Below, piece after piece: positions 1 to 64,000 of a stretch of DNA of 64,000 bases (its first letter is position 1; each line of letters begins with the position of its first letter). The DNA comes from a virus (lineage: Duplodnaviria > Caudoviricetes): the IMG/VR virus record IMGVR_UViG_2932675082_000001, positions 1-64,000 of that record. One strand, given 5' to 3'. Below the pieces are notes generated by a model. It was not told where the DNA came from and ran no database searches. It saw nothing but the letters and a program-made list of their open reading frames with translations. The position numbers and the translations under genes were made by a program.

Positions 1-255
1 ATGCCCAAGCCGCTGCCGCTCCCCGATGACCTGCTGCCCCTCCACGCTGCCGCGCTGGAGGCCGACCGGGCGATGACCACCACCCGGGAAGCCGGCGGCG
101 ACGTGGACGCAGCCCGGGACAGGTACGTCACCGCGGCCCTGGCCCTGCGTGCCCACCCGATCTGGGAAGAGGCCCGGGCCGGCGCCTGCTACGCGCAGAC
201 CTGGCAGGCCAGCCTCGACGCGGCCAAGGCCAGCCTCGACGGCGAGGCCGCCTGA
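1..255 (+). CDS. hypothetical protein (may be 5'-truncated by the window edge)
   Basis: 84-aa ORF with GC-rich third codon positions. Confidence 0.55.
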   Translation: MPKPLPLPDDLLPLHAAALEADRAMTTTREAGGDVDAARDRYVTAALALRAHPIWEEARAGACYAQTWQASLDAAKASLDGEAA

Positions 256-350
256 CCCGTTTGGTCACAGCTCGGCCAAACCGCCCCCAAACGGCGCGGC
301 CGCGCCGATACGGTCCCCCTCACCACCCGCACCACGTCCCAGGGGGGACC

Positions 351-893
351 ATGCGCCGCACCACCCTCACCCTCCTCACCGCCGGCCTGCTCGCCGCAAC
401 CGCCGCCTGCTCCAGCACCACCACGACCGGCAGCAGCACGGCCCCGGCCAGCACGGCCGCCGCCCAGCCAACCGGAGCCGCCAGCACGGCAGCGCCTGGC
501 ACGGCCGCCCAGGCAGCCGATGCATCCGCCGTCCTCGCGAAGCTCACCGCAGCCGTGAAGACCGTCAAGGCCGGCGTGCAGGTGACCGCCGACAACGACC
601 CGAATCACCTCCTCGGCCGCCCCGGGCAGTACACGTCGAAGGTGACCTTCTCGGACTCGCGGATCAAGGCCGCCGACATCGAAGGCGAGAAGGAAGACTT
701 CGTGAACCGTGGTGGCGCCATCGAGGTGTTCGCGAGCGAGGCCGACGCGAAGGCCCGCTCCGAGTACATCCAGGGCATCGTCAAGGGCATGCCGGCGCTG
801 ATGGAGTACGACTACGTGCGCGGCCCGGTGGTGGTCAGGGTGTCGAAGCTGCTGACGCCCGACCAGGCGAAGGCGCTGCAGGCCGCCGTCTGA
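351..893 (+). CDS. lipoprotein, possibly superinfection exclusion or other moron
   Basis: AGGGGGG RBS before ATG 351; signal peptide MRRTTLTLLTAGLLAATAAC ending in a lipobox Cys; Ser/Thr/Ala linker. Confidence 0.8.
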   Translation: MRRTTLTLLTAGLLAATAACSSTTTTGSSTAPASTAAAQPTGAASTAAPGTAAQAADASAVLAKLTAAVKTVKAGVQVTADNDPNHLLGRPGQYTSKVTFSDSRIKAADIEGEKEDFVNRGGAIEVFASEADAKARSEYIQGIVKGMPALMEYDYVRGPVVVRVSKLLTPDQAKALQAAV

Positions 894-907
894 CCGCACG
901 GAGAAGC

Positions 908-936
908 GCCCCCGCTCTCTGGATGAGAGCGGGGGC
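908..936. terminator. intrinsic terminator-like hairpin between convergent genes
   Basis: GCCCCCGCTCTC-TGGAT-GAGAGCGGGGGC perfect 12-bp stem. Confidence 0.75.
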
Positions 937-966
937 CAACTGCGATCCGCGAGTGGGGCGCCGGGA

Positions 967-1761
967 TCAGACCAGGCGAATCTCCCGCTGCCGCCAGAGA
1001 TCGTCTATGAGGTCGAGCCCCTGCGCCGTCGCGTACACCACGGGGTAGCTGACTCCGCGGCCGTTGCTCTCCATCTTGACGACGAAGCGGCCGGACTGGG
1101 TGTGGGGAGCTCGGGGCATGTTTCGGCCCCCGCCGTTCGCGGAGACCTGTCGGCGGAAGATGTTGATCTCCACGAGCCAGTTCGTCATCGTCTTGACGTC
1201 AGTGCCGAGCATGTCGGCGACCTCGCGCATCCCAACCAGGCCGTCGGTGTTGAGGAACTGGTCCCACTTGCCGGCCTTCGGCGCGGCGACCTCCAGCTCC
1301 TTCACCAGTGCCTGCTCCCGCTCCAGGGCGGCCACGTACTGTCGGGCCATCTCCAGCTCGGACATCGGTCGGCTGGTGGCGATCTCCGCCTTACGGGTCT
1401 GGGCGGCGAAGTATGCCTGAGCCGCTGCAACCTGAGGCTTGTTAGGCTCCCCGTTCATAGCGACCAAGTAGGCCGCGTTGCGACTCAGACGGTAGTCGAC
1501 ACGAGCCGGTCCACTCGTGGACGAACCTTCCTGGGTTCGGGAAAATGCCTGCTCAGAGTAGGTCCCGACGTTCTCAGCGGAACGAACCGCTCGTTCGATG
1601 ACCCGCAGGAAGTTCTCCCACTTCTCGTAGCCCATGATGGGCTGGAGGTCGCGCGCCGACCAGTACTCCTGACCGTAGTCGTCCAGACGCCGGATCCGAT
1701 CGAAGGGGCTGTCCCCGTTCGCGCCATCGAACGAGGGCAGGGTAGGCTGAAGGTCTGACAT
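967..1761 (-). CDS. phage antirepressor (DinD/BRO-like N-terminus plus KilAC-like C-terminus)
   Basis: EYWSARDLQPIMGYEKWENF...DYRLSRNAAYLVAMNG...AAAQAYFA; C-terminal APKAGKWDQFLNTDGLVGMREVA...TAQGL; start moved to MSDLQ. Confidence 0.85.
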   Translation of the reverse strand: MSDLQPTLPSFDGANGDSPFDRIRRLDDYGQEYWSARDLQPIMGYEKWENFLRVIERAVRSAENVGTYSEQAFSRTQEGSSTSGPARVDYRLSRNAAYLVAMNGEPNKPQVAAAQAYFAAQTRKAEIATSRPMSELEMARQYVAALEREQALVKELEVAAPKAGKWDQFLNTDGLVGMREVADMLGTDVKTMTNWLVEINIFRRQVSANGGGRNMPRAPHTQSGRFVVKMESNGRGVSYPVVYATAQGLDLIDDLWRQREIRLV

Positions 1762-1911
1762 GAGCACCTTTCGGGGTGTGGTGGCCCTGGCGAAGATGTA
1801 GGAGTCCGCGCCGGGGCCGTTGTCGTCCCCGGCCTGATGGGCCGTTCGAGTGATGTGATCCACACTAGCGCTGAGGTGTGGTCCCGACACCAGCCAACGC
1901 GCACAACGAAG

Positions 1912-1951
1912 CGCCCCCGCCAGCTCTCCCGGAGGAGAGCAAGCGGGGGCG
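1912..1951 (-). terminator. hairpin at the end of the late/lysis operon
   Basis: CGCCCCCGC...GCGGGGGCG stem with an inner GCTCTCC/GGAGAGC stem, just after the last lysis gene. Confidence 0.6.
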
Positions 1952-1958
1952 TGATGGT

Positions 1959-2222
1959 TCAGTGGACGAGCGGGGCGATCGAGGCGACGACGGCGACGAC
2001 AGCAGCGATCGCCGAGATCGTCGGCAGCGGCCACCGGTTCGCCTCCAGATGTCTCAGCCGGGCCTCGTGGTCGGCGAGTCTGGAGTCGACGTCTTTCCGA
2101 TCAGCCGCGAGAGCGTCCAGCTTCGACTCCAGGCGGATCAGGCCGTCGCCGATCCTCCTCACCTCCTCGTACATCTTCGCGGGCGAGACCACGACGCCCA
2201 AGTCCGGCGGCGGGGTACTCAC
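1959..2222 (-). CDS. lysis-cassette membrane protein (coiled coil plus C-terminal TM)
   Basis: DHEARLRHLE followed by a hydrophobic C-terminus; lies after the holin. Confidence 0.7.
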   Translation of the reverse strand: MSTPPPDLGVVVSPAKMYEEVRRIGDGLIRLESKLDALAADRKDVDSRLADHEARLRHLEANRWPLPTISAIAAVVAVVASIAPLVH

Positions 2223-2500
2223 TCGCGGCTCCCAGCCGGCGGGTCAGCCTGCGGCAGCACGGTCGGCGCCGGCGGCTCCGACGCCTGCGGCCGGGCCATC
2301 TGGAGCCACGACGGCAGCCACGCGTCGACCTGGGGCAGAGCCATCACCCGGGTGAGTGCCGCAGCAGCCGCCAGCACCCCACCGACGCCAGGCAGCGTGT
2401 CCGGCAGGCCGGCGGTGTGAACGAGCAGAGGCAGATTGGCGGCGAGCGCCAACACCACGGCGACGGTGGTACGGGCCGTGCGACGGGCGGAGTCAGACAT
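2219..2500 (-). CDS. holin-like protein
   Basis: MSDSARRTARTTVAVVLALAANLPLLV...GVLAAAAALTRVMALPQVDAWLP; two TM segments directly downstream of the endolysin. Confidence 0.75.
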   Translation of the reverse strand: MSDSARRTARTTVAVVLALAANLPLLVHTAGLPDTLPGVGGVLAAAAALTRVMALPQVDAWLPSWLQMARPQASEPPAPTVLPQADPPAGSRE

Positions 2501-2502
2501 GA

Positions 2503-3963
2503 TCAGTTTCCCTTCGGCGTGACGGTCAGCTGGATCCCAGCCGCGAGAGCCTTGGCCACGGCCGGGCCCACCGCCGCAGCGACCGCATCGGCGATCTTCT
2601 GCTCCAGCCCGAACGCGGCCAGCCGGTCGTCCACCACCGCGCCCACGCACGTCTGCGTGGTCTGGTGCAGCCAGCTCGCCATCGCGGCCACGCCGCTGTC
2701 CCCGCCAGGCGGCGTCTGACCGCCGAGCGCGTACGCGAAGAAGTTCGCGACGGCGTACGCGTCGCGGTCCGACGGCGGTCCGGAGCGGACGGTGTTCCGC
2801 ACGATGTCTTCGATGGCGGCCTTGTCGGCATCGCTGAGGGGCATGTCGGTCTCCTCGGGTCGTGGGGCCCCGGCCTGAACCCACGCATAGAGGGCGTCGC
2901 CGGGGCAGTCAGTGCTGTAGCCGTCTCGGTGGCCGCGGATCTCGGGGCCGGCGGCGGCGTTGTGCTGGTAGTCCTCGATCGCGTCACGCAGGCCCTGCAA
3001 CTGCGCGTCCGTCGGGACTGTGGAGCCGCTCGAGCCGAGCAGCGCGCAGATCGCGTAGTGCTGGGCGTTGAGGGCCTGGTCGCCGTTCGCTCCGGACCGC
3101 ACGCCGTGCCCGCGGCCCTCGAAGCGGTAGCCGTGCTCACAGACCAGCTCGTTGTAGGCGATGTCCACCCAGTGCTGGACGGGGTCGGCCATGTGCTGGG
3201 CCTGGATCTTGCGGACATAGGCGGGGCAGGTGCTGTGGTCGCCGAAGGTGTACGGGCTGCCAAGGTAGTGGACCTTCACGCCCAGGGCGCCCGTCATCGG
3301 CGTGTAGGCGCCCGTCGGAGCCGCCGCACCCCACTGATCCCGCGTCACGCGAGCCGGGGCCGTCCACGGCGCCGAAGGAGTGGCCGCAGGGGTGGACGCG
3401 GGCGCCGCCGCACCGGCCCAGGCCCGCAGGTCGTCGATGCTGCCGTTGTAGACATCGCTGTCGAGCGGGTTGTCCGTCCACTGGTGGAACTTCCACGGCG
3501 CCTGGATCCGAGGGGAGCCGGCCTGCACATAGTCGGCGATCCAGAGGAAGTCCCCGGCGTTGTCGTCGGTCCTGCGCCACCAGTCGGCGCTCGTGTACAG
3601 CCCGACCCGGTTGTTCGAGTACCTCGCCTTCACCGCCGCCAGCCAGGCGTTCTTTGCCGCCGTCGCAGCTGAGTCAGTGACCGGCTGACCGTACGGCTCG
3701 AAGTCCAACACCAGCAGCTCGCCGACCGGGACACTACCAACCACCTGGCAGAAGTGATCGACTTCCCCGGCGACGGGGTTCTCGCAGTGGATGAAGTGGT
3801 AGTGGCCGACCACGATTCCACGATGCCGGGCTTCGGCCACCTTGGCCGCATAGCCGGTCTGCTCAGTCCGGGCGCCCTCAGTCGCCTTCACGATCACGAA
3901 CTCGGCGTCGGAGGGTATCGAGGACTGGTAGTCGGAGACGTCATAGCCGCGCGCGAGCGCCAT
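2503..3963 (-). CDS. endolysin: GH25 muramidase plus amidase_2/PGRP domain plus C-terminal domain
   Basis: GYDVSDYQ, VKATEG, GHYHF, LVLDFE (GH25); VHY, DIAYN, FEGRG, GHRDGYSTDCPG (Zn amidase). Confidence 0.9.
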   Translation of the reverse strand: MALARGYDVSDYQSSIPSDAEFVIVKATEGARTEQTGYAAKVAEARHRGIVVGHYHFIHCENPVAGEVDHFCQVVGSVPVGELLVLDFEPYGQPVTDSAATAAKNAWLAAVKARYSNNRVGLYTSADWWRRTDDNAGDFLWIADYVQAGSPRIQAPWKFHQWTDNPLDSDVYNGSIDDLRAWAGAAAPASTPAATPSAPWTAPARVTRDQWGAAAPTGAYTPMTGALGVKVHYLGSPYTFGDHSTCPAYVRKIQAQHMADPVQHWVDIAYNELVCEHGYRFEGRGHGVRSGANGDQALNAQHYAICALLGSSGSTVPTDAQLQGLRDAIEDYQHNAAAGPEIRGHRDGYSTDCPGDALYAWVQAGAPRPEETDMPLSDADKAAIEDIVRNTVRSGPPSDRDAYAVANFFAYALGGQTPPGGDSGVAAMASWLHQTTQTCVGAVVDDRLAAFGLEQKIADAVAAAVGPAVAKALAAGIQLTVTPKGN

Positions 3964-4115
3964 CAGGACTCCTCTCCCTTGCCGACAGCCTCATGGATAC
4001 GCCGAAGATGCCGCCGGACCAGCAGGTGATGGGTGACGAACGCAGGCGTCGCCCAGATCACAGACGCCGCCAGATTGGGCCAGATCTGCGACCAGGCCGC
4101 CAGAAGCCAGCCCAT
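3963..4115 (-). CDS. small membrane protein
   Basis: MGWLLAAWSQIWPNLAASVIW...; start and stop overlap both neighbours. Confidence 0.6.
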   Translation of the reverse strand: MGWLLAAWSQIWPNLAASVIWATPAFVTHHLLVRRHLRRIHEAVGKGEES

Positions 4116-4552
4116 CAGCCGATCAGCCCCCGGACGTAGACCGACGCCTCGAAGTCCGAGGCGGAGGCCGTGTGGACGCCACCGTGGCCTCGGTGGTGCC
4201 GTGCGCAGTACCAGACCAGGTTCGCGGCGGACTCCACCCACGCGCCGACCTCGTCCGGATTGCTGATACCCGGGTAGTCGGCCTCCAGAACAGCGAGGTC
4301 GACACCGTTCTGCAGGCTGAATTCCACGTGCGCATGGTGCAGTTCGAGGCCGCCGTCGCACTCGGAGGTGTCCCCGTGGCGGCGCTCCGCGAAGTGACAG
4401 ACCGCCGTGTCCTTGGTGGCCTTCCGGAAGTGCTCGAAGTCCCGGTAGTGCGGGTCGCCCTCGCGAGGCGGATGGGCCGGGTAGTGGACGGTGTAGTGGT
4501 GAGTCGAGGCCTGGTCGTGGGCCGCAACGTCGCCGTGCTGGCGAGCGGACAT
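4115..4552 (-). CDS. His-rich hypothetical protein, possibly HNH-like
   Basis: GGAGA RBS; LELHH...NLVWYCARHHRGHGGVH. Confidence 0.65.
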   Translation of the reverse strand: MSARQHGDVAAHDQASTHHYTVHYPAHPPREGDPHYRDFEHFRKATKDTAVCHFAERRHGDTSECDGGLELHHAHVEFSLQNGVDLAVLEADYPGISNPDEVGAWVESAANLVWYCARHHRGHGGVHTASASDFEASVYVRGLIG

Positions 4553-4607
4553 GGTGTCTCCGGGCATGAAGAAGCCCCGCGGCGAGGGCGGGGCGAGCGA
4601 GGGAAGA

Positions 4608-4964
4608 TCAGGCGGTCGGCGGGCCCTGCGGAGCGGCCAGCACCGGAGCCGCAGCCGGCACCGACACCTTGACCACGGGAACAGTCCAGCCCGTCGGCAG
4701 CGTCTGCGTAGCCGCCGGCTCCGACACCTGGGTCGTAGGGATCGGCTCCGGCGCGCAGTTGCACGCCGGCAGGTGCGCCGGGTCGGGCGCCGTACACGTG
4801 GCGAGGTGCACGTGCGCCGCGGCGTCCAGGGTGATCGCGTGCGTGCCACAGGCCAGCACAGCATCCGTGCCACCAGAGGCGTTACGGCGCCGCCACTGGA
4901 CAACGGCAGGGCTCGAACAGCCGGCGGCGGCACAACCGAGGCTCGCGGGCAGATCAGGGCTCAT
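4608..4964 (-). CDS. Cys-rich hypothetical tail-region protein
   Basis: 118 aa, overlaps the upstream stop. Confidence 0.6.
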   Translation of the reverse strand: MSPDLPASLGCAAAGCSSPAVVQWRRRNASGGTDAVLACGTHAITLDAAAHVHLATCTAPDPAHLPACNCAPEPIPTTQVSEPAATQTLPTGWTVPVVKVSVPAAAPVLAAPQGPPTA

Positions 4965-5491
4965 ATGTGCATCCAGATGACAGTCATGCCGGTCGCGACC
5001 GGGTTGGTGGACAGCGCGCCCCCGGAGGTCTGGTAGACGTAGCCCTCCAGGTAGTCGCCGACGGCCAGTTGGACGATCGCCGTTGCCTGGAGGGCGGCCG
5101 CGATGTCGGTACGAGAGTCGTCCGTACCCGCGTAGCCGAGCTTCACGGCCGTACCGTTCTTATGGATCTCCAGGGCACGAGCCCCGTTGGCGTTGGCCGT
5201 GAAACCCGCCGCGCAGGTCACCAGATACCAGCCGGCCGCGCCGGTCTGACAGGTGTAGCGGGAGTTGTTCGTGGTCGTGGAGTGGCCGCCGTACGTGTCG
5301 ACGAGGTTCGTGTCGATCGCGACCGCGGTCAGGCTGCCGTTGGCGATGGACTGGGCCGCCGACTGGTAGCCCTCGAACATCGGCCGGTTCAGGAGGTACG
5401 TCAGACCGTTGTAGACGTTGGCGTTCCACAACGCCGAGGTCAGGTAGTTGCCAGGCACCTCGGAGGCGAGTGTGGGGATGGCGAGGCCCAT
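4961..5491 (-). CDS. minor tail/tail-fibre protein (C1q-like beta sandwich)
   Basis: NNSRYTCQTGAAGWYLV...IVQLAVGDYLEGYVYQTSGGAL. Confidence 0.7.
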   Translation of the reverse strand: MGLAIPTLASEVPGNYLTSALWNANVYNGLTYLLNRPMFEGYQSAAQSIANGSLTAVAIDTNLVDTYGGHSTTTNNSRYTCQTGAAGWYLVTCAAGFTANANGARALEIHKNGTAVKLGYAGTDDSRTDIAAALQATAIVQLAVGDYLEGYVYQTSGGALSTNPVATGMTVIWMHI

Positions 5492-5509
5492 CGGCCTACC
5501 CCCTTTCGG

Positions 5510-8356
5510 TCAGTAGGAGAAGGCGACGGAGTCGAACTTGGCGCTTGCGTCCCAGGTGGTGGGGTCAGTCACGCCGGTCGGAAGCGGCTCGCACACCACG
5601 TCTCCTGAGCTGTGCGACTTGGTGGTTGCCGCAGTGAGCGTGAGGACCGCGGTCGACCATCCGGACGTGGTCGCGGAGACCGACTGGACAGTGACGGTCT
5701 CCTGGTTGGCGGTGCCGAGCCCGAGGACGAGTTGTTGGCCGGCCCCGAGTTGAGCCGCCGCAGGGTTGGTGTTGTCCGCGCCGGCATTGATGGTGACCGT
5801 CGTGACGCCCGCCGCCGGGGATCCGGCCAGCGTGGTGTGGAACGAGGCGAACAACCCGTACGGGGTCAGGTCAGCCGGACTGCACTGCAGGGTGAGGTAG
5901 GCGTCGCCGTTGTCGCTGAACTCCCAGCTGATGGCCTCGACGAAGCACTCGATCTGAATCGTGCCGGCTGGGCTGGGCGGGCGACGCATCACCCGCACCC
6001 GCGTGCCGAGTTCGAGACCGAGGCAGGCAGCCCACGCGCTCGGGTTGGCGCTGACGTGGACCTTGAGGGCCGCGACCCGAACGGCCGGCTGCTTGTACCG
6101 CGAGAGCAGGTAGTTCGCAGCGTCCTGGCACTCCTGCGGGCTGCTGGAGTTGATGGTGCGGGTGAGGGACCGGGGGAAGTAGTTGCTCTGGGAGGTGGTG
6201 TCCGACCCGGTGAAGACCTGGTTGGTGGACGCCTGCGTGATCGTGACGACGTTGGCCAGCCGGGTGGGGTCGTAGTCCAACTGACAGTCCTCGTACGGGA
6301 CCTCGCCAAGGTCAGCCCGCTCACCGAAGATCACAGACGGCGTGAGGGCGTTGTACCGGGCACTCCGGGCCCGGAACGTCACGGTCGCGTCGGCCGCCAC
6401 GAAATGCTCGCCGTTCTCAGTGTCCACGACCGACTGCAGCGCTGTCATCGCGTCCTGACCTGCGACGGCCGCAGGCCCCATGCTCCGCGTCAGCCCGGAC
6501 TGGATCGCGGTGGGGCCGGTGTAGCCTGCCCAGCCGAGGATCCGCTTGTAGCGGGCATCCGAGGAGTCACCCGCGAAGCTGTTCTTCCAGGCGGTGTACA
6601 CCGCCGTGATGTCGGCCCCGGCAAACAGGAACGGCCACTCGGCTACATAGCTGATGTCCCCCGCGTAGCCCCAAAGTGTCTCGTTCCCGTACACGGGATC
6701 AACCCAGCCACCAACGCTGTCGAACTGGAGTCCGCTTGGCGTGGTCGAGGCCGGAACGGAGAACCAGTAGGCGAGCGTCCACCCGTCCTGGGAGACCATG
6801 ACCTGGCCGAGGGCCTGGGAATAGCCGAACATCAACAGATGCCAGTTTCCATCGGCGCAGTTCGTGGCGCCTCCGGCCGGGTAGATGGCGGCGGCACCCG
6901 ATGGGCCGCTGAGGTAGAGGCCCGGCTGGCCAGAGGAGTCCAGCGCCACCGTGACCTGCGATCCCGCTGGATTGTGCCCGGAGCGCTTGCTGTCGGTGCT
7001 GCACCATATGGTGGCATGGTCCGCAGGCAGTGGGCCGGTATAGCGGAACGCGATCATGCGCGTCCAGGAAGTCGGGTCGACCGGTCCCTTAATCCCCGCC
7101 TGATCCAGGGAAATCAGCGTTGCCGGATTGACGGCGAATGCGCCTGGGCCCGGGTTAGCGACCGTGGCCACCGTGCCTGTGCCGCCGGTATACGTGCCGC
7201 CGCTGGTCGCGGAGGTGATCTGGTTACCGAAGGTCAAACTTCCGGCACCGAACTTCGACACGATCAACGGAGCCGGCGAGTAGGCTCCCAGCGCATCAGC
7301 GCACGACTGGGACCCTTGAGGATCCGCGAGCGTGTACAAGTAGCGGGGCTTACGAGCGTCGATCTCCTCGGTCAGCGGGTCCCGGAGGATCTGCTGGCTG
7401 AACAGGCTGATGGCGTCCACGGAGGTCGTCTGGATGGTGCCGTACGTGCCGCTCATCGCCCACGACGACGGCCACCGCTCCACATACCCGGCGTATAGCG
7501 GGTACCAGGTGTTCGGGGCCGTCCAGGCCGTGGCCGTTGCGCCTCGCTCGAACTGCCAGCCGTCGATCTGAACGTTCGCTGTCGCCGATGCCGTAGCGGC
7601 GAGGGACAAGCCGGGGTAGGCGTAGGCGGCGGTCGGGTCGAGAGTGAGGGTGAGCGTGACCTGAGTCCACGCCGCGGTTGTCGACCCAACCAGGGTCACC
7701 GGCGTACCCGTGACCCGGGTGACGGTCCGCCCCGCAGTAGCCCAGCCAATGAGCGGCGTAACCTGGACCGTGGTCGACGGCGTTATGTTCCTGACCTGCA
7801 TCTGCACCGTGTAGGCGACGGTCCGTTCGGTGGCCGTCATCAGGGTGTAGATGATCCGCGAGCCAGCGGCGGTTCCACTCGGCACGGACATCTGAAAGAC
7901 GCGGCTGCCCTGCCAGGCGGACGAGCTGGCGACGATCTGCCCGTAGTTGGGGTAGGCGTCCGTGTCCGAGTAGATTCCGAGGCCGTACTGGGTGCCGGCG
8001 GTGCCGAGGGCGAATCCGCCGAGGTCACCACCAGTCGCCTGCGCCGGAGTGAGTAGGTTCTGCGTGGGCGGCCACTGGGCCCGCATCCGCAGGGGCTGGT
8101 ACGGGGCGATGTGGCCGTACCAGGGCCCCGAGGTGTTGAGCGGGTCCAAGGCCCCGTCGGTGTTGACGAGTGCCAGGTCGACGGTGCCGGAGCGGATCTG
8201 GTCCAGCTCGTACTGCCGGCCACGCCGGATCCCGACCCGGCCTCGGCTGCGGGACGTCAGATCCGTCAGGATCTCAGACGGGACCGATGCACCGTTGACG
8301 CCCCAGGTAGCGCCCCAGGCGTACTGCATGAGCGGCCAGTTCGGGTTGGTGGCCAC
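5510..8356 (-). CDS. large minor tail/baseplate protein with carbohydrate-binding-like inserts
   Basis: GTG start after GGAGGAA; RGRQYELDQ...L.N.DGALDP motif; follows the tape measure gene. Confidence 0.8.
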   Translation of the reverse strand: MATNPNWPLMQYAWGATWGVNGASVPSEILTDLTSRSRGRVGIRRGRQYELDQIRSGTVDLALVNTDGALDPLNTSGPWYGHIAPYQPLRMRAQWPPTQNLLTPAQATGGDLGGFALGTAGTQYGLGIYSDTDAYPNYGQIVASSSAWQGSRVFQMSVPSGTAAGSRIIYTLMTATERTVAYTVQMQVRNITPSTTVQVTPLIGWATAGRTVTRVTGTPVTLVGSTTAAWTQVTLTLTLDPTAAYAYPGLSLAATASATANVQIDGWQFERGATATAWTAPNTWYPLYAGYVERWPSSWAMSGTYGTIQTTSVDAISLFSQQILRDPLTEEIDARKPRYLYTLADPQGSQSCADALGAYSPAPLIVSKFGAGSLTFGNQITSATSGGTYTGGTGTVATVANPGPGAFAVNPATLISLDQAGIKGPVDPTSWTRMIAFRYTGPLPADHATIWCSTDSKRSGHNPAGSQVTVALDSSGQPGLYLSGPSGAAAIYPAGGATNCADGNWHLLMFGYSQALGQVMVSQDGWTLAYWFSVPASTTPSGLQFDSVGGWVDPVYGNETLWGYAGDISYVAEWPFLFAGADITAVYTAWKNSFAGDSSDARYKRILGWAGYTGPTAIQSGLTRSMGPAAVAGQDAMTALQSVVDTENGEHFVAADATVTFRARSARYNALTPSVIFGERADLGEVPYEDCQLDYDPTRLANVVTITQASTNQVFTGSDTTSQSNYFPRSLTRTINSSSPQECQDAANYLLSRYKQPAVRVAALKVHVSANPSAWAACLGLELGTRVRVMRRPPSPAGTIQIECFVEAISWEFSDNGDAYLTLQCSPADLTPYGLFASFHTTLAGSPAAGVTTVTINAGADNTNPAAAQLGAGQQLVLGLGTANQETVTVQSVSATTSGWSTAVLTLTAATTKSHSSGDVVCEPLPTGVTDPTTWDASAKFDSVAFSY

Positions 8357-8364
8357 GGTTCCTC

Positions 8365-11157
8365 CTATCGGCGCGCGTAGTTCTGCCAGGTCGTGCTGTT
8401 GCGCATGCCGAGCTGGTACATCTGCTTCTCCAGCACGTCGCGGAGATCGGCCTCGGAGAGCACCGACCCCTGCACGGTCACGTTGACGACGTAGGTGGGT
8501 GCGCCGCTGCCCGTAGCAGTGCCAGCCATGGCGAGCGCGGGGGCGCCGGCTCCGGCAAACCGGCCGGTGAGACCGTCGGCGAGACCGGTCATGGAGTTGA
8601 TGGCGACCTGACCGTGGTCGTCGATCCCCTGGGCGATGCCGTGCGGGATCCACTGACCGACTTCCTGTGCGAAGACCTTCGACGGGCTGGAGATGCCGAG
8701 GAAGCTTTTCGCGGCGTTGAGGGCGTCGTTGGCCAAGTTCTTGATCGCGTTCTTGAGCCAATTCCAGCCGCCCTCGATACCCCTGATCATTCCATTGATG
8801 ATCTCTGTGCCGATGCTGGCGAAGCTTCCCGCGATTTGTTTCGCCGCGTTCCATGCACTGACCAGGCCGTTCCAGATCGCTGATGCGATGTTGCCGACGA
8901 CGTTCGCAACGGAACTTGCCGCGCTCTCAATCGGGCCGACGATCGCCCCCCGGATCCACTCCCAGAGGGAGCGAGCGACGCCGAGGATGCCGTGCCACAC
9001 AGCGGACAGCCAACCCGACACCATGTTCCACAGGCCGACCAGACCCTGCCACGTGTCGACCATCGGGTTGATGACCAGCCACTTGATCGCACTCCACACG
9101 AACGAGGCCACGCTAGAGATCGCGTTCCACACGCCCACCAGAAAGTCCCGGACGGCATTCCACACCGTCGTGGCAACGGAAATGATCTGCTCGTGGCAGT
9201 GATTCCAGATCGCGATGATGACGGCCAAGACCGGCAGGAAAATCACCAGCAGCAGCGGCCACCATTTCCGGAAGAACCCCGAGATCGCGTTCCACACCGT
9301 CGTCGTGACCGACGCGATCGCGTGCCACGCCGCCTCGATCCCGTGCCACACCGCAGCGGCCGCACCGACCAGCGCTGACCACACCGACTGCAGTGTGTGC
9401 CACATCGACTGAGCGGCCTGCTCGACACCGCGGAACGCCGTCTGGACGATCCGCCGGAAGGCTTCGCTGTGGCTGTAGGCGTAGACGAGCCCGGCCACGA
9501 GCGCGGCCAGCCCGATGACGATCAGCATGATCGGGTTGGCGTCCATCACCGCGTTGAGCGCGGCCTGCGCGACGGCCATGGCCTTGGAGGCGGCCGCCGC
9601 GAGCTTCGTTCCGATTTCGAAGTCCCGCACGGCCGTTGTCGCGGCGACGAGCCCGCGGCCGATGTCGGCGATACCCTTCACGGCCCCGACGACCGCACCG
9701 GTCGCGAACCTGATCACTGCCGCCGTCAGGACTCCGCCGATCACCGCGGCCAGGGCCTCGGCCACTCCCTTGTGCTGTAGGAAGTAGTTGGTGACCGCCA
9801 GGACGACCGGGATCAACTTGGTGCCGATCGTGATCGCCGCGACTTCGAGGCGCTCTTTCAGCTGGGACATCTGGAAGTTGAACGTCTGCTGGATCTCGGC
9901 CCAGCCGTGGATGTCCTTGCCAGCGTTCTTGCCAGCCTCGCCGACAGTCGCGACGTTCTTCTGGAAGTCGGCCATCGACTCCCCGCCGAGCATGAGGGCG
10001 GTGTTGAGGCCGGTAGCCCCGCCCATCATCTTCTTCATGCTCGCGTTGAAGGTCTCCTCAGCGGGACCGCCTGCCTTCAACTGCTGGTTGAACCCCTGCG
10101 ACTTGTTGATCAGCGTCGCGAACTGCGATGCCAGGTTGGCCTGGTCGACCGGCAGACCCTTGAGGGTCGACCTCCAGTCGCCCATCGAGATCTTCCCGGC
10201 CTGGAACTCCTTGGCCACGTCCTGAAGCGACTTCGGCATCGACGCGAGCATCGCGTTCGCGTCCGCAGCGGCCTGCTTCGAGCTGTTGAAGGTCGACAAC
10301 AGCACGGTGCCGGCCGGGCCCATGTGCTGCAGGATCGCCTGCTGCAGCATGTCGATCGTGCCGGTCAGGCCTCGCTCGCCGAGCTTGGTGGAAATGTCGA
10401 CCGAGCTGAGCCCGAGGCGCTGCATCTCCTGCACCGCAACGTTGTTCGGAGCCTGGAGCGAGCGAATGCTGAACGCCAGCTCCTGGGTCGCCTCACGTGC
10501 CGACGTGCCGTGGTTGGTCAGCGTGGCGATCGCGCCGCCGATCTGATCAAACCCAAGGTGTGCGGCCGATGCGATCGGCAGGACCGTGGCGAGACTGCTG
10601 GAGAACTCGCTGAACGTCATCTTGCCTGCACCGACCGCCGCCACCATCTGATTGGTGATGGTCGTCGCCTGCTCGGCCGGCAGGTGGTACGACTTCAAGG
10701 CGCTGGTGACCGCGTTGGACACCTCAGCCAACGGCGCCTGCTCGGCGCGGGCACCCTCCGCCGCCGACTTCAAAACCGTCAGGCCGTCAGCCCCGTGGAA
10801 CCCGGCGGACTCCACCAAGTACATGCCGTCGGCGAGTTGCTTGGTGCTGGTGCCCGTGTCGACGGCGAGCTTCTTTACGCCCTCGGAGACCATGTTGAGG
10901 TTGGCCTGGGACTCGCCCGCCGTGGTGGTGAGCTTGAGCATCGACGCCTGGAAGTCGCCGGCCATCTTGATGCTGACCCCGGCGACGGCGACGCCTGCCG
11001 CGGTGGTGGCCGCGCCGAGCTTCGTCATCATCCCGCCCAGGCCACCCATCCGGGCGGTGAACGACTCGCCTTCCTCGGACGCTGTACGCAGGCCAGAGCT
11101 GAACGGAGCCGTCTCGACCCGCAGGATCGAGTACAGGTCTGCGACCTCGGTAGCCAC
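8365..11157 (-). CDS. tail tape measure protein (TP901-like)
   Basis: 930 aa Ala-rich helical protein with Trp-periodic repeats; LGISSPSKVF motif. Confidence 0.92.
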   Translation of the reverse strand: MATEVADLYSILRVETAPFSSGLRTASEEGESFTARMGGLGGMMTKLGAATTAAGVAVAGVSIKMAGDFQASMLKLTTTAGESQANLNMVSEGVKKLAVDTGTSTKQLADGMYLVESAGFHGADGLTVLKSAAEGARAEQAPLAEVSNAVTSALKSYHLPAEQATTITNQMVAAVGAGKMTFSEFSSSLATVLPIASAAHLGFDQIGGAIATLTNHGTSAREATQELAFSIRSLQAPNNVAVQEMQRLGLSSVDISTKLGERGLTGTIDMLQQAILQHMGPAGTVLLSTFNSSKQAAADANAMLASMPKSLQDVAKEFQAGKISMGDWRSTLKGLPVDQANLASQFATLINKSQGFNQQLKAGGPAEETFNASMKKMMGGATGLNTALMLGGESMADFQKNVATVGEAGKNAGKDIHGWAEIQQTFNFQMSQLKERLEVAAITIGTKLIPVVLAVTNYFLQHKGVAEALAAVIGGVLTAAVIRFATGAVVGAVKGIADIGRGLVAATTAVRDFEIGTKLAAAASKAMAVAQAALNAVMDANPIMLIVIGLAALVAGLVYAYSHSEAFRRIVQTAFRGVEQAAQSMWHTLQSVWSALVGAAAAVWHGIEAAWHAIASVTTTVWNAISGFFRKWWPLLLVIFLPVLAVIIAIWNHCHEQIISVATTVWNAVRDFLVGVWNAISSVASFVWSAIKWLVINPMVDTWQGLVGLWNMVSGWLSAVWHGILGVARSLWEWIRGAIVGPIESAASSVANVVGNIASAIWNGLVSAWNAAKQIAGSFASIGTEIINGMIRGIEGGWNWLKNAIKNLANDALNAAKSFLGISSPSKVFAQEVGQWIPHGIAQGIDDHGQVAINSMTGLADGLTGRFAGAGAPALAMAGTATGSGAPTYVVNVTVQGSVLSEADLRDVLEKQMYQLGMRNSTTWQNYARR

Positions 11158-11202
11158 CCGCAGCCCTCCTCTGGACGAGTTGGAACGGGGCGGGTGTTCA
11201 GG

Positions 11203-11667
11203 TCAGAGCCGTGGCCACCCTGGGCGGAACACGGCTTGGAAGACCTGGGGCAGGACCGTGGTACGTACGAAGCGCACCGCCGGGCCGAGGAACGGATAGG
11301 TCGCGCCGTTGCGCAGCCCCGTCTCCAGGTACAGGCCATACCGGCTCGACGGGGTCCGGCCGTACGGGGGTACCTGGCCGGGCTTGGTGCCGACCTTCAA
11401 CTCCCAGCCCCCTGCGGTCCGAACCGGAGTCGTGCGGGCGATCGAGCGTCTGAGCGTGCCCGACACGATGGCAGGACCAGACCCAGGCCGGGCCGGCGTG
11501 GGGGTGCCGCGGGGGTGCGAGCCCGACGACGCGTTGATCTGCGCCTGGCGCACCGCCGCGTCACCCAGTTTCAGCAGCGCCTCACGTGCCTTGGCCTCGC
11601 CGGCCGCGCCAATCTCCACGAACAGCCGTGTGAACATGCCGGGCCTCAACTCGGGCACCACCACCAC
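11203..11667 (-). CDS. HK97 gp10-like tail completion/neck protein
   Basis: GPAIVSGTLRRSI...YGLYLETG...YPFLGPA. Confidence 0.7.
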   Translation of the reverse strand: MVVVPELRPGMFTRLFVEIGAAGEAKAREALLKLGDAAVRQAQINASSGSHPRGTPTPARPGSGPAIVSGTLRRSIARTTPVRTAGGWELKVGTKPGQVPPYGRTPSSRYGLYLETGLRNGATYPFLGPAVRFVRTTVLPQVFQAVFRPGWPRL

Positions 11668-11676
11668 CCCCCCCGG

Positions 11677-11937
11677 CTACCGGCGGTGCGCCGCCTGCGC
11701 CCGCTCATGCTCGTCGCGTTCCTGCTTGGCGATCAGCGCCAGGAAGTCCACGCAGTACCGGCGCACGTAGTCGGGAGTCTCCTGCAACTCGGCCCATGAC
11801 CAGTGCATGCGCCGCATCAGGATGAAATCGGTCCACTCCGGTGGCTCGGCCCCGGAGTTCCACGTGCCGTCGAGGATCGACTCCACAGGCGCGAGTACGT
11901 CCTCGAAGTACGGGGAACCGGGGCCTACCTGGGGTTT
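11677..11937 (-). CDS. tail assembly chaperone GT extension, reached by -1 frameshift
   Basis: -1 frame from the slippery site A AAC CCC reads PQVGPGSPYFEDVLAPVESILDG...MHWSWAELQETP. Confidence 0.75.
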   Translation of the reverse strand, partial: KPQVGPGSPYFEDVLAPVESILDGTWNSGAEPPEWTDFILMRRMHWSWAELQETPDYVRRYCVDFLALIAKQERDEHERAQAAHRR

Positions 11938-12332
11938 GCCGCGTTGCCGATCTCCTCGGCCAGCAGGTTCACGGCGGCGATCGGCAGTTTCGCGACGGTT
12001 TCCGGGCTCGGGGAACCGAGCGGCTGCTGGCCGCTCGCCTCCAGGCTGGCCATCAGGTCGGCGAGGTCGCCGCCGGCGGGCAGGCCGTCGGGGACGGCGA
12101 CATCGGTCGAGTCGTACATGCCTCGCCAGTCGACGATCAGCGCGGCGAACACGGCGTGCATCGCCCGGCGTGCTGCTTCCCGGTCCACGGGCTCGCCCGC
12201 GGCGTTGACCTCGATCGGCTCCGGCTCCAGGACCTCCGGCGGGACGAGCCGCGGGTTGCGGATGAGGATCGAGGCGTCGTCGCCGAGCTCGGGGATCCGC
12301 AGCAGGATGAAGCGGTTGGCGTATCCGGACAT
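11925..12332 (-). CDS. tail assembly chaperone G
   Basis: acidic 135-aa ORF between tail tube and tape measure; ends ...GCA AAC CCC AGG TAG. Confidence 0.8.
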   Translation of the reverse strand: MSGYANRFILLRIPELGDDASILIRNPRLVPPEVLEPEPIEVNAAGEPVDREAARRAMHAVFAALIVDWRGMYDSTDVAVPDGLPAGGDLADLMASLEASGQQPLGSPSPETVAKLPIAAVNLLAEEIGNAANPR

Positions 12333-12372
12333 GTGGTTGGTGCTCCTTGCGGTTGAGGGCTGCGCGCGGTGC

Positions 12373-13542
12373 TCAGTAGGCGGTGGTGTTCCAGTTGAGG
12401 AGGGTGGCCTGTATGGCGCCGCCGTCGGTGGTGTTGTAGATGCCGACCAGCGAGAAGTCCGCCTGGGCGTAGGTGGATCCGAGGTCCCGCTTGCCCTTGA
12501 GGTAGCCGCTCTTGCTCATGGTCAGGGCGAGGGACTGGCCGCCGCGGGCTACGGGCTGCTGGAGGGTCGCGGTGGTCGCGGTCTGGGTGTAGTTGAGGTA
12601 CAGGCCGAGGTCGGTCTGGTTCTCGAAGATGGCCTTGTAGGTGCCGTCGCACTCCAGTGGTCCCGCGAAGATTTCGCGCGGCGCCTGCACACCGTCCGAA
12701 CTCTGGATCGCTTCGACGGCGCGCTTGACGGTCAGGTCCAGCGTCAGGCCGCGGGTCGATGCCGCGCCGGCGTTGGTCATCAGCCAGGACCAGCCGAGCA
12801 GCGGGTCGAACGTCGAGAACGACGGGGTCGCCGACGACTGCGTGGTCGAGGGCATGGATGTCGCCTTGACGGACAGCTGGAGCCCGCCCTTTGGGTCGAT
12901 CTTGAACTGCAGGTCGCTCCACCTCACGTAGCTGCAGCTGATGGTCTGGGTGGTGTCGTACAGCGTCAGGCTGTACGTCGGCAGCGGGCTGGTGGACTGC
13001 TTGAAGGTGTGCGTGGTCGGTGTGCTCACTGCCACGCTCGACGCGTGGGCCAGCTGCAGCCCGACCCGGTTGGCGCCGATCTTGCCGAGCACAGTGGTCA
13101 CGTTCGAGGTGTACGGGCCGGTGCCGGTCGCGGCACCGTCCGTCCACGCGTACTCGGTGTTGCCAGCGGTGTCGATGCGGATAACCGTGCCGGCCGGGAG
13201 CGACGCGGCGGTCGTGATCGAGGTCGCGCCGATGCTGGTGGGCGCCGACAGAGTCGTCGTCGTGGCCGGCGTGACAGTGTCGGGCCCGATCACGGCGGTG
13301 AGGAAATGCCCGATCAGGTCCGGGTAGGCGAGCAGGTCCAGGGCCCAGGTGGCGTGCACCGTGCCCTGGTAGACGCCCTGCAGCACGGTGTCGTTGCCGC
13401 GGATGCTCTCGTCCTTCACCTCCGTGAAGGCGTCCTCGAAGTCACCCTTGAGGAAGGGGATTCCGATGGTCGGCGCCACGTAGGTGCCGGCCGTCGACTC
13501 CCGGGCGAGGCCGAGGGTTGCGAGGCGGGAAAGCTGGGTCAC
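12373..13542 (-). CDS. major tail tube protein
   Basis: LGLARESTAGTYVAPT N-terminus; position and 389-aa size. Confidence 0.8.
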   Translation of the reverse strand: MTQLSRLATLGLARESTAGTYVAPTIGIPFLKGDFEDAFTEVKDESIRGNDTVLQGVYQGTVHATWALDLLAYPDLIGHFLTAVIGPDTVTPATTTTLSAPTSIGATSITTAASLPAGTVIRIDTAGNTEYAWTDGAATGTGPYTSNVTTVLGKIGANRVGLQLAHASSVAVSTPTTHTFKQSTSPLPTYSLTLYDTTQTISCSYVRWSDLQFKIDPKGGLQLSVKATSMPSTTQSSATPSFSTFDPLLGWSWLMTNAGAASTRGLTLDLTVKRAVEAIQSSDGVQAPREIFAGPLECDGTYKAIFENQTDLGLYLNYTQTATTATLQQPVARGGQSLALTMSKSGYLKGKRDLGSTYAQADFSLVGIYNTTDGGAIQATLLNWNTTAY

Positions 13543-13742
13543 AGCGCGGTCTCCTCACTGGGCGAGGCCTGCGCGGCGGCGGCCTTCCTGCTGGGCTTGG
13601 CAGCCGGCACGGGGCCTGGCTGCTCGGGTACCGGCTCGAAGCCGGCGATCGGGGTGGGCCAGTCGACCAGCTCGCCCGGCGCCACGGTGGCGGGGATCGC
13701 GGGGATGTCGACCGGGGCGTCGTGCAGGGATCGCTGCAGCAC
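13539..13742 (-). CDS. small hypothetical virion-region protein
   Basis: GGAGG RBS and GTG start (VLQRSLHDAP). Confidence 0.55.
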   Translation of the reverse strand: MLQRSLHDAPVDIPAIPATVAPGELVDWPTPIAGFEPVPEQPGPVPAAKPSRKAAAAQASPSEETAL

Positions 13743-13773
13743 GCGGTGCCTCCGGGGCGCAAAAAGGGGAGTG

Positions 13774-14259
13774 TCAGCCGGTGAACTCGGCGTCGTCGGC
13801 GAAGTAGGTGATCTCGGCGCGGAACTCGGCGTCGGCCGGGACAGTGGCGGCAGGGTCCTCGAACCGCACGTCCACCCAGTGCGGGCTTTCGGCGACGGAG
13901 CGGAACCGGCCGCCGTGGGAGTGGTCGCCGGGAAAGGCGCCGATGCGGGCCAGGACGTCATCGACTGCGGAGTCGAAAGCCCGCTGGTCGGCCTCGGAGG
14001 TGCCGCTTCCGCTGGACAGCGGCCACACCAGCTTGAGGTGGAACTCGTAGGTGGCCATGCGGCGCTGGTTGGCGAACCGTTCCTCCCGGATGGTGCGCCG
14101 CAGCACGAAGACGTTGGAGCCGCGCCGACCCGGGGTTCGGGGCATGTATGCCTGGACGTTCTGCCACTGGCCGCCAGCAGTGGTCAGCAGGGCGGGGAGG
14201 CCGTCACCGGACGTGGTGAGCCAGGCGACCTCGCGGTCGACAGCGTCAGCCGTGGACAC
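13774..14259 (-). CDS. putative tail terminator / head-tail joining protein
   Basis: 161 aa upstream of the tail tube; AGGAGG RBS. Confidence 0.65.
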   Translation of the reverse strand: MSTADAVDREVAWLTTSGDGLPALLTTAGGQWQNVQAYMPRTPGRRGSNVFVLRRTIREERFANQRRMATYEFHLKLVWPLSSGSGTSEADQRAFDSAVDDVLARIGAFPGDHSHGGRFRSVAESPHWVDVRFEDPAATVPADAEFRAEITYFADDAEFTG

Positions 14260-14262
14260 CGC

Positions 14263-14979
14263 TCACCTCCTCCTGCGCCTGCGCCACGTTCTTGCGCGGT
14301 GGTGGACGAGCGTGCGGCGCCGGTAGTGGCGGTGGATGGAGCGGGTCGCGCGGCGGCGGTGGTAGCGCACCTGCAGCGTCTTGAGGGAGGCGTTGCGCCG
14401 GGTGGCACCGGGGTGGCGGGCGTGCGGACGGTGCGCTCCCGGGTGACGGCCGGGGTGTGTGCCCGTGTGGCGGGCGCGGTGGGCGTGCAGGCGGTGGGTG
14501 TGTGCCGCGCTGGCCTTGCGGCGCCGGTGGGGGGATCCGTGCTTCCGGGCGGAGGCGTGGCGGTGGCGCGCCAGGTGATGCCGCGGGTGCGTGCCGTGCC
14601 GCGGATGCTTGCGGCCCTTGAGTCGCGCGGAGATCTTCGCCCGGGCCGCGGCGCTGAGCCGGTGCCCGGCATGATGGCGGCCCCGCAGCCGGGCCGAGAT
14701 TTTCGCCCTGGCCGCAGCCGACAGCCGATGCCCCGGATGGTGCCGGCCGCGGAGCTTCGCAGCGATCTTCGCGCGCGCCGCCGCAGACAGCTTGTGGCCC
14801 TTCGGATGACGACCCCGCAGCCGCGCCGAAATCTTGCCGCGGGCCGCAGCCGACAGCCGGTGCCCCTTGTGCGGGTGCTTCTTGCCCCGCATCCGCGCCG
14901 ACAACTTGGCCCGTGCCGCAGCCGACAGGTGCCGGTGCGACGCGCCCCGCATCGCCTGATGGCGGCTCGCCCAGGCCAT
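14263..14979 (-). CDS. extremely basic His/Arg/Lys-rich repeat protein (NUMOD3-like repeats)
   Basis: five copies of H[RK]LSAAARAKISARLRG; no Asp or Glu in 238 aa; TGATG coupling to the upstream gene. Confidence 0.7.
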   Translation of the reverse strand: MAWASRHQAMRGASHRHLSAAARAKLSARMRGKKHPHKGHRLSAAARGKISARLRGRHPKGHKLSAAARAKIAAKLRGRHHPGHRLSAAARAKISARLRGRHHAGHRLSAAARAKISARLKGRKHPRHGTHPRHHLARHRHASARKHGSPHRRRKASAAHTHRLHAHRARHTGTHPGRHPGAHRPHARHPGATRRNASLKTLQVRYHRRRATRSIHRHYRRRTLVHHRARTWRRRRRR

Positions 14980-15641
14980 CAGCGCCTCGTGTACGGGGCG
15001 AGCATCTCCAGGGCGTCGGCGCGCAGAGCATCTGGGTCGTGGCCGCTGCGCCCGTCGACCGGGTCGAGCTGCTTCACGGCCATGGACGCGGCCATGTACT
15101 GGCAGGCCTGCACCAGATCAGCGGGCACCGTGCCGTAGCCGCCCCCGTACGTCACCAGGATCGTGGTACCGGGCGGCACGAACGTACCCAGCTGGAAACG
15201 CACGTGGCCGGTGTCCGGCTCGTACTGCACCGTCGAGGTGTTGACGGTCTGGGTGCCCGAGTACGAGCGGGCCAGGCTGAGCGCGGTGATGCTGCCCGTC
15301 CACATCTCCGGGTACCGCGGCGGGAACTCGCGGACCCAGAAGTGGCGCACCAGCAGGGTGGATCCGAGCGACTGCGCGCGGGAGAAGCCGAGCTGACTGG
15401 TGGGGTCGAGCGGCACGTACGCGTCGAGGGCGTCCTCGACGTCCATGGCCTCGGCGCGCAGGGTCTCGGTGACCCCGGTGAACGGTGCGAGGCGGCGGTC
15501 GCATGCGGACTCGCAGGCGCGGGTGGCCTGCAGCATCAGGTTCGACTTGGCCTGTGTCGAGTACCCGGAGACGAGGTTCGCGAACGGCCCTTCCGTGAAG
15601 TTCGCGACACTGGCGAGCGGGGTGGGGTTGTCGACGGCCAC
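14979..15641 (-). CDS. head-tail connector/adaptor protein
   Basis: LLQATRACESACDRRL...VTYGGGYGTVPADLVQAC...EMLAPY pattern. Confidence 0.75.
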   Translation of the reverse strand: MAVDNPTPLASVANFTEGPFANLVSGYSTQAKSNLMLQATRACESACDRRLAPFTGVTETLRAEAMDVEDALDAYVPLDPTSQLGFSRAQSLGSTLLVRHFWVREFPPRYPEMWTGSITALSLARSYSGTQTVNTSTVQYEPDTGHVRFQLGTFVPPGTTILVTYGGGYGTVPADLVQACQYMAASMAVKQLDPVDGRSGHDPDALRADALEMLAPYTRR

Positions 15642-15672
15642 GGTTCACTACCTCTCACGCCAGGGCGGGTGT

Positions 15673-15933
15673 CTACTCGGTGGCGGCCTGCTGGTCGGGC
15701 GTGCGGCGGGTGTACTTGCGCTTCGGCGGCTCGGTGGCATCCGGCGGGCCGGGCGCTTCCTCGGCCTCGGCCGGCTGCGTCACCGCCATGTGCGGCACGT
15801 GCTCGAACCCGGCGTCCGGGATGGCCAGCAGCTCGACCGCCAGCTCGTCCGGCACCTCCACGACGTCGTCCGGCGTCGACCAGGTCAGGCCGCCTGGCGC
15901 CGATCCTGGCGCGTTCTTCTTGCGGAGCTTCAT
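15673..15933 (-). CDS. small protein downstream of the capsid gene
   Basis: MKLRKKNAPG...VVEVPDELAVELLAIP. Confidence 0.65.
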   Translation of the reverse strand: MKLRKKNAPGSAPGGLTWSTPDDVVEVPDELAVELLAIPDAGFEHVPHMAVTQPAEAEEAPGPPDATEPPKRKYTRRTPDQQAATE

Positions 15934-16010
15934 CGGGGGCGAACCCTTCATCGTGTTGAAGTCGGCCGTGTGGCGGGCGCCCGCCCTCTCACAGCGGGCG
16001 CCCGGGGGTG

Positions 16011-17372
16011 CTACAGGCTCGCCGACAGGCGGGAGAGCCGGCCGACGTACTTCGGCGCCCGGCAGGCGAGCGTGGTGTCGGTGACCACCGCGAACGGCAG
16101 GGTGTCCGGGGCGGTGACGGTCGGCGCGAGCGGGATGATCTGCATGTCGCGCGTGTACGGGCGGACGAGGAAGTTCTCGTCGCGGGGCACCAGGTAGACG
16201 TCTTCCTGCGGGGTGTTGCCGGTGCGCGGCAGGGCGCCGGTGTTGGTGCCGACGTAGGCCGACGGGCCGGTGTTGCCGGAGGAGTTGGTGAGGAGGTTGG
16301 CGCCGGTGTCGATGATCGACGTGGTGGCGGTGCCGGTGGTGTCGAACGCGTCGACGGTGCCGATCAGGGATTCGGTGCCGGTCGCGGTGGACCGGTAGAC
16401 CTTGTACATGATCGGGGAGAGGCCGTCGGGCAGGTTCGTCGGCGTGGAGAAGCTGAGGGTGACGGTGCTGGTCGAGCCGGTGGTGGTCTGGGACACCTCG
16501 GCGGCCGACAGGATCTCGCCGAAGCGGGCGACGACCGCGGAGACCCGGTAGTAGTACGTTGCCGCCGCCAGCGAGCCGCCGGTGGTGGCGGTGGCGGTGG
16601 AGACGGTGCTCATCTGCGCGCTTCGGGTCGACAGGAACGACGACTTGACGATCGGGATGTCGCGGTACGTCGGCACGTTGAGGCCGGCGCCGATCGTGGT
16701 CGTCGGCGCCTGGAAGCGCTGCTGGGCGACGAGCGACTGGCCGACGGCGGACGCCATCCTGGGGCTCATGACGAACATGTAGTTGCTGCCGATCGGCATC
16801 GCGGCGTTCGTCTCGACCAGGTCGATGAGCTGGTCGAGGTAGTGCAGTGCGAACGACGCGTTGATGTCCAGGGCGTTGACGAACGCGTTGGAACCGGTGC
16901 CCGCCGACCAGTTGGACACCAGGTAGTCCAGGCCGGAGCTGATCGGGTACTGGCCGTTGGCGGTGGCCGGGTCGTTGCCCCAGATGAACGAGTTCTCCAG
17001 CGTCCACAGCATCGACGACATGGTGCCGTCGAGTTCGAGCTGGCGCAGGTCGCCGACGATGTCGCGGGTGACGACCTGGGCGTAGCCGGTGACGGAGCCG
17101 ACGGCCTGGTAGAGCCGGACGTTGAAGACGGCCTGCTCGTAGGTGCTGTTGCCGATCGGGCGGGCGCCGCCGTCGACGACGCCGCCGCTGTCGGGCCGGT
17201 TGGTGCGGCGGTTGAAGAAGTACTGAGTCGAGTTCCACTGCTTCGTCGGGATCGCGGCGAGGAGCGGCGCGTACCGGCGCTGGTACTCCAGCAGCAGCGG
17301 GGAGATCGACTTGGGGATGAGGGGGGAGACGGTCCCCGCGGTGGTGATGGCTTCCTGCAGCTCGTTCGGCAC
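16011..17372 (-). CDS. major capsid protein with an inserted Ig/Fn3-like domain
   Basis: position after the scaffold; 453 aa; insert GGSLAAATYYYRVSAV...YKVYRS...IDTG. Confidence 0.85.
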   Translation of the reverse strand: MPNELQEAITTAGTVSPLIPKSISPLLLEYQRRYAPLLAAIPTKQWNSTQYFFNRRTNRPDSGGVVDGGARPIGNSTYEQAVFNVRLYQAVGSVTGYAQVVTRDIVGDLRQLELDGTMSSMLWTLENSFIWGNDPATANGQYPISSGLDYLVSNWSAGTGSNAFVNALDINASFALHYLDQLIDLVETNAAMPIGSNYMFVMSPRMASAVGQSLVAQQRFQAPTTTIGAGLNVPTYRDIPIVKSSFLSTRSAQMSTVSTATATTGGSLAAATYYYRVSAVVARFGEILSAAEVSQTTTGSTSTVTLSFSTPTNLPDGLSPIMYKVYRSTATGTESLIGTVDAFDTTGTATTSIIDTGANLLTNSSGNTGPSAYVGTNTGALPRTGNTPQEDVYLVPRDENFLVRPYTRDMQIIPLAPTVTAPDTLPFAVVTDTTLACRAPKYVGRLSRLSASL

Positions 17373-17456
17373 CGGAAGCTCCTCCTGTCATGCGAAAGCC
17401 CCGCTCGGCGTGGCCGGCGGGGCGTTGGTCTGTGGGGGTTGGGGGTGCTGCCGGTG

Positions 17457-19019
17457 CTAGGCGGCGGGCTTGGGAGTGACGCCGAAACTGCCGAGGATGG
17501 CGTCGGCTCGGCTGGCCCACATCTCCTCGCTGGTCGGCTCGGCCGGCTGGTCGGACTCGCCGACGCGGTAGCCGCGGCGTCCGGGGGTGCCGAACTCGCG
17601 CAGGAACTCCTCGCGGAGCTCGTCGCGCAGGGCGGTCTTGAGGGCTTCTCGCTCGCTGACGGCGTCGGTCTGCGGGGCGGGGGCGGCAGTCTCGGTGACG
17701 CCGTCCTTCGCGTCGTCCTTGCGGGACTCCTTGGCGGTCTTCTTGGCCTTGCGGGACTCCTTGAGGCCCTGCTTGACCGGCTCCAGCTGCTCCTGCAGGG
17801 CGTTGCTGAACACGGCGCCGAGGGCCTGGATGTCGGCGTCGGTCAGGGACCGGGCCGGGGCCGCGGTCTCCTGGGTGGTGGGCTCGCTCATGGCGGGCTC
17901 CTCCTCCTGTGTGGTGGGTGCGGCCTCGCCCTGTCCGGGCAAGGTGGTCTCGGTGGTGAGGGCGGGTGCCAGCGGGGTGGATTCGGCGGCGGGCCTGGGA
18001 GGCGCGTCTGCCGTCTCCTTCGACGCGGGCTTGTTCGCCTGCGCGGTGTCGCCGTCGGTGTCGGCGGCGGGGGCTCCGGCGATGTCGATGTCGGCGTCCA
18101 TGTCCGGGTCCATCGCGGCGAGCGCGTCGCAGGCGGCCTGCATGGCGGCGGCGGTGATGGTCCGCAGCTCGGCGGGGTCGATGCCGCACGCGCGCAGCGT
18201 CAGCGACACGGGCCCGTTGTAGGCGTCGACGCAGAATCCGGCGGCGCCGGCGGGCCCGTCGGGGTAGTACTCGCGCACGTCCGAGTAGCGGGTGGTCTCC
18301 TGCATGGAGCCGTCCTCCATCCAGTGAGGGGGGATCAGGTCGTTGTGGCCGAGGGCGTGGGCGCGTTGCATGACGTGCAGGCGCCCGGCGGGTGTGTCGG
18401 CTTCGCGGATGGCGCGGCGCACGCCGGCCCGGCTGCGGATCGGCGGCCCTTCCTCGCTGACGGCCTCGACCAGCGCTTCGGTGGACTCGCTGATCGGCGT
18501 ACGGCCACCGGAACTCTCGCTCGCGCCAGAGGCGTCCGGCGTGTAGGAGGCAGTGGTCACGGAGGCGCCGAGCACGCCGGGTGTCGCCGTGAAGTCGAGG
18601 GCGTCGATCTCCAGGCCGTCGGCGGTCGTGACCTGCTGGCCCTCGTGGGTGATTCGCCGTACGGGACCGGTCCAGTAGCCGTGGATGCTGACCGACCGCA
18701 GCGCCGGGGCCGCGCCCTTGGCGGGGACGACGAGGGCGGCGATGTCCCGGCCGTGGCTGGTGTCGTACAGGGCCGCCTTGTAGGTGGCGGATCCGTCCTG
18801 CTCGGTGGTGACGTCGGTGAGGCGGCCGACGATGCGGGCGGAGTCGTCGCCGGCGTTGTGGTGGGTGCGCATGACGATCGGCAGCCCGTCGGGATCGGCG
18901 ATGCGCTGGCGCATCGTCTCGACGGCAGAAGCGATGAGTTCAGGGGTGTAGAGGCGCCGGTTGCGGGAGACGCCGGGGCGCAGCATGGTGCCGGAGATGG
19001 TGGCGATGGTGCCGGGCAT
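17457..19019 (-). CDS. capsid maturation protease / scaffold fusion
   Basis: GVSRNRRLYT, THH, VSIHG, LDFTATPGV; acidic C-terminal scaffold region. Confidence 0.8.
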   Translation of the reverse strand: MPGTIATISGTMLRPGVSRNRRLYTPELIASAVETMRQRIADPDGLPIVMRTHHNAGDDSARIVGRLTDVTTEQDGSATYKAALYDTSHGRDIAALVVPAKGAAPALRSVSIHGYWTGPVRRITHEGQQVTTADGLEIDALDFTATPGVLGASVTTASYTPDASGASESSGGRTPISESTEALVEAVSEEGPPIRSRAGVRRAIREADTPAGRLHVMQRAHALGHNDLIPPHWMEDGSMQETTRYSDVREYYPDGPAGAAGFCVDAYNGPVSLTLRACGIDPAELRTITAAAMQAACDALAAMDPDMDADIDIAGAPAADTDGDTAQANKPASKETADAPPRPAAESTPLAPALTTETTLPGQGEAAPTTQEEEPAMSEPTTQETAAPARSLTDADIQALGAVFSNALQEQLEPVKQGLKESRKAKKTAKESRKDDAKDGVTETAAPAPQTDAVSEREALKTALRDELREEFLREFGTPGRRGYRVGESDQPAEPTSEEMWASRADAILGSFGVTPKPAA

Positions 19020-19219
19020 CAGCGTCCCCTTCCGGTCTGGCGCAGTGGCGGGGTGATGGTGGGGCGCGGCCTGCGGGCGCGGGCGGTGGTGAGCAGGCGC
19101 AGGATGGCGGCGCGGACGTCGGGGTCGTGGTCGATCGCTTCCGCCAGGGCGGCCGTGAAGTCGGCGTGTTCGACGTCGTCGGTGGTGATCGCGCGGGGGC
19201 GTCTGGGGCGCTCGTACAT
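19019..19219 (-). CDS. hypothetical protein
   Basis: 66 aa, coupled within the operon. Confidence 0.5.
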   Translation of the reverse strand: MYERPRRPRAITTDDVEHADFTAALAEAIDHDPDVRAAILRLLTTARARRPRPTITPPLRQTGRGR

Positions 19220-19225
19220 CGCGGT

Positions 19226-19684
19226 CTACCTGCCGATGACGGAGGCGGAGAAGGTGATCGCGGTCGGCGATCCGGTGGAGGTCCAGCCGAAGCGGGCGGT
19301 GCCGGTCAGGACGGCGGTGGCGATGCCGGTTGCGGCGGGGAACGGGCCGATCTGGACGCTGGTGGCGCCGGCCGAGGTCAGTGCGGTAGAGGTCCACACC
19401 CGGTACCACACGGAGTCGGCGCCGAAGCGGTCGATGAAGTACGTCACGCTGGGGCTGGTGCCGCCGGTGAAGGAGGTGAGGGTGATGTCGACGGCCAGCG
19501 CGGAGACGGTGCTGGTGAGGAACGATGTGCCCGTGTTGGTGACGGCCTGGGCGGCGGACACGTAGGTGAGGAACGTGGTGAGGGTGGAGGCGGCGCTGCC
19601 GTCTACCTTGACCGCTCCAGCTCCGGTCAGGGCGAGGGCGTTGCCTGATCCGTCGGCCAGCGTGACCGCAGGGTAGGTGGACAC
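19226..19684 (-). CDS. Thr/Ser-rich beta protein, probably a virion component
   Basis: GAGGAGG RBS; 152 aa. Confidence 0.65.
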   Translation of the reverse strand: MSTYPAVTLADGSGNALALTGAGAVKVDGSAASTLTTFLTYVSAAQAVTNTGTSFLTSTVSALAVDITLTSFTGGTSPSVTYFIDRFGADSVWYRVWTSTALTSAGATSVQIGPFPAATGIATAVLTGTARFGWTSTGSPTAITFSASVIGR

Positions 19685-19695
19685 CGGATTCCTCC

Positions 19696-20436
19696 TCAGG
19701 CAGGGGCAAGGCAGCAGCGGCAGTTGGGGTGCTGCGGGAGCCGTGGGGCAGCGAGCAGCGGATATGGGCTGCCGGTTTCGGCGTCGGAGCAGGCCTGGCA
19801 GACGCGGCCGTCACCGGCGGTCATCCAGTCGACCGACTGCCGCCCGGCGGAGTAGTAGGCGTTGAGAAGGCCGAGGCCGTAGGCGGCGGACACGGCGACG
19901 TCGATGGCGAGTGCGAGGCTCAGCCCGTCGCGGACTGTGCGGGTTGCCGTGTCGGGGTCGCCGGTATCGGCGAGGATCCGGCCGGCTCGCCGCGCGGTCG
20001 CGGTGACGGCGGCGGTGAGGGTGGTGGCGGCCGTCATGTCGGCCTGGGTGTCGGTGAGGTCGGCGCCCGCTACGGTGTCCACGCTGTCGTCGTCGCTGTA
20101 ATCGGCGTCGTCGTCCGGTGCGGTGGCCAGGTGGCGGCCGGCGGCGAACCCTGCCCGGTGGGCTCGGATCGCGGCGGCTCGGATCGCGGCGCGGGTGTGC
20201 AGGAGGGGCCAGGCGGCCAGGGCGGCGAGAACGACGGCTGTGGCGGCCTCGCGCTCGTCCCGGCTGGCCGACTCCAACGTCCATGCCTGCGGCCGGTCCA
20301 CGGTGAAGTCGGCGGTGTCCTGCCGCCAGGCGGCGAGGACAACGTCGTCGGCGGTGCGGTGCAGGGCCTGGCGGCGGGCGTAGACGGGCCGCCAGGCGCC
20401 GCGGGGGTCGGAGAGCTTGATCGTGGGGTTGCCCAC
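19696..20436 (-). CDS. MuF/gp7-like minor head morphogenesis protein
   Basis: C-terminal WMTAGDGRVCQAC...PQHPNCRC. Confidence 0.8.
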   Translation of the reverse strand: MGNPTIKLSDPRGAWRPVYARRQALHRTADDVVLAAWRQDTADFTVDRPQAWTLESASRDEREAATAVVLAALAAWPLLHTRAAIRAAAIRAHRAGFAAGRHLATAPDDDADYSDDDSVDTVAGADLTDTQADMTAATTLTAAVTATARRAGRILADTGDPDTATRTVRDGLSLALAIDVAVSAAYGLGLLNAYYSAGRQSVDWMTAGDGRVCQACSDAETGSPYPLLAAPRLPQHPNCRCCLAPA

Positions 20437-20529
20437 CGCGTCTCCCCCTTATCAGCCGATCTGCTTGCCGATGAGCGGTGCGACGTCCTGCGCACGGGTC
20501 GGGTGTCCACCCACAGCTGTCACCCCCTT

Positions 20530-20790
20530 CTATGCGGCGCAGGGGACGAGGAACTCGTCGGGTTTGCCGAGACCGAGGCGGGCCATGTAGATCTGCACCT
20601 CCGCCTCGGTCGCGAAGCGGATCCTGGCCCCGCCGCGGTGCGCGTACCAGCGGCACTCGAAGCCGCCGAGTGCGTCCGGGTCCTCGACCTCGTCGGTGCC
20701 CCGCACGGGGGTGAGCGGCGGGTAGTGGCCGCGTTCGCAGTCCCGTGCCAGCGAGGGGACCGGTTTGACCGTGCCGCAGTCCGCGCACCG
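20530..20790 (-). CDS. possible small hypothetical protein (start uncertain)
   Basis: open frame between portal and MuF genes. Confidence 0.3.
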   Translation of the reverse strand, partial: RCADCGTVKPVPSLARDCERGHYPPLTPVRGTDEVEDPDALGGFECRWYAHRGGARIRFATEAEVQIYMARLGLGKPDEFLVPCAA

Positions 20791-20797
20791 GTACCGG

Positions 20798-22765
20798 TCA
20801 GCCGCCGATGCGGGCGAGTGCCTCGGCGAGGTGCTGCCGGTAGAGGTCATCCCAGGTCTCCTTCTCGGATTCCTCGCGGTGGAACTGGCTGGAGTGGATT
20901 TGGTCCCACTGGCCGTGGTCCTGGTGGACGGTGCCGACCCAGGCGTAGATCGGCTCGCCGCGCTTGCGGTAGGCGAGGGCGCGGTGGTGGCCGTCGATGA
21001 TGACGAGCTTGGGGTTGCCCGGGGTTTTGATCAGCACGACGGGCTTGGTCCGCCCGCGCTTCTTGATCTGCTTGACGAAGTGCTTGACGCGCTTCGGCTC
21101 GCGGCTCGCTGCCCACTCCGCTTCGTGGGAGAAGTCGACCTCGTCGAGCGGCACTGGCTGCGGGCCGGTCCATGACGCGGACAGGACCCAGTCGAGGACC
21201 GCCGGCGGGTAGTTCTGCAGCAGCTGGTCACGGACCCGCTCGGCGAGCGGCCGGTCGTCGGCTTCGGCCAGGGACTCGCGCGGCGCCTCGCCCTGGACGG
21301 CGTCGTTGGCCAGCCCCGGCTTGTCCTCCGGGTTGGTCGTCGCCCCAGCAGTGGCTGGGTTGTTCGGGTCAGTGCCGTCGATACTGGGTTGGGTGCGCAC
21401 GCCGGGCACCTGAACGCCGGCCGCGACACCGGGGGCGGCGGCCTTCGCGACCTGCGCCTCGGACATGCGGACCATGTCGGCCCACAGCACCAGGTTCTGC
21501 CGGTCGACCAGGACGGCGTCGTCTCCGCCGTCGACGGGCGGCTCGCCGATCTCGTCGCGGTAGCGGTTGAGGGTGTAGGAGCCGTTGCGCAGCCGGATGT
21601 CGCGGATCTCCTCCACGACCTTGCTGTCGCGGTAGTCGATCTCCGAGAACTCCAGGTGCCAGTCCGCGATCCCGAAACCCTCCTGGAGGAGGTGGAAGTT
21701 CAACTTCTCCAAGATCAAGTTCGCGATGGGGATGACCGTGTTGACCCTGAACGTTTTGTCCTGCTGCTCCCCGGTGCCGCCGCCCAGGTTCCCGGATTCG
21801 ATGATGCCGAGCTTCGCGGGCGGCGTTCCGAAGCAGGCGATGATCTCGTCCCGCAACTGCCTGGTGGCGTCCAGGTAGTCGGTGACCTTGCGCGGGTCCA
21901 GCACCTGTACGCCGCCGCCGGCGGTGGTGATGACCGGCGTGCCGACGGCCTTCGGGCCGAGGTTGTGCACCGTGTACTGCTCGCGCCAGCGTTGAACGTC
22001 GGTGTCCTGGTAGTGCGCGAGGTCGACGTGCAGCCTGGGCGGGTCACCGCGCCGGCCGCACTCCTTCAACGTGGCCTCCCAGAACAGCCACGCCGTCACC
22101 GGCAGCAGCGCCTTCTGGGCGGGGGAGACGCCGTACAGGCCGCCGCGCGGCGCGTCCATGCTGATGTGGATGACATCCCGCGGAGCGAACGTCGTGCAGC
22201 GGACCCCGTCGACGTCCTGCCGGTAGCCGGTCACCTCGCCGTGCTGGTCGGACAGCACGGTCATGGTGGTGGCGTCGAGGGTGTACAGCGCGACCGGCTC
22301 GCCCAGGAGCCAGACGATCTCCAGGTAGGCGTCCCCGAACAGGAGCAGGTCAGTTGCCACGTTGCGCAGCAGCTGCACCATGTCCTCGTGCGGGTTGGTG
22401 AACCGCAGCAGTCGCCGCAGCCGGACGACCTCCGGCGGATCCGGAGGCAGCTCCCCTTCGGGGATGTCCTCGTTGGAGACGATCTGTAGGCCGCCGGCGG
22501 TGACGGTGCGGGCGATCAGGTCGATCGGGCTGCTGACCCAGATGCAGGTGAGGTAGGCCTGGTGGAGCTGGGTGAGGATCTGCTGGCGTTCGGAGGTGGC
22601 GGCGACCTGCGCGCTGCTGGAGGCGTTCCCGAGCGGGATGCCGTATTCATAGCCGCTGCGGCGGACTTGGGCGGCGGTCGGCTGCTCCCGCGATTCCTCC
22701 ACCGCCACGGGCTCAGGGGTGGGGATGCGCCGGAATGCGCCGGTGATGCGGCTCAGAACGCCCAC
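20798..22765 (-). CDS. portal protein with C-terminal ParB/Srx-like domain
   Basis: DLLLFGDAY, DVIHI, YGVSP, FGTPPAKLG, YTLNRYR (HK97-type portal); C-terminal KPVVLI...IIDGHHRALA. Confidence 0.88.
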   Translation of the reverse strand: MGVLSRITGAFRRIPTPEPVAVEESREQPTAAQVRRSGYEYGIPLGNASSSAQVAATSERQQILTQLHQAYLTCIWVSSPIDLIARTVTAGGLQIVSNEDIPEGELPPDPPEVVRLRRLLRFTNPHEDMVQLLRNVATDLLLFGDAYLEIVWLLGEPVALYTLDATTMTVLSDQHGEVTGYRQDVDGVRCTTFAPRDVIHISMDAPRGGLYGVSPAQKALLPVTAWLFWEATLKECGRRGDPPRLHVDLAHYQDTDVQRWREQYTVHNLGPKAVGTPVITTAGGGVQVLDPRKVTDYLDATRQLRDEIIACFGTPPAKLGIIESGNLGGGTGEQQDKTFRVNTVIPIANLILEKLNFHLLQEGFGIADWHLEFSEIDYRDSKVVEEIRDIRLRNGSYTLNRYRDEIGEPPVDGGDDAVLVDRQNLVLWADMVRMSEAQVAKAAAPGVAAGVQVPGVRTQPSIDGTDPNNPATAGATTNPEDKPGLANDAVQGEAPRESLAEADDRPLAERVRDQLLQNYPPAVLDWVLSASWTGPQPVPLDEVDFSHEAEWAASREPKRVKHFVKQIKKRGRTKPVVLIKTPGNPKLVIIDGHHRALAYRKRGEPIYAWVGTVHQDHGQWDQIHSSQFHREESEKETWDDLYRQHLAEALARIGG

Positions 22766-24303
22766 GGGTCACCCCCCGCCGCTATCGGGAATCCGCCGAT
22801 CATCGGCACGTGGAGGCGCTCCTGGTCGTGGCGGCCGGTCGCGTCCGGGGCAAGGCCCGGCGTCTCGACCGGGTCGGCGGGGAAGTGGAATCGTGCGGCC
22901 TGGATGACCATGAGCCGGGCCAGTGCCTGTGATGCGGCATCGACCTGGTCGTCGTGGACGCCGTTCGGGAAGACCGAGTGCTCGGCGATGAATTCGTCGA
23001 CCCACGGGGCCAGGTGCGGTGCCGGAAGCAGGACGTTGCCCGCTTCGATGAACGGCGTCACTGCGGCGAGCCGTGCCTCCTTCGAACCCTGCGGCGTGAC
23101 AGCCACGAGGCCCGGGACCGTCGACTGCAACTGGGCGATGACCGCCGGCCCGTTGGCCTTGTCCTCGACCAGCTTCAGTGACGTCTGCGGCCACTTCGCT
23201 GACAGTGCCTGGACGGCGCGGCAGGCGGCGGGGAAGTCGAGCCGGTCGCGGACCTGGTCCAGCAGGAAGGCCTGTCCGTCGGCCTTCGCCCACACTTGGC
23301 CGACGACGTAGTCGGAGGACTTCGAGTCCTTGAACGTCATGTCCCAGGACTGGATGACCTGGGCGCTGCCGGGGACGAGCATGGTGCCGTCGGGCTGCCG
23401 CTCTGCCCGGGGGGCGTCGTAGTACCGCCACCAGGAGCGCTTCACCATGCCGCCCTCTGCGGGGGCGGGGCGGCCCTGGTAGAGGGCGGTCCAGGTGCGG
23501 GAGCCGACGTCTCGCTTGGTGTCCTCCCAGTCCCGGCTCGTGCGGCCTCGCGCCGAGGTCAGGTACTGGCCTGGTGCACGCCCGAGGGGGTCTTGGTCGC
23601 CGTCGGCTTCGGCGGGGATGTTGATGTACGTCCACTCATGGGCGGACGGTCCGGACAGGAGCCGCCCGGCGAGGTCGTCTTCGTGCCATCTGGTGAGGAC
23701 GATGATGACGACGGCGTTCGGGGCGAGGCGGGTGCGGGCGACATCGGTCCACCAGTCCCAGCAGCGTTGCCGGTACACCTCGGACTCGGCTTCCGCGCGG
23801 CCTTTGATGGGGTCGTCGATGATGAGGACGTCGACGGGCCGGCCGGTGAGTGCGCCGCCGATGCCGACGGAGTAGACGCCGCCGTGGTGGCCGTCGAGTT
23901 GCCATTCGTGGGCCGCGGAGGTGTCCTGCCGGACCTTGAGGCCGAGCTTGTCCTCGTGTTCGGCGAGGTCGTTGCGGATGGCCCGTCCCCACCTGCGGGC
24001 CGTTCCGAGTTCGTATGAGGCGATGGCGATGCGCAGGTCGGGTCGCCGGGCGAGCAGCCAGGCGGGGAAGGTTCGGCTGACGCGCTGGCTTTTGCCTTCC
24101 TGGGGCGGCATGGACCAGATGAGCCGCCGGATCTTGTTGTCGGTGACGGCTACGAGGGTGTCGTCGAGGAGGTTGAGCGCGGGCGTTGCGACGGTCCGCG
24201 GGTCGATTGCCGCCGCAAGATCGCCGGGAGTCGGGAAGACGGGTAGGCCGCCGGCGACATCTTCGAGCTGGTCGGCAAGGATGGCGAAGGCATTGGCGCG
24301 CAC
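22753..24303 (-). CDS. terminase large subunit
   Basis: MPPQEGKS Walker A; LIIDDP; TRWHEDDLAG; VEDKANG; HDDQVDA. Confidence 0.93.
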   Translation of the reverse strand: MRANAFAILADQLEDVAGGLPVFPTPGDLAAAIDPRTVATPALNLLDDTLVAVTDNKIRRLIWSMPPQEGKSQRVSRTFPAWLLARRPDLRIAIASYELGTARRWGRAIRNDLAEHEDKLGLKVRQDTSAAHEWQLDGHHGGVYSVGIGGALTGRPVDVLIIDDPIKGRAEAESEVYRQRCWDWWTDVARTRLAPNAVVIIVLTRWHEDDLAGRLLSGPSAHEWTYINIPAEADGDQDPLGRAPGQYLTSARGRTSRDWEDTKRDVGSRTWTALYQGRPAPAEGGMVKRSWWRYYDAPRAERQPDGTMLVPGSAQVIQSWDMTFKDSKSSDYVVGQVWAKADGQAFLLDQVRDRLDFPAACRAVQALSAKWPQTSLKLVEDKANGPAVIAQLQSTVPGLVAVTPQGSKEARLAAVTPFIEAGNVLLPAPHLAPWVDEFIAEHSVFPNGVHDDQVDAASQALARLMVIQAARFHFPADPVETPGLAPDATGRHDQERLHVPMIGGFPIAAGGDPWAF

Positions 24304-24319
24304 CGCTCACCCCCGCGCT

Positions 24320-24895
24320 TCAGGCTGCGACGGCTCGTAGCTTCCTCGCCATGACCTGCTTTACGGTCGCCGCCTGCTCGCCGGTGACGCCGATCGCGGC
24401 GAGCCCGGCCTGGACGGCATCCATGAGGAGCTGTGCCTTGGTCTCCTCGATGCGGGCGAGCCGGCCGTCGATGTCGAGGCGGGCGATGGTGGACAGCACG
24501 GTGTTGGTGCGGTCCATGGCCCGCTCGTACAGGCCGACTTCGGCGCGGAGCTGTTCGGCGCCGGCCTTGCCTTCGTAGCGGACTTCGTCGCCGATCCGGT
24601 TGACGATCTCGGCGATGGCCTGTTGCCAGGCGACGACCTGGCCGGCGAGTTGGGCGAGGGCGGTGAGGGGGTCGTCGACCGGCTGGACGTCAAGTTCGGC
24701 GAGCACGGCCCGGACCTCCCGTTCGGCGATCTCGTGAGCTGCTTTGATCGTCTGGCCTGGTGTCTTCCCGCCGTGCAGCTTGCACCTGCCGGTCCCGGGG
24801 TGGTCGGTGCCCCAGCCGGCGCGCAGGCCGCAGTACTCGGCGGAGTCTTCCTGCCGGGTCTTGGCTCCGCAGACGGGCTTGTTGCCGGCGGTCAT
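24320..24895 (-). CDS. terminase small subunit-like protein (HGG motif)
   Basis: CGAKTR...GRCKLHGGKTP; immediately upstream of the large subunit. Confidence 0.7.
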   Translation of the reverse strand: MTAGNKPVCGAKTRQEDSAEYCGLRAGWGTDHPGTGRCKLHGGKTPGQTIKAAHEIAEREVRAVLAELDVQPVDDPLTALAQLAGQVVAWQQAIAEIVNRIGDEVRYEGKAGAEQLRAEVGLYERAMDRTNTVLSTIARLDIDGRLARIEETKAQLLMDAVQAGLAAIGVTGEQAATVKQVMARKLRAVAA

Positions 24896-24897
24896 GG

Positions 24898-25203
24898 TCA
24901 GGCCTGCGGGGCGGGCTTCTGGATGTCGGCGGCTGCGGCCTTGGCGTCGGCGACGGCTTCGGCGCTCATGGCCTTGACCTCCTGGGCGACGTCTTCGCCG
25001 ATCGACTTGGCATCGGCGGCGGCCTCGACGACGACCGGCTTGGCGTCGGTGACCAACTTGTCGGCGTCAGCGCTGACTTCGGAGGCGAGGGCGGTCTCGT
25101 CGCCGCGGAGACGGTCCCAGAGCTTGTGGGCCTCGTCGGCGAGGTGGTGGCCCTCGCTCTGCAGCTTGACGACGAGGGCATGGAAGTCGTCGGCGATGGA
25201 CAT
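24898..25203 (-). CDS. acidic Ala-rich hypothetical protein
   Basis: AAGGAG RBS; MSIADDFHAL. Confidence 0.65.
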   Translation of the reverse strand: MSIADDFHALVVKLQSEGHHLADEAHKLWDRLRGDETALASEVSADADKLVTDAKPVVVEAAADAKSIGEDVAQEVKAMSAEAVADAKAAAADIQKPAPQA

Positions 25204-25235
25204 GCGGGATCTCCTTGTGATGAGGGCGGGGCGCG

Positions 25236-25451
25236 TCAGCGCCGGTCGGGGACAAACTCGGCGGGCACGGGGGCGGTGATGCGGTCGGTGCGGCGGGCCC
25301 GGCATGGCGGTCCGTCGTGCCACCAGCGTCGTTCGCCGAGCCAGGCTGTCCGGCCACAGCGGGAGCAGGCGCCGGGAATCGGGTCCCAGTCGCTCGGATC
25401 GGCGAACGGGGCGTCGATGGCGCGCCAGCGGTTGGGCTCCACAGTTACCAT
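25236..25451 (-). CDS. small hypothetical protein
   Basis: 71 aa with CxxC. Confidence 0.4.
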   Translation of the reverse strand: MVTVEPNRWRAIDAPFADPSDWDPIPGACSRCGRTAWLGERRWWHDGPPCRARRTDRITAPVPAEFVPDRR

Positions 25452-25458
25452 CCTCGGA

Positions 25459-26191
25459 TCACGCAGCTTCGATACGGTCCGCGATCCGCTCCGCCTCGCG
25501 TATCCGCTGTACGGCTACCTCGACGTAGCGCTCATCGAGTTCGCAGCCGATTGCATGTCGGCCGGCCAGCAAGGCGGCAACGAGCGTCGAACCGGAGCCG
25601 GCGAACGGATCGAGGATCAATTCCCCGCGGCGACTGGACGACTCGATCAGCTCGGCCATCAGCCGCACCGGTTTCTCGGTCGGGTGCCGATTCACCTGTG
25701 TGCCGTTCTTGCGTGGCACGCGGATGATGGTTCCGGCCCGGAGCCGGGCAGCCAGGTTGCCCCCCCCCGGAGGCTCGCGACGACTTGCTCGGGTGATGAG
25801 ATCCGAAGGTGATCGGTTCGTGCTGGGGGGCCCAGGGTTTCGACAGGTCGCCCATGCCAATGTTGACCTTGTCCCAGATGAGTTCGGAAGTGCCGCCGAG
25901 TTGGAGAGATTCGGCTAGCTGACTGGGCTGGAACCCGAAGACGTACACGTGCCGTTTTGGCCGCAGGTGCGAGCGCACGAGGGCACCGAGCATCCCGGGC
26001 ACGTCGAGGCTGCCATCGTCGCCGAGCAGTGGTCCGAACCGGCCGCCGTTGTTGCCAGAGTTCCAGCGAATTCCGTAGGGCGGGTCGGTGCATAGCAGGT
26101 CGACGGTGGGGAGTTGTCCGATCAGGCTGGCGCAGTCTCCGGCGTAGAGGGTGCATCGTTCTGACTGATAGGCGATGCGTGGCTGCTCCAC
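25459..26191 (-). pseudogene. N4-C/N6-A DNA methyltransferase split by a frameshift in a G9 tract (possibly phase-variable)
   Basis: frame 1 has TDPPYG; frame 2 has HPTEKP and LDPFAGSGST; frames join at C9 25760-25768 on the + strand. Confidence 0.85.
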
Positions 26192-26333
26192 TTCACCTCC
26201 CTGCAGTCGTTGGTGGGCTCGCGGCCTGGCGGGAGTGGGATGCCGGGCCGCGAGCCGGGGCCCGCCGCCCTCAGGGCGGGCCGTCCCCGCCGGCCGGCTC
26301 GCGCGGGCGGCACACGGCGGGGAGCTGATGGGG

Positions 26334-26546
26334 TCACGCGGCTTGCGGACGGGTAGCGCGCATCTCCGCCTCGACCTGCAGCACCTCGGCGGCCCGGTAA
26401 CGGGGCCTGGCGGCGCGGGGGTTGACCGGGCGGAGTTTGCCGCGGTGTGCCCAAATACGAATCCGCCCGGGCGGGACCTGGGCGGCTTCGGCGGCCTGCT
26501 GGGTGGTCCAGGTGAGGGTGCGGAGGTCGGCGTCGAGGTGGATCAC
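26334..26546 (-). CDS. MerR-like HTH protein
   Basis: TTQQAAEAAQVPPGRIRIWAHRGKL...YRAAEV. Confidence 0.7.
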   Translation of the reverse strand: MIHLDADLRTLTWTTQQAAEAAQVPPGRIRIWAHRGKLRPVNPRAARPRYRAAEVLQVEAEMRATRPQAA

Positions 26547-26658
26547 GGCGGCGGCCTCTCCTCCGGGAACGACGAAGGCCCCGCGCTGCTTGGGGCAGCC
26601 GGGGCCTGGTCGAAGACATGGGGGTACGGGCAAAAGTGTTACACCGATTTCGAAAAGG

Positions 26659-27363
26659 TCAAGCTACGTTCCGGTTCGGCGTGTTCGCGGCGACCTCGGC
26701 GACCCAGTCCTGGTACTCGGCAGGGGTCATCAGCAGCCCGCAGTTCCGGCATTCGACGTAGTCGGCGCCGTCGGCGAAGGCGAGGGCCCGCCAGTCGCAG
26801 CGCTTGCACGGCGCGGCCTTCTGCTCCATGCGGTTGTCGCGGGCGGTGAATCGTTTCGCCGTGCGGTTGAAGGCGCGGATTTGGGCCGCGGGGTTGCCGC
26901 TCTGCCGCTCGTGGGTCTCGCCGGCGGCGGGGTGGTGGTCGAGGAGCCAGTCGAGGTGGGTGGCGAGGAACTGGACGGTGGCGGTGATGGTGGCGCCTTC
27001 GCGGACCGCGGCGGGACGAGGGGCGAGGCCACGCAGTTCGCGGACGTCGTCCTCGATCTCGGTGAGCCCACCGAGGATGTGGTCGACCAGGAGTCGGGAT
27101 GCCTGCCCGGGCCAAGGTGCCACGCCTGCAGGCCGACTGGTGATGACGTCCGCGGGCTTGGCGGTGCCGTGGGTGGCTTCCATCTGTATGGCGGCGAGGA
27201 GTTCGGGAAGTTCGGCAAGGTCGGCGCGGGTGCGGTCCTGGCAGGTCTGGCAGTGGACGGGTTGGCCCCAGGTGGGGGTGTAGTCGTGGGGGAGGCCGGT
27301 GTGTTCGGCGTCGCGCCAGGCGCGGTTACACGGTCCGGGGCACGGGGTGGGGGTGGTGTGCAT
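26659..27363 (-). CDS. Zn-finger-containing protein, possible late regulator
   Basis: CPGPC, CQTC, CKRC, CRNC motifs. Confidence 0.65.
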   Translation of the reverse strand: MHTTPTPCPGPCNRAWRDAEHTGLPHDYTPTWGQPVHCQTCQDRTRADLAELPELLAAIQMEATHGTAKPADVITSRPAGVAPWPGQASRLLVDHILGGLTEIEDDVRELRGLAPRPAAVREGATITATVQFLATHLDWLLDHHPAAGETHERQSGNPAAQIRAFNRTAKRFTARDNRMEQKAAPCKRCDWRALAFADGADYVECRNCGLLMTPAEYQDWVAEVAANTPNRNVA

Positions 27364-27589
27364 GCTGGTCCTCCCGGGGCGGCGGGGTGATCAGCCCAGT
27401 GTGACACCTATCGGGAATCTGGTGCCCCGGCCCCAGCGCGACGCTCCGCTTGTCGAGTACGTCTCATCGTTGCGCAGTTCGGGGCCACATCCGCTGGCAT
27501 GGCTGTCGGGTTGGGGTCGCCGGCGAGAACGCGGATGCCGGTTCGCAAGCCCATTACAAGCTCGCGTACCAACGAGAACAGGGCGGAGA

Positions 27590-27814
27590 TCACCGCGGGG
27601 CCTGGTAGTCGCCGAGCCGTACCCGGACCAACAGACCGTTTAGGCAGAGGTGCTGAAGGTCGGCTCGGACGAACTTCTCGGCCGGGCGGGGTTGATAGAG
27701 CTGCCAGGCGCGTTGCCGGTTCCAGGTGCCTCCAGCGCGGTGGATCGCGGCGAGGAGCTGCTGGCGGCGTTCGCTGGCCGCGCTGGCGGGATTGATGGCG
27801 GTGTTGTCGTCCAC
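27590..27814 (-). CDS. small hypothetical protein, possibly winged helix
   Basis: 74-aa ORF. Confidence 0.45.
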   Translation of the reverse strand: MDDNTAINPASAASERRQQLLAAIHRAGGTWNRQRAWQLYQPRPAEKFVRADLQHLCLNGLLVRVRLGDYQAPR

Positions 27815-27871
27815 GGGGCGATTCTCTCGCGGGACCGCCCGCCCCGGGTAGCACCGGAGCGGGCGTCACGG

Positions 27872-29557
27872 CTACTTCGCCCAGGGCCAGTCCGCGTTCC
27901 GGTCGGCGTCCAGAAGCGGGATCAGGGCGAACGCCGAGTCCGTGAGCCCGCCCAGGGTGTGCCGGTTTCCCGACCCGGACCGCATGGCACCGGCCTTGTA
28001 CCCGGCCATGTTCCACATGTATACGGGAACGTGCTGCGGGATCAGGTCGTCGATCGCGGTCTCCCGGGCGCCGCCGTAGCTGTGCATGTTCGACGGCAGG
28101 TAGCCAGGCCGGGTCTGCTCGTCGGTGACGATCAGCACGCGGTCGTGGCCGCGGTAGTGCTTGGCGACCGCGGAGGGAATGTCCGTGCCGCCGTCCTGTC
28201 CGAACGCCTCCATGAGCCGCAGCACGCTGCCGCCACGCGGGACCGGGATCTGGCGGCTGGATCCGCCGAACTCGACCAGCGTCGGGTCGGCGGCGCGCAG
28301 TGCGAGCGCCGAGCCGAACAGCGCGGCCTGCTCGGCGAGCGGGATGTCTGAGGTGTTGGCCGTCGAGTAGTGGTAGCCGGGGAACATCGACGGCGACCGG
28401 TCGACGAGGATCAGCGTCCGACCGGGCAGGGCAGGCACGTTGGCGAGCGACGCTGTCAGCGCCTTCTCCAGGGCGTGACCCCAGCGCAGCGACGTGACGT
28501 GCTTGTGCGCGGCCCAGAACCGGAACGGGAACTGGCGGGAGCGGGCGACCTCTGCCGGGTCGGCGAGGCGGGCCGCGACCTGCTCGGCAACGGCGTCGGA
28601 GACGCCGGCCTGGTCGAAGTTCCGAAGGTTCCGCAGCAGCGCCATGTACCCCATGGACGGGATGACGGCTTCCCACTCGGTGGCTTCGAGCGGTCCCTGC
28701 AGCCAGCCTGCGAGGGACTCCCACGTCATTCCGGCGTCCTTCAGCGCCAGCTGCGCCCCGGTGGTCTTCAGGTAGGCGCGGCGCTCGCCGGCGGGGATGG
28801 TGTCGAGGAACGCGCGTGCGTGCAGGACGCCGAGACCCTCGGGGATCGGGTTGTCGCGGTTGTGCCGACGGTCGAGGGCGTGCTTGAACAGGTCGCCCTG
28901 CCAGGCGGCCTTGGGGCTGGGGTGGGTGAGTTCGAGGACGTCACCGAACCGGAAACCCTTCGACGGGCTGTCGTACTTGAGGAGCGCCCGCTCGGTGTAC
29001 AGCTGCCCGATGGCGTCCTCGATGCCGCGCTTGACCGGCTTCGGCACGTTGCGGCCGAACTGGCTGGTCCAGTAGGCGAGGAGTTCACCGGGCTCGTCGG
29101 CGCGCTGGAGGACGGACGCGATGACGGCCCGATTGGTGGAGGTGCTGTAGGACAGCGCGTCGCCTTCCCACCGGCCGGCGTGGTCGTGGGTCTCGTGCTG
29201 GCGCGGGGTGCGGCTGCCGGCTGAGGCGAGGCGAGCGTGGACGTACTCGGCGGCGCCGACGAGGGACGCGGTGCGCAGGTTGCCTTCGGTGCGCAGCCAG
29301 CGCAGGAGGCTGGCGGCCCAGTCGGGGTCTTCGACGGCGAGCTTGCGGACGAGCTGCCGGTAGCGGTCGTCGCGGTCGCCGGCCTTCTCGTAGAAGGTGT
29401 CGGTGCCGACGCTATTGGCGACGGCGAGGAGGAAAAGTTCGCTGCGGTCGTCGCGGAGGTGGCCGGTGGCGCCTTCGGCGGTGCGGGTGGTCGCGCCGGT
29501 GGTGGTCACGGGCGACGTGGAGGCGGGCCGGGTGCTGCGGGTGTTGAAGCGGGACAA
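27872..29557 (-). CDS. rsr: TROVE/vWA domain protein (Ro60/Rsr orthologue)
   Basis: DTFYE, LRTEGNLR, RADEPGELLAYW, YMALLRNLRN, SRQFPFRF; vWA MIDAS LVDRSPSM...GGTD...IVTDEQ; probable TTG start (LSRFNT). Confidence 0.93.
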   Translation of the reverse strand: MSRFNTRSTRPASTSPVTTTGATTRTAEGATGHLRDDRSELFLLAVANSVGTDTFYEKAGDRDDRYRQLVRKLAVEDPDWAASLLRWLRTEGNLRTASLVGAAEYVHARLASAGSRTPRQHETHDHAGRWEGDALSYSTSTNRAVIASVLQRADEPGELLAYWTSQFGRNVPKPVKRGIEDAIGQLYTERALLKYDSPSKGFRFGDVLELTHPSPKAAWQGDLFKHALDRRHNRDNPIPEGLGVLHARAFLDTIPAGERRAYLKTTGAQLALKDAGMTWESLAGWLQGPLEATEWEAVIPSMGYMALLRNLRNFDQAGVSDAVAEQVAARLADPAEVARSRQFPFRFWAAHKHVTSLRWGHALEKALTASLANVPALPGRTLILVDRSPSMFPGYHYSTANTSDIPLAEQAALFGSALALRAADPTLVEFGGSSRQIPVPRGGSVLRLMEAFGQDGGTDIPSAVAKHYRGHDRVLIVTDEQTRPGYLPSNMHSYGGARETAIDDLIPQHVPVYMWNMAGYKAGAMRSGSGNRHTLGGLTDSAFALIPLLDADRNADWPWAK

Positions 29558-29588
29558 AAGAAAGCCCCTCACTGTGGAGGGGAGGCTT

Positions 29589-29747
29589 CAGCATCGGGGT
29601 GCCCGAGATCGAGGGCGGATACGGCGACAAGGCGTCCTGGGCCGCTAGACGACACCAGCCGCATGGCTGGCGGCGGGATTCGAACCCGCGTCTCCCTCTT
29701 GACAGGAGAAGTAGCCGTGTCCTGCGCACCGGGCATCCCGGATGCTG
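29589..29747 (-). ncRNA. Y RNA, YrlA-like, with permuted tRNA-like domain (Glu-like D arm)
   Basis: minus strand: GGGAUGCCC-GGUGCGCA...GGCUACUUC...GCGGGUUCGAAUCCCGC (T arm), CCAGCC-AUGC-GGCUGG (closed acceptor-like stem), GUCGUCUAGCGGCCCAGGACG (D arm)...GAUCUC-GGGCACCCC. Confidence 0.8.
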
Positions 29748-29823
29748 TGCCTCCCGAGATCAATGCGGACGGCGGCGTGATTCACCAAAGAAGTAGCCGC
29801 ATTCCAGCGCACCGGGAGGTGCA
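29746..29823 (-). ncRNA. short Y RNA lacking a tRNA-like domain
   Basis: terminal stem UGCACCUCCCG/CGGGAGGCACA with the same GGUGCGC, GGCUACUUC and GAUCUC motifs. Confidence 0.7.
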
Positions 29824-29834
29824 TGAAGTTGTGT

Positions 29835-29967
29835 GCCCAGAGATCGAGTTCGGCTGAGGGAACGTAGGCGCTCTGCCAACTGAGCTACACCGACGAGTCG
29901 GTGACGGGACTCGAACCCGCGACAACCCCATTACCAATGGAAGTAGCCTCGGCCTGCGCACCTGGGC
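29835..29967 (-). ncRNA. Y RNA, YrlA-like, with permuted tRNA-like domain
   Basis: GCCCAGGUGCGCA...GGCUACUUC...GCGGGUUCGAGUCCCGU (T arm), CACCGAC-UC-GUCGGUG, UAGCUCAGUUGGCAGAGCG (D arm)...GAUCUCUGGGC. Confidence 0.8.
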
Positions 29968-30193
29968 GATGACCAATGTACTCCGAACGAGGGATTTCGC
30001 ATCCCAGTTGGTGGCGTGTCGGTTGGTTAGCGGTTGGGTTCGGTCGGCGGTTCGGGTGCGGGGGTGGGTTGGGGCTGCTGTCCGTTGCCACTTGGCGTAG
30101 GCCATGATGGGCGTCTCCCTGCTCTGTGATGGGTGGTGGAGGGCCCGGGGCGGTCGGCTTGCTGGCAGGCGTGGTGACCGCCCCGGGGCGTGG

Positions 30194-30385
30194 TCAGTGG
30201 GCCGTGCGGACCCGGGAGCCCTCGATGGTGGCGCCGGGGTACTGGGCCTGGGCGGCGGCCTCGACGCCGGACAGGAGCTGGTCGCCGCTGACGCCGGCGG
30301 GGCCCACGCCGTCGGCCTGCACGGTGACCTGCTCGCCGGACGTCGTACGGATGTCGACCTGGGCCTCGTAGCGCTGGGTGGTCAT
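30194..30385 (-). CDS. small hypothetical protein
   Basis: AAGGAG RBS; 63 aa. Confidence 0.65.
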   Translation of the reverse strand: MTTQRYEAQVDIRTTSGEQVTVQADGVGPAGVSGDQLLSGVEAAAQAQYPGATIEGSRVRTAH

Positions 30386-30457
30386 CTGTCTTCTCCTTTG
30401 ATCATTCGATGGCGGAACGACGTGGGCCGGCCCGTATACGGCCGTCCCGGGGCGAGG

Positions 30458-30700
30458 TCAGTCCTTGGCGGTGTAGCTGCGCGGCCCGAAGGCGGACCAC
30501 GGCCCGGGAGCCCAGGACCGGGTGGCCCCGGTCAGCTCGTCCGCCCAGAGCCGGGCGGTGAGGGCGTCGGTGTCCGGGTCGGGGTCGAAAGGCCCGTCGT
30601 GGTAGCCGATCTGGCTGCCGTCGGTGGAGAGGAGCCAGCCCCAGCGCCGTTCCGGGCCGACGCTGCCTGAGGTGAGGGAGTGGGTCGGCCGGTCAGGCCT
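30458..30700 (-). CDS. paralog of the adjacent upstream gene, with no canonical start codon
   Basis: open frame THSLTSGSVGPERRWGWLLSTDG...ARLWADELTG...SW. Confidence 0.45.
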   Translation of the reverse strand, partial: RPDRPTHSLTSGSVGPERRWGWLLSTDGSQIGYHDGPFDPDPDTDALTARLWADELTGATRSWAPGPWSAFGPRSYTAKD

Positions 30701-30929
30701 CCGTCGTGTAGTGGTGGCCGTAGGCGCCGTCGTGGCCGGGGTCCTCGACGCGGGTCCAGGTAACGGCCCGGCCGAGCAGCTGCGCGGCCCAGGCCTGGGC
30801 GGCCCGGATGTCGTCGGCCTGGGGCGCGTGGAAGGTGGGGTGGACCTCGGAGATGGTGCGGTCGTCGGAGGTGAGCTCCCAGCCGTAGCTGTCGACGTCG
30901 TAGTAGCCGGGGGTGAGGGTGTACTGCAT
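30693..30929 (-). CDS. hypothetical protein
   Basis: GAGGA RBS; MQYTLTPGYY. Confidence 0.65.
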   Translation of the reverse strand: MQYTLTPGYYDVDSYGWELTSDDRTISEVHPTFHAPQADDIRAAQAWAAQLLGRAVTWTRVEDPGHDGAYGHHYTTEA

Positions 30930-31077
30930 GGTGGTCCTCTCGATCAGTTGGCTCATCAGGGCAGGGGTCAGGCCGGCTGGTGGGTGGACAGGCGGGCTTC
31001 GGCTGCTGCGAGCTGCTCGGCGATGGTCATCGCTGCGGTCCTCTCTGCATGGTGGTCGGCGGTACGGATGGAGCGGC

Positions 31078-31353
31078 TCATCGGCTGTCGTCGACGGGCA
31101 GCGCGCGGCACACCTCGGCGTGCTCCTGCGCGGACTTGCGGGCGGCCGGGAGCGTCTCGGCGATGCGCTGGGCGGTCTGCTCGTCGGTGTCGTCGTAGTA
31201 GCTGTTGGTCCAGTGCGGCTCATCCCAGTCGCATCCCCGGCAGACGACGGTGAGGCGGCCCCGCTTGAGGGCCTCGTCGATGATGTCGACGGTGAGCTCG
31301 GCGTCCGAGGCGCCGGAGCCGGCGACGGTCAGGTAGCGGGCGATGACGGTCAT
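31078..31353 (-). CDS. hypothetical protein (CxxC...HxxxC)
   Basis: VIARYLTVAG...CRGC...AQEHAEVCRALP. Confidence 0.65.
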   Translation of the reverse strand: MTVIARYLTVAGSGASDAELTVDIIDEALKRGRLTVVCRGCDWDEPHWTNSYYDDTDEQTAQRIAETLPAARKSAQEHAEVCRALPVDDSR

Positions 31354-32324
31354 GATGCGTTCTCCCAGTCGACGATGGAGTGGTTGGGGCTGTCGGGGTC
31401 GTCCTTGGTCCAGAACCCCTTCTGGATGGCGGCTGCCGACCGTTGTTGCTGTTGTTGTTGCTGGTCAGGCCCGGCAACAACGCCCGCGAGGGGCCGACGG
31501 TCGGGGTCGGGGAGTGGGGGCACATCCCGGAGGTAGATGCCCTTGGAGGGGCCGCGGCCGGGTACTCGGCAGTCGGTGATGGGGATGTTGAGGGTGGTGA
31601 GGAGGGCCCGGATGGGGGCGGTGTCGGCGCCCTCTTCGCCGGTCCATGCGGCGGCGATCTGGACGAGGTGGATGCGGTCGTTCTTGCCGGGCTGGGTGCC
31701 GGGCATCAGCTTGTGCAGGAGGGTGACGAACTGGGCCTGCTCGTCGGCCTCGTCGGGCTTCTTGGTCGCTTGGGTCGCTGCCGGGTGACCGTCCTGTGCC
31801 GAGGCGGTCCCCTTGGCCGGCTCGCTGCGCGGATCGGTGTTGCCGAGGACGAGGGCGGCGAGGACCCAGAGTGTCAGCCCTCCGGCGAGGATGGCCGCGT
31901 GGTGGCCGTGGAGCATCGGCCACACGATGACGGCCGCGACCACTGCGGTTCCGGCGGCTACCAGGAGGGGGCTGGTGGGCCGCTCCCCCTTGAGCTCGTC
32001 CAGGGCCTTGGCCCGCTGCTCGGGGTCCTTGATCTCACCGGCTTTGGCACGGCGGTCCCTCCAGACCGTCAGGGCCTCGGCGTGGCTCGCCTTGGCCTCC
32101 TTGTGGCGGGCCTTGAGCGGGGCCAGCATGCGCCGGTTGCCCCGGCCGAGGGCGGCCAGCGAGATGCCGGCCAGGTAGGGGTGGGTGGGCCGCTCCCCCA
32201 TGAGTGCTTCGAGCGCGGCGGCACGTTCCTTGGGGTCCTTGATCTCGCGGGCCTCGGCCCGACGCTCCCGCCACGCGGCCATCGCCTCGGCGTGCTGGGC
32301 GGTGGCGTCATCGAGGTAGCGCAT
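31350..32324 (-). CDS. membrane protein with an internal duplication (spread-like cluster)
   Basis: two HAEA..WR.RRA.A.EIKDP..RA.AL..L.GERPT.P repeats; two TM segments. Confidence 0.7.
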   Translation of the reverse strand: MRYLDDATAQHAEAMAAWRERRAEAREIKDPKERAAALEALMGERPTHPYLAGISLAALGRGNRRMLAPLKARHKEAKASHAEALTVWRDRRAKAGEIKDPEQRAKALDELKGERPTSPLLVAAGTAVVAAVIVWPMLHGHHAAILAGGLTLWVLAALVLGNTDPRSEPAKGTASAQDGHPAATQATKKPDEADEQAQFVTLLHKLMPGTQPGKNDRIHLVQIAAAWTGEEGADTAPIRALLTTLNIPITDCRVPGRGPSKGIYLRDVPPLPDPDRRPLAGVVAGPDQQQQQQQRSAAAIQKGFWTKDDPDSPNHSIVDWENAS

Positions 32325-32731
32325 CAGCTCGCCACCGAGTGCAGCAGGGAGGTGAGCAAGCCGACGGGGATTGCCCATAGGCCGGTGGCGGCGCTGAGGA
32401 TGCCGGGCGCGGCGATCCCGCAGAGCAAGTCCTTGGGGAAGTTGGGCTTGAACCCGAAGGCGATCAGGATGACGGCGAGAGCCACGGCTGCGGGCCCGAT
32501 CGTGCCGAAGGTTTCGGACTGCTTGGTGAGCGCGTTGGAGAACTCGGTGCTGATCAGGCCGATCTTCTGGAGGGACTGGCCCGCGCTGGCTGAGGCGATG
32601 CCGATGACCGCGCCCCAGTAGAAGACGTGGTGTCCCTTGACGGGCTGGAACTTGCCGCCGCCGCGCTTGTGGGCGATGAGGGCGAGGGTGACGACGAGGA
32701 GGATGCCGCCGGCTCCGAAGGTGCCGAGCAT
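32324..32731 (-). CDS. multi-TM small membrane protein
   Basis: hydrophobic Gly/Ala-rich 135 aa. Confidence 0.7.
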   Translation of the reverse strand: MLGTFGAGGILLVVTLALIAHKRGGGKFQPVKGHHVFYWGAVIGIASASAGQSLQKIGLISTEFSNALTKQSETFGTIGPAAVALAVILIAFGFKPNFPKDLLCGIAAPGILSAATGLWAIPVGLLTSLLHSVAS

Positions 32732-32748
32732 GGTGATGAACTCCCGGG

Positions 32749-33507
32749 TCAGTGGTGGGTGGTGAGGGCGAAGAGGGGCGTGAGGCCGAGGACGGCGATC
32801 AGGGCGGAGGCCAGGGGGATGCGGACGAGGCACAGGTAGAGCACGGCGGGGCCGCGGACCTGGGTGACTCGGACGTGGCCGCCGCCGCGCATCTTGTGGT
32901 CGAGCAGCCAGGCGAGGACGACGGCGCCGACACCGACGGGCAGGGGCACGTGGGTGAGGGCTTGGGGCAGGTGCAGGAGGTAGCCGGCGGCTGCGGAGGT
33001 GGCGGTGATGATGCACCAGCGGCGGAACCGCTTGCGACGTTCGGCGTCTTCCTGACGCCAGAGGACGGAGGCCTTCTGGCGGCGGGCGATGGCTTCGCGG
33101 CGGTGGCGAGCCCGTCGCTGCTCCTCGGTCTCCCCCTTGGCCTCGTAGTGGGCCTCGCGTTCGGCGCGTTGGCGTTCGGCGCGTTCCTCGGGGGTTTCGG
33201 TGAGGATGGTGCCGACTTGGTCGCCGAGGCGCTTGGCCAGGTTGTCGGCGAACTCGGAGATCCAGATGCGGGTGGCGGCGTCGGGCTCCCCTGTGGCCTC
33301 GGCGTCTACGTCGGGTTCGGCCTGGTCCTCGTCGGTGACCGTGCCGTCCTGGTCATCGACGGCGGCCTTCGTGAGGTCGACCGGCTTCGGCTGGGGCTTG
33401 CTGGCGCTCGGGCTCCAGGGCCCGTTCTTGCGCCACCACTCTGGTTCGGGCTGGGCGTCGGGCATGCTGGCGGTGGGCGGGGAGGTCGGAGGCGGGGGGA
33501 TGTTCAC
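32749..33507 (-). CDS. membrane protein with C-terminal TM segments
   Basis: charged N-terminus, three hydrophobic C-terminal segments. Confidence 0.65.
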   Translation of the reverse strand: MNIPPPPTSPPTASMPDAQPEPEWWRKNGPWSPSASKPQPKPVDLTKAAVDDQDGTVTDEDQAEPDVDAEATGEPDAATRIWISEFADNLAKRLGDQVGTILTETPEERAERQRAEREAHYEAKGETEEQRRARHRREAIARRQKASVLWRQEDAERRKRFRRWCIITATSAAAGYLLHLPQALTHVPLPVGVGAVVLAWLLDHKMRGGGHVRVTQVRGPAVLYLCLVRIPLASALIAVLGLTPLFALTTHH

Positions 33508-33605
33508 CGGTTCCACCCCTCGTTGCGGGCCAGCTGGCGGATGAAGTACCAGGTCAGTCCCGCGTCCACCAGGAGCAGGCCCAACCAGATCAGTTCCCAG
33601 ATCAT
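33504..33605 (-). CDS. 33-aa single-TM peptide
   Basis: GGAGA RBS; MIWELIWLGLLLVDAGLTWYFIRQ. Confidence 0.45.
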   Translation of the reverse strand: MIWELIWLGLLLVDAGLTWYFIRQLARNEGWNR

Positions 33606-33632
33606 GTGTTTCTCCAGTTCGGGCAGGGCGGG

Positions 33633-33797
33633 TCAGGAGGAGCGCCACCAGGAACGCGGGGGCGGGTCGGCTTCGATGGCGGTCCGTCGGCGGGACTTGG
33701 CGTCCATGGCGGCGTTCCCTTTGCGGTCGGCGTCGCGGACGGCGGCGGCCCGGCGCTGTTGGCGGGAGGTGGCGAGATTGGGGGTGCGGCCGAACAT
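33633..33797 (-). CDS. small basic hypothetical protein
   Basis: TGATG-coupled; MFGRTPNLATSR. Confidence 0.45.
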   Translation of the reverse strand: MFGRTPNLATSRQQRRAAAVRDADRKGNAAMDAKSRRRTAIEADPPPRSWWRSS

Positions 33798-34900
33798 CAC
33801 GCGTACCCGCCGTTTCCGTTGCGCCGCTCATACTCGGCGCGCTGCTGCTCGGTCTGCGCGGCGGCTTCTTGGGCTGCCTGGGCGGCCTTGCGCTTGGTGA
33901 GGGAGATACGGCCGCGGATGTAGGCGGTGTCGGCGGCGACGTCCTGCTTGGCAAGGGCGATGGCGATGGCTTCGGCGGGGGTGTCGAGGCCGCCGAGGTG
34001 CTCGGCCATGGTGATGATGGCGTCGGCCTTGGTCATGCCCTTGACCTGCGGCGCATTCGCCGTGCATTCGCTGCGCATCTGAGCGTTGAGGGCGGGCGCG
34101 GGGGCGATCGGGGGCCGGGGTACGCGGTCGAGGGTGACCCTCGGTACGGCGGCGCGTTCCAGTAGCAGGGCGACCTGGGCGGGCGTAACGGTGACCCGGT
34201 AGTTGGCGAGGATCTCGGCGACTTCGGTGTCGGTGGCGCCCGTGTTGAGGGCGGCGACGCGCTGGATGGCGGCGGCGGGGCCGATCTCGGCGAACTCCGC
34301 GGCGATGTCGTCCTCGACGGTGCGGGCGGATGCGGGCGGATGCGGCACGGATGCGCCGCTGGTCACGTGGGTGACGGCGCGCTTCTGGAGCGATTCGGCG
34401 GCCTGCTGCGGGGCGAGGAGCCAGCCCCACAGTCCGTACGCGGGGAGGCGCATCGGAGTCTCGCCGCGGGCTGCGCGGGCCTCGGCGCGGATGGCGGACC
34501 AGGACAGGGCCGAGAGGATCAGCAGTCCGACGGCGGGGGTGGAGAACATGATCTCGGCGGGGTGTCCGCCGTGGATGAGGTGTGCATGCTGGACGTTGAG
34601 GGTGACGCTCACGCCGGCCATGCCGAGAGTCGCGAGGATGGCGATGGCGGCGGAGCGTCCGGCCTTGACGGCCTCGGTGGCCTGGTAGAGGCAGCCGAGG
34701 CCGACGCCGTCGAACACGGCGACGGCGAACAGGGCAAGGAACCAGGGGACGCCGTATTGGCGGGCGACGACGTAGAGGGACCAGCCGGCCATGCCCGCGG
34801 CGGCCGGGCGGACGATGAGCATGGCGATGTGCCAGGCGATACGTGCGGGCTGGACGGCGAAGGGCCAGTTGAACCGGCTGGTGTCCTGCGTGGTGGTCAT
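33797..34900 (-). CDS. SpdB/DUF2637-like membrane protein
   Basis: four N-terminal TM segments (WSLYVVARQYGVP...VAVFDG...LNVQHA) followed by a helical C-terminus. Confidence 0.6.
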   Translation of the reverse strand: MTTTQDTSRFNWPFAVQPARIAWHIAMLIVRPAAAGMAGWSLYVVARQYGVPWFLALFAVAVFDGVGLGCLYQATEAVKAGRSAAIAILATLGMAGVSVTLNVQHAHLIHGGHPAEIMFSTPAVGLLILSALSWSAIRAEARAARGETPMRLPAYGLWGWLLAPQQAAESLQKRAVTHVTSGASVPHPPASARTVEDDIAAEFAEIGPAAAIQRVAALNTGATDTEVAEILANYRVTVTPAQVALLLERAAVPRVTLDRVPRPPIAPAPALNAQMRSECTANAPQVKGMTKADAIITMAEHLGGLDTPAEAIAIALAKQDVAADTAYIRGRISLTKRKAAQAAQEAAAQTEQQRAEYERRNGNGGYA

Positions 34901-34980
34901 GGTGGTGCGCTCCGGGGATTCGGGCGTGGCGGGGTGGCCGGGCCTGCTGTTGCGGCGGGCCCGGCCGGTCCGGGAGGGGG

Positions 34981-35139
34981 TTAGGCGGCGTACGCGAGGT
35001 GCCGGGTGAGGGCTTGGTCGTCGGCCTGCTGGGTGTCGTGGAGACAGTCGAGGCAGACGGGCTGGCCAGCGTGTTCGCGGATCTCGCGGCGGGCGACCGT
35101 GTCGAGGCAGGTGCTGCACTGCACCTGGTCGACGGCCAT
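34981..35139 (-). CDS. small Zn-finger protein
   Basis: CSTC...CLDC. Confidence 0.5.
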   Translation of the reverse strand: MAVDQVQCSTCLDTVARREIREHAGQPVCLDCLHDTQQADDQALTRHLAYAA

Positions 35140-35318
35140 CACACGTCCTCGCCGAAGGCGCGCCACGCGGCGGGGCGCGTGGTGGGGTCAGCCCAGTCGA
35201 GGCCGATGTTGGGGGCGCCGAGGAAGGTGGTGGGCGCGGAGGGCTCGGGTTTGCGCAGGTGCGCGGTTTCGGCCTTGAGTTCGGCGGCGAGCTGGGCGAG
35301 GTCGTCGGGCTCGGTCAC
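35139..35318 (-). CDS. small hypothetical protein
   Basis: GGAGG RBS, GTG start; TGATG-coupled to the next gene. Confidence 0.45.
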   Translation of the reverse strand: MTEPDDLAQLAAELKAETAHLRKPEPSAPTTFLGAPNIGLDWADPTTRPAAWRAFGEDV

Positions 35319-35583
35319 TGGGGGCCTCCGCTGGGCTGCGGGGCGCGGGTGGTGGCCGGCGCGGGGCGGTAGAGCGTGCTGCTCGGGCAGCTGGAGGTGT
35401 TGGTGTCCCGGACGGGGAGCGGCGGGGTGGTGTCGCTGGTGGGCGCGGTGACACTACGATCGGGCATGGTCCTGTCCTCGTGCTTTGCGGTGGAGGGTGG
35501 GACTGGCCCCGGCCATGTGGCGTCGCAAGCGCCGGCCGGGGCCTTTGTGTTGCTGCAAGCACTGTGAGTGCCGCATTGCCTCC

Positions 35584-35604
35584 ACTGTAGGGGTCCCCTA
35601 CAGT
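35584..35604. promoter_or_regulatory. palindromic operator
   Basis: ACTGTAGGGG-T-CCCCTACAGT in a divergent intergenic region. Confidence 0.6.
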
Positions 35605-35637
35605 CAAGGCAAGCGGCCGCTACGAGAAGGGGCCGAA

Positions 35638-35940
35638 ATGGGCGAAGAGGAGGTACGGCAGGTGACCGACGCCCTTGAAGCGGTCGAGAAAATCCCCGAC
35701 CTGGAGGAGCGAGTCCGCACCAAGAGCCAGATCATGGCCGACCAGGTGAAGCGCAACCGAGCATGGGCACAGGAGCGCAAGGAACTGATCGAGCGTCTAC
35801 ATGGCGAGGGCCACTCCTACCGGGCGATCGCCGACCGTCTGGGCATCAGGCTGAGCACCGTGCAGGACGTGTTCCGTGGCTACACCGGATCGGGTACTAC
35901 CCGGCCGAAGAAGTCGGCCGCCGACCCGTCTTCGGCCTGA
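35638..35940 (+). CDS. small HTH DNA-binding protein
   Basis: GHSYRAIADRLGIRLSTVQDV. Confidence 0.8.
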   Translation: MGEEEVRQVTDALEAVEKIPDLEERVRTKSQIMADQVKRNRAWAQERKELIERLHGEGHSYRAIADRLGIRLSTVQDVFRGYTGSGTTRPKKSAADPSSA

Positions 35941-36217
35941 CGCATCCTCGCGCATCACGGCCCCACCCAGCGTCCCGGGTGGGGTCGTTGTCATGCCGTT
36001 GACCTGCGGCGCATTCGGTGCGCATCAGTGCCGCATCCGTGGCAGACAGTATGGATGCCCGTGTGGGTCTCGACGCTGGGGGAGAGTCGGCCGGGGCCGG
36101 CATGCCGACCGAGCTGACGGATCTGGCCGCGGTCGACTATGGGTTCGTCACCGGCTGCTGGCTGTGGATGCAGGCGACTCAAAGGCGCTGTCATCCATCA
36201 CGTGCACTGAGAACACA

Positions 36218-36255
36218 GCTGCGCCCCACTCCGAGTCTTCCGAGTGGGGCGCAGC
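36218..36255 (-). terminator. terminator hairpin downstream of the TA pair
   Basis: GCTGCGCCCCACTC...GAGTGGGGCGCAGC. Confidence 0.65.
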
Positions 36256-36261
36256 GGCGTG

Positions 36262-36726
36262 TCAGGTGTTCTTCTTCTGGGACGGCCAGACCTCGTGCTC
36301 CCGATCCCACCACACCACGTGGAAGACATTGTCGACCAGGAACCCGTAGAGGCGCTGCCGGCCGCCGAATCGGAGCCGGGAGATCCGTGTCATGTCGTTG
36401 AGCTTCATCTCTGCGAGGCGCCCCAGTGCTTCCCGGTTCGGAAGCCTGTGCATGTCGTAGTGCTTCCCTGGCTCTTCGCCATTGAAGAACAGCTCTCGGA
36501 TCGTTTGTGTCTCGACCCCTGCCAGCTTGTCGAGCAGGAACCCCATCTCCTGTGGTGGCAGCTTGTCGATACCCCAGGGGCCGTCGTTGTCGACGTGCTG
36601 AAACCGCCAGCAGATCCGATCGCCAGAGTTGCGGGATCCGGGCAGGACCTTGTCGATGTCGCCCAGGGTCTTCTGGGCGGTGCGCTGCGCCGGTAAGCCC
36701 GCTACCCGCTTCTTGGTCGACTTCAC
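36262..36726 (-). CDS. putative toxin (RelE/ParE-fold-like) paired with the Panacea antitoxin
   Basis: ISRLRFGGRQRLYGFLVDNVFHVVWWDREHEV; overlaps the antitoxin stop (GTGA). Confidence 0.65.
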   Translation of the reverse strand: MKSTKKRVAGLPAQRTAQKTLGDIDKVLPGSRNSGDRICWRFQHVDNDGPWGIDKLPPQEMGFLLDKLAGVETQTIRELFFNGEEPGKHYDMHRLPNREALGRLAEMKLNDMTRISRLRFGGRQRLYGFLVDNVFHVVWWDREHEVWPSQKKNT

Positions 36727-37178
36727 GAGCCGGTGGCCGCGAGTGCCGCGAAGTAGTCTGCGATCTCCTCGTCTCGGAGCTGCTCGGTGCTTCGCTCTAG
36801 TTCCTGTGCGCCGGCGCGGGTACGCGCCATCTGCCAGGGGCCGGCCTCGTGGTGGCTGGCTTCGGAGAGCTGGTGGGCGCTGTAGCTGCCGAGCTTGTCG
36901 AGGACGATGTCGATGGACTCGCGCTGGTTTGGAGCGAGCCGGTCGGGGTCGCCGGAGATGTCGCCGGCGTCGAGGATGTAGCGCCGCCTGTGATCGGCAT
37001 ACAGGGCAGGAGCGACGGGCCCATTGGCCCAGGCCTCGAACGGTTCGGGAAACATCGGCTCGTCGTCCCACGCCAGGTGGTAGCCGTACGAGAAGTAGGT
37101 GAGCTTCTGGAGCTTCATTGCGGACATCGGGCCAGCTTTGGCCAGGATGTACGCGGCTACGTCGTGCACGCTTGCCAT
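36723..37178 (-). CDS. Panacea/DUF4065 (SocA/GepA-like) antitoxin
   Basis: DVAAYIL...MKLQKLTYFSYG...FEAWANGPV...LSEASHHEAGPW. Confidence 0.88.
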   Translation of the reverse strand: MASVHDVAAYILAKAGPMSAMKLQKLTYFSYGYHLAWDDEPMFPEPFEAWANGPVAPALYADHRRRYILDAGDISGDPDRLAPNQRESIDIVLDKLGSYSAHQLSEASHHEAGPWQMARTRAGAQELERSTEQLRDEEIADYFAALAATGS

Positions 37179-37294
37179 GTCTCGGCCTCCCCTTGAAGTT
37201 CTACCCTCACCTTAGCCTGGCGCTCCTGGCCGGCCGAGGGGGTTGGTCGGTCGAGTGTGCCGTGTACCACTGACAATCCCGGACACGGCCGGGC

Positions 37295-37711
37295 CTAGCG
37301 GCCGTCGCCCGAGAGGGTCTGGTCCTTGGTGGTCGCCAGCCCTGCGGCGAGGGCCTCAATGGAGGCGCGCAGCAGCGGCAGTCGATCGTCGGGCACGCCC
37401 CATCGCTGGCCAAGCTCGGCCGCGAGGTCGACCGCGGGTGCCGTGGTGGGCGCGCCGATGTCGCTCTGATCCATGATCCCCGTGCCGATCAGGAGGTCCG
37501 CGACGGACACCCCGACGGTGCGCGCGATGGCTTTAAAGTGCTCCGGGCTTGGGATGCTCGCGCCGTCGAGCCAGCGCCCGACCGTACTGCGTGAGACGTC
37601 GCATGCGTCGGCGAGGCTGGCGCGGCCGCCTCCTCGCTGGCTGTCGACGTCGAGGCCGGCGGTGCGCATGGCTTGCTTGAGCCACGCGGCGAAGCGGGGG
37701 GCTGAGGTCAT
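37295..37711 (-). CDS. XRE-family repressor (cI-like)
   Basis: LADACDVSRSTVGRWLDGASIPS; divergent from a cro-like gene. Confidence 0.8.
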   Translation of the reverse strand: MTSAPRFAAWLKQAMRTAGLDVDSQRGGGRASLADACDVSRSTVGRWLDGASIPSPEHFKAIARTVGVSVADLLIGTGIMDQSDIGAPTTAPAVDLAAELGQRWGVPDDRLPLLRASIEALAAGLATTKDQTLSGDGR

Positions 37712-37876
37712 GGCGGCCTCCGTGGGTTGTTCCGGTTAGGCAAATGGTCGCATGGATGCAATCTCTGGCGCGCGGACGCCGCTCAATAGATTCCATTCGC
37801 GGCTTTAGTTGCGTGAACGGCACTTAGTGCTTAGGCTGGAAGCACCAGAGACCACACTTCTCCGGAAGGCCCTCCC

Positions 37877-38110
37877 ATGGCTCACCGACTGAACGCCGAC
37901 AGCCTCCGCAAGGTGGCCGCCCGCGCAGGAGACACCACCGACTACCGCATCGCGAAGCGCTCAGGGCTGGCCCGCGCCACCCTCTCGCGCCTCGTCAACG
38001 GCCGCGTCGAACCCTCGGTCACGAACGTCATGCGACTCGCAACGTGCTACGGCGTCACCGTCGAATCGCTGCTGCGCCCGTTCGACTCCCCGGCCAACCT
38101 CGCCGCCTGA
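37877..38110 (+). CDS. Cro-like HTH protein
   Basis: IAKRSGLARATLSRLVNGRVEPS. Confidence 0.8.
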   Translation: MAHRLNADSLRKVAARAGDTTDYRIAKRSGLARATLSRLVNGRVEPSVTNVMRLATCYGVTVESLLRPFDSPANLAA

Positions 38111-38202
38111 ACGAAGAAGGGCCCGGTGCGCTAACACCGGGCCCCCACACCACCGCGCCCGCCAAGCCCGGAAAGCCGAGGGCGCAGAACTGGAGCATCA
38201 CC

Positions 38203-38445
38203 ATGATGGCACCTTCCATCGCCATGCCCAAGACCAGGCCCACCCCCGTCGCGCTCACGCCGGCCCTGCCCGACGACGCCGCCTGCCCGATGCGCATCCA
38301 CCGCATCCCCGAGGGCATCGTCGCGGCGTACTCCGAGGCGCAGCTCGACCGGTCCTCCGCCTGGCAGCTCCTCGTCGACCTGTTGCGCGACACGCTCGGC
38401 GAGCTGCTCGACGTCACCCCCGACTTCGCGGCGGTGGCCCAGTGA
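38203..38445 (+). CDS. hypothetical protein
   Basis: GGAG RBS; GTGA overlap with the next gene. Confidence 0.5.
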   Translation: MMAPSIAMPKTRPTPVALTPALPDDAACPMRIHRIPEGIVAAYSEAQLDRSSAWQLLVDLLRDTLGELLDVTPDFAAVAQ

Positions 38446-38639
38446 CCGAACTCGCCGCCCTCCCCGACAGCACGTACGGCGCCGCGGCCCGGATCGCCGC
38501 GACCGCCGATGACGCCCGCCAGCTCGGCTTCGAGAACGTCGAGACCCGCTACGAGCCGCAGACCGGCTACCACACCGTTTCCGGTGAGCTGCCGGCCGAG
38601 ACGGCGCAGCGGACGGTCGACCGGATCCTCGGCCGCTGA
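38442..38639 (+). CDS. hypothetical protein
   Basis: 65 aa, typical codon bias. Confidence 0.55.
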   Translation: MTELAALPDSTYGAAARIAATADDARQLGFENVETRYEPQTGYHTVSGELPAETAQRTVDRILGR

Positions 38640-38749
38640 ACGCCTCTTGGGCCGCCCCGTGTTGGGCGGCCCCATTCTCTTTCACCTTCACGTCCAGCTG
38701 GAGATGCCGTGTACCTGCGTACCCCCGTTGCCGCGTCGGCGGTGGCCTG

Positions 38750-39754
38750 ATGGGGATCCGACTGATGGTCGAGGTGCTGGACCACTGGCAGGACGCCGGC
38801 CTGACCGCGGGGGAGCGGTCGGATCTTCTCGTTGTGGCGGAGAACGCCAACGAGGTGAGCCGGGAGACCGTCGGTCCCATGCATGAGCCGTACCTGCTGA
38901 AGCGGGCGGGTAAGTCGTCGCCGGCGGCGTGGCGGAATGCGCTTGGCAAGCTGATGAAGAAGGGCGTGTTGGAGTACGCCGTTCATGACGGCCGTGAGAT
39001 GTCCGGCTTTCCGGGGCGGTGGGCGGTGTACCGACTCGTGGAGCTGTGCGCCGACGGTCCTCACGATGGTCTTCATGGCGAGTGCAGTCGTGGGGAGCGG
39101 GTCACCTCTCAGGTGACCCAATCCACGTCCGACGAGGCTCCATTGGGTCACCTCTCAGATGACCCAATCGCCGAAGCGGGTAACCCCACAGGTGACCCTT
39201 TCGGGGAAACGGGTCACCTCTCAGGTGCGAACGGGTCACCTGACAGATGCGAACGGGTCACCTCTCAGGTGACCCCTAACCCTCTAACCCCTCTTACCCC
39301 TCCCTCCCTACCGCCCGTCGGCGACGATCAACCGCCGGGGCGGGAGGGTGGGGGGACCGCCTCACGGCGGCACAACAACCCCGCCGCGTACAACGCCCTC
39401 GCCCGGATCGCCGCCAAGCACCCCCAGCTCGCCCTCGGCGAGACCGAACTCGCCGACCTCGCCCCGCTCGCGGAGTCCTGGCTGGAGCGCACCACCGAGA
39501 TCCGCATGGAGCTCGCCGTCACCGCCGGCCTACCCGATCAGGTCGTCAGCCCCGCCGGGTTCCTCCGCAGGCGCCTCGTCCAGAAGCTCCCCCCGCTGCT
39601 GCAGACCGTCCCCGACGAGGAACGCTGCGGCCGGCCGAACTGTGACCCGATCACCCACATGATCACCCTCCCCGACGGCGACCAGGCCTACTGCGCCGTC
39701 TGCCACCCCACCGGGCGCGCGATCGCCCGCCGAGCGCAAGGAAGTGCCGCATGA
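38750..39754 (+). CDS. replication initiator (lambda O-like organisation)
   Basis: upstream of DnaB; contains an internal iteron array. Confidence 0.7.
   Translation: MGIRLMVEVLDHWQDAGLTAGERSDLLVVAENANEVSRETVGPMHEPYLLKRAGKSSPAAWRNALGKLMKKGVLEYAVHDGREMSGFPGRWAVYRLVELCADGPHDGLHGECSRGERVTSQVTQSTSDEAPLGHLSDDPIAEAGNPTGDPFGETGHLSGANGSPDRCERVTSQVTPNPLTPLTPPSLPPVGDDQPPGREGGGTASRRHNNPAAYNALARIAAKHPQLALGETELADLAPLAESWLERTTEIRMELAVTAGLPDQVVSPAGFLRRRLVQKLPPLLQTVPDEERCGRPNCDPITHMITLPDGDQAYCAVCHPTGRAIARRAQGSAA
39099..39275. repeat. iteron array / putative replication origin
   Basis: six copies of GGGTCACCT-CTC-AGGTGACCC-like units at 39099, 39145, 39178, 39211, 39233, 39255. Confidence 0.8.
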
Positions 39755-41133
39755 GCGACCGCGAGCCCGACTTCGACCCGAGCTTCGAGCGGCAGCCGCC
39801 GCAGGACTTCCACGCCGAGCGGGGAAGCCTCGGCGCCCAGTTGATCTCCGCCCAGGCGATCGCCGATGTCCTCGGCACCGGGCTGCGCCCCGCCGAGTAC
39901 TACCGGCCCGCCCACGAGAAGATCCAGGAGGCGATCACCGCCCTGTACGCGGCCGGCGACCCCGCGGACCCGATCACCGTCGCCCGGCAGCTCACCATCA
40001 GCGGCGACCTGCCGCGCTGCGGTGGCCCTGCCTACCTCCACGACCTGGTCCAGGCCGCCCCGGCCCCGTCGAACGCCGAGTACTACGCCAACATCGTCCG
40101 GGAGAAGGCCCGGCTGCGGGCCATCGGCGTCGCCCTCAACCGCGGCTCCAACATGGTCGCTTCGGCGGAGGGCGACCCGACCGAGGTCATCGAGACGATC
40201 CAGGCCGAGATCATCGCCGCCGCTGGTGCTGGTGACATGCCCGGTGCGGGCATCGGCCTCGCCCCTGTCGCCGCCAGCCTGGAAGCCACCCTCGACGCGA
40301 TCGAGGCCGTCGACCAGGGCACCGTGCCTGTCGGAGCGCCGTGGGGCTTCAAGGATCTCGATGCGCTCACGGGCGGCATGCACCCCGGCCAGATGATCGT
40401 CATCGCGGGGCGGCCCGGGATGGGCAAGTCCACTGCGGGCATGGACATCGCCCGTTCCGCCGCGATCCGGCACGGTCTCGGCACGGCGTTCTTCTCGCTG
40501 GAGATGTCCCGTACCGAGATCATGAAGCGGATCATCTCTGCCGAGGGCCGGATCCCCTTGCACCACATGCAGACCCGCGGCGGCATGACCGACGACGACT
40601 GGAACCGCGCCGCGAAGACCCTGGAAGCCATCGCCCAGGCGCCGCTGTACCTCGACGACTCCCCGGACCTCACGATGACGTCCATCCGCACCAAGGCCCG
40701 GCAGATGGCCGCGGAGACCGAACTCAAGTTGATCGTCATCGACTACATGCAGCTGCTGCGCTCCGGCGGCGGCCAGCGCTACGAGTCCCGGCAGCAGGAG
40801 GTGTCCGACCTGTCCAGGTTGATCAAGCTGCTCGCGAAGGAGCTGGAGATCCCCGTCATCGCCCTGTCCCAGCTCAACCGCGGACCCGAGCAGCGCACCG
40901 ACAAGAAGCCGATGGCCGCAGACCTGCGCGAGTCCGGGGCGATCGAGCAGGACGCCGACCTGATCCTGTTGCTCCACCGGGAGGACGCCTACGACAAGGA
41001 GTCGGCGCGGGCCGGCGAGGCGGACTTCATCGTCGCGAAGAACCGGTCCGGGCCGACGTCGACCATCACCGTGGCGTTCCAGGGGCACTACTCGCGCTTC
41101 GTCGACATGGCCGCTGATCTTCGGGCAGCCTGA
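39751..41133 (+). CDS. dnaB: replicative DNA helicase
   Basis: AGRPGMGKS, FFSLEM, IVIDYMQL, LSQLNR, DLRESGAIEQDAD, KNRSG. Confidence 0.95.
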   Translation: MSDREPDFDPSFERQPPQDFHAERGSLGAQLISAQAIADVLGTGLRPAEYYRPAHEKIQEAITALYAAGDPADPITVARQLTISGDLPRCGGPAYLHDLVQAAPAPSNAEYYANIVREKARLRAIGVALNRGSNMVASAEGDPTEVIETIQAEIIAAAGAGDMPGAGIGLAPVAASLEATLDAIEAVDQGTVPVGAPWGFKDLDALTGGMHPGQMIVIAGRPGMGKSTAGMDIARSAAIRHGLGTAFFSLEMSRTEIMKRIISAEGRIPLHHMQTRGGMTDDDWNRAAKTLEAIAQAPLYLDDSPDLTMTSIRTKARQMAAETELKLIVIDYMQLLRSGGGQRYESRQQEVSDLSRLIKLLAKELEIPVIALSQLNRGPEQRTDKKPMAADLRESGAIEQDADLILLLHREDAYDKESARAGEADFIVAKNRSGPTSTITVAFQGHYSRFVDMAADLRAA

Positions 41134-41262
41134 GCCGCTGCTTCTGGAGTCTTACCGCAATCGCGTTCCCAGTGGGCGAGTTGAGCGCGTTTCGTCACGT
41201 CAACGGGCTACCCGCATGCCCGCATCACTGGAACAATTCATCACATACCAGGAGGTTTCGTC

Positions 41263-41661
41263 ATGAACGACCCTACCCCTACCCGCATCCAACGCCTCCG
41301 CACCAAGGGCTGGCGCGCCCCCGAGAACGCCGTGTACGTCGGCCGCGGCAGCGCCTGGGGTAACTCGTGGCGCGTCGGCGCCACCACCGGCTGGACTGTC
41401 CTTCCCGGGGGGTGGATTGACCGTCGCCCGCACGGCCCGCTCACCGCCGAGGAGGCCGTCGCCTGCTTCCGGAACTCCCGTACCCACGACATCGGGTTCC
41501 TCCGGATCATCCGCGAACGGCTGGCCGGCCGGACCCTGATGTGCTGGTGCCGCGTGGGTGCGGTGTGCCACGGGGACTGGCTGCTGGAGGTAGCGAACGG
41601 AGCGACGCCGCTGGAGGACCTCGTAGACCGCAGCGCCAAGCCTGAATACCTGGAGGGCTGA
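41263..41661 (+). CDS. DUF4326-like protein
   Basis: AVYVGRGSAWGN...LAGRTLMCWC...CHGD. Confidence 0.8.
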   Translation: MNDPTPTRIQRLRTKGWRAPENAVYVGRGSAWGNSWRVGATTGWTVLPGGWIDRRPHGPLTAEEAVACFRNSRTHDIGFLRIIRERLAGRTLMCWCRVGAVCHGDWLLEVANGATPLEDLVDRSAKPEYLEG

Positions 41662-41954
41662 TGGACCTCACCACCTCGGCCGGCACTCGGGAGTTCCTGC
41701 TGCTCTGCCTCGACGGCCGCCGCAAGCGCACAGCGACCCAGCTCGCCAGGGTCATGCAGCTGCAGCCCACGTTCGCAGACGCGGTCGACCAGCACGCCCC
41801 CGAACTGGCGGTCCTGCGGCGGCGGGCCGAGGATGCCCAGATGGCCGCGGCGAGCGCGAAGGCGGCCGCCGACCGGGCCAGGAGCGAGTACGGCGCAGCA
41901 TTGGAGTCTTGGGCCCGTGCGTCGGCGTCCACCTCAACCGGGGAAGCCCGGTGA
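41661..41954 (+). CDS. hypothetical protein
   Basis: TGATG-coupled 97-aa ORF. Confidence 0.55.
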   Translation: MDLTTSAGTREFLLLCLDGRRKRTATQLARVMQLQPTFADAVDQHAPELAVLRRRAEDAQMAAASAKAAADRARSEYGAALESWARASASTSTGEAR

Positions 41955-42007
41955 CCGCCACCCCGCCGCTCACCGCGGCCGAGCTTCGAGACCTGGAAGG
42001 CTGAACC

Positions 42008-42796
42008 ATGCAGGTCAACAACCCCGGTTCCCACTGGCGCTCGCGGACACCCACCCGCAGTGGTCACGTCGACCCGCTGAACTGGCGCCCCATGTCCGAG
42101 GTCCGCATCGGCAACGGCCCGAGCACCGTTGAAGGTCGTCTCCGCGAGGCCGAATACGACCGTCGTCGCCGCGAGCACAACGTCCAACTTCAGCCCGGTA
42201 CTCTCGTCATCCACGACCGCGCCCCGTACCGGGTCGTCGAGGTCAGGGAGCACCCACACGATCTGTGGCCGGAGAAGTTCGAGCACTACTGGCAGTTGCA
42301 CCACGATCTGTGGGCCGCGAACCCGGGGAACCGCCCGGAGCCGACCAGGGCAGCGTGGCGGGACCGGCCTGTGGTTGTCGTCCTCGCGCCGGACGGCGGC
42401 GGCAAGGAGCGGCACTTGGTCGGGCCGGCGTCGCATGACTGGCCGGTGCTGCCGGAGCACTACGCGGTGTGCCGGTCGTGTGGTGAGCTGCCGCCGTGCC
42501 GGGAGGAGGAGCTCGACGCGGCCGTCGGCGCGCAACTTGCGCTCTCGGGACGCCTGCTGTCGATTCCGGCGGGGAACTGCATGGGCTGCGGTGAGGGGAT
42601 CAGCAGCCGGCAGAAGTCCGTGCGGTTCCCTGGTCCGAATCTGTGGCGCCCGGATCTGCCGGAGGGCACAGCCCGGGTCCATGCTCGGAAGGAGTGCTCG
42701 GACTGGGTGGATCGCTATCAGGCGCAGCGGAAGGCCCAGGGCGCCCCTGTGGGTGTCGAGCAGCCTGCGTTGCCACTGGGGGGTGATGCCGCGTGA
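42008..42796 (+). CDS. hypothetical protein with Zn-binding motifs
   Basis: CRSC...PC, CMGC, H...C. Confidence 0.65.
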   Translation: MQVNNPGSHWRSRTPTRSGHVDPLNWRPMSEVRIGNGPSTVEGRLREAEYDRRRREHNVQLQPGTLVIHDRAPYRVVEVREHPHDLWPEKFEHYWQLHHDLWAANPGNRPEPTRAAWRDRPVVVVLAPDGGGKERHLVGPASHDWPVLPEHYAVCRSCGELPPCREEELDAAVGAQLALSGRLLSIPAGNCMGCGEGISSRQKSVRFPGPNLWRPDLPEGTARVHARKECSDWVDRYQAQRKAQGAPVGVEQPALPLGGDAA

Positions 42797-42893
42797 GGCC
42801 CTTCACGCCCCCTCCAGGGGGCATCTGCGGGCACTGTGAGCAAACCCTGCCCGTCACCATCGCCACCTACGAACAACAGCACAAGGAGCAGCA

Positions 42894-43040
42894 GTGAACA
42901 CCGATCACGACCAGCCCACCGACGAGTCCCTCGCGGATCCCGAACTGGACGACGTCGACGAGCCGTTCGACCACGGCGGCTGCTTCCAGCCGCACGTCCG
43001 CGGCGGCGAGTACTACGACTGCGACGGCCGCCCACTCTGA
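42894..43040 (+). CDS. small acidic peptide
   Basis: AAGGAG RBS plus GTG start. Confidence 0.4.
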   Translation: MNTDHDQPTDESLADPELDDVDEPFDHGGCFQPHVRGGEYYDCDGRPL

Positions 43041-43202
43041 CCAGCCCAGGAGGAAACCGTCAGGCGCCCACTCGATAGAGTGAAGTTGCAACGGCCGCAG
43101 ACCGGTTCGGGGATCGCAGCAAGTCAATCCCTGCGGCGCCCTGCTATGGTCCGGCCCGTTCCCCCCACCGCCACCCGGCGTCAGCAGATGGGAAGTTCTT
43201 TT

Positions 43203-44387
43203 ATGACCAGCGACGCCGTCGACCGTCTCCCCCAACGGGCCTTCCGGCTGATCGTCACCGGTGGCGGCACCGGTGGGCACACCTACCCTGCACTGACCGC
43301 GGTGCGCACCGCACGATCCAGGCTCGCCGCTGCCGGCCGTGGTCTGGACGTGCTGTGGGTCGGTACTCGAAACAGTCTGGAGTCGCGGGTCGCGGCGAGT
43401 GAGGGGATCGAGTTCGAGGCGGTTGCCACGGGAAAGATCCGACGCCACCGGAACCCACTCAAGATGGTCTCCCCGGCAAACGTTCGGGATATGGCGCGCG
43501 TGCCGCTCGGCGTCGCCCAGGCCCGCGCAGTGGTCTCCCGGTTCCGCCCTGACGTGGTGCTGGCCACGGGCGGATACGTCGCCGTGCCGGTGGGCATTGC
43601 CGCTTCACTGTGCCGCCGCCCGCTTGTCGTCCACGAGCAAACCGTGCGGCTGGGCCTGGCCAACCGGACGCTCGCAGGCCGGGCCGAGCGCATCGCGGTG
43701 TCATCCGAGTCCACGCTGTCGCTGCTGCCGGAGGCGTCCCGCTCGATCGCGGTCGTCACCGGCAACCCGGTGCGGCCCGAGGTACTGACCGGTGACGCGG
43801 ACAAGGCGATCCAGTCGCTCGGGCTGCACGGCTTCCACCGTGACCTGCCAACGGTGTACGTCACAGGCGGCGCGCAGGGATCGGAGCAGATCAACGGCCT
43901 GGTGGCCGAGGTGTTGCCGTGGCTGCTGACCGGCGCCAATGTGATCCACCAGTGCGGCCCGGCGAACGAGGAAGCCCTGCGCGCTCGCGCCGCGGGCCTT
44001 CCCGCAGAGCTCGCCGCCCGCTACTGGCTAACCGGGTTCGTCGGGCCCGAGCTGCCCGACGTCCTGGCGCTGGCCGATGTGGTGATCGCCCGCAGCGGCG
44101 CGGGGACGATCGCCGAGCTGACCGCCCTCGGCAAGGCCGCGGTTCTCATCCCCCTCGCCAGCTCGGCCGGCAACGAGCAGGCCCACAACGCGAGTCACCT
44201 GCAGGACGCCGGCGCAGCGGTCGCTCTTCTGGGTGACGTGACGCCTGACCGACTCCGGGACGCCATGGGGCCGCTGCTGGGCGACGTCGAGCAGCGCACG
44301 ACCGTCGCAGAACGGGCGCGTGCCTACGGCCGGCCGGACGCTGCCGACCGGCTGGTAGACGTGCTGTTCTCCGCCGCCTCGCACTGA
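43203..44387 (+). CDS. MurG-like GT28 glycosyltransferase (non-dcw paralog)
   Basis: GGGTGGH, TGGYV, HEQ, GNPVR, GGAQGS, ADVVIARSGAGTIAELTALGKAAVLIP, EQAHNA. Confidence 0.9.
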   Translation: MTSDAVDRLPQRAFRLIVTGGGTGGHTYPALTAVRTARSRLAAAGRGLDVLWVGTRNSLESRVAASEGIEFEAVATGKIRRHRNPLKMVSPANVRDMARVPLGVAQARAVVSRFRPDVVLATGGYVAVPVGIAASLCRRPLVVHEQTVRLGLANRTLAGRAERIAVSSESTLSLLPEASRSIAVVTGNPVRPEVLTGDADKAIQSLGLHGFHRDLPTVYVTGGAQGSEQINGLVAEVLPWLLTGANVIHQCGPANEEALRARAAGLPAELAARYWLTGFVGPELPDVLALADVVIARSGAGTIAELTALGKAAVLIPLASSAGNEQAHNASHLQDAGAAVALLGDVTPDRLRDAMGPLLGDVEQRTTVAERARAYGRPDAADRLVDVLFSAASH

Positions 44388-44402
44388 CGGGCGACTACGG
44401 AC

Positions 44403-44429
44403 GGGGCCCGAGGGCGCGCCTCGGACCCC
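44403..44429. terminator. hairpin between convergent genes
   Basis: GGGGCCCGAGG...CCTCGGACCCC. Confidence 0.45.
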
Positions 44430-44438
44430 AGTGTTCTC

Positions 44439-45089
44439 TCACGCGCCAGGGAGGTCCCTGGACAGTTCACGCGTCCAGTCGCCCCGATCGCCGAGGTCGG
44501 CATTGTCCCGGCTGAAATGGGTCACCGCGCCGGCTGCCTCCTGGGGGCGGGGCACGATCCGATCCAGGTGGGGCAGCGTGTCCGAGATGAGCAGCCGCCC
44601 GTGACGCATGCACCGGTCCCAGACGTCGCGGACCTCATCTACGTCGGGCCAGATGGAAAAGACCGCCTCGGCGAGCACCGGACCGGAGTCGATACCCGCG
44701 TCGATGACGTGGATCGTGATGCCGTGCAGATGCTCGCCATTGCGCAGAGCCCAGTTGACCGGCCGCACCCCCCGGTAGCCGGGCAGGCGGCCCGGGTGGC
44801 AGTTGATGATACGGCTAGTGGCGTCGATGAGCTCCGGTCCGATGATCTTGTCGTAGAGGACGCTGAACACCAGGTCGCAGCGCCCGGGTTCCAGATCCCG
44901 CCAGTCACCCGAGCGGAGGATGCGAGCCTCGGGGAAGCGTTCGACGGCGTAGTCGGACAAGCGGATGTCCCAGTCCGGCTCGACCGCGTTCGGGATCACC
45001 GTGTCCAGGACGACGCCGGGCATCGCAGCGATCGTCGCGCAGGCATGCGCGGCCAAGGCGCCCTTCCCGAGGACGGCCGCCCGCCTCAC
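44439..45089 (-). CDS. N10-formyl-THF-dependent (sugar) N-formyltransferase
   Basis: INCHPGRLPGYRG...GITIHVIDAGIDSGPVL. Confidence 0.88.
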   Translation of the reverse strand: MRRAAVLGKGALAAHACATIAAMPGVVLDTVIPNAVEPDWDIRLSDYAVERFPEARILRSGDWRDLEPGRCDLVFSVLYDKIIGPELIDATSRIINCHPGRLPGYRGVRPVNWALRNGEHLHGITIHVIDAGIDSGPVLAEAVFSIWPDVDEVRDVWDRCMRHGRLLISDTLPHLDRIVPRPQEAAGAVTHFSRDNADLGDRGDWTRELSRDLPGA

Positions 45090-46213
45090 TTCCCGCTCCC
45101 GGTCGCGGCCTTGAGCGCGGCGACGACGTGGCGCACGTCGTCATCGGTCATGTGCTGGTGGAACGGCAGCGTCAGGATCTCCCGGCCGACCTGCTCGGTG
45201 ACGGGCAGCTCCCGCCGCCACGAGGCGAATGCGGGCTGGAGGTGATTGGGCGGATAGTGGACGCCGACCGCAATGCCCGCGGCGAGCATGCGCCGGAACA
45301 CCTCCTCGCGGTCGGTGACCCGGACCACGCACAGATTCGGCACGGTGTGATCCACGTCCACGTCCACCAGCCTGGCGGCCGGCACGTCTCGCAGCGCGGA
45401 GCGGTAGGACCGCCACAGCTCCTGGCGGTTGACCTCAGTGGTCCGGAACTTGGGCAACTGGGCCAGGCCGATCGCCGCGTTGATCGAGGAGAGCTGGTAG
45501 CGCAGCCCGAAGCCCTCCACGCGGTAGGCGGTGGCGGCCTGTCGTTCCGCCTGCGATGAGACGACGCCGAGCAGCCGCAGCCGGCGGATCGCGGCGGCCT
45601 CTTCGGGCGTACGCGGGATGACCATGCCGCCCTGCCCGCACGTCAGGTTCTTGATCGGCCCGAAGGAGAAGCACGTTAGGTCGCCTGTGTTGCCGACTCG
45701 GACGGAGCCGGAGTAGGAGCCGAAGGCGTGCGCGGCGTCCTCGACGACGGCGATGCCCCGCCGGTCGAGCGTGTCGCGGATCTCGGTGAGGGCGACGGCC
45801 CGACCGCCGTACAGGACAGGCATCGCGGCCCGGGTGTCAGAGGTGAGGGCCTCCAGTACAGCGGCGGGCTCGATGCACAGGGTGTCCGGGTTCACCTCGA
45901 TGAAGCGGGGCACGGCACCGCAGGCCACGATGGCCTGGATCGTGGCGCAGAACGTCAGCGAGGGAACGATCACTTCGTGGCCAGGGCCGACGCCCGCGGC
46001 GAGCAGCGCGGTGTGCAGCGCGGCGGTGCCGGAGGTGACGGCCACCGCGTCCGGCACCCCGAGGAACGCGGCGACCTTCCGCTCGAACTCCTCGGTGACC
46101 TCGGTGTGCCCGTACTGGCCGCCCTGCAGCACCCGGGCGACCGCTTCGCCCTCGCCTCCGTAGAGGAACGGCGTCGCGTTGCGCCGGTAATCGGGTGTGG
46201 TGGTGGGGTTCAA
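45086..46213 (-). CDS. DegT/DnrJ/EryC1/StrS NDP-sugar aminotransferase
   Basis: SGTAALH, VEDAAHAFG, CFSFGPIKNLTCGQGG (PLP lysine), GVHY. Confidence 0.92.
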   Translation of the reverse strand: MNPTTTPDYRRNATPFLYGGEGEAVARVLQGGQYGHTEVTEEFERKVAAFLGVPDAVAVTSGTAALHTALLAAGVGPGHEVIVPSLTFCATIQAIVACGAVPRFIEVNPDTLCIEPAAVLEALTSDTRAAMPVLYGGRAVALTEIRDTLDRRGIAVVEDAAHAFGSYSGSVRVGNTGDLTCFSFGPIKNLTCGQGGMVIPRTPEEAAAIRRLRLLGVVSSQAERQAATAYRVEGFGLRYQLSSINAAIGLAQLPKFRTTEVNRQELWRSYRSALRDVPAARLVDVDVDHTVPNLCVVRVTDREEVFRRMLAAGIAVGVHYPPNHLQPAFASWRRELPVTEQVGREILTLPFHQHMTDDDVRHVVAALKAATGSGK

Positions 46214-46246
46214 CGCAGTTTCCTTTCCGTCGTTGCTTCGTGGCGG

Positions 46247-47257
46247 TCACACCGGGTGGTCGATGAGTTCAGGAATGGCCGGGACGGCTGGCTGGGCGGT
46301 GCGCAGGAGCGGCGCCCAGCGGTCGGGGTTGCGGCGGTACCAGTCAGCGGTCTCCGCGAGACCGTCCTCCAGCCCGCGCTCGGGGCAGTAGCCGAGGGCG
46401 GCGATCTTCGACCAGTTCAGGGCGTAGCGGAGATCGTTGGCAGCCCGGTCGGGAATGTAGTCCACGCAGTCCCAGCCGGCGTCGAACATCCGCAGCAGGA
46501 GGCCGGTCAGCTCCTTGCTGGTCAGGTCGGTGCCGCCCCCGATGTTGTAGACCTCGCCCGGGGTGCCGGCGCGCAGCACTAGTTCGATGCCCTGGCAGTT
46601 GTCCTCAACGTGGAGCCAGTTGCGCACGTGCTGGCCGCGCCCGTGAAGGGTCAGCCTGTGGCCCTTCAGCAGACGGGCGATGAACAGCGGGATGATCTTC
46701 TCGGGGTGCTGGCGGGGCCCGTAGTTGTTCGAGGAGCGGGTCACGCACACGGGAACGCCGAACGTCTGGAAGTAGGACAGCGCCACAAGGTCGCTGGCGG
46801 CCTTCGACGCGGCGTAGGGAACGCTGGGCCGGATCGGGTCCGTCTCGGCGGCCTGGCCAGTCAGGAGCGGCCCGTACACCTCGTCGGTGGACACGTGGAC
46901 GAACCGGCAAACGCCGGCCTTCCTGGCGGCCTCCAGCAGGGTGTAGGTGCCCAGGACGTTGGTCCCCAGGAAGCTCCCGGTGTCGTAGAACGAGCGGTCC
47001 ACGTGCGACTCGGCAGCGAAGTGCACGATCGCGGTGTGCTCCTGGGCGAGCCGCTCGACCAGCTGAGCATCGCAGATGTCGCCCCGGATGAACGTCAGCT
47101 TGGGCGACAGCATCGCCTCGCCCAGGTTCTCGACGCTCCCGGCGTACGTGAGAGCGTCGAGCACGGTCACCCGGGCCACGTCATCGGCGCGCAACAGGCG
47201 CCTGGCAAAGTGCGAGCCGATGAAGCCCGCACCGCCGGTGATCAGCACTTGTTCCAT
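46247..47257 (-). CDS. rfbB: dTDP-glucose 4,6-dehydratase
   Basis: ITGGAGFIG, HFAAESHVDRS, STDEVYG, YAASK, NNYGP.QHPEK. Confidence 0.92.
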   Translation of the reverse strand: MEQVLITGGAGFIGSHFARRLLRADDVARVTVLDALTYAGSVENLGEAMLSPKLTFIRGDICDAQLVERLAQEHTAIVHFAAESHVDRSFYDTGSFLGTNVLGTYTLLEAARKAGVCRFVHVSTDEVYGPLLTGQAAETDPIRPSVPYAASKAASDLVALSYFQTFGVPVCVTRSSNNYGPRQHPEKIIPLFIARLLKGHRLTLHGRGQHVRNWLHVEDNCQGIELVLRAGTPGEVYNIGGGTDLTSKELTGLLLRMFDAGWDCVDYIPDRAANDLRYALNWSKIAALGYCPERGLEDGLAETADWYRRNPDRWAPLLRTAQPAVPAIPELIDHPV

Positions 47258-47481
47258 GGCTGGACCCCTTTCCTCTCCACGTTGAGCTGGGGAGGACCGG
47301 CAAACGCCTCCCGTGGAGACAGGGAACCCGAGCACACGCAACTGACGCGATGTCAGATGGTGGTGAAATTTTGATGAAAGATGGGGCTGTCACCGGAAAT
47401 TCCGCAGTTCCTCGCTGTTGCCGAGCGTACCCATTTCGCTACTGTCAGGAGGTGCAGTAGTGGCAGACCCTGGGGGGCCTC

Positions 47482-48774
47482 ATGGGCAGGGCGAACGACA
47501 CGATCCGGCACCTACGCGAAGTCGAGTGGGACATGTCGCGCAAGGAGGCCGCGGAGTTCCTCGCGACCGAGGCGATCAAGATGGGCGAGCCGGTCTTCCT
47601 GGTCGCCCGGACGATTGCGACCTGGGAGGACGGCACGACCGCGTGGCCGAGGGCCAAGTACCGCCGGCTTCTCCACCGTGTGACCGGCCGGACCGCCACC
47701 GAGCTGGGCTTCACACCCCCGCCGTACAGGGGCCGGGCCACGGCTCCCGCAGCGGCCACATCGAAAGACGGTGACGAGGACGTGCGCCGACGCAGCGTAC
47801 TTCTGGGCGCCGGCGCCGCGCTGCTGACCGCCGCCGTCCCCCCGATCGCAGACTCCGGCCCCGCTCTGGGCCCCGACCACGTCCAAGCGCTCCAGGACGC
47901 CGAGCAGGCCCTGTACGCGCAGGACCGCGACCACGGCTCCGCCGACCTCGCGGGCCAGGCAAGCACCGCGTTGGACACCGCGCGCACCTGGCTGGCCCAC
48001 GGCCGCTACGACGATCAGCTCGGCCGCCAGCTCAACACCGCCACCGGCATGCTGTCCGTCGCCGCCGGCTGGCTCGCACTCGACAGCGGACGCACCAAGG
48101 ACGCCCGGTCGCTGTACACCGAAGCCCTCGCCAGCGCCCGGCAGGCCGACGACCCCGGCCTGGAAGCACACGCGTTCTCGTGCCTGTCCCTCCTCGCCCA
48201 CGCCGCCGGCCGACCGCGCGAGGCCGTCGGCAACGCCCAGGTGGCGCAGCGCGCCGCCGCCGGGCTCGGCTCGCCGCGCTGGCTCGCGCTCCTGGCGATG
48301 CGGGAGGCCCGCGGCTGGGCGCTCCAGGGGGACCGCACGCTGACTGAGCAGGCGCTGGTGCGGGCCTACGACCTGTACTCGAAGGGTCCACGGGACGCCG
48401 ATCCCGACTGGCTGGAGTTCTTCGTCCCCGCCGAACTGGCCGGCCTGGAGTCGCTGTGCCGGGCCGATCTCGGCCAGCTCGACCGGGCGTGCGCCGGCGC
48501 CGAGCAGGCGGTAATGCTCTTCGCCCAGGGCCACGCCCGCAACCGGGCGCTGTACACCGCCGACATCGCGCTCCACCAGGCACGCCGCGAGCGGCCCGAC
48601 CTCGACGCCGCCACCGACGCCGGCCACCGCACCCTCGCCTACTTGAAGGACGTCCGCTCCAAGCGGCTGCTCGCTTCCCTGCACGGCATCGCCAATTCAC
48701 TGGAATACCACCGCGAAGTGCCGTGCGTGGCCCGCTACCTCCACGCCTACCGAACCGCCGTCCCCGTTGCCTGA
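47482..48774 (+). CDS. XRE-like HTH plus TPR-like helical regulator
   Basis: N-terminal RTIATWEDG helix region; AAGWLALDSG...ARSLYTEALASA helical repeats typical of actinomycete regulators. Confidence 0.75.
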   Translation: MGRANDTIRHLREVEWDMSRKEAAEFLATEAIKMGEPVFLVARTIATWEDGTTAWPRAKYRRLLHRVTGRTATELGFTPPPYRGRATAPAAATSKDGDEDVRRRSVLLGAGAALLTAAVPPIADSGPALGPDHVQALQDAEQALYAQDRDHGSADLAGQASTALDTARTWLAHGRYDDQLGRQLNTATGMLSVAAGWLALDSGRTKDARSLYTEALASARQADDPGLEAHAFSCLSLLAHAAGRPREAVGNAQVAQRAAAGLGSPRWLALLAMREARGWALQGDRTLTEQALVRAYDLYSKGPRDADPDWLEFFVPAELAGLESLCRADLGQLDRACAGAEQAVMLFAQGHARNRALYTADIALHQARRERPDLDAATDAGHRTLAYLKDVRSKRLLASLHGIANSLEYHREVPCVARYLHAYRTAVPVA

Positions 48775-48784
48775 AGGACCCCTC

Positions 48785-49354
48785 ATGGCCTTGCCCGCCA
48801 CGTCGTTGCCCATACGGCGCCATGGAGCCGACGGCACCATCGCCCTGCTGGACACTCTCACCGACATCTGGGCCCACGCCCACACCGGTCACGACGACGT
48901 CGCCGAGGCCGGCTTCACCCCCGAGACCCTGCGCCGCCAGATCACCGCGCACACCCGCCATGACGGCTTCGCGCTCATCGTGGCCTCCTCGACCGACCAG
49001 GCCGTCGGCTTCGGCTACGGCTTCCGGTGCACCCCCGCCTACTGGTACGGCGAACAGCTTCTGCCGGCCATCACGTCAGACGCCCGCGACACCGACTCCC
49101 TCGCCGGCATCTGTGAACTCGCCGTCCGACCTGACTGGCAGGGCCAAGGCGTCGGCTCCCGCCTCCACGCCGCGCTGCTGGAGGCGCTGGACACCGAATG
49201 GGTGTCGCTTCTCGTGATGCCGGGCAACGGCCCGGCCCGGAGGCTTTACGATCGCCTGGGGTACCGGTACGCCGGCCCCTACCGCCCCGGACCGGACGGA
49301 CCGGAGCTCGACCTCCTCCTGCTCCGCACGCCTTCGGCCCCAAGCGCGCCCTGA
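48785..49354 (+). CDS. GNAT N-acetyltransferase
   Basis: ELAVRPDWQGQGVGSRL...NGPARRLYDRLGY. Confidence 0.88.
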   Translation: MALPATSLPIRRHGADGTIALLDTLTDIWAHAHTGHDDVAEAGFTPETLRRQITAHTRHDGFALIVASSTDQAVGFGYGFRCTPAYWYGEQLLPAITSDARDTDSLAGICELAVRPDWQGQGVGSRLHAALLEALDTEWVSLLVMPGNGPARRLYDRLGYRYAGPYRPGPDGPELDLLLLRTPSAPSAP

Positions 49355-49428
49355 CTGGCGGCATCTGGGCACGCACAGCAGTCCGACGTCCTTGCTACGG
49401 TAAACGAGCATCGACAACGGGGGGTGTG

Positions 49429-51039
49429 ATGACAGAGTTCCACGTCAAGCCGGTAGACATGATCCTCTCGTCTGCCGGCTTCTCCGACCTGCACACCAGC
49501 GCCGTCCAGCTCTACCGGAGCCTGGTGTTCTCCATGGACGACGTAGCGGGCATGGCCGGAGACGACGACGCCGGCAAAAAATTCGCGGCCAAGTACGACC
49601 CCGCCGCGCAGAAACTCGTCGACGCGATGGCCCAGGTGTCGGGTCAGCTCGGTGGAACCGCCAACGGCTTGTACACGATGGCGATCAACTACCTCCAGAG
49701 CGACGCCGACGTGGCCGCCGCGATGATGGCACCGCAGAAGCTGCCGGAGTCCAGCGACCCCGAATGCGACGAAGAGGTGGCCAAAGCCAAGCTGCACTCC
49801 GCGGCCGGCCACAACAACAGCAGCGCAGTCCATGACTTCCTCAAGAAGTTCTGGCCGCAGGGCGATCCGGACAAGCTCCGCAAAGCCGCGACATACTGGA
49901 AGAACTTCGCCTCTCTCCTCAGCCGACTGGGCACGGAGGGCGACAAGTTCGTCCAGCAGGTCACCGTGTCCAGCACCTCCAGCGCCGTGACCTCCTTCAG
50001 CGAGAACTGGGCGAAGGTGCACGACGGCTGCGCCACCGAGGGGCCGCTTCTCAACAGCATGACGAACGCGGCCTACAAGCTCGGGCAAGCCTGCGAGGCC
50101 TACGCGAAGGACGTCGAGGATCTGCAGGACAAGCTGGAGGACCTCGCCATCGGTGCTGGGCTCATCGCCGGCGCCGGGCTCCTCCTGACCGTTTTCACCC
50201 TCGGCGGCTCCGACGTCGCGGCCGCCGGCGGGGAAGCGGCCATCGCAGCCGAAGCCAGCACCGCGGCCGTCGCCATGGCCACCGCGGTCGAAGGCAGCGC
50301 GGAACTCGCCGTGCTCGCCGAGGCCGCGGCCGTCGTCGACACCGCCGCGGCGAACCTCATCCCCATCGGAGCCGCGGCGACCGCCACGGCGACCACCGCC
50401 GTCGTCCTGGCCGGCGCGACCGACGCCGCCGCGGCACCGACTCCCAAGCCGCCGCCGTTCACGGTCACCCCCGGCATGCCTCCGCTGCCCCATGACCCGA
50501 CCAGCCCGTTCCCCGTGCTCCCGCCGGCGCAGCAGGCGGCGATCCGGGCGTGGATGGCGCAGATGGAGCAGGACGGGCGCACCTTCCCCGCCAATGGCCC
50601 CCATGCGCCCAAGCCGCCCGAGAAGCCGGACCCGAAGATCAATGCGCGGCGCGCCTACCAGGTGAGGGTCGCGGGCTCGACGGAGTACCGGCTTTACACC
50701 ACCGTCAAGGAGCCGGACACCGGGCGCGAGCTGGGCATGGACGCCGACGGCGTCCGGCCGGAGGATGGTGCAGCGATCGACGCCAAGTACATCGGCCAGC
50801 AGAAGAGCTGCAAGTCGCCGTTCCGCCTGGACAACGCGGACGGGATGTTCGAACTCGCTTACAACAACACCATGGTGGGTGAGTCGAAGAAGCTGGAAAA
50901 GTATGCTTCGGCGCTGCAGGATCCCCGTAACAAGGTCAATCATGTCGAACTCATCACCAACGACGCCAAGGCCAGCAGCTACTTTCAGGCCCTGATGGCG
51001 GCCCAGGGCATCACCGGCCGCGTCCGCATCGAACCCTAA
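49429..51039 (+). CDS. WXG100-like polymorphic toxin with C-terminal restriction-endonuclease-fold domain (Tox-REase-2-like)
   Basis: MAGDDDAGKKFAAKY, WPQGDPDKLRKAA.YW N-terminus; C-terminal YQVRVAG..EY...ADGVRPEDGAAIDAKY...ELITND. Confidence 0.8.
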   Translation: MTEFHVKPVDMILSSAGFSDLHTSAVQLYRSLVFSMDDVAGMAGDDDAGKKFAAKYDPAAQKLVDAMAQVSGQLGGTANGLYTMAINYLQSDADVAAAMMAPQKLPESSDPECDEEVAKAKLHSAAGHNNSSAVHDFLKKFWPQGDPDKLRKAATYWKNFASLLSRLGTEGDKFVQQVTVSSTSSAVTSFSENWAKVHDGCATEGPLLNSMTNAAYKLGQACEAYAKDVEDLQDKLEDLAIGAGLIAGAGLLLTVFTLGGSDVAAAGGEAAIAAEASTAAVAMATAVEGSAELAVLAEAAAVVDTAAANLIPIGAAATATATTAVVLAGATDAAAAPTPKPPPFTVTPGMPPLPHDPTSPFPVLPPAQQAAIRAWMAQMEQDGRTFPANGPHAPKPPEKPDPKINARRAYQVRVAGSTEYRLYTTVKEPDTGRELGMDADGVRPEDGAAIDAKYIGQQKSCKSPFRLDNADGMFELAYNNTMVGESKKLEKYASALQDPRNKVNHVELITNDAKASSYFQALMAAQGITGRVRIEP

Positions 51040-51082
51040 CCGGGCATACGGCCCGCACCACCGACAGAAAGCCGAGCACACC

Positions 51083-51454
51083 ATGGGATCCAGCTTCTAC
51101 GTCAGCGCCGGCCCCGAGCACGGCGGGCCGTGGGACTTCACCGCCGACCAGGTGAAGGAATCCGTGCGACGGCACTGGCCGGATGCCATGGTCAGCGGCG
51201 TGTTCGAGGACTTCCTGGAGATCGAAGCGGAGGTCGAACCCGGCCTGCGAGCAGAGTTGTCGTACAACTACCGGTACGGCGCCTTCTCGTTCGCGGATCG
51301 GGAGCCACTGTCCGCACCCTTGACCGTCATTTACCGGGTGCTGTGCGATCTGGCGCCGCGGGTACCTGTCGTGTGGTGGGCCGACTACGACGGGGAACTG
51401 ACGCCGATGAACTTGGATGACGGGCTCGACCAGTTCCTCGGACGCTTCGCGTAA
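51083..51454 (+). CDS. putative cognate immunity protein
   Basis: small acidic/aromatic ORF immediately after the toxin. Confidence 0.65.
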   Translation: MGSSFYVSAGPEHGGPWDFTADQVKESVRRHWPDAMVSGVFEDFLEIEAEVEPGLRAELSYNYRYGAFSFADREPLSAPLTVIYRVLCDLAPRVPVVWWADYDGELTPMNLDDGLDQFLGRFA

Positions 51455-51685
51455 CACGGTCCCGGCCGTCAGACGGGTCGAAGCTGCGCCCTGCCGCACT
51501 TGGGAAGCGGCAGGGCGCAGCGCGTGTCAGGCGGCCAGGCGCGACCGCCCTTCGGGGCCCGGGCGGGGGCGTGTGCCCGGGGTCGACCCCCCTCGTGGCG
51601 GGAACGCTACGCCTCCGGAATGCGGGAGTCCAGATGTCGCGCAGCCGACTTCCTCGCCAGCTCCTCTGGATACAGCTGGAAGCGC

Positions 51686-51973
51686 TCAGTCCGCCGGGTC
51701 TGGCGGGGGCACGGGCCGCCAGCCCTGTGCGGCAAGGCCCTCCCGAGCCCACGTCGTCACGAAGTCGTGGACCAGGTCGGGCGGGCGCAGGTCGGGCGGG
51801 AGGTCAATAAGGGCGAGGAGCCTGCCACCGGCGGTCGGGCCGGTGTCGCAGTGCCGGCATAGGTACAGGTCGACGCCGTCGCAGACGGGGACGCGGGCGA
51901 TGAGGAACGGGGCTCGGTAGCAGCGGGGACAGGGCGGTATGTCGCAGGATTGGACCACCTCGACGCGGTACAT
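51686..51973 (-). CDS. Zn-finger hypothetical protein (DUF6300-like)
   Basis: CPRC...LCRHCD; GAGGAG RBS. Confidence 0.55.
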   Translation of the reverse strand: MYRVEVVQSCDIPPCPRCYRAPFLIARVPVCDGVDLYLCRHCDTGPTAGGRLLALIDLPPDLRPPDLVHDFVTTWAREGLAAQGWRPVPPPDPAD

Positions 51974-52067
51974 AAGGGGCTCCTCCCTGATGGGGGTGGC
52001 CAGGATCTGCCCGCGATCATCCGGAGTCAAGGGTTCCGGCAGGGCGATATCAACGTCCCCGGGTAGC

Positions 52068-52104
52068 GCGAAGGCCCCGCGACGTTGGTCTGCGGGGCCC
52101 TCGG
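52068..52104 (-). terminator. hairpin ending the leftward early operon
   Basis: GGCCCCGC...GCGGGGCC. Confidence 0.45.
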
Positions 52105-52187
52105 GGCGTTTCTGGGCAGGGGCTACCTGCTGCAACGCAGGTTACGACGGGAGCCGATCACTCCGCGAGCGGCGGCGTGGCGGTGCG

Positions 52188-52421
52188 TCAGAGCTGGACC
52201 GTCAGGATGTCGAAGCCAGTCGGGATCGGGTCTGTGGCGTCCTCGGTCACCAGGTACACCAGCTCGTCGGGCCTGTCGGGCCCGTAGCCATGTGCGTTCA
52301 TCCAGGCGGCGACATCCGCCCGTTCAAACAGGCCAGGGAAGTCCGGGCAGTTCGGGTCAGCCAGTTCGTGGCCCGGGACCAGGTCGCCGGGTGCGGCAGA
52401 GATGAGGTGCAGGGTGGGCAT
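52188..52421 (-). CDS. hypothetical protein
   Basis: AGGAG RBS; 77 aa. Confidence 0.6.
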   Translation of the reverse strand: MPTLHLISAAPGDLVPGHELADPNCPDFPGLFERADVAAWMNAHGYGPDRPDELVYLVTEDATDPIPTGFDILTVQL

Positions 52422-52487
52422 GGTCAGCTCCTGGACTCGTGCGAGTGTGGATGCCCTCCAGGGCTGATGATGGGCACAGCGTAGCGG

Positions 52488-52832
52488 TCAGGCGTCGGGT
52501 GCCCATTCGGGCCGGTAGTCGGGGTGGCCGCGGTAGATCGCGGCGAGGCGTCGGGCGACGTGTGAGCGGGCGTCGGCCATCTCCGCGCCGCCGTAGTCGA
52601 GGTCGTCGAGGATGCGCCGTTTGGCGTCGACCTCGGCCAGCGCCCGCGCCGGGGCGTGGCGGGCCATGTGGGTGGCGACGTCTGAAGGAAGGACCGTCAC
52701 GATCGGCCCCCGCACGGTGGCGCTGGACACAATGCCGGTCCCGTCGAAGGCTGCGTGTCCATCGCACGCCCGCGCGATCCGTTCGTCCTCGTCGAGACGC
52801 TCGCGGAGGAACGCGATCAGGTCGTCGGTCAT
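52488..52832 (-). CDS. DUF6221-like protein
   Basis: DLIAFLRERLDEDE...HMARHAPARALAEVDAKRRIL...YRGHPDYRPEW. Confidence 0.8.
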   Translation of the reverse strand: MTDDLIAFLRERLDEDERIARACDGHAAFDGTGIVSSATVRGPIVTVLPSDVATHMARHAPARALAEVDAKRRILDDLDYGGAEMADARSHVARRLAAIYRGHPDYRPEWAPDA

Positions 52833-53155
52833 GCCATGCTCTTATCGATCGCCTTCTGCCAGGCTCGCTCCCACAAGGCGTCCATCGGGAGGTGCTGCTT
52901 GTCGGCGAACGCCACAATCTCGTTCAGGATCTGCTTGGCGTCGTCGGCGCTGATGCCGCCGAGGGCATTGCACTTTGCGTAGTACTGCTCCTCGCGTGCG
53001 GCTTCTTCCAGCGCCTCCCTATAGATCGTGGGTGCGGTTTGGACGGCCAGGTGGTAGCCGATGCCGTTGTCACGCTGGTACCGCTCGGCCATGATCCGGC
53101 CGAGCGCCAGGATCATGCTGGCGCGTCCGGTTGGAAGTTCTACGGTCTCGCTCAT
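52829..53155 (-). CDS. hypothetical protein
   Basis: 108 aa, ATGA overlaps on both sides. Confidence 0.6.
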   Translation of the reverse strand: MSETVELPTGRASMILALGRIMAERYQRDNGIGYHLAVQTAPTIYREALEEAAREEQYYAKCNALGGISADDAKQILNEIVAFADKQHLPMDALWERAWQKAIDKSMA

Positions 53156-53211
53156 GCTTCATCCTCGTCGAGGCGGGCGCGGAGGAACTCCACCAGGTCG
53201 TCGGTCATCGC

Positions 53212-53487
53212 TCAGTACTCGGTCGGGTAATCGAAGGGCCGGAGCGCGTCGGTGAGTGCCGCGTGCAGCGTGGGCTGGGGCTTGGTGACCGTGATCTCGG
53301 GCTTGAGTTCCGTGACGATGGCCTCGCCGAGCGACCTCAGCAGGGCGGCCTTCATGACCTCCTGGTACTGCTCGTCCTGGCTCCACATCTCAATACTGGC
53401 GTGGGCCCGCGCTTGGAGCCGTTGGCCGTTGACCTCGACGGTGGTCGTCAGGAGCACCATGCCGGGCGGAAGGCTGTTGCTGTCCAT
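53212..53487 (-). CDS. hypothetical protein
   Basis: MDSNSLPPGMV; GAGGA RBS. Confidence 0.55.
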   Translation of the reverse strand: MDSNSLPPGMVLLTTTVEVNGQRLQARAHASIEMWSQDEQYQEVMKAALLRSLGEAIVTELKPEITVTKPQPTLHAALTDALRPFDYPTEY

Positions 53488-53728
53488 GCACTCATCCTCT
53501 CGTGCGGATGCCCGCCCCGGGTAGTTCCTGGGGCGGGCGGGTTGGTCAGCGGCTGGGCTCGGTCGGTGGCTGCCGAGCGGGCTGGGGCCAGACGACGCTG
53601 TAGCTGGCGCCCCGTTCCTCGACGACCGGGGTGGGGAGCATGTCCGGTCTCCTGGTGCGCTGTGCTGGGTGGTGGGGAGCAAGGTGAGCAGTTCTGGCCA
53701 GGCGCTGAGCGGGAGAGCAATTACGGGC

Positions 53729-54121
53729 TCACTGCGGGTCCTCCCAGCCGTAGCCCTCCGCGAGCAGTCGGACCGTCTGGCACGGCCACGGCACGGGGTA
53801 CTCCTCGGCCGTGCCGCAGGTGGTGCACGCATCCGCCCAGACGGGCTGGTGCTGGTCGAGGATTTGCCGGTCGGCTGCGATTCGGCGGAGCACGGCTGCC
53901 GGGTCCCACTGGGCGATGTGCTCCATGAGTGACCGCGCCGAGGGTGATCGCCTCGCGGGCCGTGCGATCAGCGCGACCTCCCAGCAGGACCGTGCGCTGT
54001 CGTCGTCGCGGTCGACTCCGACCGCGTCCCATTCGTCGTACGGCTGGTGCACAGTCGTTGCCTGGGCGATCTGCTCGACGCGGTCCAACTCGGCCCGCAG
54101 CCAGTTGACCAGGTCGTTCAC
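53729..54121 (-). CDS. DUF6221-like protein
   Basis: DLVNWLRAELD...HIAQWDPAAVLRRIAADRQIL...WPCQTVRLLAEGYG. Confidence 0.75.
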   Translation of the reverse strand: MNDLVNWLRAELDRVEQIAQATTVHQPYDEWDAVGVDRDDDSARSCWEVALIARPARRSPSARSLMEHIAQWDPAAVLRRIAADRQILDQHQPVWADACTTCGTAEEYPVPWPCQTVRLLAEGYGWEDPQ

Positions 54122-54486
54122 CGCTCCTCCTCGGCGAGGTAGGCCAGGCAGCCGGTGAACTTGGGCTCGGACAGTGGCTGAAGTTGGACCTGTACAACTG
54201 GGTTGGTCGCGAGGCTGAGTTTCAAGTCCTCGGGTGTCGGGGGGAACGTCACGAGCCCCGTGTACTTCATGTCAGGGAGTGGTGTGGCCGGCTTGGCGGT
54301 GCCTGCGTGGAGTGGCCAGTGGGCGTCTGCAATGCGGACCATCTCGCCGAGTTCCAGGCAGCCGTGGTCGTCTTCCCATGGCAGTGTGGTGTCGCAGGCC
54401 CAGCATTCCAGGCGGAAGCCCGTGAACGTGCCGCCGATGACGTGGAACTGACTGTAGTCCGTCGCCTGTTGGTAGAAGGTGGTCAT
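54118..54486 (-). CDS. hypothetical protein
   Basis: AGGAGG RBS; CxxC. Confidence 0.55.
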   Translation of the reverse strand: MTTFYQQATDYSQFHVIGGTFTGFRLECWACDTTLPWEDDHGCLELGEMVRIADAHWPLHAGTAKPATPLPDMKYTGLVTFPPTPEDLKLSLATNPVVQVQLQPLSEPKFTGCLAYLAEEER

Positions 54487-54632
54487 GCGTTCCTCCTGGG
54501 CTGGTAGTCGTCGAGGTCGCGGATGACGTCGCGGATGGGTCGGGGCGGCGGGAGGGGTTCCCACTGGTCGGGGTCGAGGTCGAGCAGGGCCTCGTCCTCC
54601 CAGCCGTCCCACTCGTCGTCGGGGCAGGTCAC
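54483..54632 (-). CDS. small acidic peptide
   Basis: GTGA/ATGA-coupled on both sides. Confidence 0.4.
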   Translation of the reverse strand: MTCPDDEWDGWEDEALLDLDPDQWEPLPPPRPIRDVIRDLDDYQPRRNA

Positions 54633-55141
54633 GGCTGGGCCCCGGCGGTCGCGTCGGCCCCGTCGAGGGTGCGCATGGTGGGGCAGGGCCACCAGGTGGC
54701 GTATTCGTCGGGGGTGCCGCAGGTGCTGCACGCCAGGCGGTCGCCTTCGTACCTGCCGTCCTCGTGGTAGCCGAGACCGTCGACTGGCCGGTGAAGTTCC
54801 TGGACGGCGGCGATGCGGGCCTCGGCCTGCACGGCGCGGGTGGTCTGTCGGCGGGCCTCGCTGATCAGTTCCTCGATGGCGGGGGCAATGTCCGGCCAGG
54901 AGTCGCCGTGCCCGCCCCAGGGTTCGAGGAGGTCGCGGGCGTGCTCCAGGATCACGGCGCGCTCCTGGGCGCCAGCCTGGGCCCTGTCCCGCTGCTCGAT
55001 GAGCTCGGCGACCTGTCGGCGGCGCTTGCCGAGCTCGTCCTCGGCGGCCCGGACATCGCGCTCGGCTCGGACGGCCCGGGTGAGTGCCTCGTCGCGCATG
55101 CGGGTGAGCTGCTGCTGGTAGGTCTCCTGCTCGGGAATCAT
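54629..55141 (-). CDS. coiled-coil protein with C-terminal HxP...CxxC...WPCPT motif
   Basis: 170 aa. Confidence 0.65.
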   Translation of the reverse strand: MIPEQETYQQQLTRMRDEALTRAVRAERDVRAAEDELGKRRRQVAELIEQRDRAQAGAQERAVILEHARDLLEPWGGHGDSWPDIAPAIEELISEARRQTTRAVQAEARIAAVQELHRPVDGLGYHEDGRYEGDRLACSTCGTPDEYATWWPCPTMRTLDGADATAGAQP

Positions 55142-55443
55142 GCGGCGCTCCTGGGCTGGCGGGTGGCGGTGTACAGCTGCTCGGCGAGTACGCAGACCTT
55201 GCGGAGGACGGAGTCGGGTCCGTCGAGGTCGAGTTGGCCGGTGCGGTAGGCGAGGACGACGGCGTGGGTGGTACTGCGGGCGCGGAGTTTGGTGCGGGCG
55301 GCCGCGGTGCGGTCGAGGACTGCGGAGCGGGTGATGTGGAGGCGGTGGGCGATCTGGTGAGCGGTGAGGCCGTCGGCCGTGAGGGCGAGGGCCTCGACCT
55401 CGGCCGCGGTGAGCGGGGCTCCGGGGCGGGCGGTGAGAGTCAC
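55138..55443 (-). CDS. LuxR-family HTH protein
   Basis: LTAAEVEALALTADGLTAHQIAHRLHIT...KLRARSTTHAV. Confidence 0.8.
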   Translation of the reverse strand: MTLTARPGAPLTAAEVEALALTADGLTAHQIAHRLHITRSAVLDRTAAARTKLRARSTTHAVVLAYRTGQLDLDGPDSVLRKVCVLAEQLYTATRQPRSAA

Positions 55444-55625
55444 GGTTGGGGCTCCAGGTGGGCGACGATGGCAGCGAACTGGTCGTCGAAGCGGGCCTGC
55501 TCGGTGTCGCGGCGCTGGAGTTCGGCGGCGGCTCGGCCGGCTGCGACGTAGTCCGCGCAGATCTGGCGGAACCACCAGAGGCCGATGAGGGTGGCGCAGG
55601 TGGCGAGGATGGTCCAGGGGTTCAT
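55440..55625 (-). CDS. small membrane protein
   Basis: MNPWTILATCATLIGLWWF. Confidence 0.55.
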   Translation of the reverse strand: MNPWTILATCATLIGLWWFRQICADYVAAGRAAAELQRRDTEQARFDDQFAAIVAHLEPQP

Positions 55626-55713
55626 GTGCGTCTCCGGGGGTGGAGGGCGAGGAGGGTGGCGGTGAGGCCGGCGCCGTAGAGGGCGCCGGCCAGGGCCAGC
55701 CAGGGGCTGACGG

Positions 55714-56115
55714 TCACGCGGTGGAGCCGGGGTTGAGCCGCTGGCGGACCCACTCCGCGTCGGCGTCGGAGACGTGGGCGCCGGACGGTCGGGCGACGTG
55801 GATGGTGGTGGGCTGGCCGTCGCCGTCCCGGGCGTCGGCGACGCGGGCGTGCCAGGTGCCGGATGCCGAGGGCCGGTGGCCGTCGGGGCAGTGCGGGCAG
55901 TTGTCGGTGTAGCCGTGGATTGCGTTCGGGTTGCTGTCGAGGCCGGTGGGGATGGCGGACGGCATGACGGCGGCCACCGCGGCGGCCCAGGCGTTCTGGA
56001 TGCGGTCACCGAGCTGGTCCCAGGCGGGCATGGGGCGGCCGTCGTGGGTGAGGCCGCCGGTGGCGGCGCCGTACGCCTGATAGGCGGTCTGGGTGGGGGT
56101 TAGGGGGCGGGTCAC
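55714..56115 (-). CDS. hypothetical protein
   Basis: AYQAYGAATGGLTHDGRPMPAWDQL. Confidence 0.6.
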   Translation of the reverse strand: MTRPLTPTQTAYQAYGAATGGLTHDGRPMPAWDQLGDRIQNAWAAAVAAVMPSAIPTGLDSNPNAIHGYTDNCPHCPDGHRPSASGTWHARVADARDGDGQPTTIHVARPSGAHVSDADAEWVRQRLNPGSTA

Positions 56116-56354
56116 TGCTGGCCTTCCTGGGCGTCGCGGATGAGCCGGTAGCCGGTGCTGGTGGGTCGGAAGCGGTCGAGGCGGATCCGGCTGGTCCTCT
56201 TTGGGCGGGCACCCTGGATGTCGTCCCGGCTGGCGGTTACGAGGGTGACGGTGGCGTGGGTGTTGTCGACCGACTCGATGCGGATGGTGCGGCCGACGTT
56301 GCGCTTGTCGTTGTCGGCCCAGACCTGGCCGGGGCGGACGGGCTGCTCGGTCAC
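56112..56354 (-). CDS. small SH3-like hypothetical protein
   Basis: VRPGQVWADNDKR..GRTIRI...RIRLDRF.P...GYRL. Confidence 0.6.
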   Translation of the reverse strand: MTEQPVRPGQVWADNDKRNVGRTIRIESVDNTHATVTLVTASRDDIQGARPKRTSRIRLDRFRPTSTGYRLIRDAQEGQQ

Positions 56355-56833
56355 TGCTGGCCGCCGTTCTGGCCGAGCACCGCGCGGGCGAAGTCGAGGG
56401 CGTGCTCGCTGTCCTCGGGGCCGGCAGCGGCGTGCTGCTGGAACTCGGCCTCGTCGTCGAGCCAGTGGGCGATCAGCAGGCCGAGGGTGGGGTCCATGGT
56501 GGCGATCCACTCGCCGTACGGGCGGACGACGTTGGGCACTCGCCTGCCCCCGCGAGCGGGGCCACCGCCCGTGACGACCTTGCCGTCCTGGGTGCGGACG
56601 GTGCCGAATCCGCCGTACTCCGGGTGGTCGTGCCGCTGGGTGTAGATCCAGTGGGCGCTGCCGTGGGTGGTGGTGGCGGTGGCGAGGTCTCGGAGCCGCT
56701 GGGCTGCGGCGGCGAGCAGGTCGGCGGGCTGGTCGGACGGGGCGGTCGACGCGGCCAGCCTCGCGGCGGTGCGTTCTTCGGATCGGGCAAGCACATCGTT
56801 GATGTACATGCGCTGCTCGTAGCGGTCGGTCAC
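56351..56833 (-). CDS. hypothetical protein
   Basis: WIATMDPTLGLLIAHWL...ALDFARAVL. Confidence 0.65.
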   Translation of the reverse strand: MTDRYEQRMYINDVLARSEERTAARLAASTAPSDQPADLLAAAAQRLRDLATATTTHGSAHWIYTQRHDHPEYGGFGTVRTQDGKVVTGGGPARGGRRVPNVVRPYGEWIATMDPTLGLLIAHWLDDEAEFQQHAAAGPEDSEHALDFARAVLGQNGGQQ

Positions 56834-56890
56834 GGTGTGCTCCTCGGGCGGAAGTTGGGGGCCTGCCGCCGGGCGGCAGGCCGGGGCGGG

Positions 56891-57106
56891 TCAGGCGTCG
56901 GGGGTGAGGTTCTCGCCGCACTCGGCGCACCTCGAGTGGGCGCCGAGGAGGCCGCCCATGGCGTCGTGAAGGTGGATCATGTGGACGTCGCCGCCGCAGC
57001 CGGCGTGCTCGACGTTCTCGGCGCGGTAGGTGTGCTCCGGGCCGCCGCCCCAGTCCTCGGTGTGGATGAGGGTCCACTCAATCTGGTCGGCTTCGATCTT
57101 GCTCAC
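56891..57106 (-). CDS. small hypothetical protein
   Basis: HxxC...CxxC. Confidence 0.55.
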   Translation of the reverse strand: MSKIEADQIEWTLIHTEDWGGGPEHTYRAENVEHAGCGGDVHMIHLHDAMGGLLGAHSRCAECGENLTPDA

Positions 57107-57169
57107 GGTGTGCTCCTTGGGGTTGGGGCCGCCCGCACCCCGCGGGCGGCGTCGGGCGTCAGCGGGGTG

Positions 57170-57346
57170 TCAGTTGCCTTCGGGGTCGATGAGCTGGAGG
57201 CCGAGGGCCTCGCGCAGTTCGTCGTCGAGGAGGAGGGCAACGGGCTGGCCGTCGTCGGTGAGGCAGCAGACGATGGTCTGGTCGTCGGGGTTGTCCGGGT
57301 TGGGGTGGATGACGGTGCGGTCCCAGCGGACGATGAGCGGGTCCAT
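57170..57346 (-). CDS. small hypothetical protein
   Basis: GGAGA RBS; MDPLIVRWDR. Confidence 0.55.
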   Translation of the reverse strand: MDPLIVRWDRTVIHPNPDNPDDQTIVCCLTDDGQPVALLLDDELREALGLQLIDPEGN

Positions 57347-57386
57347 GGCGGGTCTCCGTGGTGGGTGTGGTGGGCGGCCGGTGGGC

Positions 57387-57746
57387 TCAGCTGGCCCAGT
57401 ACTCCTCGTCGGCCTGCTCGTCGTCGGCGGCGTCCTCGTAGGCGGTGACCATGACGGTGATGCCAGCAATGCGGGCAGTGGCGCGGTGCTGGGTGCGGCC
57501 GAGGAACGGCGTCTGCTCGACGCTGGTGCCGGTGGAGTTGGCCCAGGCAGTGACGGCGTGGGGGTTGTCGCCGACCTGGATCTCCAGCAGCGGGCCGATA
57601 TTTCCCTGGCCGTCGATGCCCTCGGCGTGGAGTCGTTCGACGGGGAGGCCGGGGCTGGTGGCGAGGATGCTCGTGGCGGCTTGGGCGGCAGTGAGCGTGT
57701 GTTCGGCGAGGATCACGAGGTGGGCGGGGTTGGTCTCGGTGGCCAT
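57387..57746 (-). CDS. hypothetical protein
   Basis: 119 aa; GGAGA RBS. Confidence 0.6.
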   Translation of the reverse strand: MATETNPAHLVILAEHTLTAAQAATSILATSPGLPVERLHAEGIDGQGNIGPLLEIQVGDNPHAVTAWANSTGTSVEQTPFLGRTQHRATARIAGITVMVTAYEDAADDEQADEEYWAS

Positions 57747-57804
57747 GCGGGTCTCCGTGGTGGGTGTGTGGTGGGCGGCCGTGGGTGCCGGCCGCCCGGG
57801 GTGG

Positions 57805-59409
57805 TCAGGCGGCTGCCTGGAGGTCTTCGCCGGTGATGGACTCGACTAGGGCGGACATCAGCACCTCGGCGGCGGGCGGGGTGACGGCGTTGCCGTACTG
57901 GCGGACCTGCTCGCGCTTGTTGCCGAGCACGGTGTAGTCGGTGCCGAACGCCATGGCGGCGCCGATCTCGCGCGGGCTGAGCATCCGAAACAGGCACTCC
58001 TCGACGTCGAGGTCGGGGGAGACCAGGGCGTGTCGGTCGACCGTGGTGACCGTGGGGGCGGGCTGGTCGGTCGGGCGGGCGGTGCCGTTGCCGTAGTACG
58101 GGACGAGCAGGCCCTCGGTCTCGCGGGTGGTCCGGGCGCGGAACGGCTCGCGCACGGGCCGGGCTTCGTCGTTCCAGGTGCCGCCCGCGGGGACGAGCAT
58201 CGGCCAGCTGACGAGGGACTGGTGTCCGGCGGTGGTCAGGGTCCGGAGCGGTTCGGTGGCCGGGGTGCAGTGCTCGCCGCCGTTGCCGGTGGAGCTGTTG
58301 TTCCGCATGACCATCGCGGCTGCGGGGTGGACGAGGCCGTGGTGGTTGCCGGAGGCGCACACGGTGGCGAGCGGGTCGGAGGCGGGCCGGTGGTCGGAGC
58401 CGCCGCCGCGGAGTTCGGCGAGGAAGGGTTCGAACCAGGCGAGGCTGGTCTCGTTGCGGGTGGTCATGGTCCGCAGCGGGTCGTCGACCGGGGCGGCGTT
58501 CTTGCCCTCGCGGCCTTCGACGGGGACGGCGAGGGGGCGGGCGTACTTGGCGAGGCCGGCGCGGATGCGGGCGAGGGTCTTGGCGGCGAGGGGCTTGGTG
58601 CGGTCGCCGATGCGCTGGCCGGGCTGGGTCCAGTCGATCGCGGCGGCCGCGGGGAGAGCCCAGGGTTCGACGACGGCCCAGCAGCCGGGGACGGGGCAGC
58701 GGTAGACGTACTGGGCGCGGTAGCGGCCCCATTCGCGGTCGGGGTTCTTCCAGGACTGGACGGCCTGGACGCGCCCGTGCTCGGGGCAGATGGCGTCGGG
58801 GCGGGTCCACTTCTCGACCTGGGGGGCGCGGTTGCCCTTGAGCCAGTACATGACGTACATGCGGTCGCGGGACTGGGGGGCGAGCGGGGTGCCGAACCTC
58901 GGCCTGGCGTGCATGGAGTTGAGGTAGACGAGCCGCATGTCGTAGCCGAGGGCGCGGATGGCCATGCACCAGGCGTCGAACAACGCCCAGTTGCGGGCGT
59001 CGACGACGTTCTCGACGACGCCGCCGAGGACGGGCCGGCCCCGCAGGCTCATGGCTTCGAGGTAGCGGGGGACGTCCCACATGGTGGCGCGGGAGCGGAC
59101 GGCGGCTTCCTCGGGGAGAACCTCGCCGAACAGGTCGGGCTGGCGGTCGGCGCCGCGCTTGACGCCCTTGGCGACGGAGTGGTTGGTGCACTCGGGGCTG
59201 GCCCAGAGGAGGTCGGTGCGGGGGTAGCGGCGGAAGTCGATCTGGCTGATGTCGGCGCAGTCGTGGCGGACGTCGGGGAAGTTGTGCTGGTGGGTCTGGA
59301 CGGCGAGGTCCCAGTGGTTGGCGGCGGTGGCGACCTGGAGGCCGGGGATGTTGTGCATGCCCTGGCTGGAACCTCCGGCGCCGCAGAAGAAGTCGGTGAC
59401 GGTGAGCAT
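57805..59409 (-). CDS. C5 cytosine DNA methyltransferase (orphan)
   Basis: DFFCGAGG (motif I), ASPEC (IV), ENV (VI), QSRDR (VIII), YGNAV (X). Confidence 0.92.
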   Translation of the reverse strand: MLTVTDFFCGAGGSSQGMHNIPGLQVATAANHWDLAVQTHQHNFPDVRHDCADISQIDFRRYPRTDLLWASPECTNHSVAKGVKRGADRQPDLFGEVLPEEAAVRSRATMWDVPRYLEAMSLRGRPVLGGVVENVVDARNWALFDAWCMAIRALGYDMRLVYLNSMHARPRFGTPLAPQSRDRMYVMYWLKGNRAPQVEKWTRPDAICPEHGRVQAVQSWKNPDREWGRYRAQYVYRCPVPGCWAVVEPWALPAAAAIDWTQPGQRIGDRTKPLAAKTLARIRAGLAKYARPLAVPVEGREGKNAAPVDDPLRTMTTRNETSLAWFEPFLAELRGGGSDHRPASDPLATVCASGNHHGLVHPAAAMVMRNNSSTGNGGEHCTPATEPLRTLTTAGHQSLVSWPMLVPAGGTWNDEARPVREPFRARTTRETEGLLVPYYGNGTARPTDQPAPTVTTVDRHALVSPDLDVEECLFRMLSPREIGAAMAFGTDYTVLGNKREQVRQYGNAVTPPAAEVLMSALVESITGEDLQAAA

Positions 59410-59501
59410 GTGTTGGGCTCCTGTGGTTGGCGTGGCGGGCCCGTGGACGCCTGTTCGGGCGCTCGGGCGGGTTCGTGGTCCGGTGCGGTGCTGCGGGGCC
59501 G

Positions 59502-59972
59502 TCAGGCGGTCGTCTGCGGGCCGCTGGGGGCGGGCTCCGGGTAGCAAGCGCTGAAGTGGATGCAGGTGCAGGAGCGAACGCGGGCTCCCGAGGCGTTGCA
59601 GTCGCGCTCGCCGGCCGAGTCGTGGGCAGATTCGAGGTGGCCGCAGAACTCACAGGTGGGCGGGTCGGTCTCGGCCAGGTCCTGCGTGCGCTTCAGCACG
59701 TCCCGGAGCCGCTCGGTCTCGGCCTCCAGTTCCCGGACCCGGGCGAGCAGGGCGGGCACGTCCTGCCGAGCGGCAGCGACGAGCTCGCCGTCGGCGCGAT
59801 CACCAACGCTGATCACGATGCGGTTCTCGTCGGGGCCGTCGGTGGGGTTCTGCACGACCCACAGGTGACCGGGGTAGCCCTGACCGTCGAGGTCGTCGTG
59901 GAGGGTCCAGGGGCCGGGGGCGGCGGCGTCGCAGCGGGCCGCGATGGCGTCGAGGTCGAGGGGCTCGGTCAT
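59502..59972 (-). CDS. Ead/Ea22-like phage protein
   Basis: LDAIAARCDAAAPGPW...ADGELVAAARQDVPALLARVRELE. Confidence 0.65.
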   Translation of the reverse strand: MTEPLDLDAIAARCDAAAPGPWTLHDDLDGQGYPGHLWVVQNPTDGPDENRIVISVGDRADGELVAAARQDVPALLARVRELEAETERLRDVLKRTQDLAETDPPTCEFCGHLESAHDSAGERDCNASGARVRSCTCIHFSACYPEPAPSGPQTTA

Positions 59973-59975
59973 GGC

Positions 59976-60179
59976 TCAGGCCTCCTGGGTGGGACGGACG
60001 CAGCGCTCGTGGGTGTCGCAGCGGCAGGAGCCGCAGGCGACGCACATCTCGTCGTGCTGGGTGTCGCAGGCGGGGCATCCGCCGGTGGCCTCGGTCTCGG
60101 CCTCGTCCTCTGCGATCAGCCAGTCGATCAGGGCGTCGAGGGCTCGGCGGCTCGTGGCGGTCTGGGGCTGGGTGCTCAT
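59976..60179 (-). CDS. small Cys-rich protein
   Basis: multiple CxxC motifs. Confidence 0.55.
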   Translation of the reverse strand: MSTQPQTATSRRALDALIDWLIAEDEAETEATGGCPACDTQHDEMCVACGSCRCDTHERCVRPTQEA

Positions 60180-60613
60180 CGGGCGGTCTCCTCGGTGGCG
60201 GGGTGTTCGTGCGAGTAGCGCGGGTCGGCAGACGAGCGGCGCGGCGCGTTGCGGCAGTCACCGCCAGCGGCCAGCCACTCCGGCGAACACACCACCCACC
60301 CGGAGCGCTCGGCGTAACGACGCGACAGCTCGGCAGCGCCCGCGAGGCGCAAGCGCTCGCACTTCTGGTCGTACGTCTCTTCGGCCTGCACCCGGAGGTC
60401 GATGTGCTCCAGGTGGATGCCGCCCGCGTAGCCCTCGACCATGACCACCGGCTCGGGGCCGAGGTTCCAGGCGACGGAGCGGGTGCGGGTCTCCAGGCGC
60501 GGGTAGTCGGTCGCGCCGATCTCGGCGGCGTAGGCCGGGTTGATGCCCGGGTAGGCGGTCACCGGGGTGCCGATCGGGTAGCGCTCGTTCCACTGCTCGG
60601 CGGTCAGGTTCAT
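60176..60613 (-). CDS. hypothetical protein
   Basis: AEQWNERYPIGTPV.AYPG...TRTRSVAW. Confidence 0.65.
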   Translation of the reverse strand: MNLTAEQWNERYPIGTPVTAYPGINPAYAAEIGATDYPRLETRTRSVAWNLGPEPVVMVEGYAGGIHLEHIDLRVQAEETYDQKCERLRLAGAAELSRRYAERSGWVVCSPEWLAAGGDCRNAPRRSSADPRYSHEHPATEETAR

Positions 60614-60893
60614 CGGGTGGTCTCCTCAGGCGGCGGGTTGGGTGGTCTGGTGGGTGAGCCAGGCGTCGAGCCGGGAAGGGTGGCTGCCGGCGGCGACAGA
60701 AGGGACGTCAAGCCGCCGCTCCTGACTGCTGGGTACGGGCGGTACGCAGAATCGCGTCCCGGTAGGCGGCGAGGAGCGGTCCGAGAACTCGGTCGATGCA
60801 GTCCTGACAGCACGCTCCGTTCCGCATGAAGCTCTCGTTCAGGGCATCCAGAGCGCTCTGCTCGTCGGGTTCGTCACTCATCGGGGCCTCTGG

Positions 60894-61433
60894 CTAGAGA
60901 AGGTGGACGGGCGGACGGACGGTCACCATGTGCGGTGCCGACGGCGGTGTGGGCAGTTCGCGCGGCGGTGCGGGAGCCAGCCTCCGACGGCTGTACGGCC
61001 GCTCCGCCGGCGCCGCGTGCGGTTCGTCGACGGCCTCCAGGCCGGCCGCGGCGACTTCGATGGCCTTGTCGTACGGGGTGCCGTCGATGTGGACGAAGTA
61101 CTCGTTGCCCCAGTGCCGGGACGGGAGACCAACGACGGTCCCGACCCGGCCGGTCGCGATCACGCGCACCCGGGTCTGGGTGTGGTGGACGATCGGCGCC
61201 TCGCTGCGGTCGGCGAAGGCCCGGACCAGGCCGTCCCGCAGCCTCTGCGTGAACGCGTCGCCCTGTTCGGCGTGCTCCTGGCAGAAGTTGAGGAGCTTCT
61301 CGCGGCTCGTGCCTCGGCTAATCCAGCGGGTGGTGGTCGCGTCGGCCGTGCACGGGATCATGTCGTCGAGGTCCTCGCCGCCACCCGGCCGGGGTTTGTA
61401 GGTGAGGGCGACGTTCTCGCAGCGTGGCGTCAC
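60894..61433 (-). CDS. hypothetical protein
   Basis: 179 aa; GGAG RBS. Confidence 0.55.
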   Translation of the reverse strand: MTPRCENVALTYKPRPGGGEDLDDMIPCTADATTTRWISRGTSREKLLNFCQEHAEQGDAFTQRLRDGLVRAFADRSEAPIVHHTQTRVRVIATGRVGTVVGLPSRHWGNEYFVHIDGTPYDKAIEVAAAGLEAVDEPHAAPAERPYSRRRLAPAPPRELPTPPSAPHMVTVRPPVHLL

Positions 61434-61458
61434 GGTGTGCTCCGGGGAAGCGGGGTGG

Positions 61459-61743
61459 TCAGGTGGTGGGGTTGGCGAGCAGGTCGGCGAGCCAGGGGTC
61501 GTAGTCGATGGGCTCGGCCACTCGGGCCGGCACGTCCAAGGCCCGGGCGATGCGACACTCCGCGCCGATCCGTGCGACGGCGGCCTCCCGGTTCTCGCGG
61601 CTCCCCCACTCGGTGGCCTTCTCGGCGACGGCGGCCGCGTCTCGCTGGTCCAGCAGCTCCTGGATGTCGTGGTCCCAGCCGTCGTGCGGGCCGGGGGTGC
61701 AGATGTGGACGATGGCGGCGGCGAGGATCTGGGTGGCGGTCAC
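61459..61743 (-). CDS. hypothetical protein
   Basis: 94 aa. Confidence 0.55.
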   Translation of the reverse strand: MTATQILAAAIVHICTPGPHDGWDHDIQELLDQRDAAAVAEKATEWGSRENREAAVARIGAECRIARALDVPARVAEPIDYDPWLADLLANPTT

Positions 61744-61886
61744 AGCGGGGGCCTTCCTGGCGGCGGTACGCGGGCGGGGTGGTGGTCTGGGTTAGGCGGC
61801 GAGGGCGAGGCGGGCGAACAGCTCGGCGGCGGCCTTGTTAGTCTTCGGCCGATACACGGCGAGCGCGGCGGTGATCTGGCCGGCGG

Positions 61887-62159
61887 TCAGGCGCTGGCCG
61901 ACTTCCGTCGGCTCAGATCCAGGAGGCTCGTCTCGCCCATCAGGGCGGCATTCCGCTTGGCGATGCTGATTGCTGTGCGGATCGAGAACTCGGTGCCGGG
62001 GTCCAGGTCGAGCTCCTGCGCGATCTCATACAGGAGCTGGCGAGTCAGCTTGTTGATGCAGCCGTCAGCGCGGGCCCTGCGGACGAACACGATCGCACTG
62101 GTGGCAACCATGTCCGCGATCTCGCTGCGGGTCTTGCCCTGAGTGAGGGTGCCGGCCAT
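61887..62159 (-). CDS. hypothetical protein
   Basis: MAGTLTQGK. Confidence 0.45.
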   Translation of the reverse strand: MAGTLTQGKTRSEIADMVATSAIVFVRRARADGCINKLTRQLLYEIAQELDLDPGTEFSIRTAISIAKRNAALMGETSLLDLSRRKSASA

Positions 62160-62434
62160 GATCACCACTTCCGGTTCGCGTCGGTGCAGTCGAAGGTGGA
62201 GCCGTCCGCGTAGTGCTCGGTCCAGCCGAGCTCGCCGGTTTTGTTCGGCAGGTGGGCTACCGCGCGGCTCAGGTAGCGACCGCAGCTGGTGCAGATCCCG
62301 TCCTCGTCGGCCTCGGTATTGCGGCACTTGCGCTCGACGACCTTGGTCGGCTGGTGGCTGCGCTGATAGGCACTGCGGCGCTGCCCACTTGCGACGCCTT
62401 TCGTGTGGGTGGTCTGGGTGGTGGCAAAGTTGGT

Positions 62435-62785
62435 TCAGCCGACCTCCGCGACGAGGTGGGCGGTCTTCGGGTAGCAGGAGATGACCTGGTCGAGGATCGG
62501 CAGCTGCTCCGGCAGGTAGCCCGGGGTCACCTTCAGCCAGGACCGGTGCGCCTTGCGGGGCTTGATGCGGGTCAGCAGGCCGGAGCGGGTGATGCCGGCG
62601 GCGGCGAAAGCCTTCTTGATGCGGCCGCCGAGGACGGACTTGGTCGAGCCGATGAGCTTCTCGTCTGCGCCGAGGCTGGCCAGGTAGTTGCTGATGGTGG
62701 TGAGCCGCGGGTCGTTGAGGTCGAGGTAGTGGACCATGAGGGCGGCCTGGATGGTGCGGCGGATGGCGGTGATGGTGCGGCGCAT
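62435..62785 (-). CDS. basic hypothetical protein
   Basis: GGGAG RBS; MRRTITAIRR. Confidence 0.6.
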   Translation of the reverse strand: MRRTITAIRRTIQAALMVHYLDLNDPRLTTISNYLASLGADEKLIGSTKSVLGGRIKKAFAAAGITRSGLLTRIKPRKAHRSWLKVTPGYLPEQLPILDQVISCYPKTAHLVAEVG

Positions 62786-62829
62786 GTTGCGCTCCCGCTT
62801 GGCTACTTGGCTCGGCCCGACGCCGTTCC

Positions 62830-62933
62830 TTGTAGCTACAAAGCTAGACCTCTCGTAGCTACAAAGCAAGACGGTCGACCAAGATTTTGTAGCTACGAAA
62901 GGGTGGCCGCGCCATTGCTGCTCGTAGCTACGA
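62830..62933. promoter_or_regulatory. four palindromic operators T[TC]GTAGCTAC[AG]A
   Basis: copies at 62830, 62853, 62887, 62922 in a divergent intergenic region. Confidence 0.75.
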
Positions 62934-62950
62934 ACCGCTACCCTGCAACC

Positions 62951-63193
62951 ATGACCAACGAGACCCCGCCAGACGAACTCGCACCCCGGCAATTCCGCGC
63001 CTGGACGAGCGAGTGGAACGCCTTCGAGGACGCCACCAAGGCCATCCACCCCAAGGGCCGAAGCCCACGCGCGGCAGTCCTCCGCGACTTCATGCTCTGG
63101 TACATGCGCAGGCCCGGAGCCAAGCTGCCGGACCGACCCGCACCCGGCCCCTGGTCTGCGCCCCGCGAGGAGCACACCCAGCCCGCCGAGTAG
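62951..63193 (+). CDS. small ribbon-helix-helix-like repressor
   Basis: RQFR...EWNAFEDA...RAAVLRDFMLWYMRRPGAKLPDRP. Confidence 0.65.
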   Translation: MTNETPPDELAPRQFRAWTSEWNAFEDATKAIHPKGRSPRAAVLRDFMLWYMRRPGAKLPDRPAPGPWSAPREEHTQPAE

Positions 63194-63255
63194 CCCAAAC
63201 TGCCCCGCCAGCCGCCGGCCGATGCCGTGCGGCCATTTGTGCTGCCCGCGCCCGG

Positions 63256-63627
63256 TCACCGATCCGCCTCGAAACGTCGTACCGGTATGCCAGACGCCTC
63301 CGCACGCCGCACACAATCCGCGGTCCCACGCGAACCCGGCAGCACGAACGCCAGACAAAACCGCGCCCCAGCCGCCACCATCTGCGCGTTCCGAATCGGA
63401 CCCGCAGCCCGCCCATGTCGGTCCCAGTCGGCCGGCCACGCCTCCACCTCGACGCCGGCCCGCTGCGCCCACACCGCCGCCATCGCATCCGCACCCGTCG
63501 GACAGCCGCCGTGCACGACCACGATCGGCCGGAACGCCCTGAACGCCACCCCCAGCGCCCACTCCACCCGCGCCCGATCCGACCAGGCCCGCGAACCAGT
63601 CACCAGAATCCGCGACTTCGGGGTCAC
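63256..63627 (-). CDS. SLOG-family (DUF2493/YspA-like) protein
   Basis: ILVTGSR, VVHGGCPTGAD, ADWDRHGRAAGPIRN..M, SRGT. Confidence 0.85.
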   Translation of the reverse strand: MTPKSRILVTGSRAWSDRARVEWALGVAFRAFRPIVVVHGGCPTGADAMAAVWAQRAGVEVEAWPADWDRHGRAAGPIRNAQMVAAGARFCLAFVLPGSRGTADCVRRAEASGIPVRRFEADR

Positions 63628-63971
63628 AGCAGCACCCCCGCATCCACCAGGCGCGCCACATGCAACGTCCGCGGCGTCACACCGCCGCCGTGCACCGGCC
63701 GGCACCACACACCCGCCGCCGCCCCGCACAGCCGACACGAAGCCTCAAGACCCGGCTGGCGCACCATCAGAAGCTCCGCCGCGTGCTCATCCCGCACCCG
63801 CTCCGCATCCCGCATCGACTGGCGCAGCTGCGCCCCGGCGTCCGCCAGGCAGCGCTTCAGGTGCTCCACGCCGCGGCGAAGTTCGGCCGCCTCGACCGGC
63901 GTCAGGCAGCGGCGCCCGGCGGCGTCGAGAATCTCCGCGAGACGGGTCGCGGGCGGCGGAGGAGCGGCCAC
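63624..63971 (-). CDS. hypothetical protein with C-terminal Zn finger
   Basis: CRLCGAAAGVWC...HVAR. Confidence 0.6.
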   Translation of the reverse strand: MAAPPPPATRLAEILDAAGRRCLTPVEAAELRRGVEHLKRCLADAGAQLRQSMRDAERVRDEHAAELLMVRQPGLEASCRLCGAAAGVWCRPVHGGGVTPRTLHVARLVDAGVLL

Positions 63972-64000
63972 GGGGACCGCCGGTTTCGGAACGGTAGTGG

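What the first reader, a model, noticed from the sequence alone, without database searches (positions are those of the whole stretch)
43203..47257. Prophage cassette for an N-formylated amino-deoxysugar convergent with a MurG paralog
Seen: an operon of dTDP-glucose 4,6-dehydratase, DegT aminotransferase and N-formyltransferase, converging on a stand-alone GT28 enzyme that keeps all MurG motifs. Known: this three-enzyme sequence makes dTDP-4-formamido-4,6-dideoxyhexose (Qui4NFo-type), and MurG normally adds GlcNAc to lipid I. Inference: the GT may transfer the formamido sugar onto lipid I or another polyprenyl-linked acceptor. That could remodel the wall or receptor (superinfection exclusion, lysin resistance), poison lipid II cycling, or glycosylate a small molecule. 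No thymidylyltransferase, flippase or polymerase is present, so this is not a normal O-antigen or teichoic acid locus. I do not recognise it as a described phage system.
Basis: partly seen in the sequence, partly recalled or inferred. Interest (0 to 1): 0.85.

Follow-up and report, generated by a model that had tools for sequence, protein, structure and literature searches.

The report
Phage-borne MglA wall enzyme with amino-sugar genes
A prophage of a Streptomyces-like bacterium carries a known back-up enzyme for making the cell-wall precursor lipid II, joined to three genes that make a formylated amino-deoxysugar; the two parts travel together in many genomes, which hints that the enzyme may also put this sugar on the wall.

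Summary
The genes are GT28 at 43203-44387 (+), converging on formyltransferase, DegT aminotransferase and dTDP-glucose 4,6-dehydratase at 44439-47257 (-). They lie inside an IMG/VR provirus of 77.6 kb.

The GT is not an orphan MurG paralog. It belongs to the MglA family, the published alternative lipid II synthase. It is 74% identical to a Kitasatospora gene that matches the published mglA primers, and 31% identical to a housekeeping-type MurG of K. purpeofusca. MglA-like genes occur in 143 of 401 Streptomycetaceae genomes.

The four genes form one 4.2-kb block, 87% identical in DNA to a Streptomyces chromosome.

I found no paper describing the linkage:
- Cassette-type DegT occurs in 37 of 401 genomes and lies beside mglA in every resolvable case (33 intact, 2 truncated, 2 at contig breaks).
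- About three quarters of mglA genes stand alone.
- The N-acylating enzyme is swapped between a formyltransferase and ATP-grasp ligases.
- GT motifs are invariant and do not track the cassette.

Best reading (0.45): MglA also transfers the cassette's sugar to lipid I. Main rival (0.3): it is a plain lipid II synthase.

This is a new variant of a known kind.

The parts
43069..47311 (.). Limits of the mobile four-gene block (DNA homology to chromosomal copies)
   Evidence: window 43133-47311 aligns in a single piece of 4,189 bp at 87.1% identity to L120 (G163, a 7.6-Mb chromosome). Window 43069-47266 aligns at 82.1% over 4,223 bp to L006 (K. purpeofusca). Nothing outside these limits aligns.
43203..44387 (+). 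MglA-family GT28 glycosyltransferase (MurG-like, 394 aa)
   Evidence: It has PF03033 and PF04101. It is 74% identical over 379 aa to the L090 ORF that matches the published mglA primers, and 31% identical to the other, MurG-like match in K. purpeofusca (L087). A GGGAAG motif lies 8 nt upstream of the ATG.
44403..44429 (.). GC-rich hairpin between the convergent genes; possible two-way terminator
   Evidence: Searches show the stem GGGG-CCCGAGG/CCUCGG-CCCC. It is not better than shuffled sequence (z -0.17), and the consensus scan found no terminator. This part is weak.
44439..45089 (-). N-formyltransferase (216 aa), last gene of the sugar operon
   Evidence: PF00551 matches and the catalytic-type stretches align to PurN. 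No equivalog cut-off is reached: the dTDP-Qui4N formyltransferase model PRK07579 scores 39.4 against a cut-off of 238.
45086..46213 (-). DegT/DnrJ/EryC1-type PLP sugar aminotransferase (375 aa)
   Evidence: PF01041 scores 325 bits. The best solved relatives are ArnB (196 bits) and WbpE. No equivalog cut-off is reached. There is a 4-nt stop/start overlap with the formyltransferase gene.
46247..47257 (-). dTDP-glucose 4,6-dehydratase (RmlB type, 336 aa from the ATG at 47257)
   Evidence: TIGR01181 scores 377.5, above its cut-off of 365.1. It scores 358.6 bits to DesIV (1R66). The stretches GGAGFIGS, TDEVYG and YAASK are present in the translation.
47258..47481 (.). Divergent intergenic region between the sugar operon and the regulator gene
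   Evidence: Gene map. No sigma-70-type consensus was found, but that scan does not cover actinomycete promoter types.
47482..48774 (+). NsdA-family HTH/TPR regulator; conserved in position but divergent in sequence
   Evidence: NF053720, 272 bits, cut-off 75; phrog_10886. A regulator of this kind, 28-32% identical, sits at the same place in L002, L023, L030, L039, L068, L098, L102, L116, L118 and L120. HTH-TPR proteins sit there in L031, L092 and L115. It lies outside the DNA homology block.

Best explanation
The locus is a 4.2-kb mobile module that a temperate siphophage of a Streptomycetaceae host picked up whole from actinomycete chromosomes. It holds (i) an MglA-family GT28 enzyme and (ii) an operon that turns host-made dTDP-glucose into a dTDP-4-formamido-4,6-dideoxyhexose, by dehydratase, then C4 aminotransferase, then N10-formyl-THF-dependent formyltransferase.

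Shown here:
- the gene identities
- transfer of the four genes as one block
- the one-way linkage: the cassette is always beside mglA, but mglA is mostly without the cassette
- the swapping of the N-acylating enzyme

Inferred:
- MglA is the transferase that the cassette depends on. It makes ordinary lipid II from UDP-GlcNAc, as published for K. viridifaciens.
- When the cassette is present, it also places the 4-acylamido-6-deoxy sugar on lipid I.
- That sugar has no 4-OH, so such a unit could not accept a growing glycan chain. It would sit only at the non-reducing end of strands.
- This would change the wall surface that phages, lysins and glycosidases meet.
- In the lysogen this would act as lysogenic conversion (superinfection exclusion or lysin resistance), under the neighbouring NsdA-type regulator.
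For: MglA membership:
- The GT is 74% identical to the L090 ORF. The 3' end of that ORF matches the published mglA reverse primer with 1 mismatch in 27 nt, and its N-terminus reads RLIVTGG as in the forward primer.
- It is 31% identical to the second, MurG-like match in K. purpeofusca, against the published 31.2% between MglA and MurG.
- MglA-like genes occur in 143 of 401 Streptomycetaceae genomes, 36%, against the published 38%.

Transfer as a block:
- GT, FT, DegT and RmlB are 88, 90, 89 and 90% identical to those of G163.
- They align to G163 as one DNA piece at 87% identity.

Linkage:
- 37 of 401 genomes hold a cassette-type DegT (57% identity or more). In 33 an intact GT lies convergent within 800 bp. 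In 2 a truncated GT is adjacent. In 2 both genes sit at contig ends. None is in a genome without mglA.
- FT relatives of 68% identity or more have the GT adjacent in 15 of 16 loci. The exception, L113, is a 50-residue fragment.
- Adjacency survives rearrangement. In L111 the four genes all lie on one strand in the order RmlB, DegT, FT, GT. L109 keeps only a truncated FT with the GT on the same strand. In L099 and L112 the FT lies on the other side of the GT.
- No other gene cluster beyond regulators, LMW-PTP and genus-specific chromosomal neighbours recurred in the cassette-bearing loci.
- The provirus has no GT2 or GT1 match.

Diversified N-acyl step:
- Among the 80 GT-centred loci, 9 carry FT and 14 carry one of two ATP-grasp ligase types. 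This is what I would expect of a surface-exposed sugar.

Mobile-element carriage:
- 4 of 4 other resolvable IMG/VR contigs that have mglA also carry the cassette: L115 and L116 with FT, L092 and L117 with ATP-grasp.
- In L117 a tape-measure gene lies within 4 kb.
- For comparison, about 25% of chromosomal mglA genes have the cassette.

Donor supply:
- RmlA is present elsewhere in 4 of 5 cassette-bearing genomes.
Against: - A published family member gives wild-type peptidoglycan on its own (PMC8092295), so UDP-GlcNAc is a proven donor and no other donor is known.
- The MurG-type motif stretches I checked, including the donor-side ones, are invariant in 95 family members. No alignment column separates cassette-bearing GTs from cassette-less ones. 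The best balanced accuracy is 0.76, at variable positions.
- Cassette states are interleaved on the GT tree. The AU test rejects cassette-bearing GTs as one clade (p = 3.6e-44; tree).
- A dTDP-6-deoxy-4-acylamido-hexose differs from UDP-GlcNAc in the nucleotide and at C2, C4 and C6.
- In most loci the GT and the sugar operon converge, so they are not co-transcribed.
- The cassette often decays while the GT stays whole. There are 6 partial cassettes, and 5 of the 49 loci without sugar genes (45 cassette-less, 4 at contig edges) keep remnants.
- One genome (G029, L118) keeps an intact cassette beside a truncated GT.
- There are no expression data and no biochemistry for this copy.
Confidence: 0.45

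Rival explanations
1. The GT is only a back-up lipid II synthase that uses UDP-GlcNAc, as published for MglA. The sugar cassette feeds some other host transferase, for example one for a wall glycopolymer or for protein O-glycosylation. The two parts stay together only because they move as one block.
For: - MglA function is published (PMC8092295).
- GT motifs are invariant whatever the cassette state.
- About 75% of mglA genes stand alone. Five of five such genomes tested have no cassette elsewhere.
- The GT survives loss of the cassette.
- The orientation is convergent.
Against: - No cassette was found away from mglA in 401 genomes.
- Linkage persists through rearrangements of order and strand, and across families including Amycolatopsis and Sphaerisporangium.
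- No second transferase recurs in the neighbourhoods.
- None of the GT families searched is present in the provirus.
- Pure hitch-hiking predicts cassette-only loci, and at most one was seen (L118).
Confidence: 0.3
2. The GT does use the cassette's sugar, but on an acceptor other than lipid I: a wall teichoic-type linkage unit, a membrane glycolipid, a virion or host protein, or a small molecule (drug or toxin inactivation).
For: - The linkage evidence is the same as for the best explanation.
- A related phage has the GT right after its endolysin (L114). That is late-gene company, which would suit virion or lysis-time glycosylation.
Against: - The GT28 N-terminal domain (PF03033) is highly conserved across the family, including the primer-matched mglA-type gene whose close published relative acts on lipid I.
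- No acceptor-side divergence goes with the cassette.
Confidence: 0.12
3. The block is neutral or decaying cargo in this prophage, with no role in lysogeny or infection.
For: - Partial and remnant cassettes are frequent elsewhere.
- At 87% DNA identity to the nearest chromosomal copy, the capture is not recent.
Against: - All four reading frames are whole and align full-length to homologues.
- GC3 of 0.83-0.91 is typical of coding sequence in this genome.
- The module occurs in at least four other contigs of IMG/VR's viral collection.
Confidence: 0.1

Closest known systems
MglA, alternative lipid II synthase of Kitasatospora viridifaciens (BOQ63_RS12640; Zhang et al., mBio 2021, PMC8092295)
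   Same: - Both have the two GT28 domains.
- The window's GT is 74% identical to a Kitasatospora gene that matches the published primers.
- It is about 31% identical to a MurG-like second match in K. purpeofusca and is not next to cell-division genes in the window.
- The family is found in about 36% of Streptomycetaceae genomes.
   Different: - Here the gene is fused into one mobile block with a deoxy-amino-sugar operon and sits in a prophage.
- The primer-matched mglA-type locus has no such genes within 8 kb (L093), and its genome G092 has none anywhere.
- The words dTDP, aminotransferase and formyl do not occur in the paper's main text. Its supplements could not be seen.
- The activity of this copy is untested.
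MurG (E. coli, PDB 1F0K/1NLM; equivalog TIGR01133)
   Same: It has the same GT-B two-domain family and the G-loop, GGY and C-terminal nucleotide-sugar motifs.
   Different: - It is 31-33% identical and falls below the equivalog cut-off (225.5 against 250.25).
- Three substitutions hold across the whole MglA family: HEQT, GGAQG and RSGAGT.
- It is mobile and patchily distributed rather than universal.
dTDP-4-formamido-4,6-dideoxyhexose (Qui4NFo-type) pathways of O-antigens and of M. tuberculosis Rv3402c/Rv3404c (names recalled; Rv3404c structure 4PZU and a dTDP-4-amino-4,6-dideoxyglucose formyltransferase 6V33 appear)
   Same: The same three-step logic applies: RmlB-type dehydratase, DegT-type C4 aminotransferase, and PurN-fold N-formyltransferase.
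   Different: - The formyltransferase is only distantly related to the solved sugar formyltransferases (E = 5e-7 to 4e-6).
- There is no O-antigen, Wzx/Wzy or teichoic acid machinery nearby.
- In sister loci the formyl step is replaced by ATP-grasp ligases.
Phage lysogenic-conversion glycosylation modules (for example gtrABC O-antigen modification) and actinobacteriophage virion glycosylation operons (recalled; only listings citing virion glycosylation were seen)
   Same: These are also phage-borne sugar-transfer genes, placed at accessory-gene sites, that change what other phages or antibodies see.
   Different: - The transferase family is different (GT28 MurG-like).
- The acceptor is presumably a peptidoglycan precursor.
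- The module is shared with host chromosomes as a self-contained block.

Membership tests
MglA (alternative lipid II synthase) family | Two MurG domains, PF03033 and PF04101 | tested here: met
   101.2 and 98.3 bits, both above their cut-offs.
MglA (alternative lipid II synthase) family | Distant from housekeeping MurG (about 31% identity) and encoded outside the dcw cluster | tested here: met
   31% identity to the second, MurG-like match in K. purpeofusca (L087); I did not check that gene's neighbours for dcw genes. The window's neighbours are phage genes, not cell-division genes.
MglA (alternative lipid II synthase) family | Close sequence relationship to the characterised K. viridifaciens protein | tested here: met
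   The GT is 74% identical over 379 aa to an ORF whose end matches the published reverse primer (1 mismatch in 27 nt) and whose start reads RLIVTGG as in the forward primer. Caveat: the K. viridifaciens sequence itself was not in hand.
MglA (alternative lipid II synthase) family | Makes lipid II and complements murG | not testable with these tools
   This needs genetics or biochemistry. It is published only for the K. viridifaciens protein.
MurG equivalog (TIGR01133) | Score at or above the curated cut-off | tested here: not met
   225.5 bits against 250.25.
dTDP-glucose 4,6-dehydratase (TIGR01181) | Score at or above the curated cut-off, and close to solved RmlB/DesIV | tested here: met
   377.5 against 365.1; 358.6 bits to 1R66.
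dTDP-4-amino-4,6-dideoxyglucose (or -galactose) transaminase equivalogs | Score at or above a curated cut-off that would fix the substrate and the C4 stereochemistry | tested here: not met
   the best scores are PseC 255.8/423.5, ArnB 233.6/631, PRK11706 196.9/375 and WecE 143.7/434.9. Only the superfamily PF01041 is met, so whether the product has the gluco or galacto configuration stays open.
Sugar N-formyltransferase (dTDP-Qui4N type, PRK07579) | Score at or above the curated cut-off | tested here: not met
   39.4 against 238. The PF00551 fold and the catalytic-type stretches are present. The substrate is inferred from the operon context only.
Known anti-phage defence systems (PADLOC-DB 2.0) | Any component matches a defence-system model | tested here: not met
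   no match for the four proteins, the regulator or five neighbours.

The most novel reading that the evidence does not exclude
MglA-family enzymes may be two-donor lipid I glycosyltransferases. With the cassette they would build a lipid II analogue that carries a 4-acylamido-4,6-dideoxyhexose in place of GlcNAc. That sugar lacks a 4-OH, so the unit cannot be extended and would end up only as a cap on the non-reducing end of peptidoglycan strands. The N-acyl group of the cap would be diversified (formyl, or groups added by ATP-grasp ligases, perhaps amino acids) in an arms race with phages. Phages themselves would spread the module to re-label their host's wall.
Probability: 0.22. Interest if true: 0.9.

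Novelty: new variant of a known kind. Interest (0 to 1): 0.62.

Why it matters
MglA is so far known only as a puzzling spare lipid II synthase found in about a third of streptomycetes.

A dTDP-4-acylamido-6-deoxyhexose cassette was found only beside mglA in the genomes searched. Its acylating enzyme is swapped between lineages, and phages carry the pair. Together these facts give a concrete, testable idea of what the family may be for: programmed chemical marking of peptidoglycan or its precursors.

If that is right, it would be a new kind of wall modification made at the lipid II step, and a new route of lysogenic conversion in antibiotic-producing actinomycetes.

If it is wrong, the locus is still a clear case of a phage carrying a cell-wall precursor enzyme as cargo.

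Tried and rejected
1. I considered that the sugar derives from UDP-GlcNAc (a bacillosamine-like product), which would suit a MurG-type donor site. I rejected this because the dehydratase passes the dTDP-glucose equivalog cut-off and scores 358.6 bits to DesIV. The aminotransferase does look most like UDP-sugar enzymes, with ArnB and PseC on top, but these are below their cut-offs.

2. I looked for specificity-determining positions in the GT, comparing cassette-bearing with cassette-less copies and FT-type with ATP-grasp-type loci. There are none between cassette-bearing and cassette-less GTs. In the FT-type against ATP-grasp-type comparison the best column reaches 0.89, outside the motif stretches examined.

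3. I asked whether cassette-less mglA genomes hide the cassette elsewhere. They do not in 5 of 5 genomes: the best DegT is 32-40% identical, and FT-like hits are 35-44% identical. The one exception is a 44-residue remnant beside the GT of G031.

4. A search for the K. viridifaciens gene with the forward-primer pattern gave 4 unrelated hits. The reverse-primer pattern then worked in 4 of 167 Kitasatospora genomes.

5. GenBank phage records (INPHARED) hold no MglA-family member. All 24 records with a match are 27.6-35.4% identical, and DNA matches are trivial.

6. PADLOC gave no match.

7. No RNA holder was listed for the stretch, so nothing can be said about expression.

8. The promoter and terminator consensus scans found nothing. 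The inter-gene hairpin is no better than shuffled sequence.

9. Rfam found nothing at gathering thresholds.

10. The AU test of FT-type GTs against ATP-grasp-type GTs did not finish in time.

11. I did not fold the GT. A model would only have repeated the sequence alignment to MurG.

Full report
**1. What is there**

The window is 70% G+C. It is bases 1-64000 of an IMG/VR provirus record of 77,619 bp with a CheckV completeness of 90. I called genes by third-position G+C.

The layout of the record is:
- Late genes lie on the minus strand from about 2.5 to 37 kb. They include a GH25 lysin, a tape-measure protein, an SU10-like capsid protein, portal and large terminase.
- A plus-strand block runs from 37.9 to 51.4 kb. 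It opens with a Cro/C1-type HTH gene and carries a DnaB helicase, DUF4326 and phrog_26381.
- The finding follows within that block.
- Next come an NsdA-family regulator, a GNAT and a WXG100/Tox-REase-2 protein.
- Minus-strand early-type genes run from 51.7 to 74 kb. They include a C5 methylase, a second DnaB-like protein, ERF and YqaJ. A serine integrase lies at the right end.

The cassette therefore lies well inside the element, at the far end of an early-type operon. That is a usual place for accessory genes.

**2. The four genes**

- **GT28**, 43203-44387 (+). It carries both MurG domains but scores below the murG equivalog cut-off (225.5 against 250.25).
- **Formyltransferase**, 44439-45089 (-).
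- **DegT aminotransferase**, 45086-46213 (-). Its stop overlaps the formyltransferase start by 4 nt.
- **RmlB-type dehydratase**, 46247-47257 (-). It passes the dTDP-glucose 4,6-dehydratase cut-off (377.5 against 365.1) and scores 358.6 bits to DesIV of S. venezuelae.

The block has no ketoisomerase or reductase, so the plain product is a dTDP-4-formamido-4,6-dideoxyhexose. The C4 configuration is open, because no aminotransferase equivalog cut-off is reached.

The provirus has no NTP_transferase, GT2 or GT1-family match. RmlA (TIGR01207) is found elsewhere in 4 of 5 cassette-bearing genomes tested, and the fifth has a partial match below the cut-off. The long-form model was not met in any of the 5.

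**3. The GT is an MglA**

It has thousands of close relatives: 7,767 of 8,000 scored candidates pass the E-value limit, and the 120 listed are 74-88% identical. They are mostly from Streptomyces and Kitasatospora.

Zhang et al. (mBio 2021, PMC8092295; abstract and passages read) showed the following:
- K. viridifaciens MglA is 31.2% identical to MurG.
- It makes lipid II and gives wild-type peptidoglycan.
- It replaces murG in two genera.
- Orthologues are present in 38% of Streptomyces and Kitasatospora genomes.

I could not fetch that protein directly, so I used the paper's primers. The reverse-primer pattern matches 4 of 167 Kitasatospora genomes with one mismatch. The intact ORF at one of these places (L090) begins ...RLIVTGG, as in the forward primer, and is 74% identical to the window's GT over 379 residues.

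The second, MurG-like match in K. purpeofusca is 31% identical to the window's GT. In a sample of 401 Streptomycetaceae genomes, 143 (36%) hold a relative at E <= 1e-80.

Aligned to E. coli MurG, the G-loops and the C-terminal nucleotide-sugar motif are kept. Three substitutions hold across the whole MglA family: HEQT, GGAQG and RSGAGT.

**4. One block, moved whole**

- The GT, FT, DegT and RmlB are 88, 90, 89 and 90% identical to a chromosomal set in G163.
- The DNA aligns to G163 as a single piece, window 43133-47311, at 87% identity.
- It aligns at 82% over 43069-47266 to K. purpeofusca, where the block lies 3.3 kb downstream of polA.
- Nothing outside these limits aligns.
- None of the window's DnaB, DUF4326, phrog_26381, portal, terminase or capsid queries matched any of the 80 related genome loci.

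The phage therefore holds a copy of a chromosomal module. At 87% identity the capture is not recent.

**5. Linkage, seen from the GT side**

Among the 80 best genome loci (out of 311 relatives found):
- 25 carry sugar genes next to the GT. Nine have the formyltransferase, 14 have an ATP-grasp ligase instead, and 2 have only DegT or RmlB.
- 6 carry only a low-molecular-weight phosphatase gene.
- 4 are cut by a contig end.
- 45 have neither.
- Nineteen cassettes are complete and 6 are partial.
- Of the 49 loci without sugar genes (the 45 cassette-less and the 4 at contig edges), 5 keep a 3' fragment of FT or DegT right behind an intact GT.

Neighbourhoods are otherwise very variable. Five cassette-less genomes have no cassette elsewhere. 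These include G092, which holds the primer-matched mglA-type gene.

The GT therefore has a life of its own, which fits the published lipid II synthase role.

**6. Linkage, seen from the cassette side**

This is the main new result.
- In the 401-genome sample, a cassette-type DegT (57-89% identical) is found in 37 genomes.
- In 33 of them an intact GT lies convergent, with gaps between the matched stretches of 57 to 766 bp (my reading of the coordinates).
- In 2 (G029, G317) a truncated GT is adjacent.
- In 2 (G080, G061) both genes sit at the ends of different contigs.
- No genome without an mglA match has the DegT.
- A separate search centred on the formyltransferase gave 19 loci. Fifteen of the 16 with a match of 68% identity or more have the GT adjacent. 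The exception is a 50-residue fragment. The three more distant FTs (44-65% identical) have no GT nearby.

Adjacency survives rearrangement. In L111 all four genes lie on one strand. L109 keeps only a truncated FT with the GT on the same strand. In L099 and L112 the FT is on the other side of the GT. The linkage reaches Amycolatopsis and Sphaerisporangium.

The dependence runs one way: the cassette is never without the GT, but the GT is often without the cassette. That is what would be expected if the cassette's product needs this transferase.

**7. What argues against donor switching**

- On a tree of 95 family members, cassette states are interleaved.
- The AU test rejects cassette-bearing GTs as one clade, with a log-likelihood difference of 772.6 and p = 3.6e-44. 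The group was defined from neighbourhood data, but I named it after seeing the first tree.
- No alignment column separates GTs with and without the cassette. The best balanced accuracy is 0.76, at variable positions.
- 93 of 394 columns are invariant, including most positions of the MurG-type motif stretches examined.

If MglA uses the dTDP-sugar, then the whole family must already tolerate both donors. The family-wide Gly in RSGAGT (Leu in E. coli MurG, Met in the K. purpeofusca MurG-like protein) might give room. That is conjecture, and I could not measure it.

**8. Phage carriage recurs**

- GenBank phage records hold no family member.
- An alignment-based scan of IMG/VR found five further contigs.
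- L115 and L116 have the FT-type cassette.
- L092 and L117 have the ATP-grasp type.
- In L114 the GT sits at the contig end, so what follows it is unknown.
- In L117, a contig of 259,646 bp, a tape-measure gene lies within 4 kb.
- In L114 the GT follows an endolysin, and the tail proteins are 40-50% identical to this prophage's.
- L116 has a DnaB-like and an FtsK/SpoIIIE-like gene nearby, so it may be a conjugative element rather than a phage.
- The flanks of L115 and L092 were not clearly viral in what I checked.

Counting the window, 5 of 5 resolvable mobile-element copies carry the cassette, against about 25% (35 of 143) of chromosomal mglA genes. These copies may not be independent of one another.

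L117 fits that description, and I checked only its gene content.

**9. Reading**

Firm conclusions:
- The module is a mobile mglA gene plus a dTDP-4-acylamido-6-deoxyhexose operon.
- It has a positionally conserved but divergent HTH/TPR regulator next to it.
- A temperate phage carries it.

Best-supported mechanism (0.45): MglA is the cassette's transferase as well as a lipid II synthase. The sugar has no 4-OH, and glycan polymerisation adds onto the 4-OH of the incoming unit's GlcNAc (established peptidoglycan chemistry). Such a unit could therefore only start a strand, giving a capped non-reducing end. The swapping of formyl for groups added by ATP-grasp ligases looks like the diversification expected of a surface-exposed feature.

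Main rival (0.3): a plain spare lipid II synthase, with the sugar going elsewhere.

Minor rivals: another acceptor (0.12), or inert cargo (0.1).

**10. Literature**

Searches for MglA with lipid II synthase, for MurG-like with dTDP, Streptomyces and aminotransferase, and for MurG, prophage and formyltransferase found no paper that describes this linkage or a phage-borne mglA. In one search no listed paper holds 'MurG-like'. The MglA paper's main text never mentions dTDP, aminotransferase or formyl.

One listed paper reports a staphylococcal phage protein, Gp11, that blocks cell division by inhibiting peptidoglycan synthesis, and its text mentions MurG 54 times (PMC11237401; title and the start of the abstract only). 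That MurG is its target is my recollection. Phages thus have reasons to meddle with this step.

**Verdict.** This is a new variant of a known kind.

Noticed in passing
window 27872-29572 (-) and 29895-29977 (-): A phage-borne TROVE (Ro60-like) protein has an 83-nt ARAGORN 'tRNA-Ser (act)' call about 320 bp upstream of it on the same strand. Bacterial Ro proteins are known to pair with Y-RNA-like RNAs that carry a tRNA-like module (recalled), so this may be one. Rfam found nothing at gathering thresholds.
   Followed up: partly
window 48767-51454 (+): A GNAT acetyltransferase (48767-49354) is followed by a 613-aa WXG100-like/Tox-REase-2 polymorphic-toxin-type protein (49198-51039) and a small ORF (51083-51454) that could be its immunity gene. 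They lie just downstream of the regulator, inside the prophage.
   Followed up: no
window 39751-41133 (+) and G000 64369-65673 (-) (L094 2369-3673): The provirus record has two DnaB-type helicase genes, in oppositely oriented early-type blocks. The record may be a composite of two elements, or a phage with an inverted early module.
   Followed up: partly
window 36723-37178 (-) and 37877-38110 (+): A SocA/Panacea antitoxin-domain protein lies near a Cro/C1-type HTH gene at a divergent junction. This is probably the immunity/switch region of the phage.
   Followed up: no
L020, L021, L023, L031, L034, L036, L039, L060, L064, L119 (between GT and DegT); L026, L062, L070, L074, L075, L079 (GT only): A low-molecular-weight phosphotyrosine-phosphatase-family gene (PF01451) sits right behind the GT in many ATP-grasp-type cassettes. 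It also sits there in 6 loci that have no sugar genes. Its role is unknown.
   Followed up: partly
L031 10718-11725 (-); L002 10474-11700 (-): Two different ATP-grasp ligases take the place of the formyltransferase in sister cassettes. One is PylC-like/ATPgrasp_Ter and the other is L-amino-acid-ligase-like. This suggests N-aminoacyl or other N-acyl variants of the same 4-amino sugar.
   Followed up: partly
L114 6800-11158 (IMG/VR contig of 47.5 kb): A phage whose tail proteins are 40-50% identical to this prophage's carries the mglA-type gene at another site, just after its endolysin. The contig ends there, so what follows is unknown.
   Followed up: partly
L088, L089, L091 (Kitasatospora genomes G007, G088, G124): At three of the four places that match the mglA reverse primer, the frame that ends at that stop is open for only 36, 250 and 169 codons. 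These may be frameshifted or truncated mglA copies, or assembly errors.
   Followed up: no
window 57805-59547 (-): A 580-aa protein carries a C5 cytosine DNA methylase domain in the early region.
   Followed up: no
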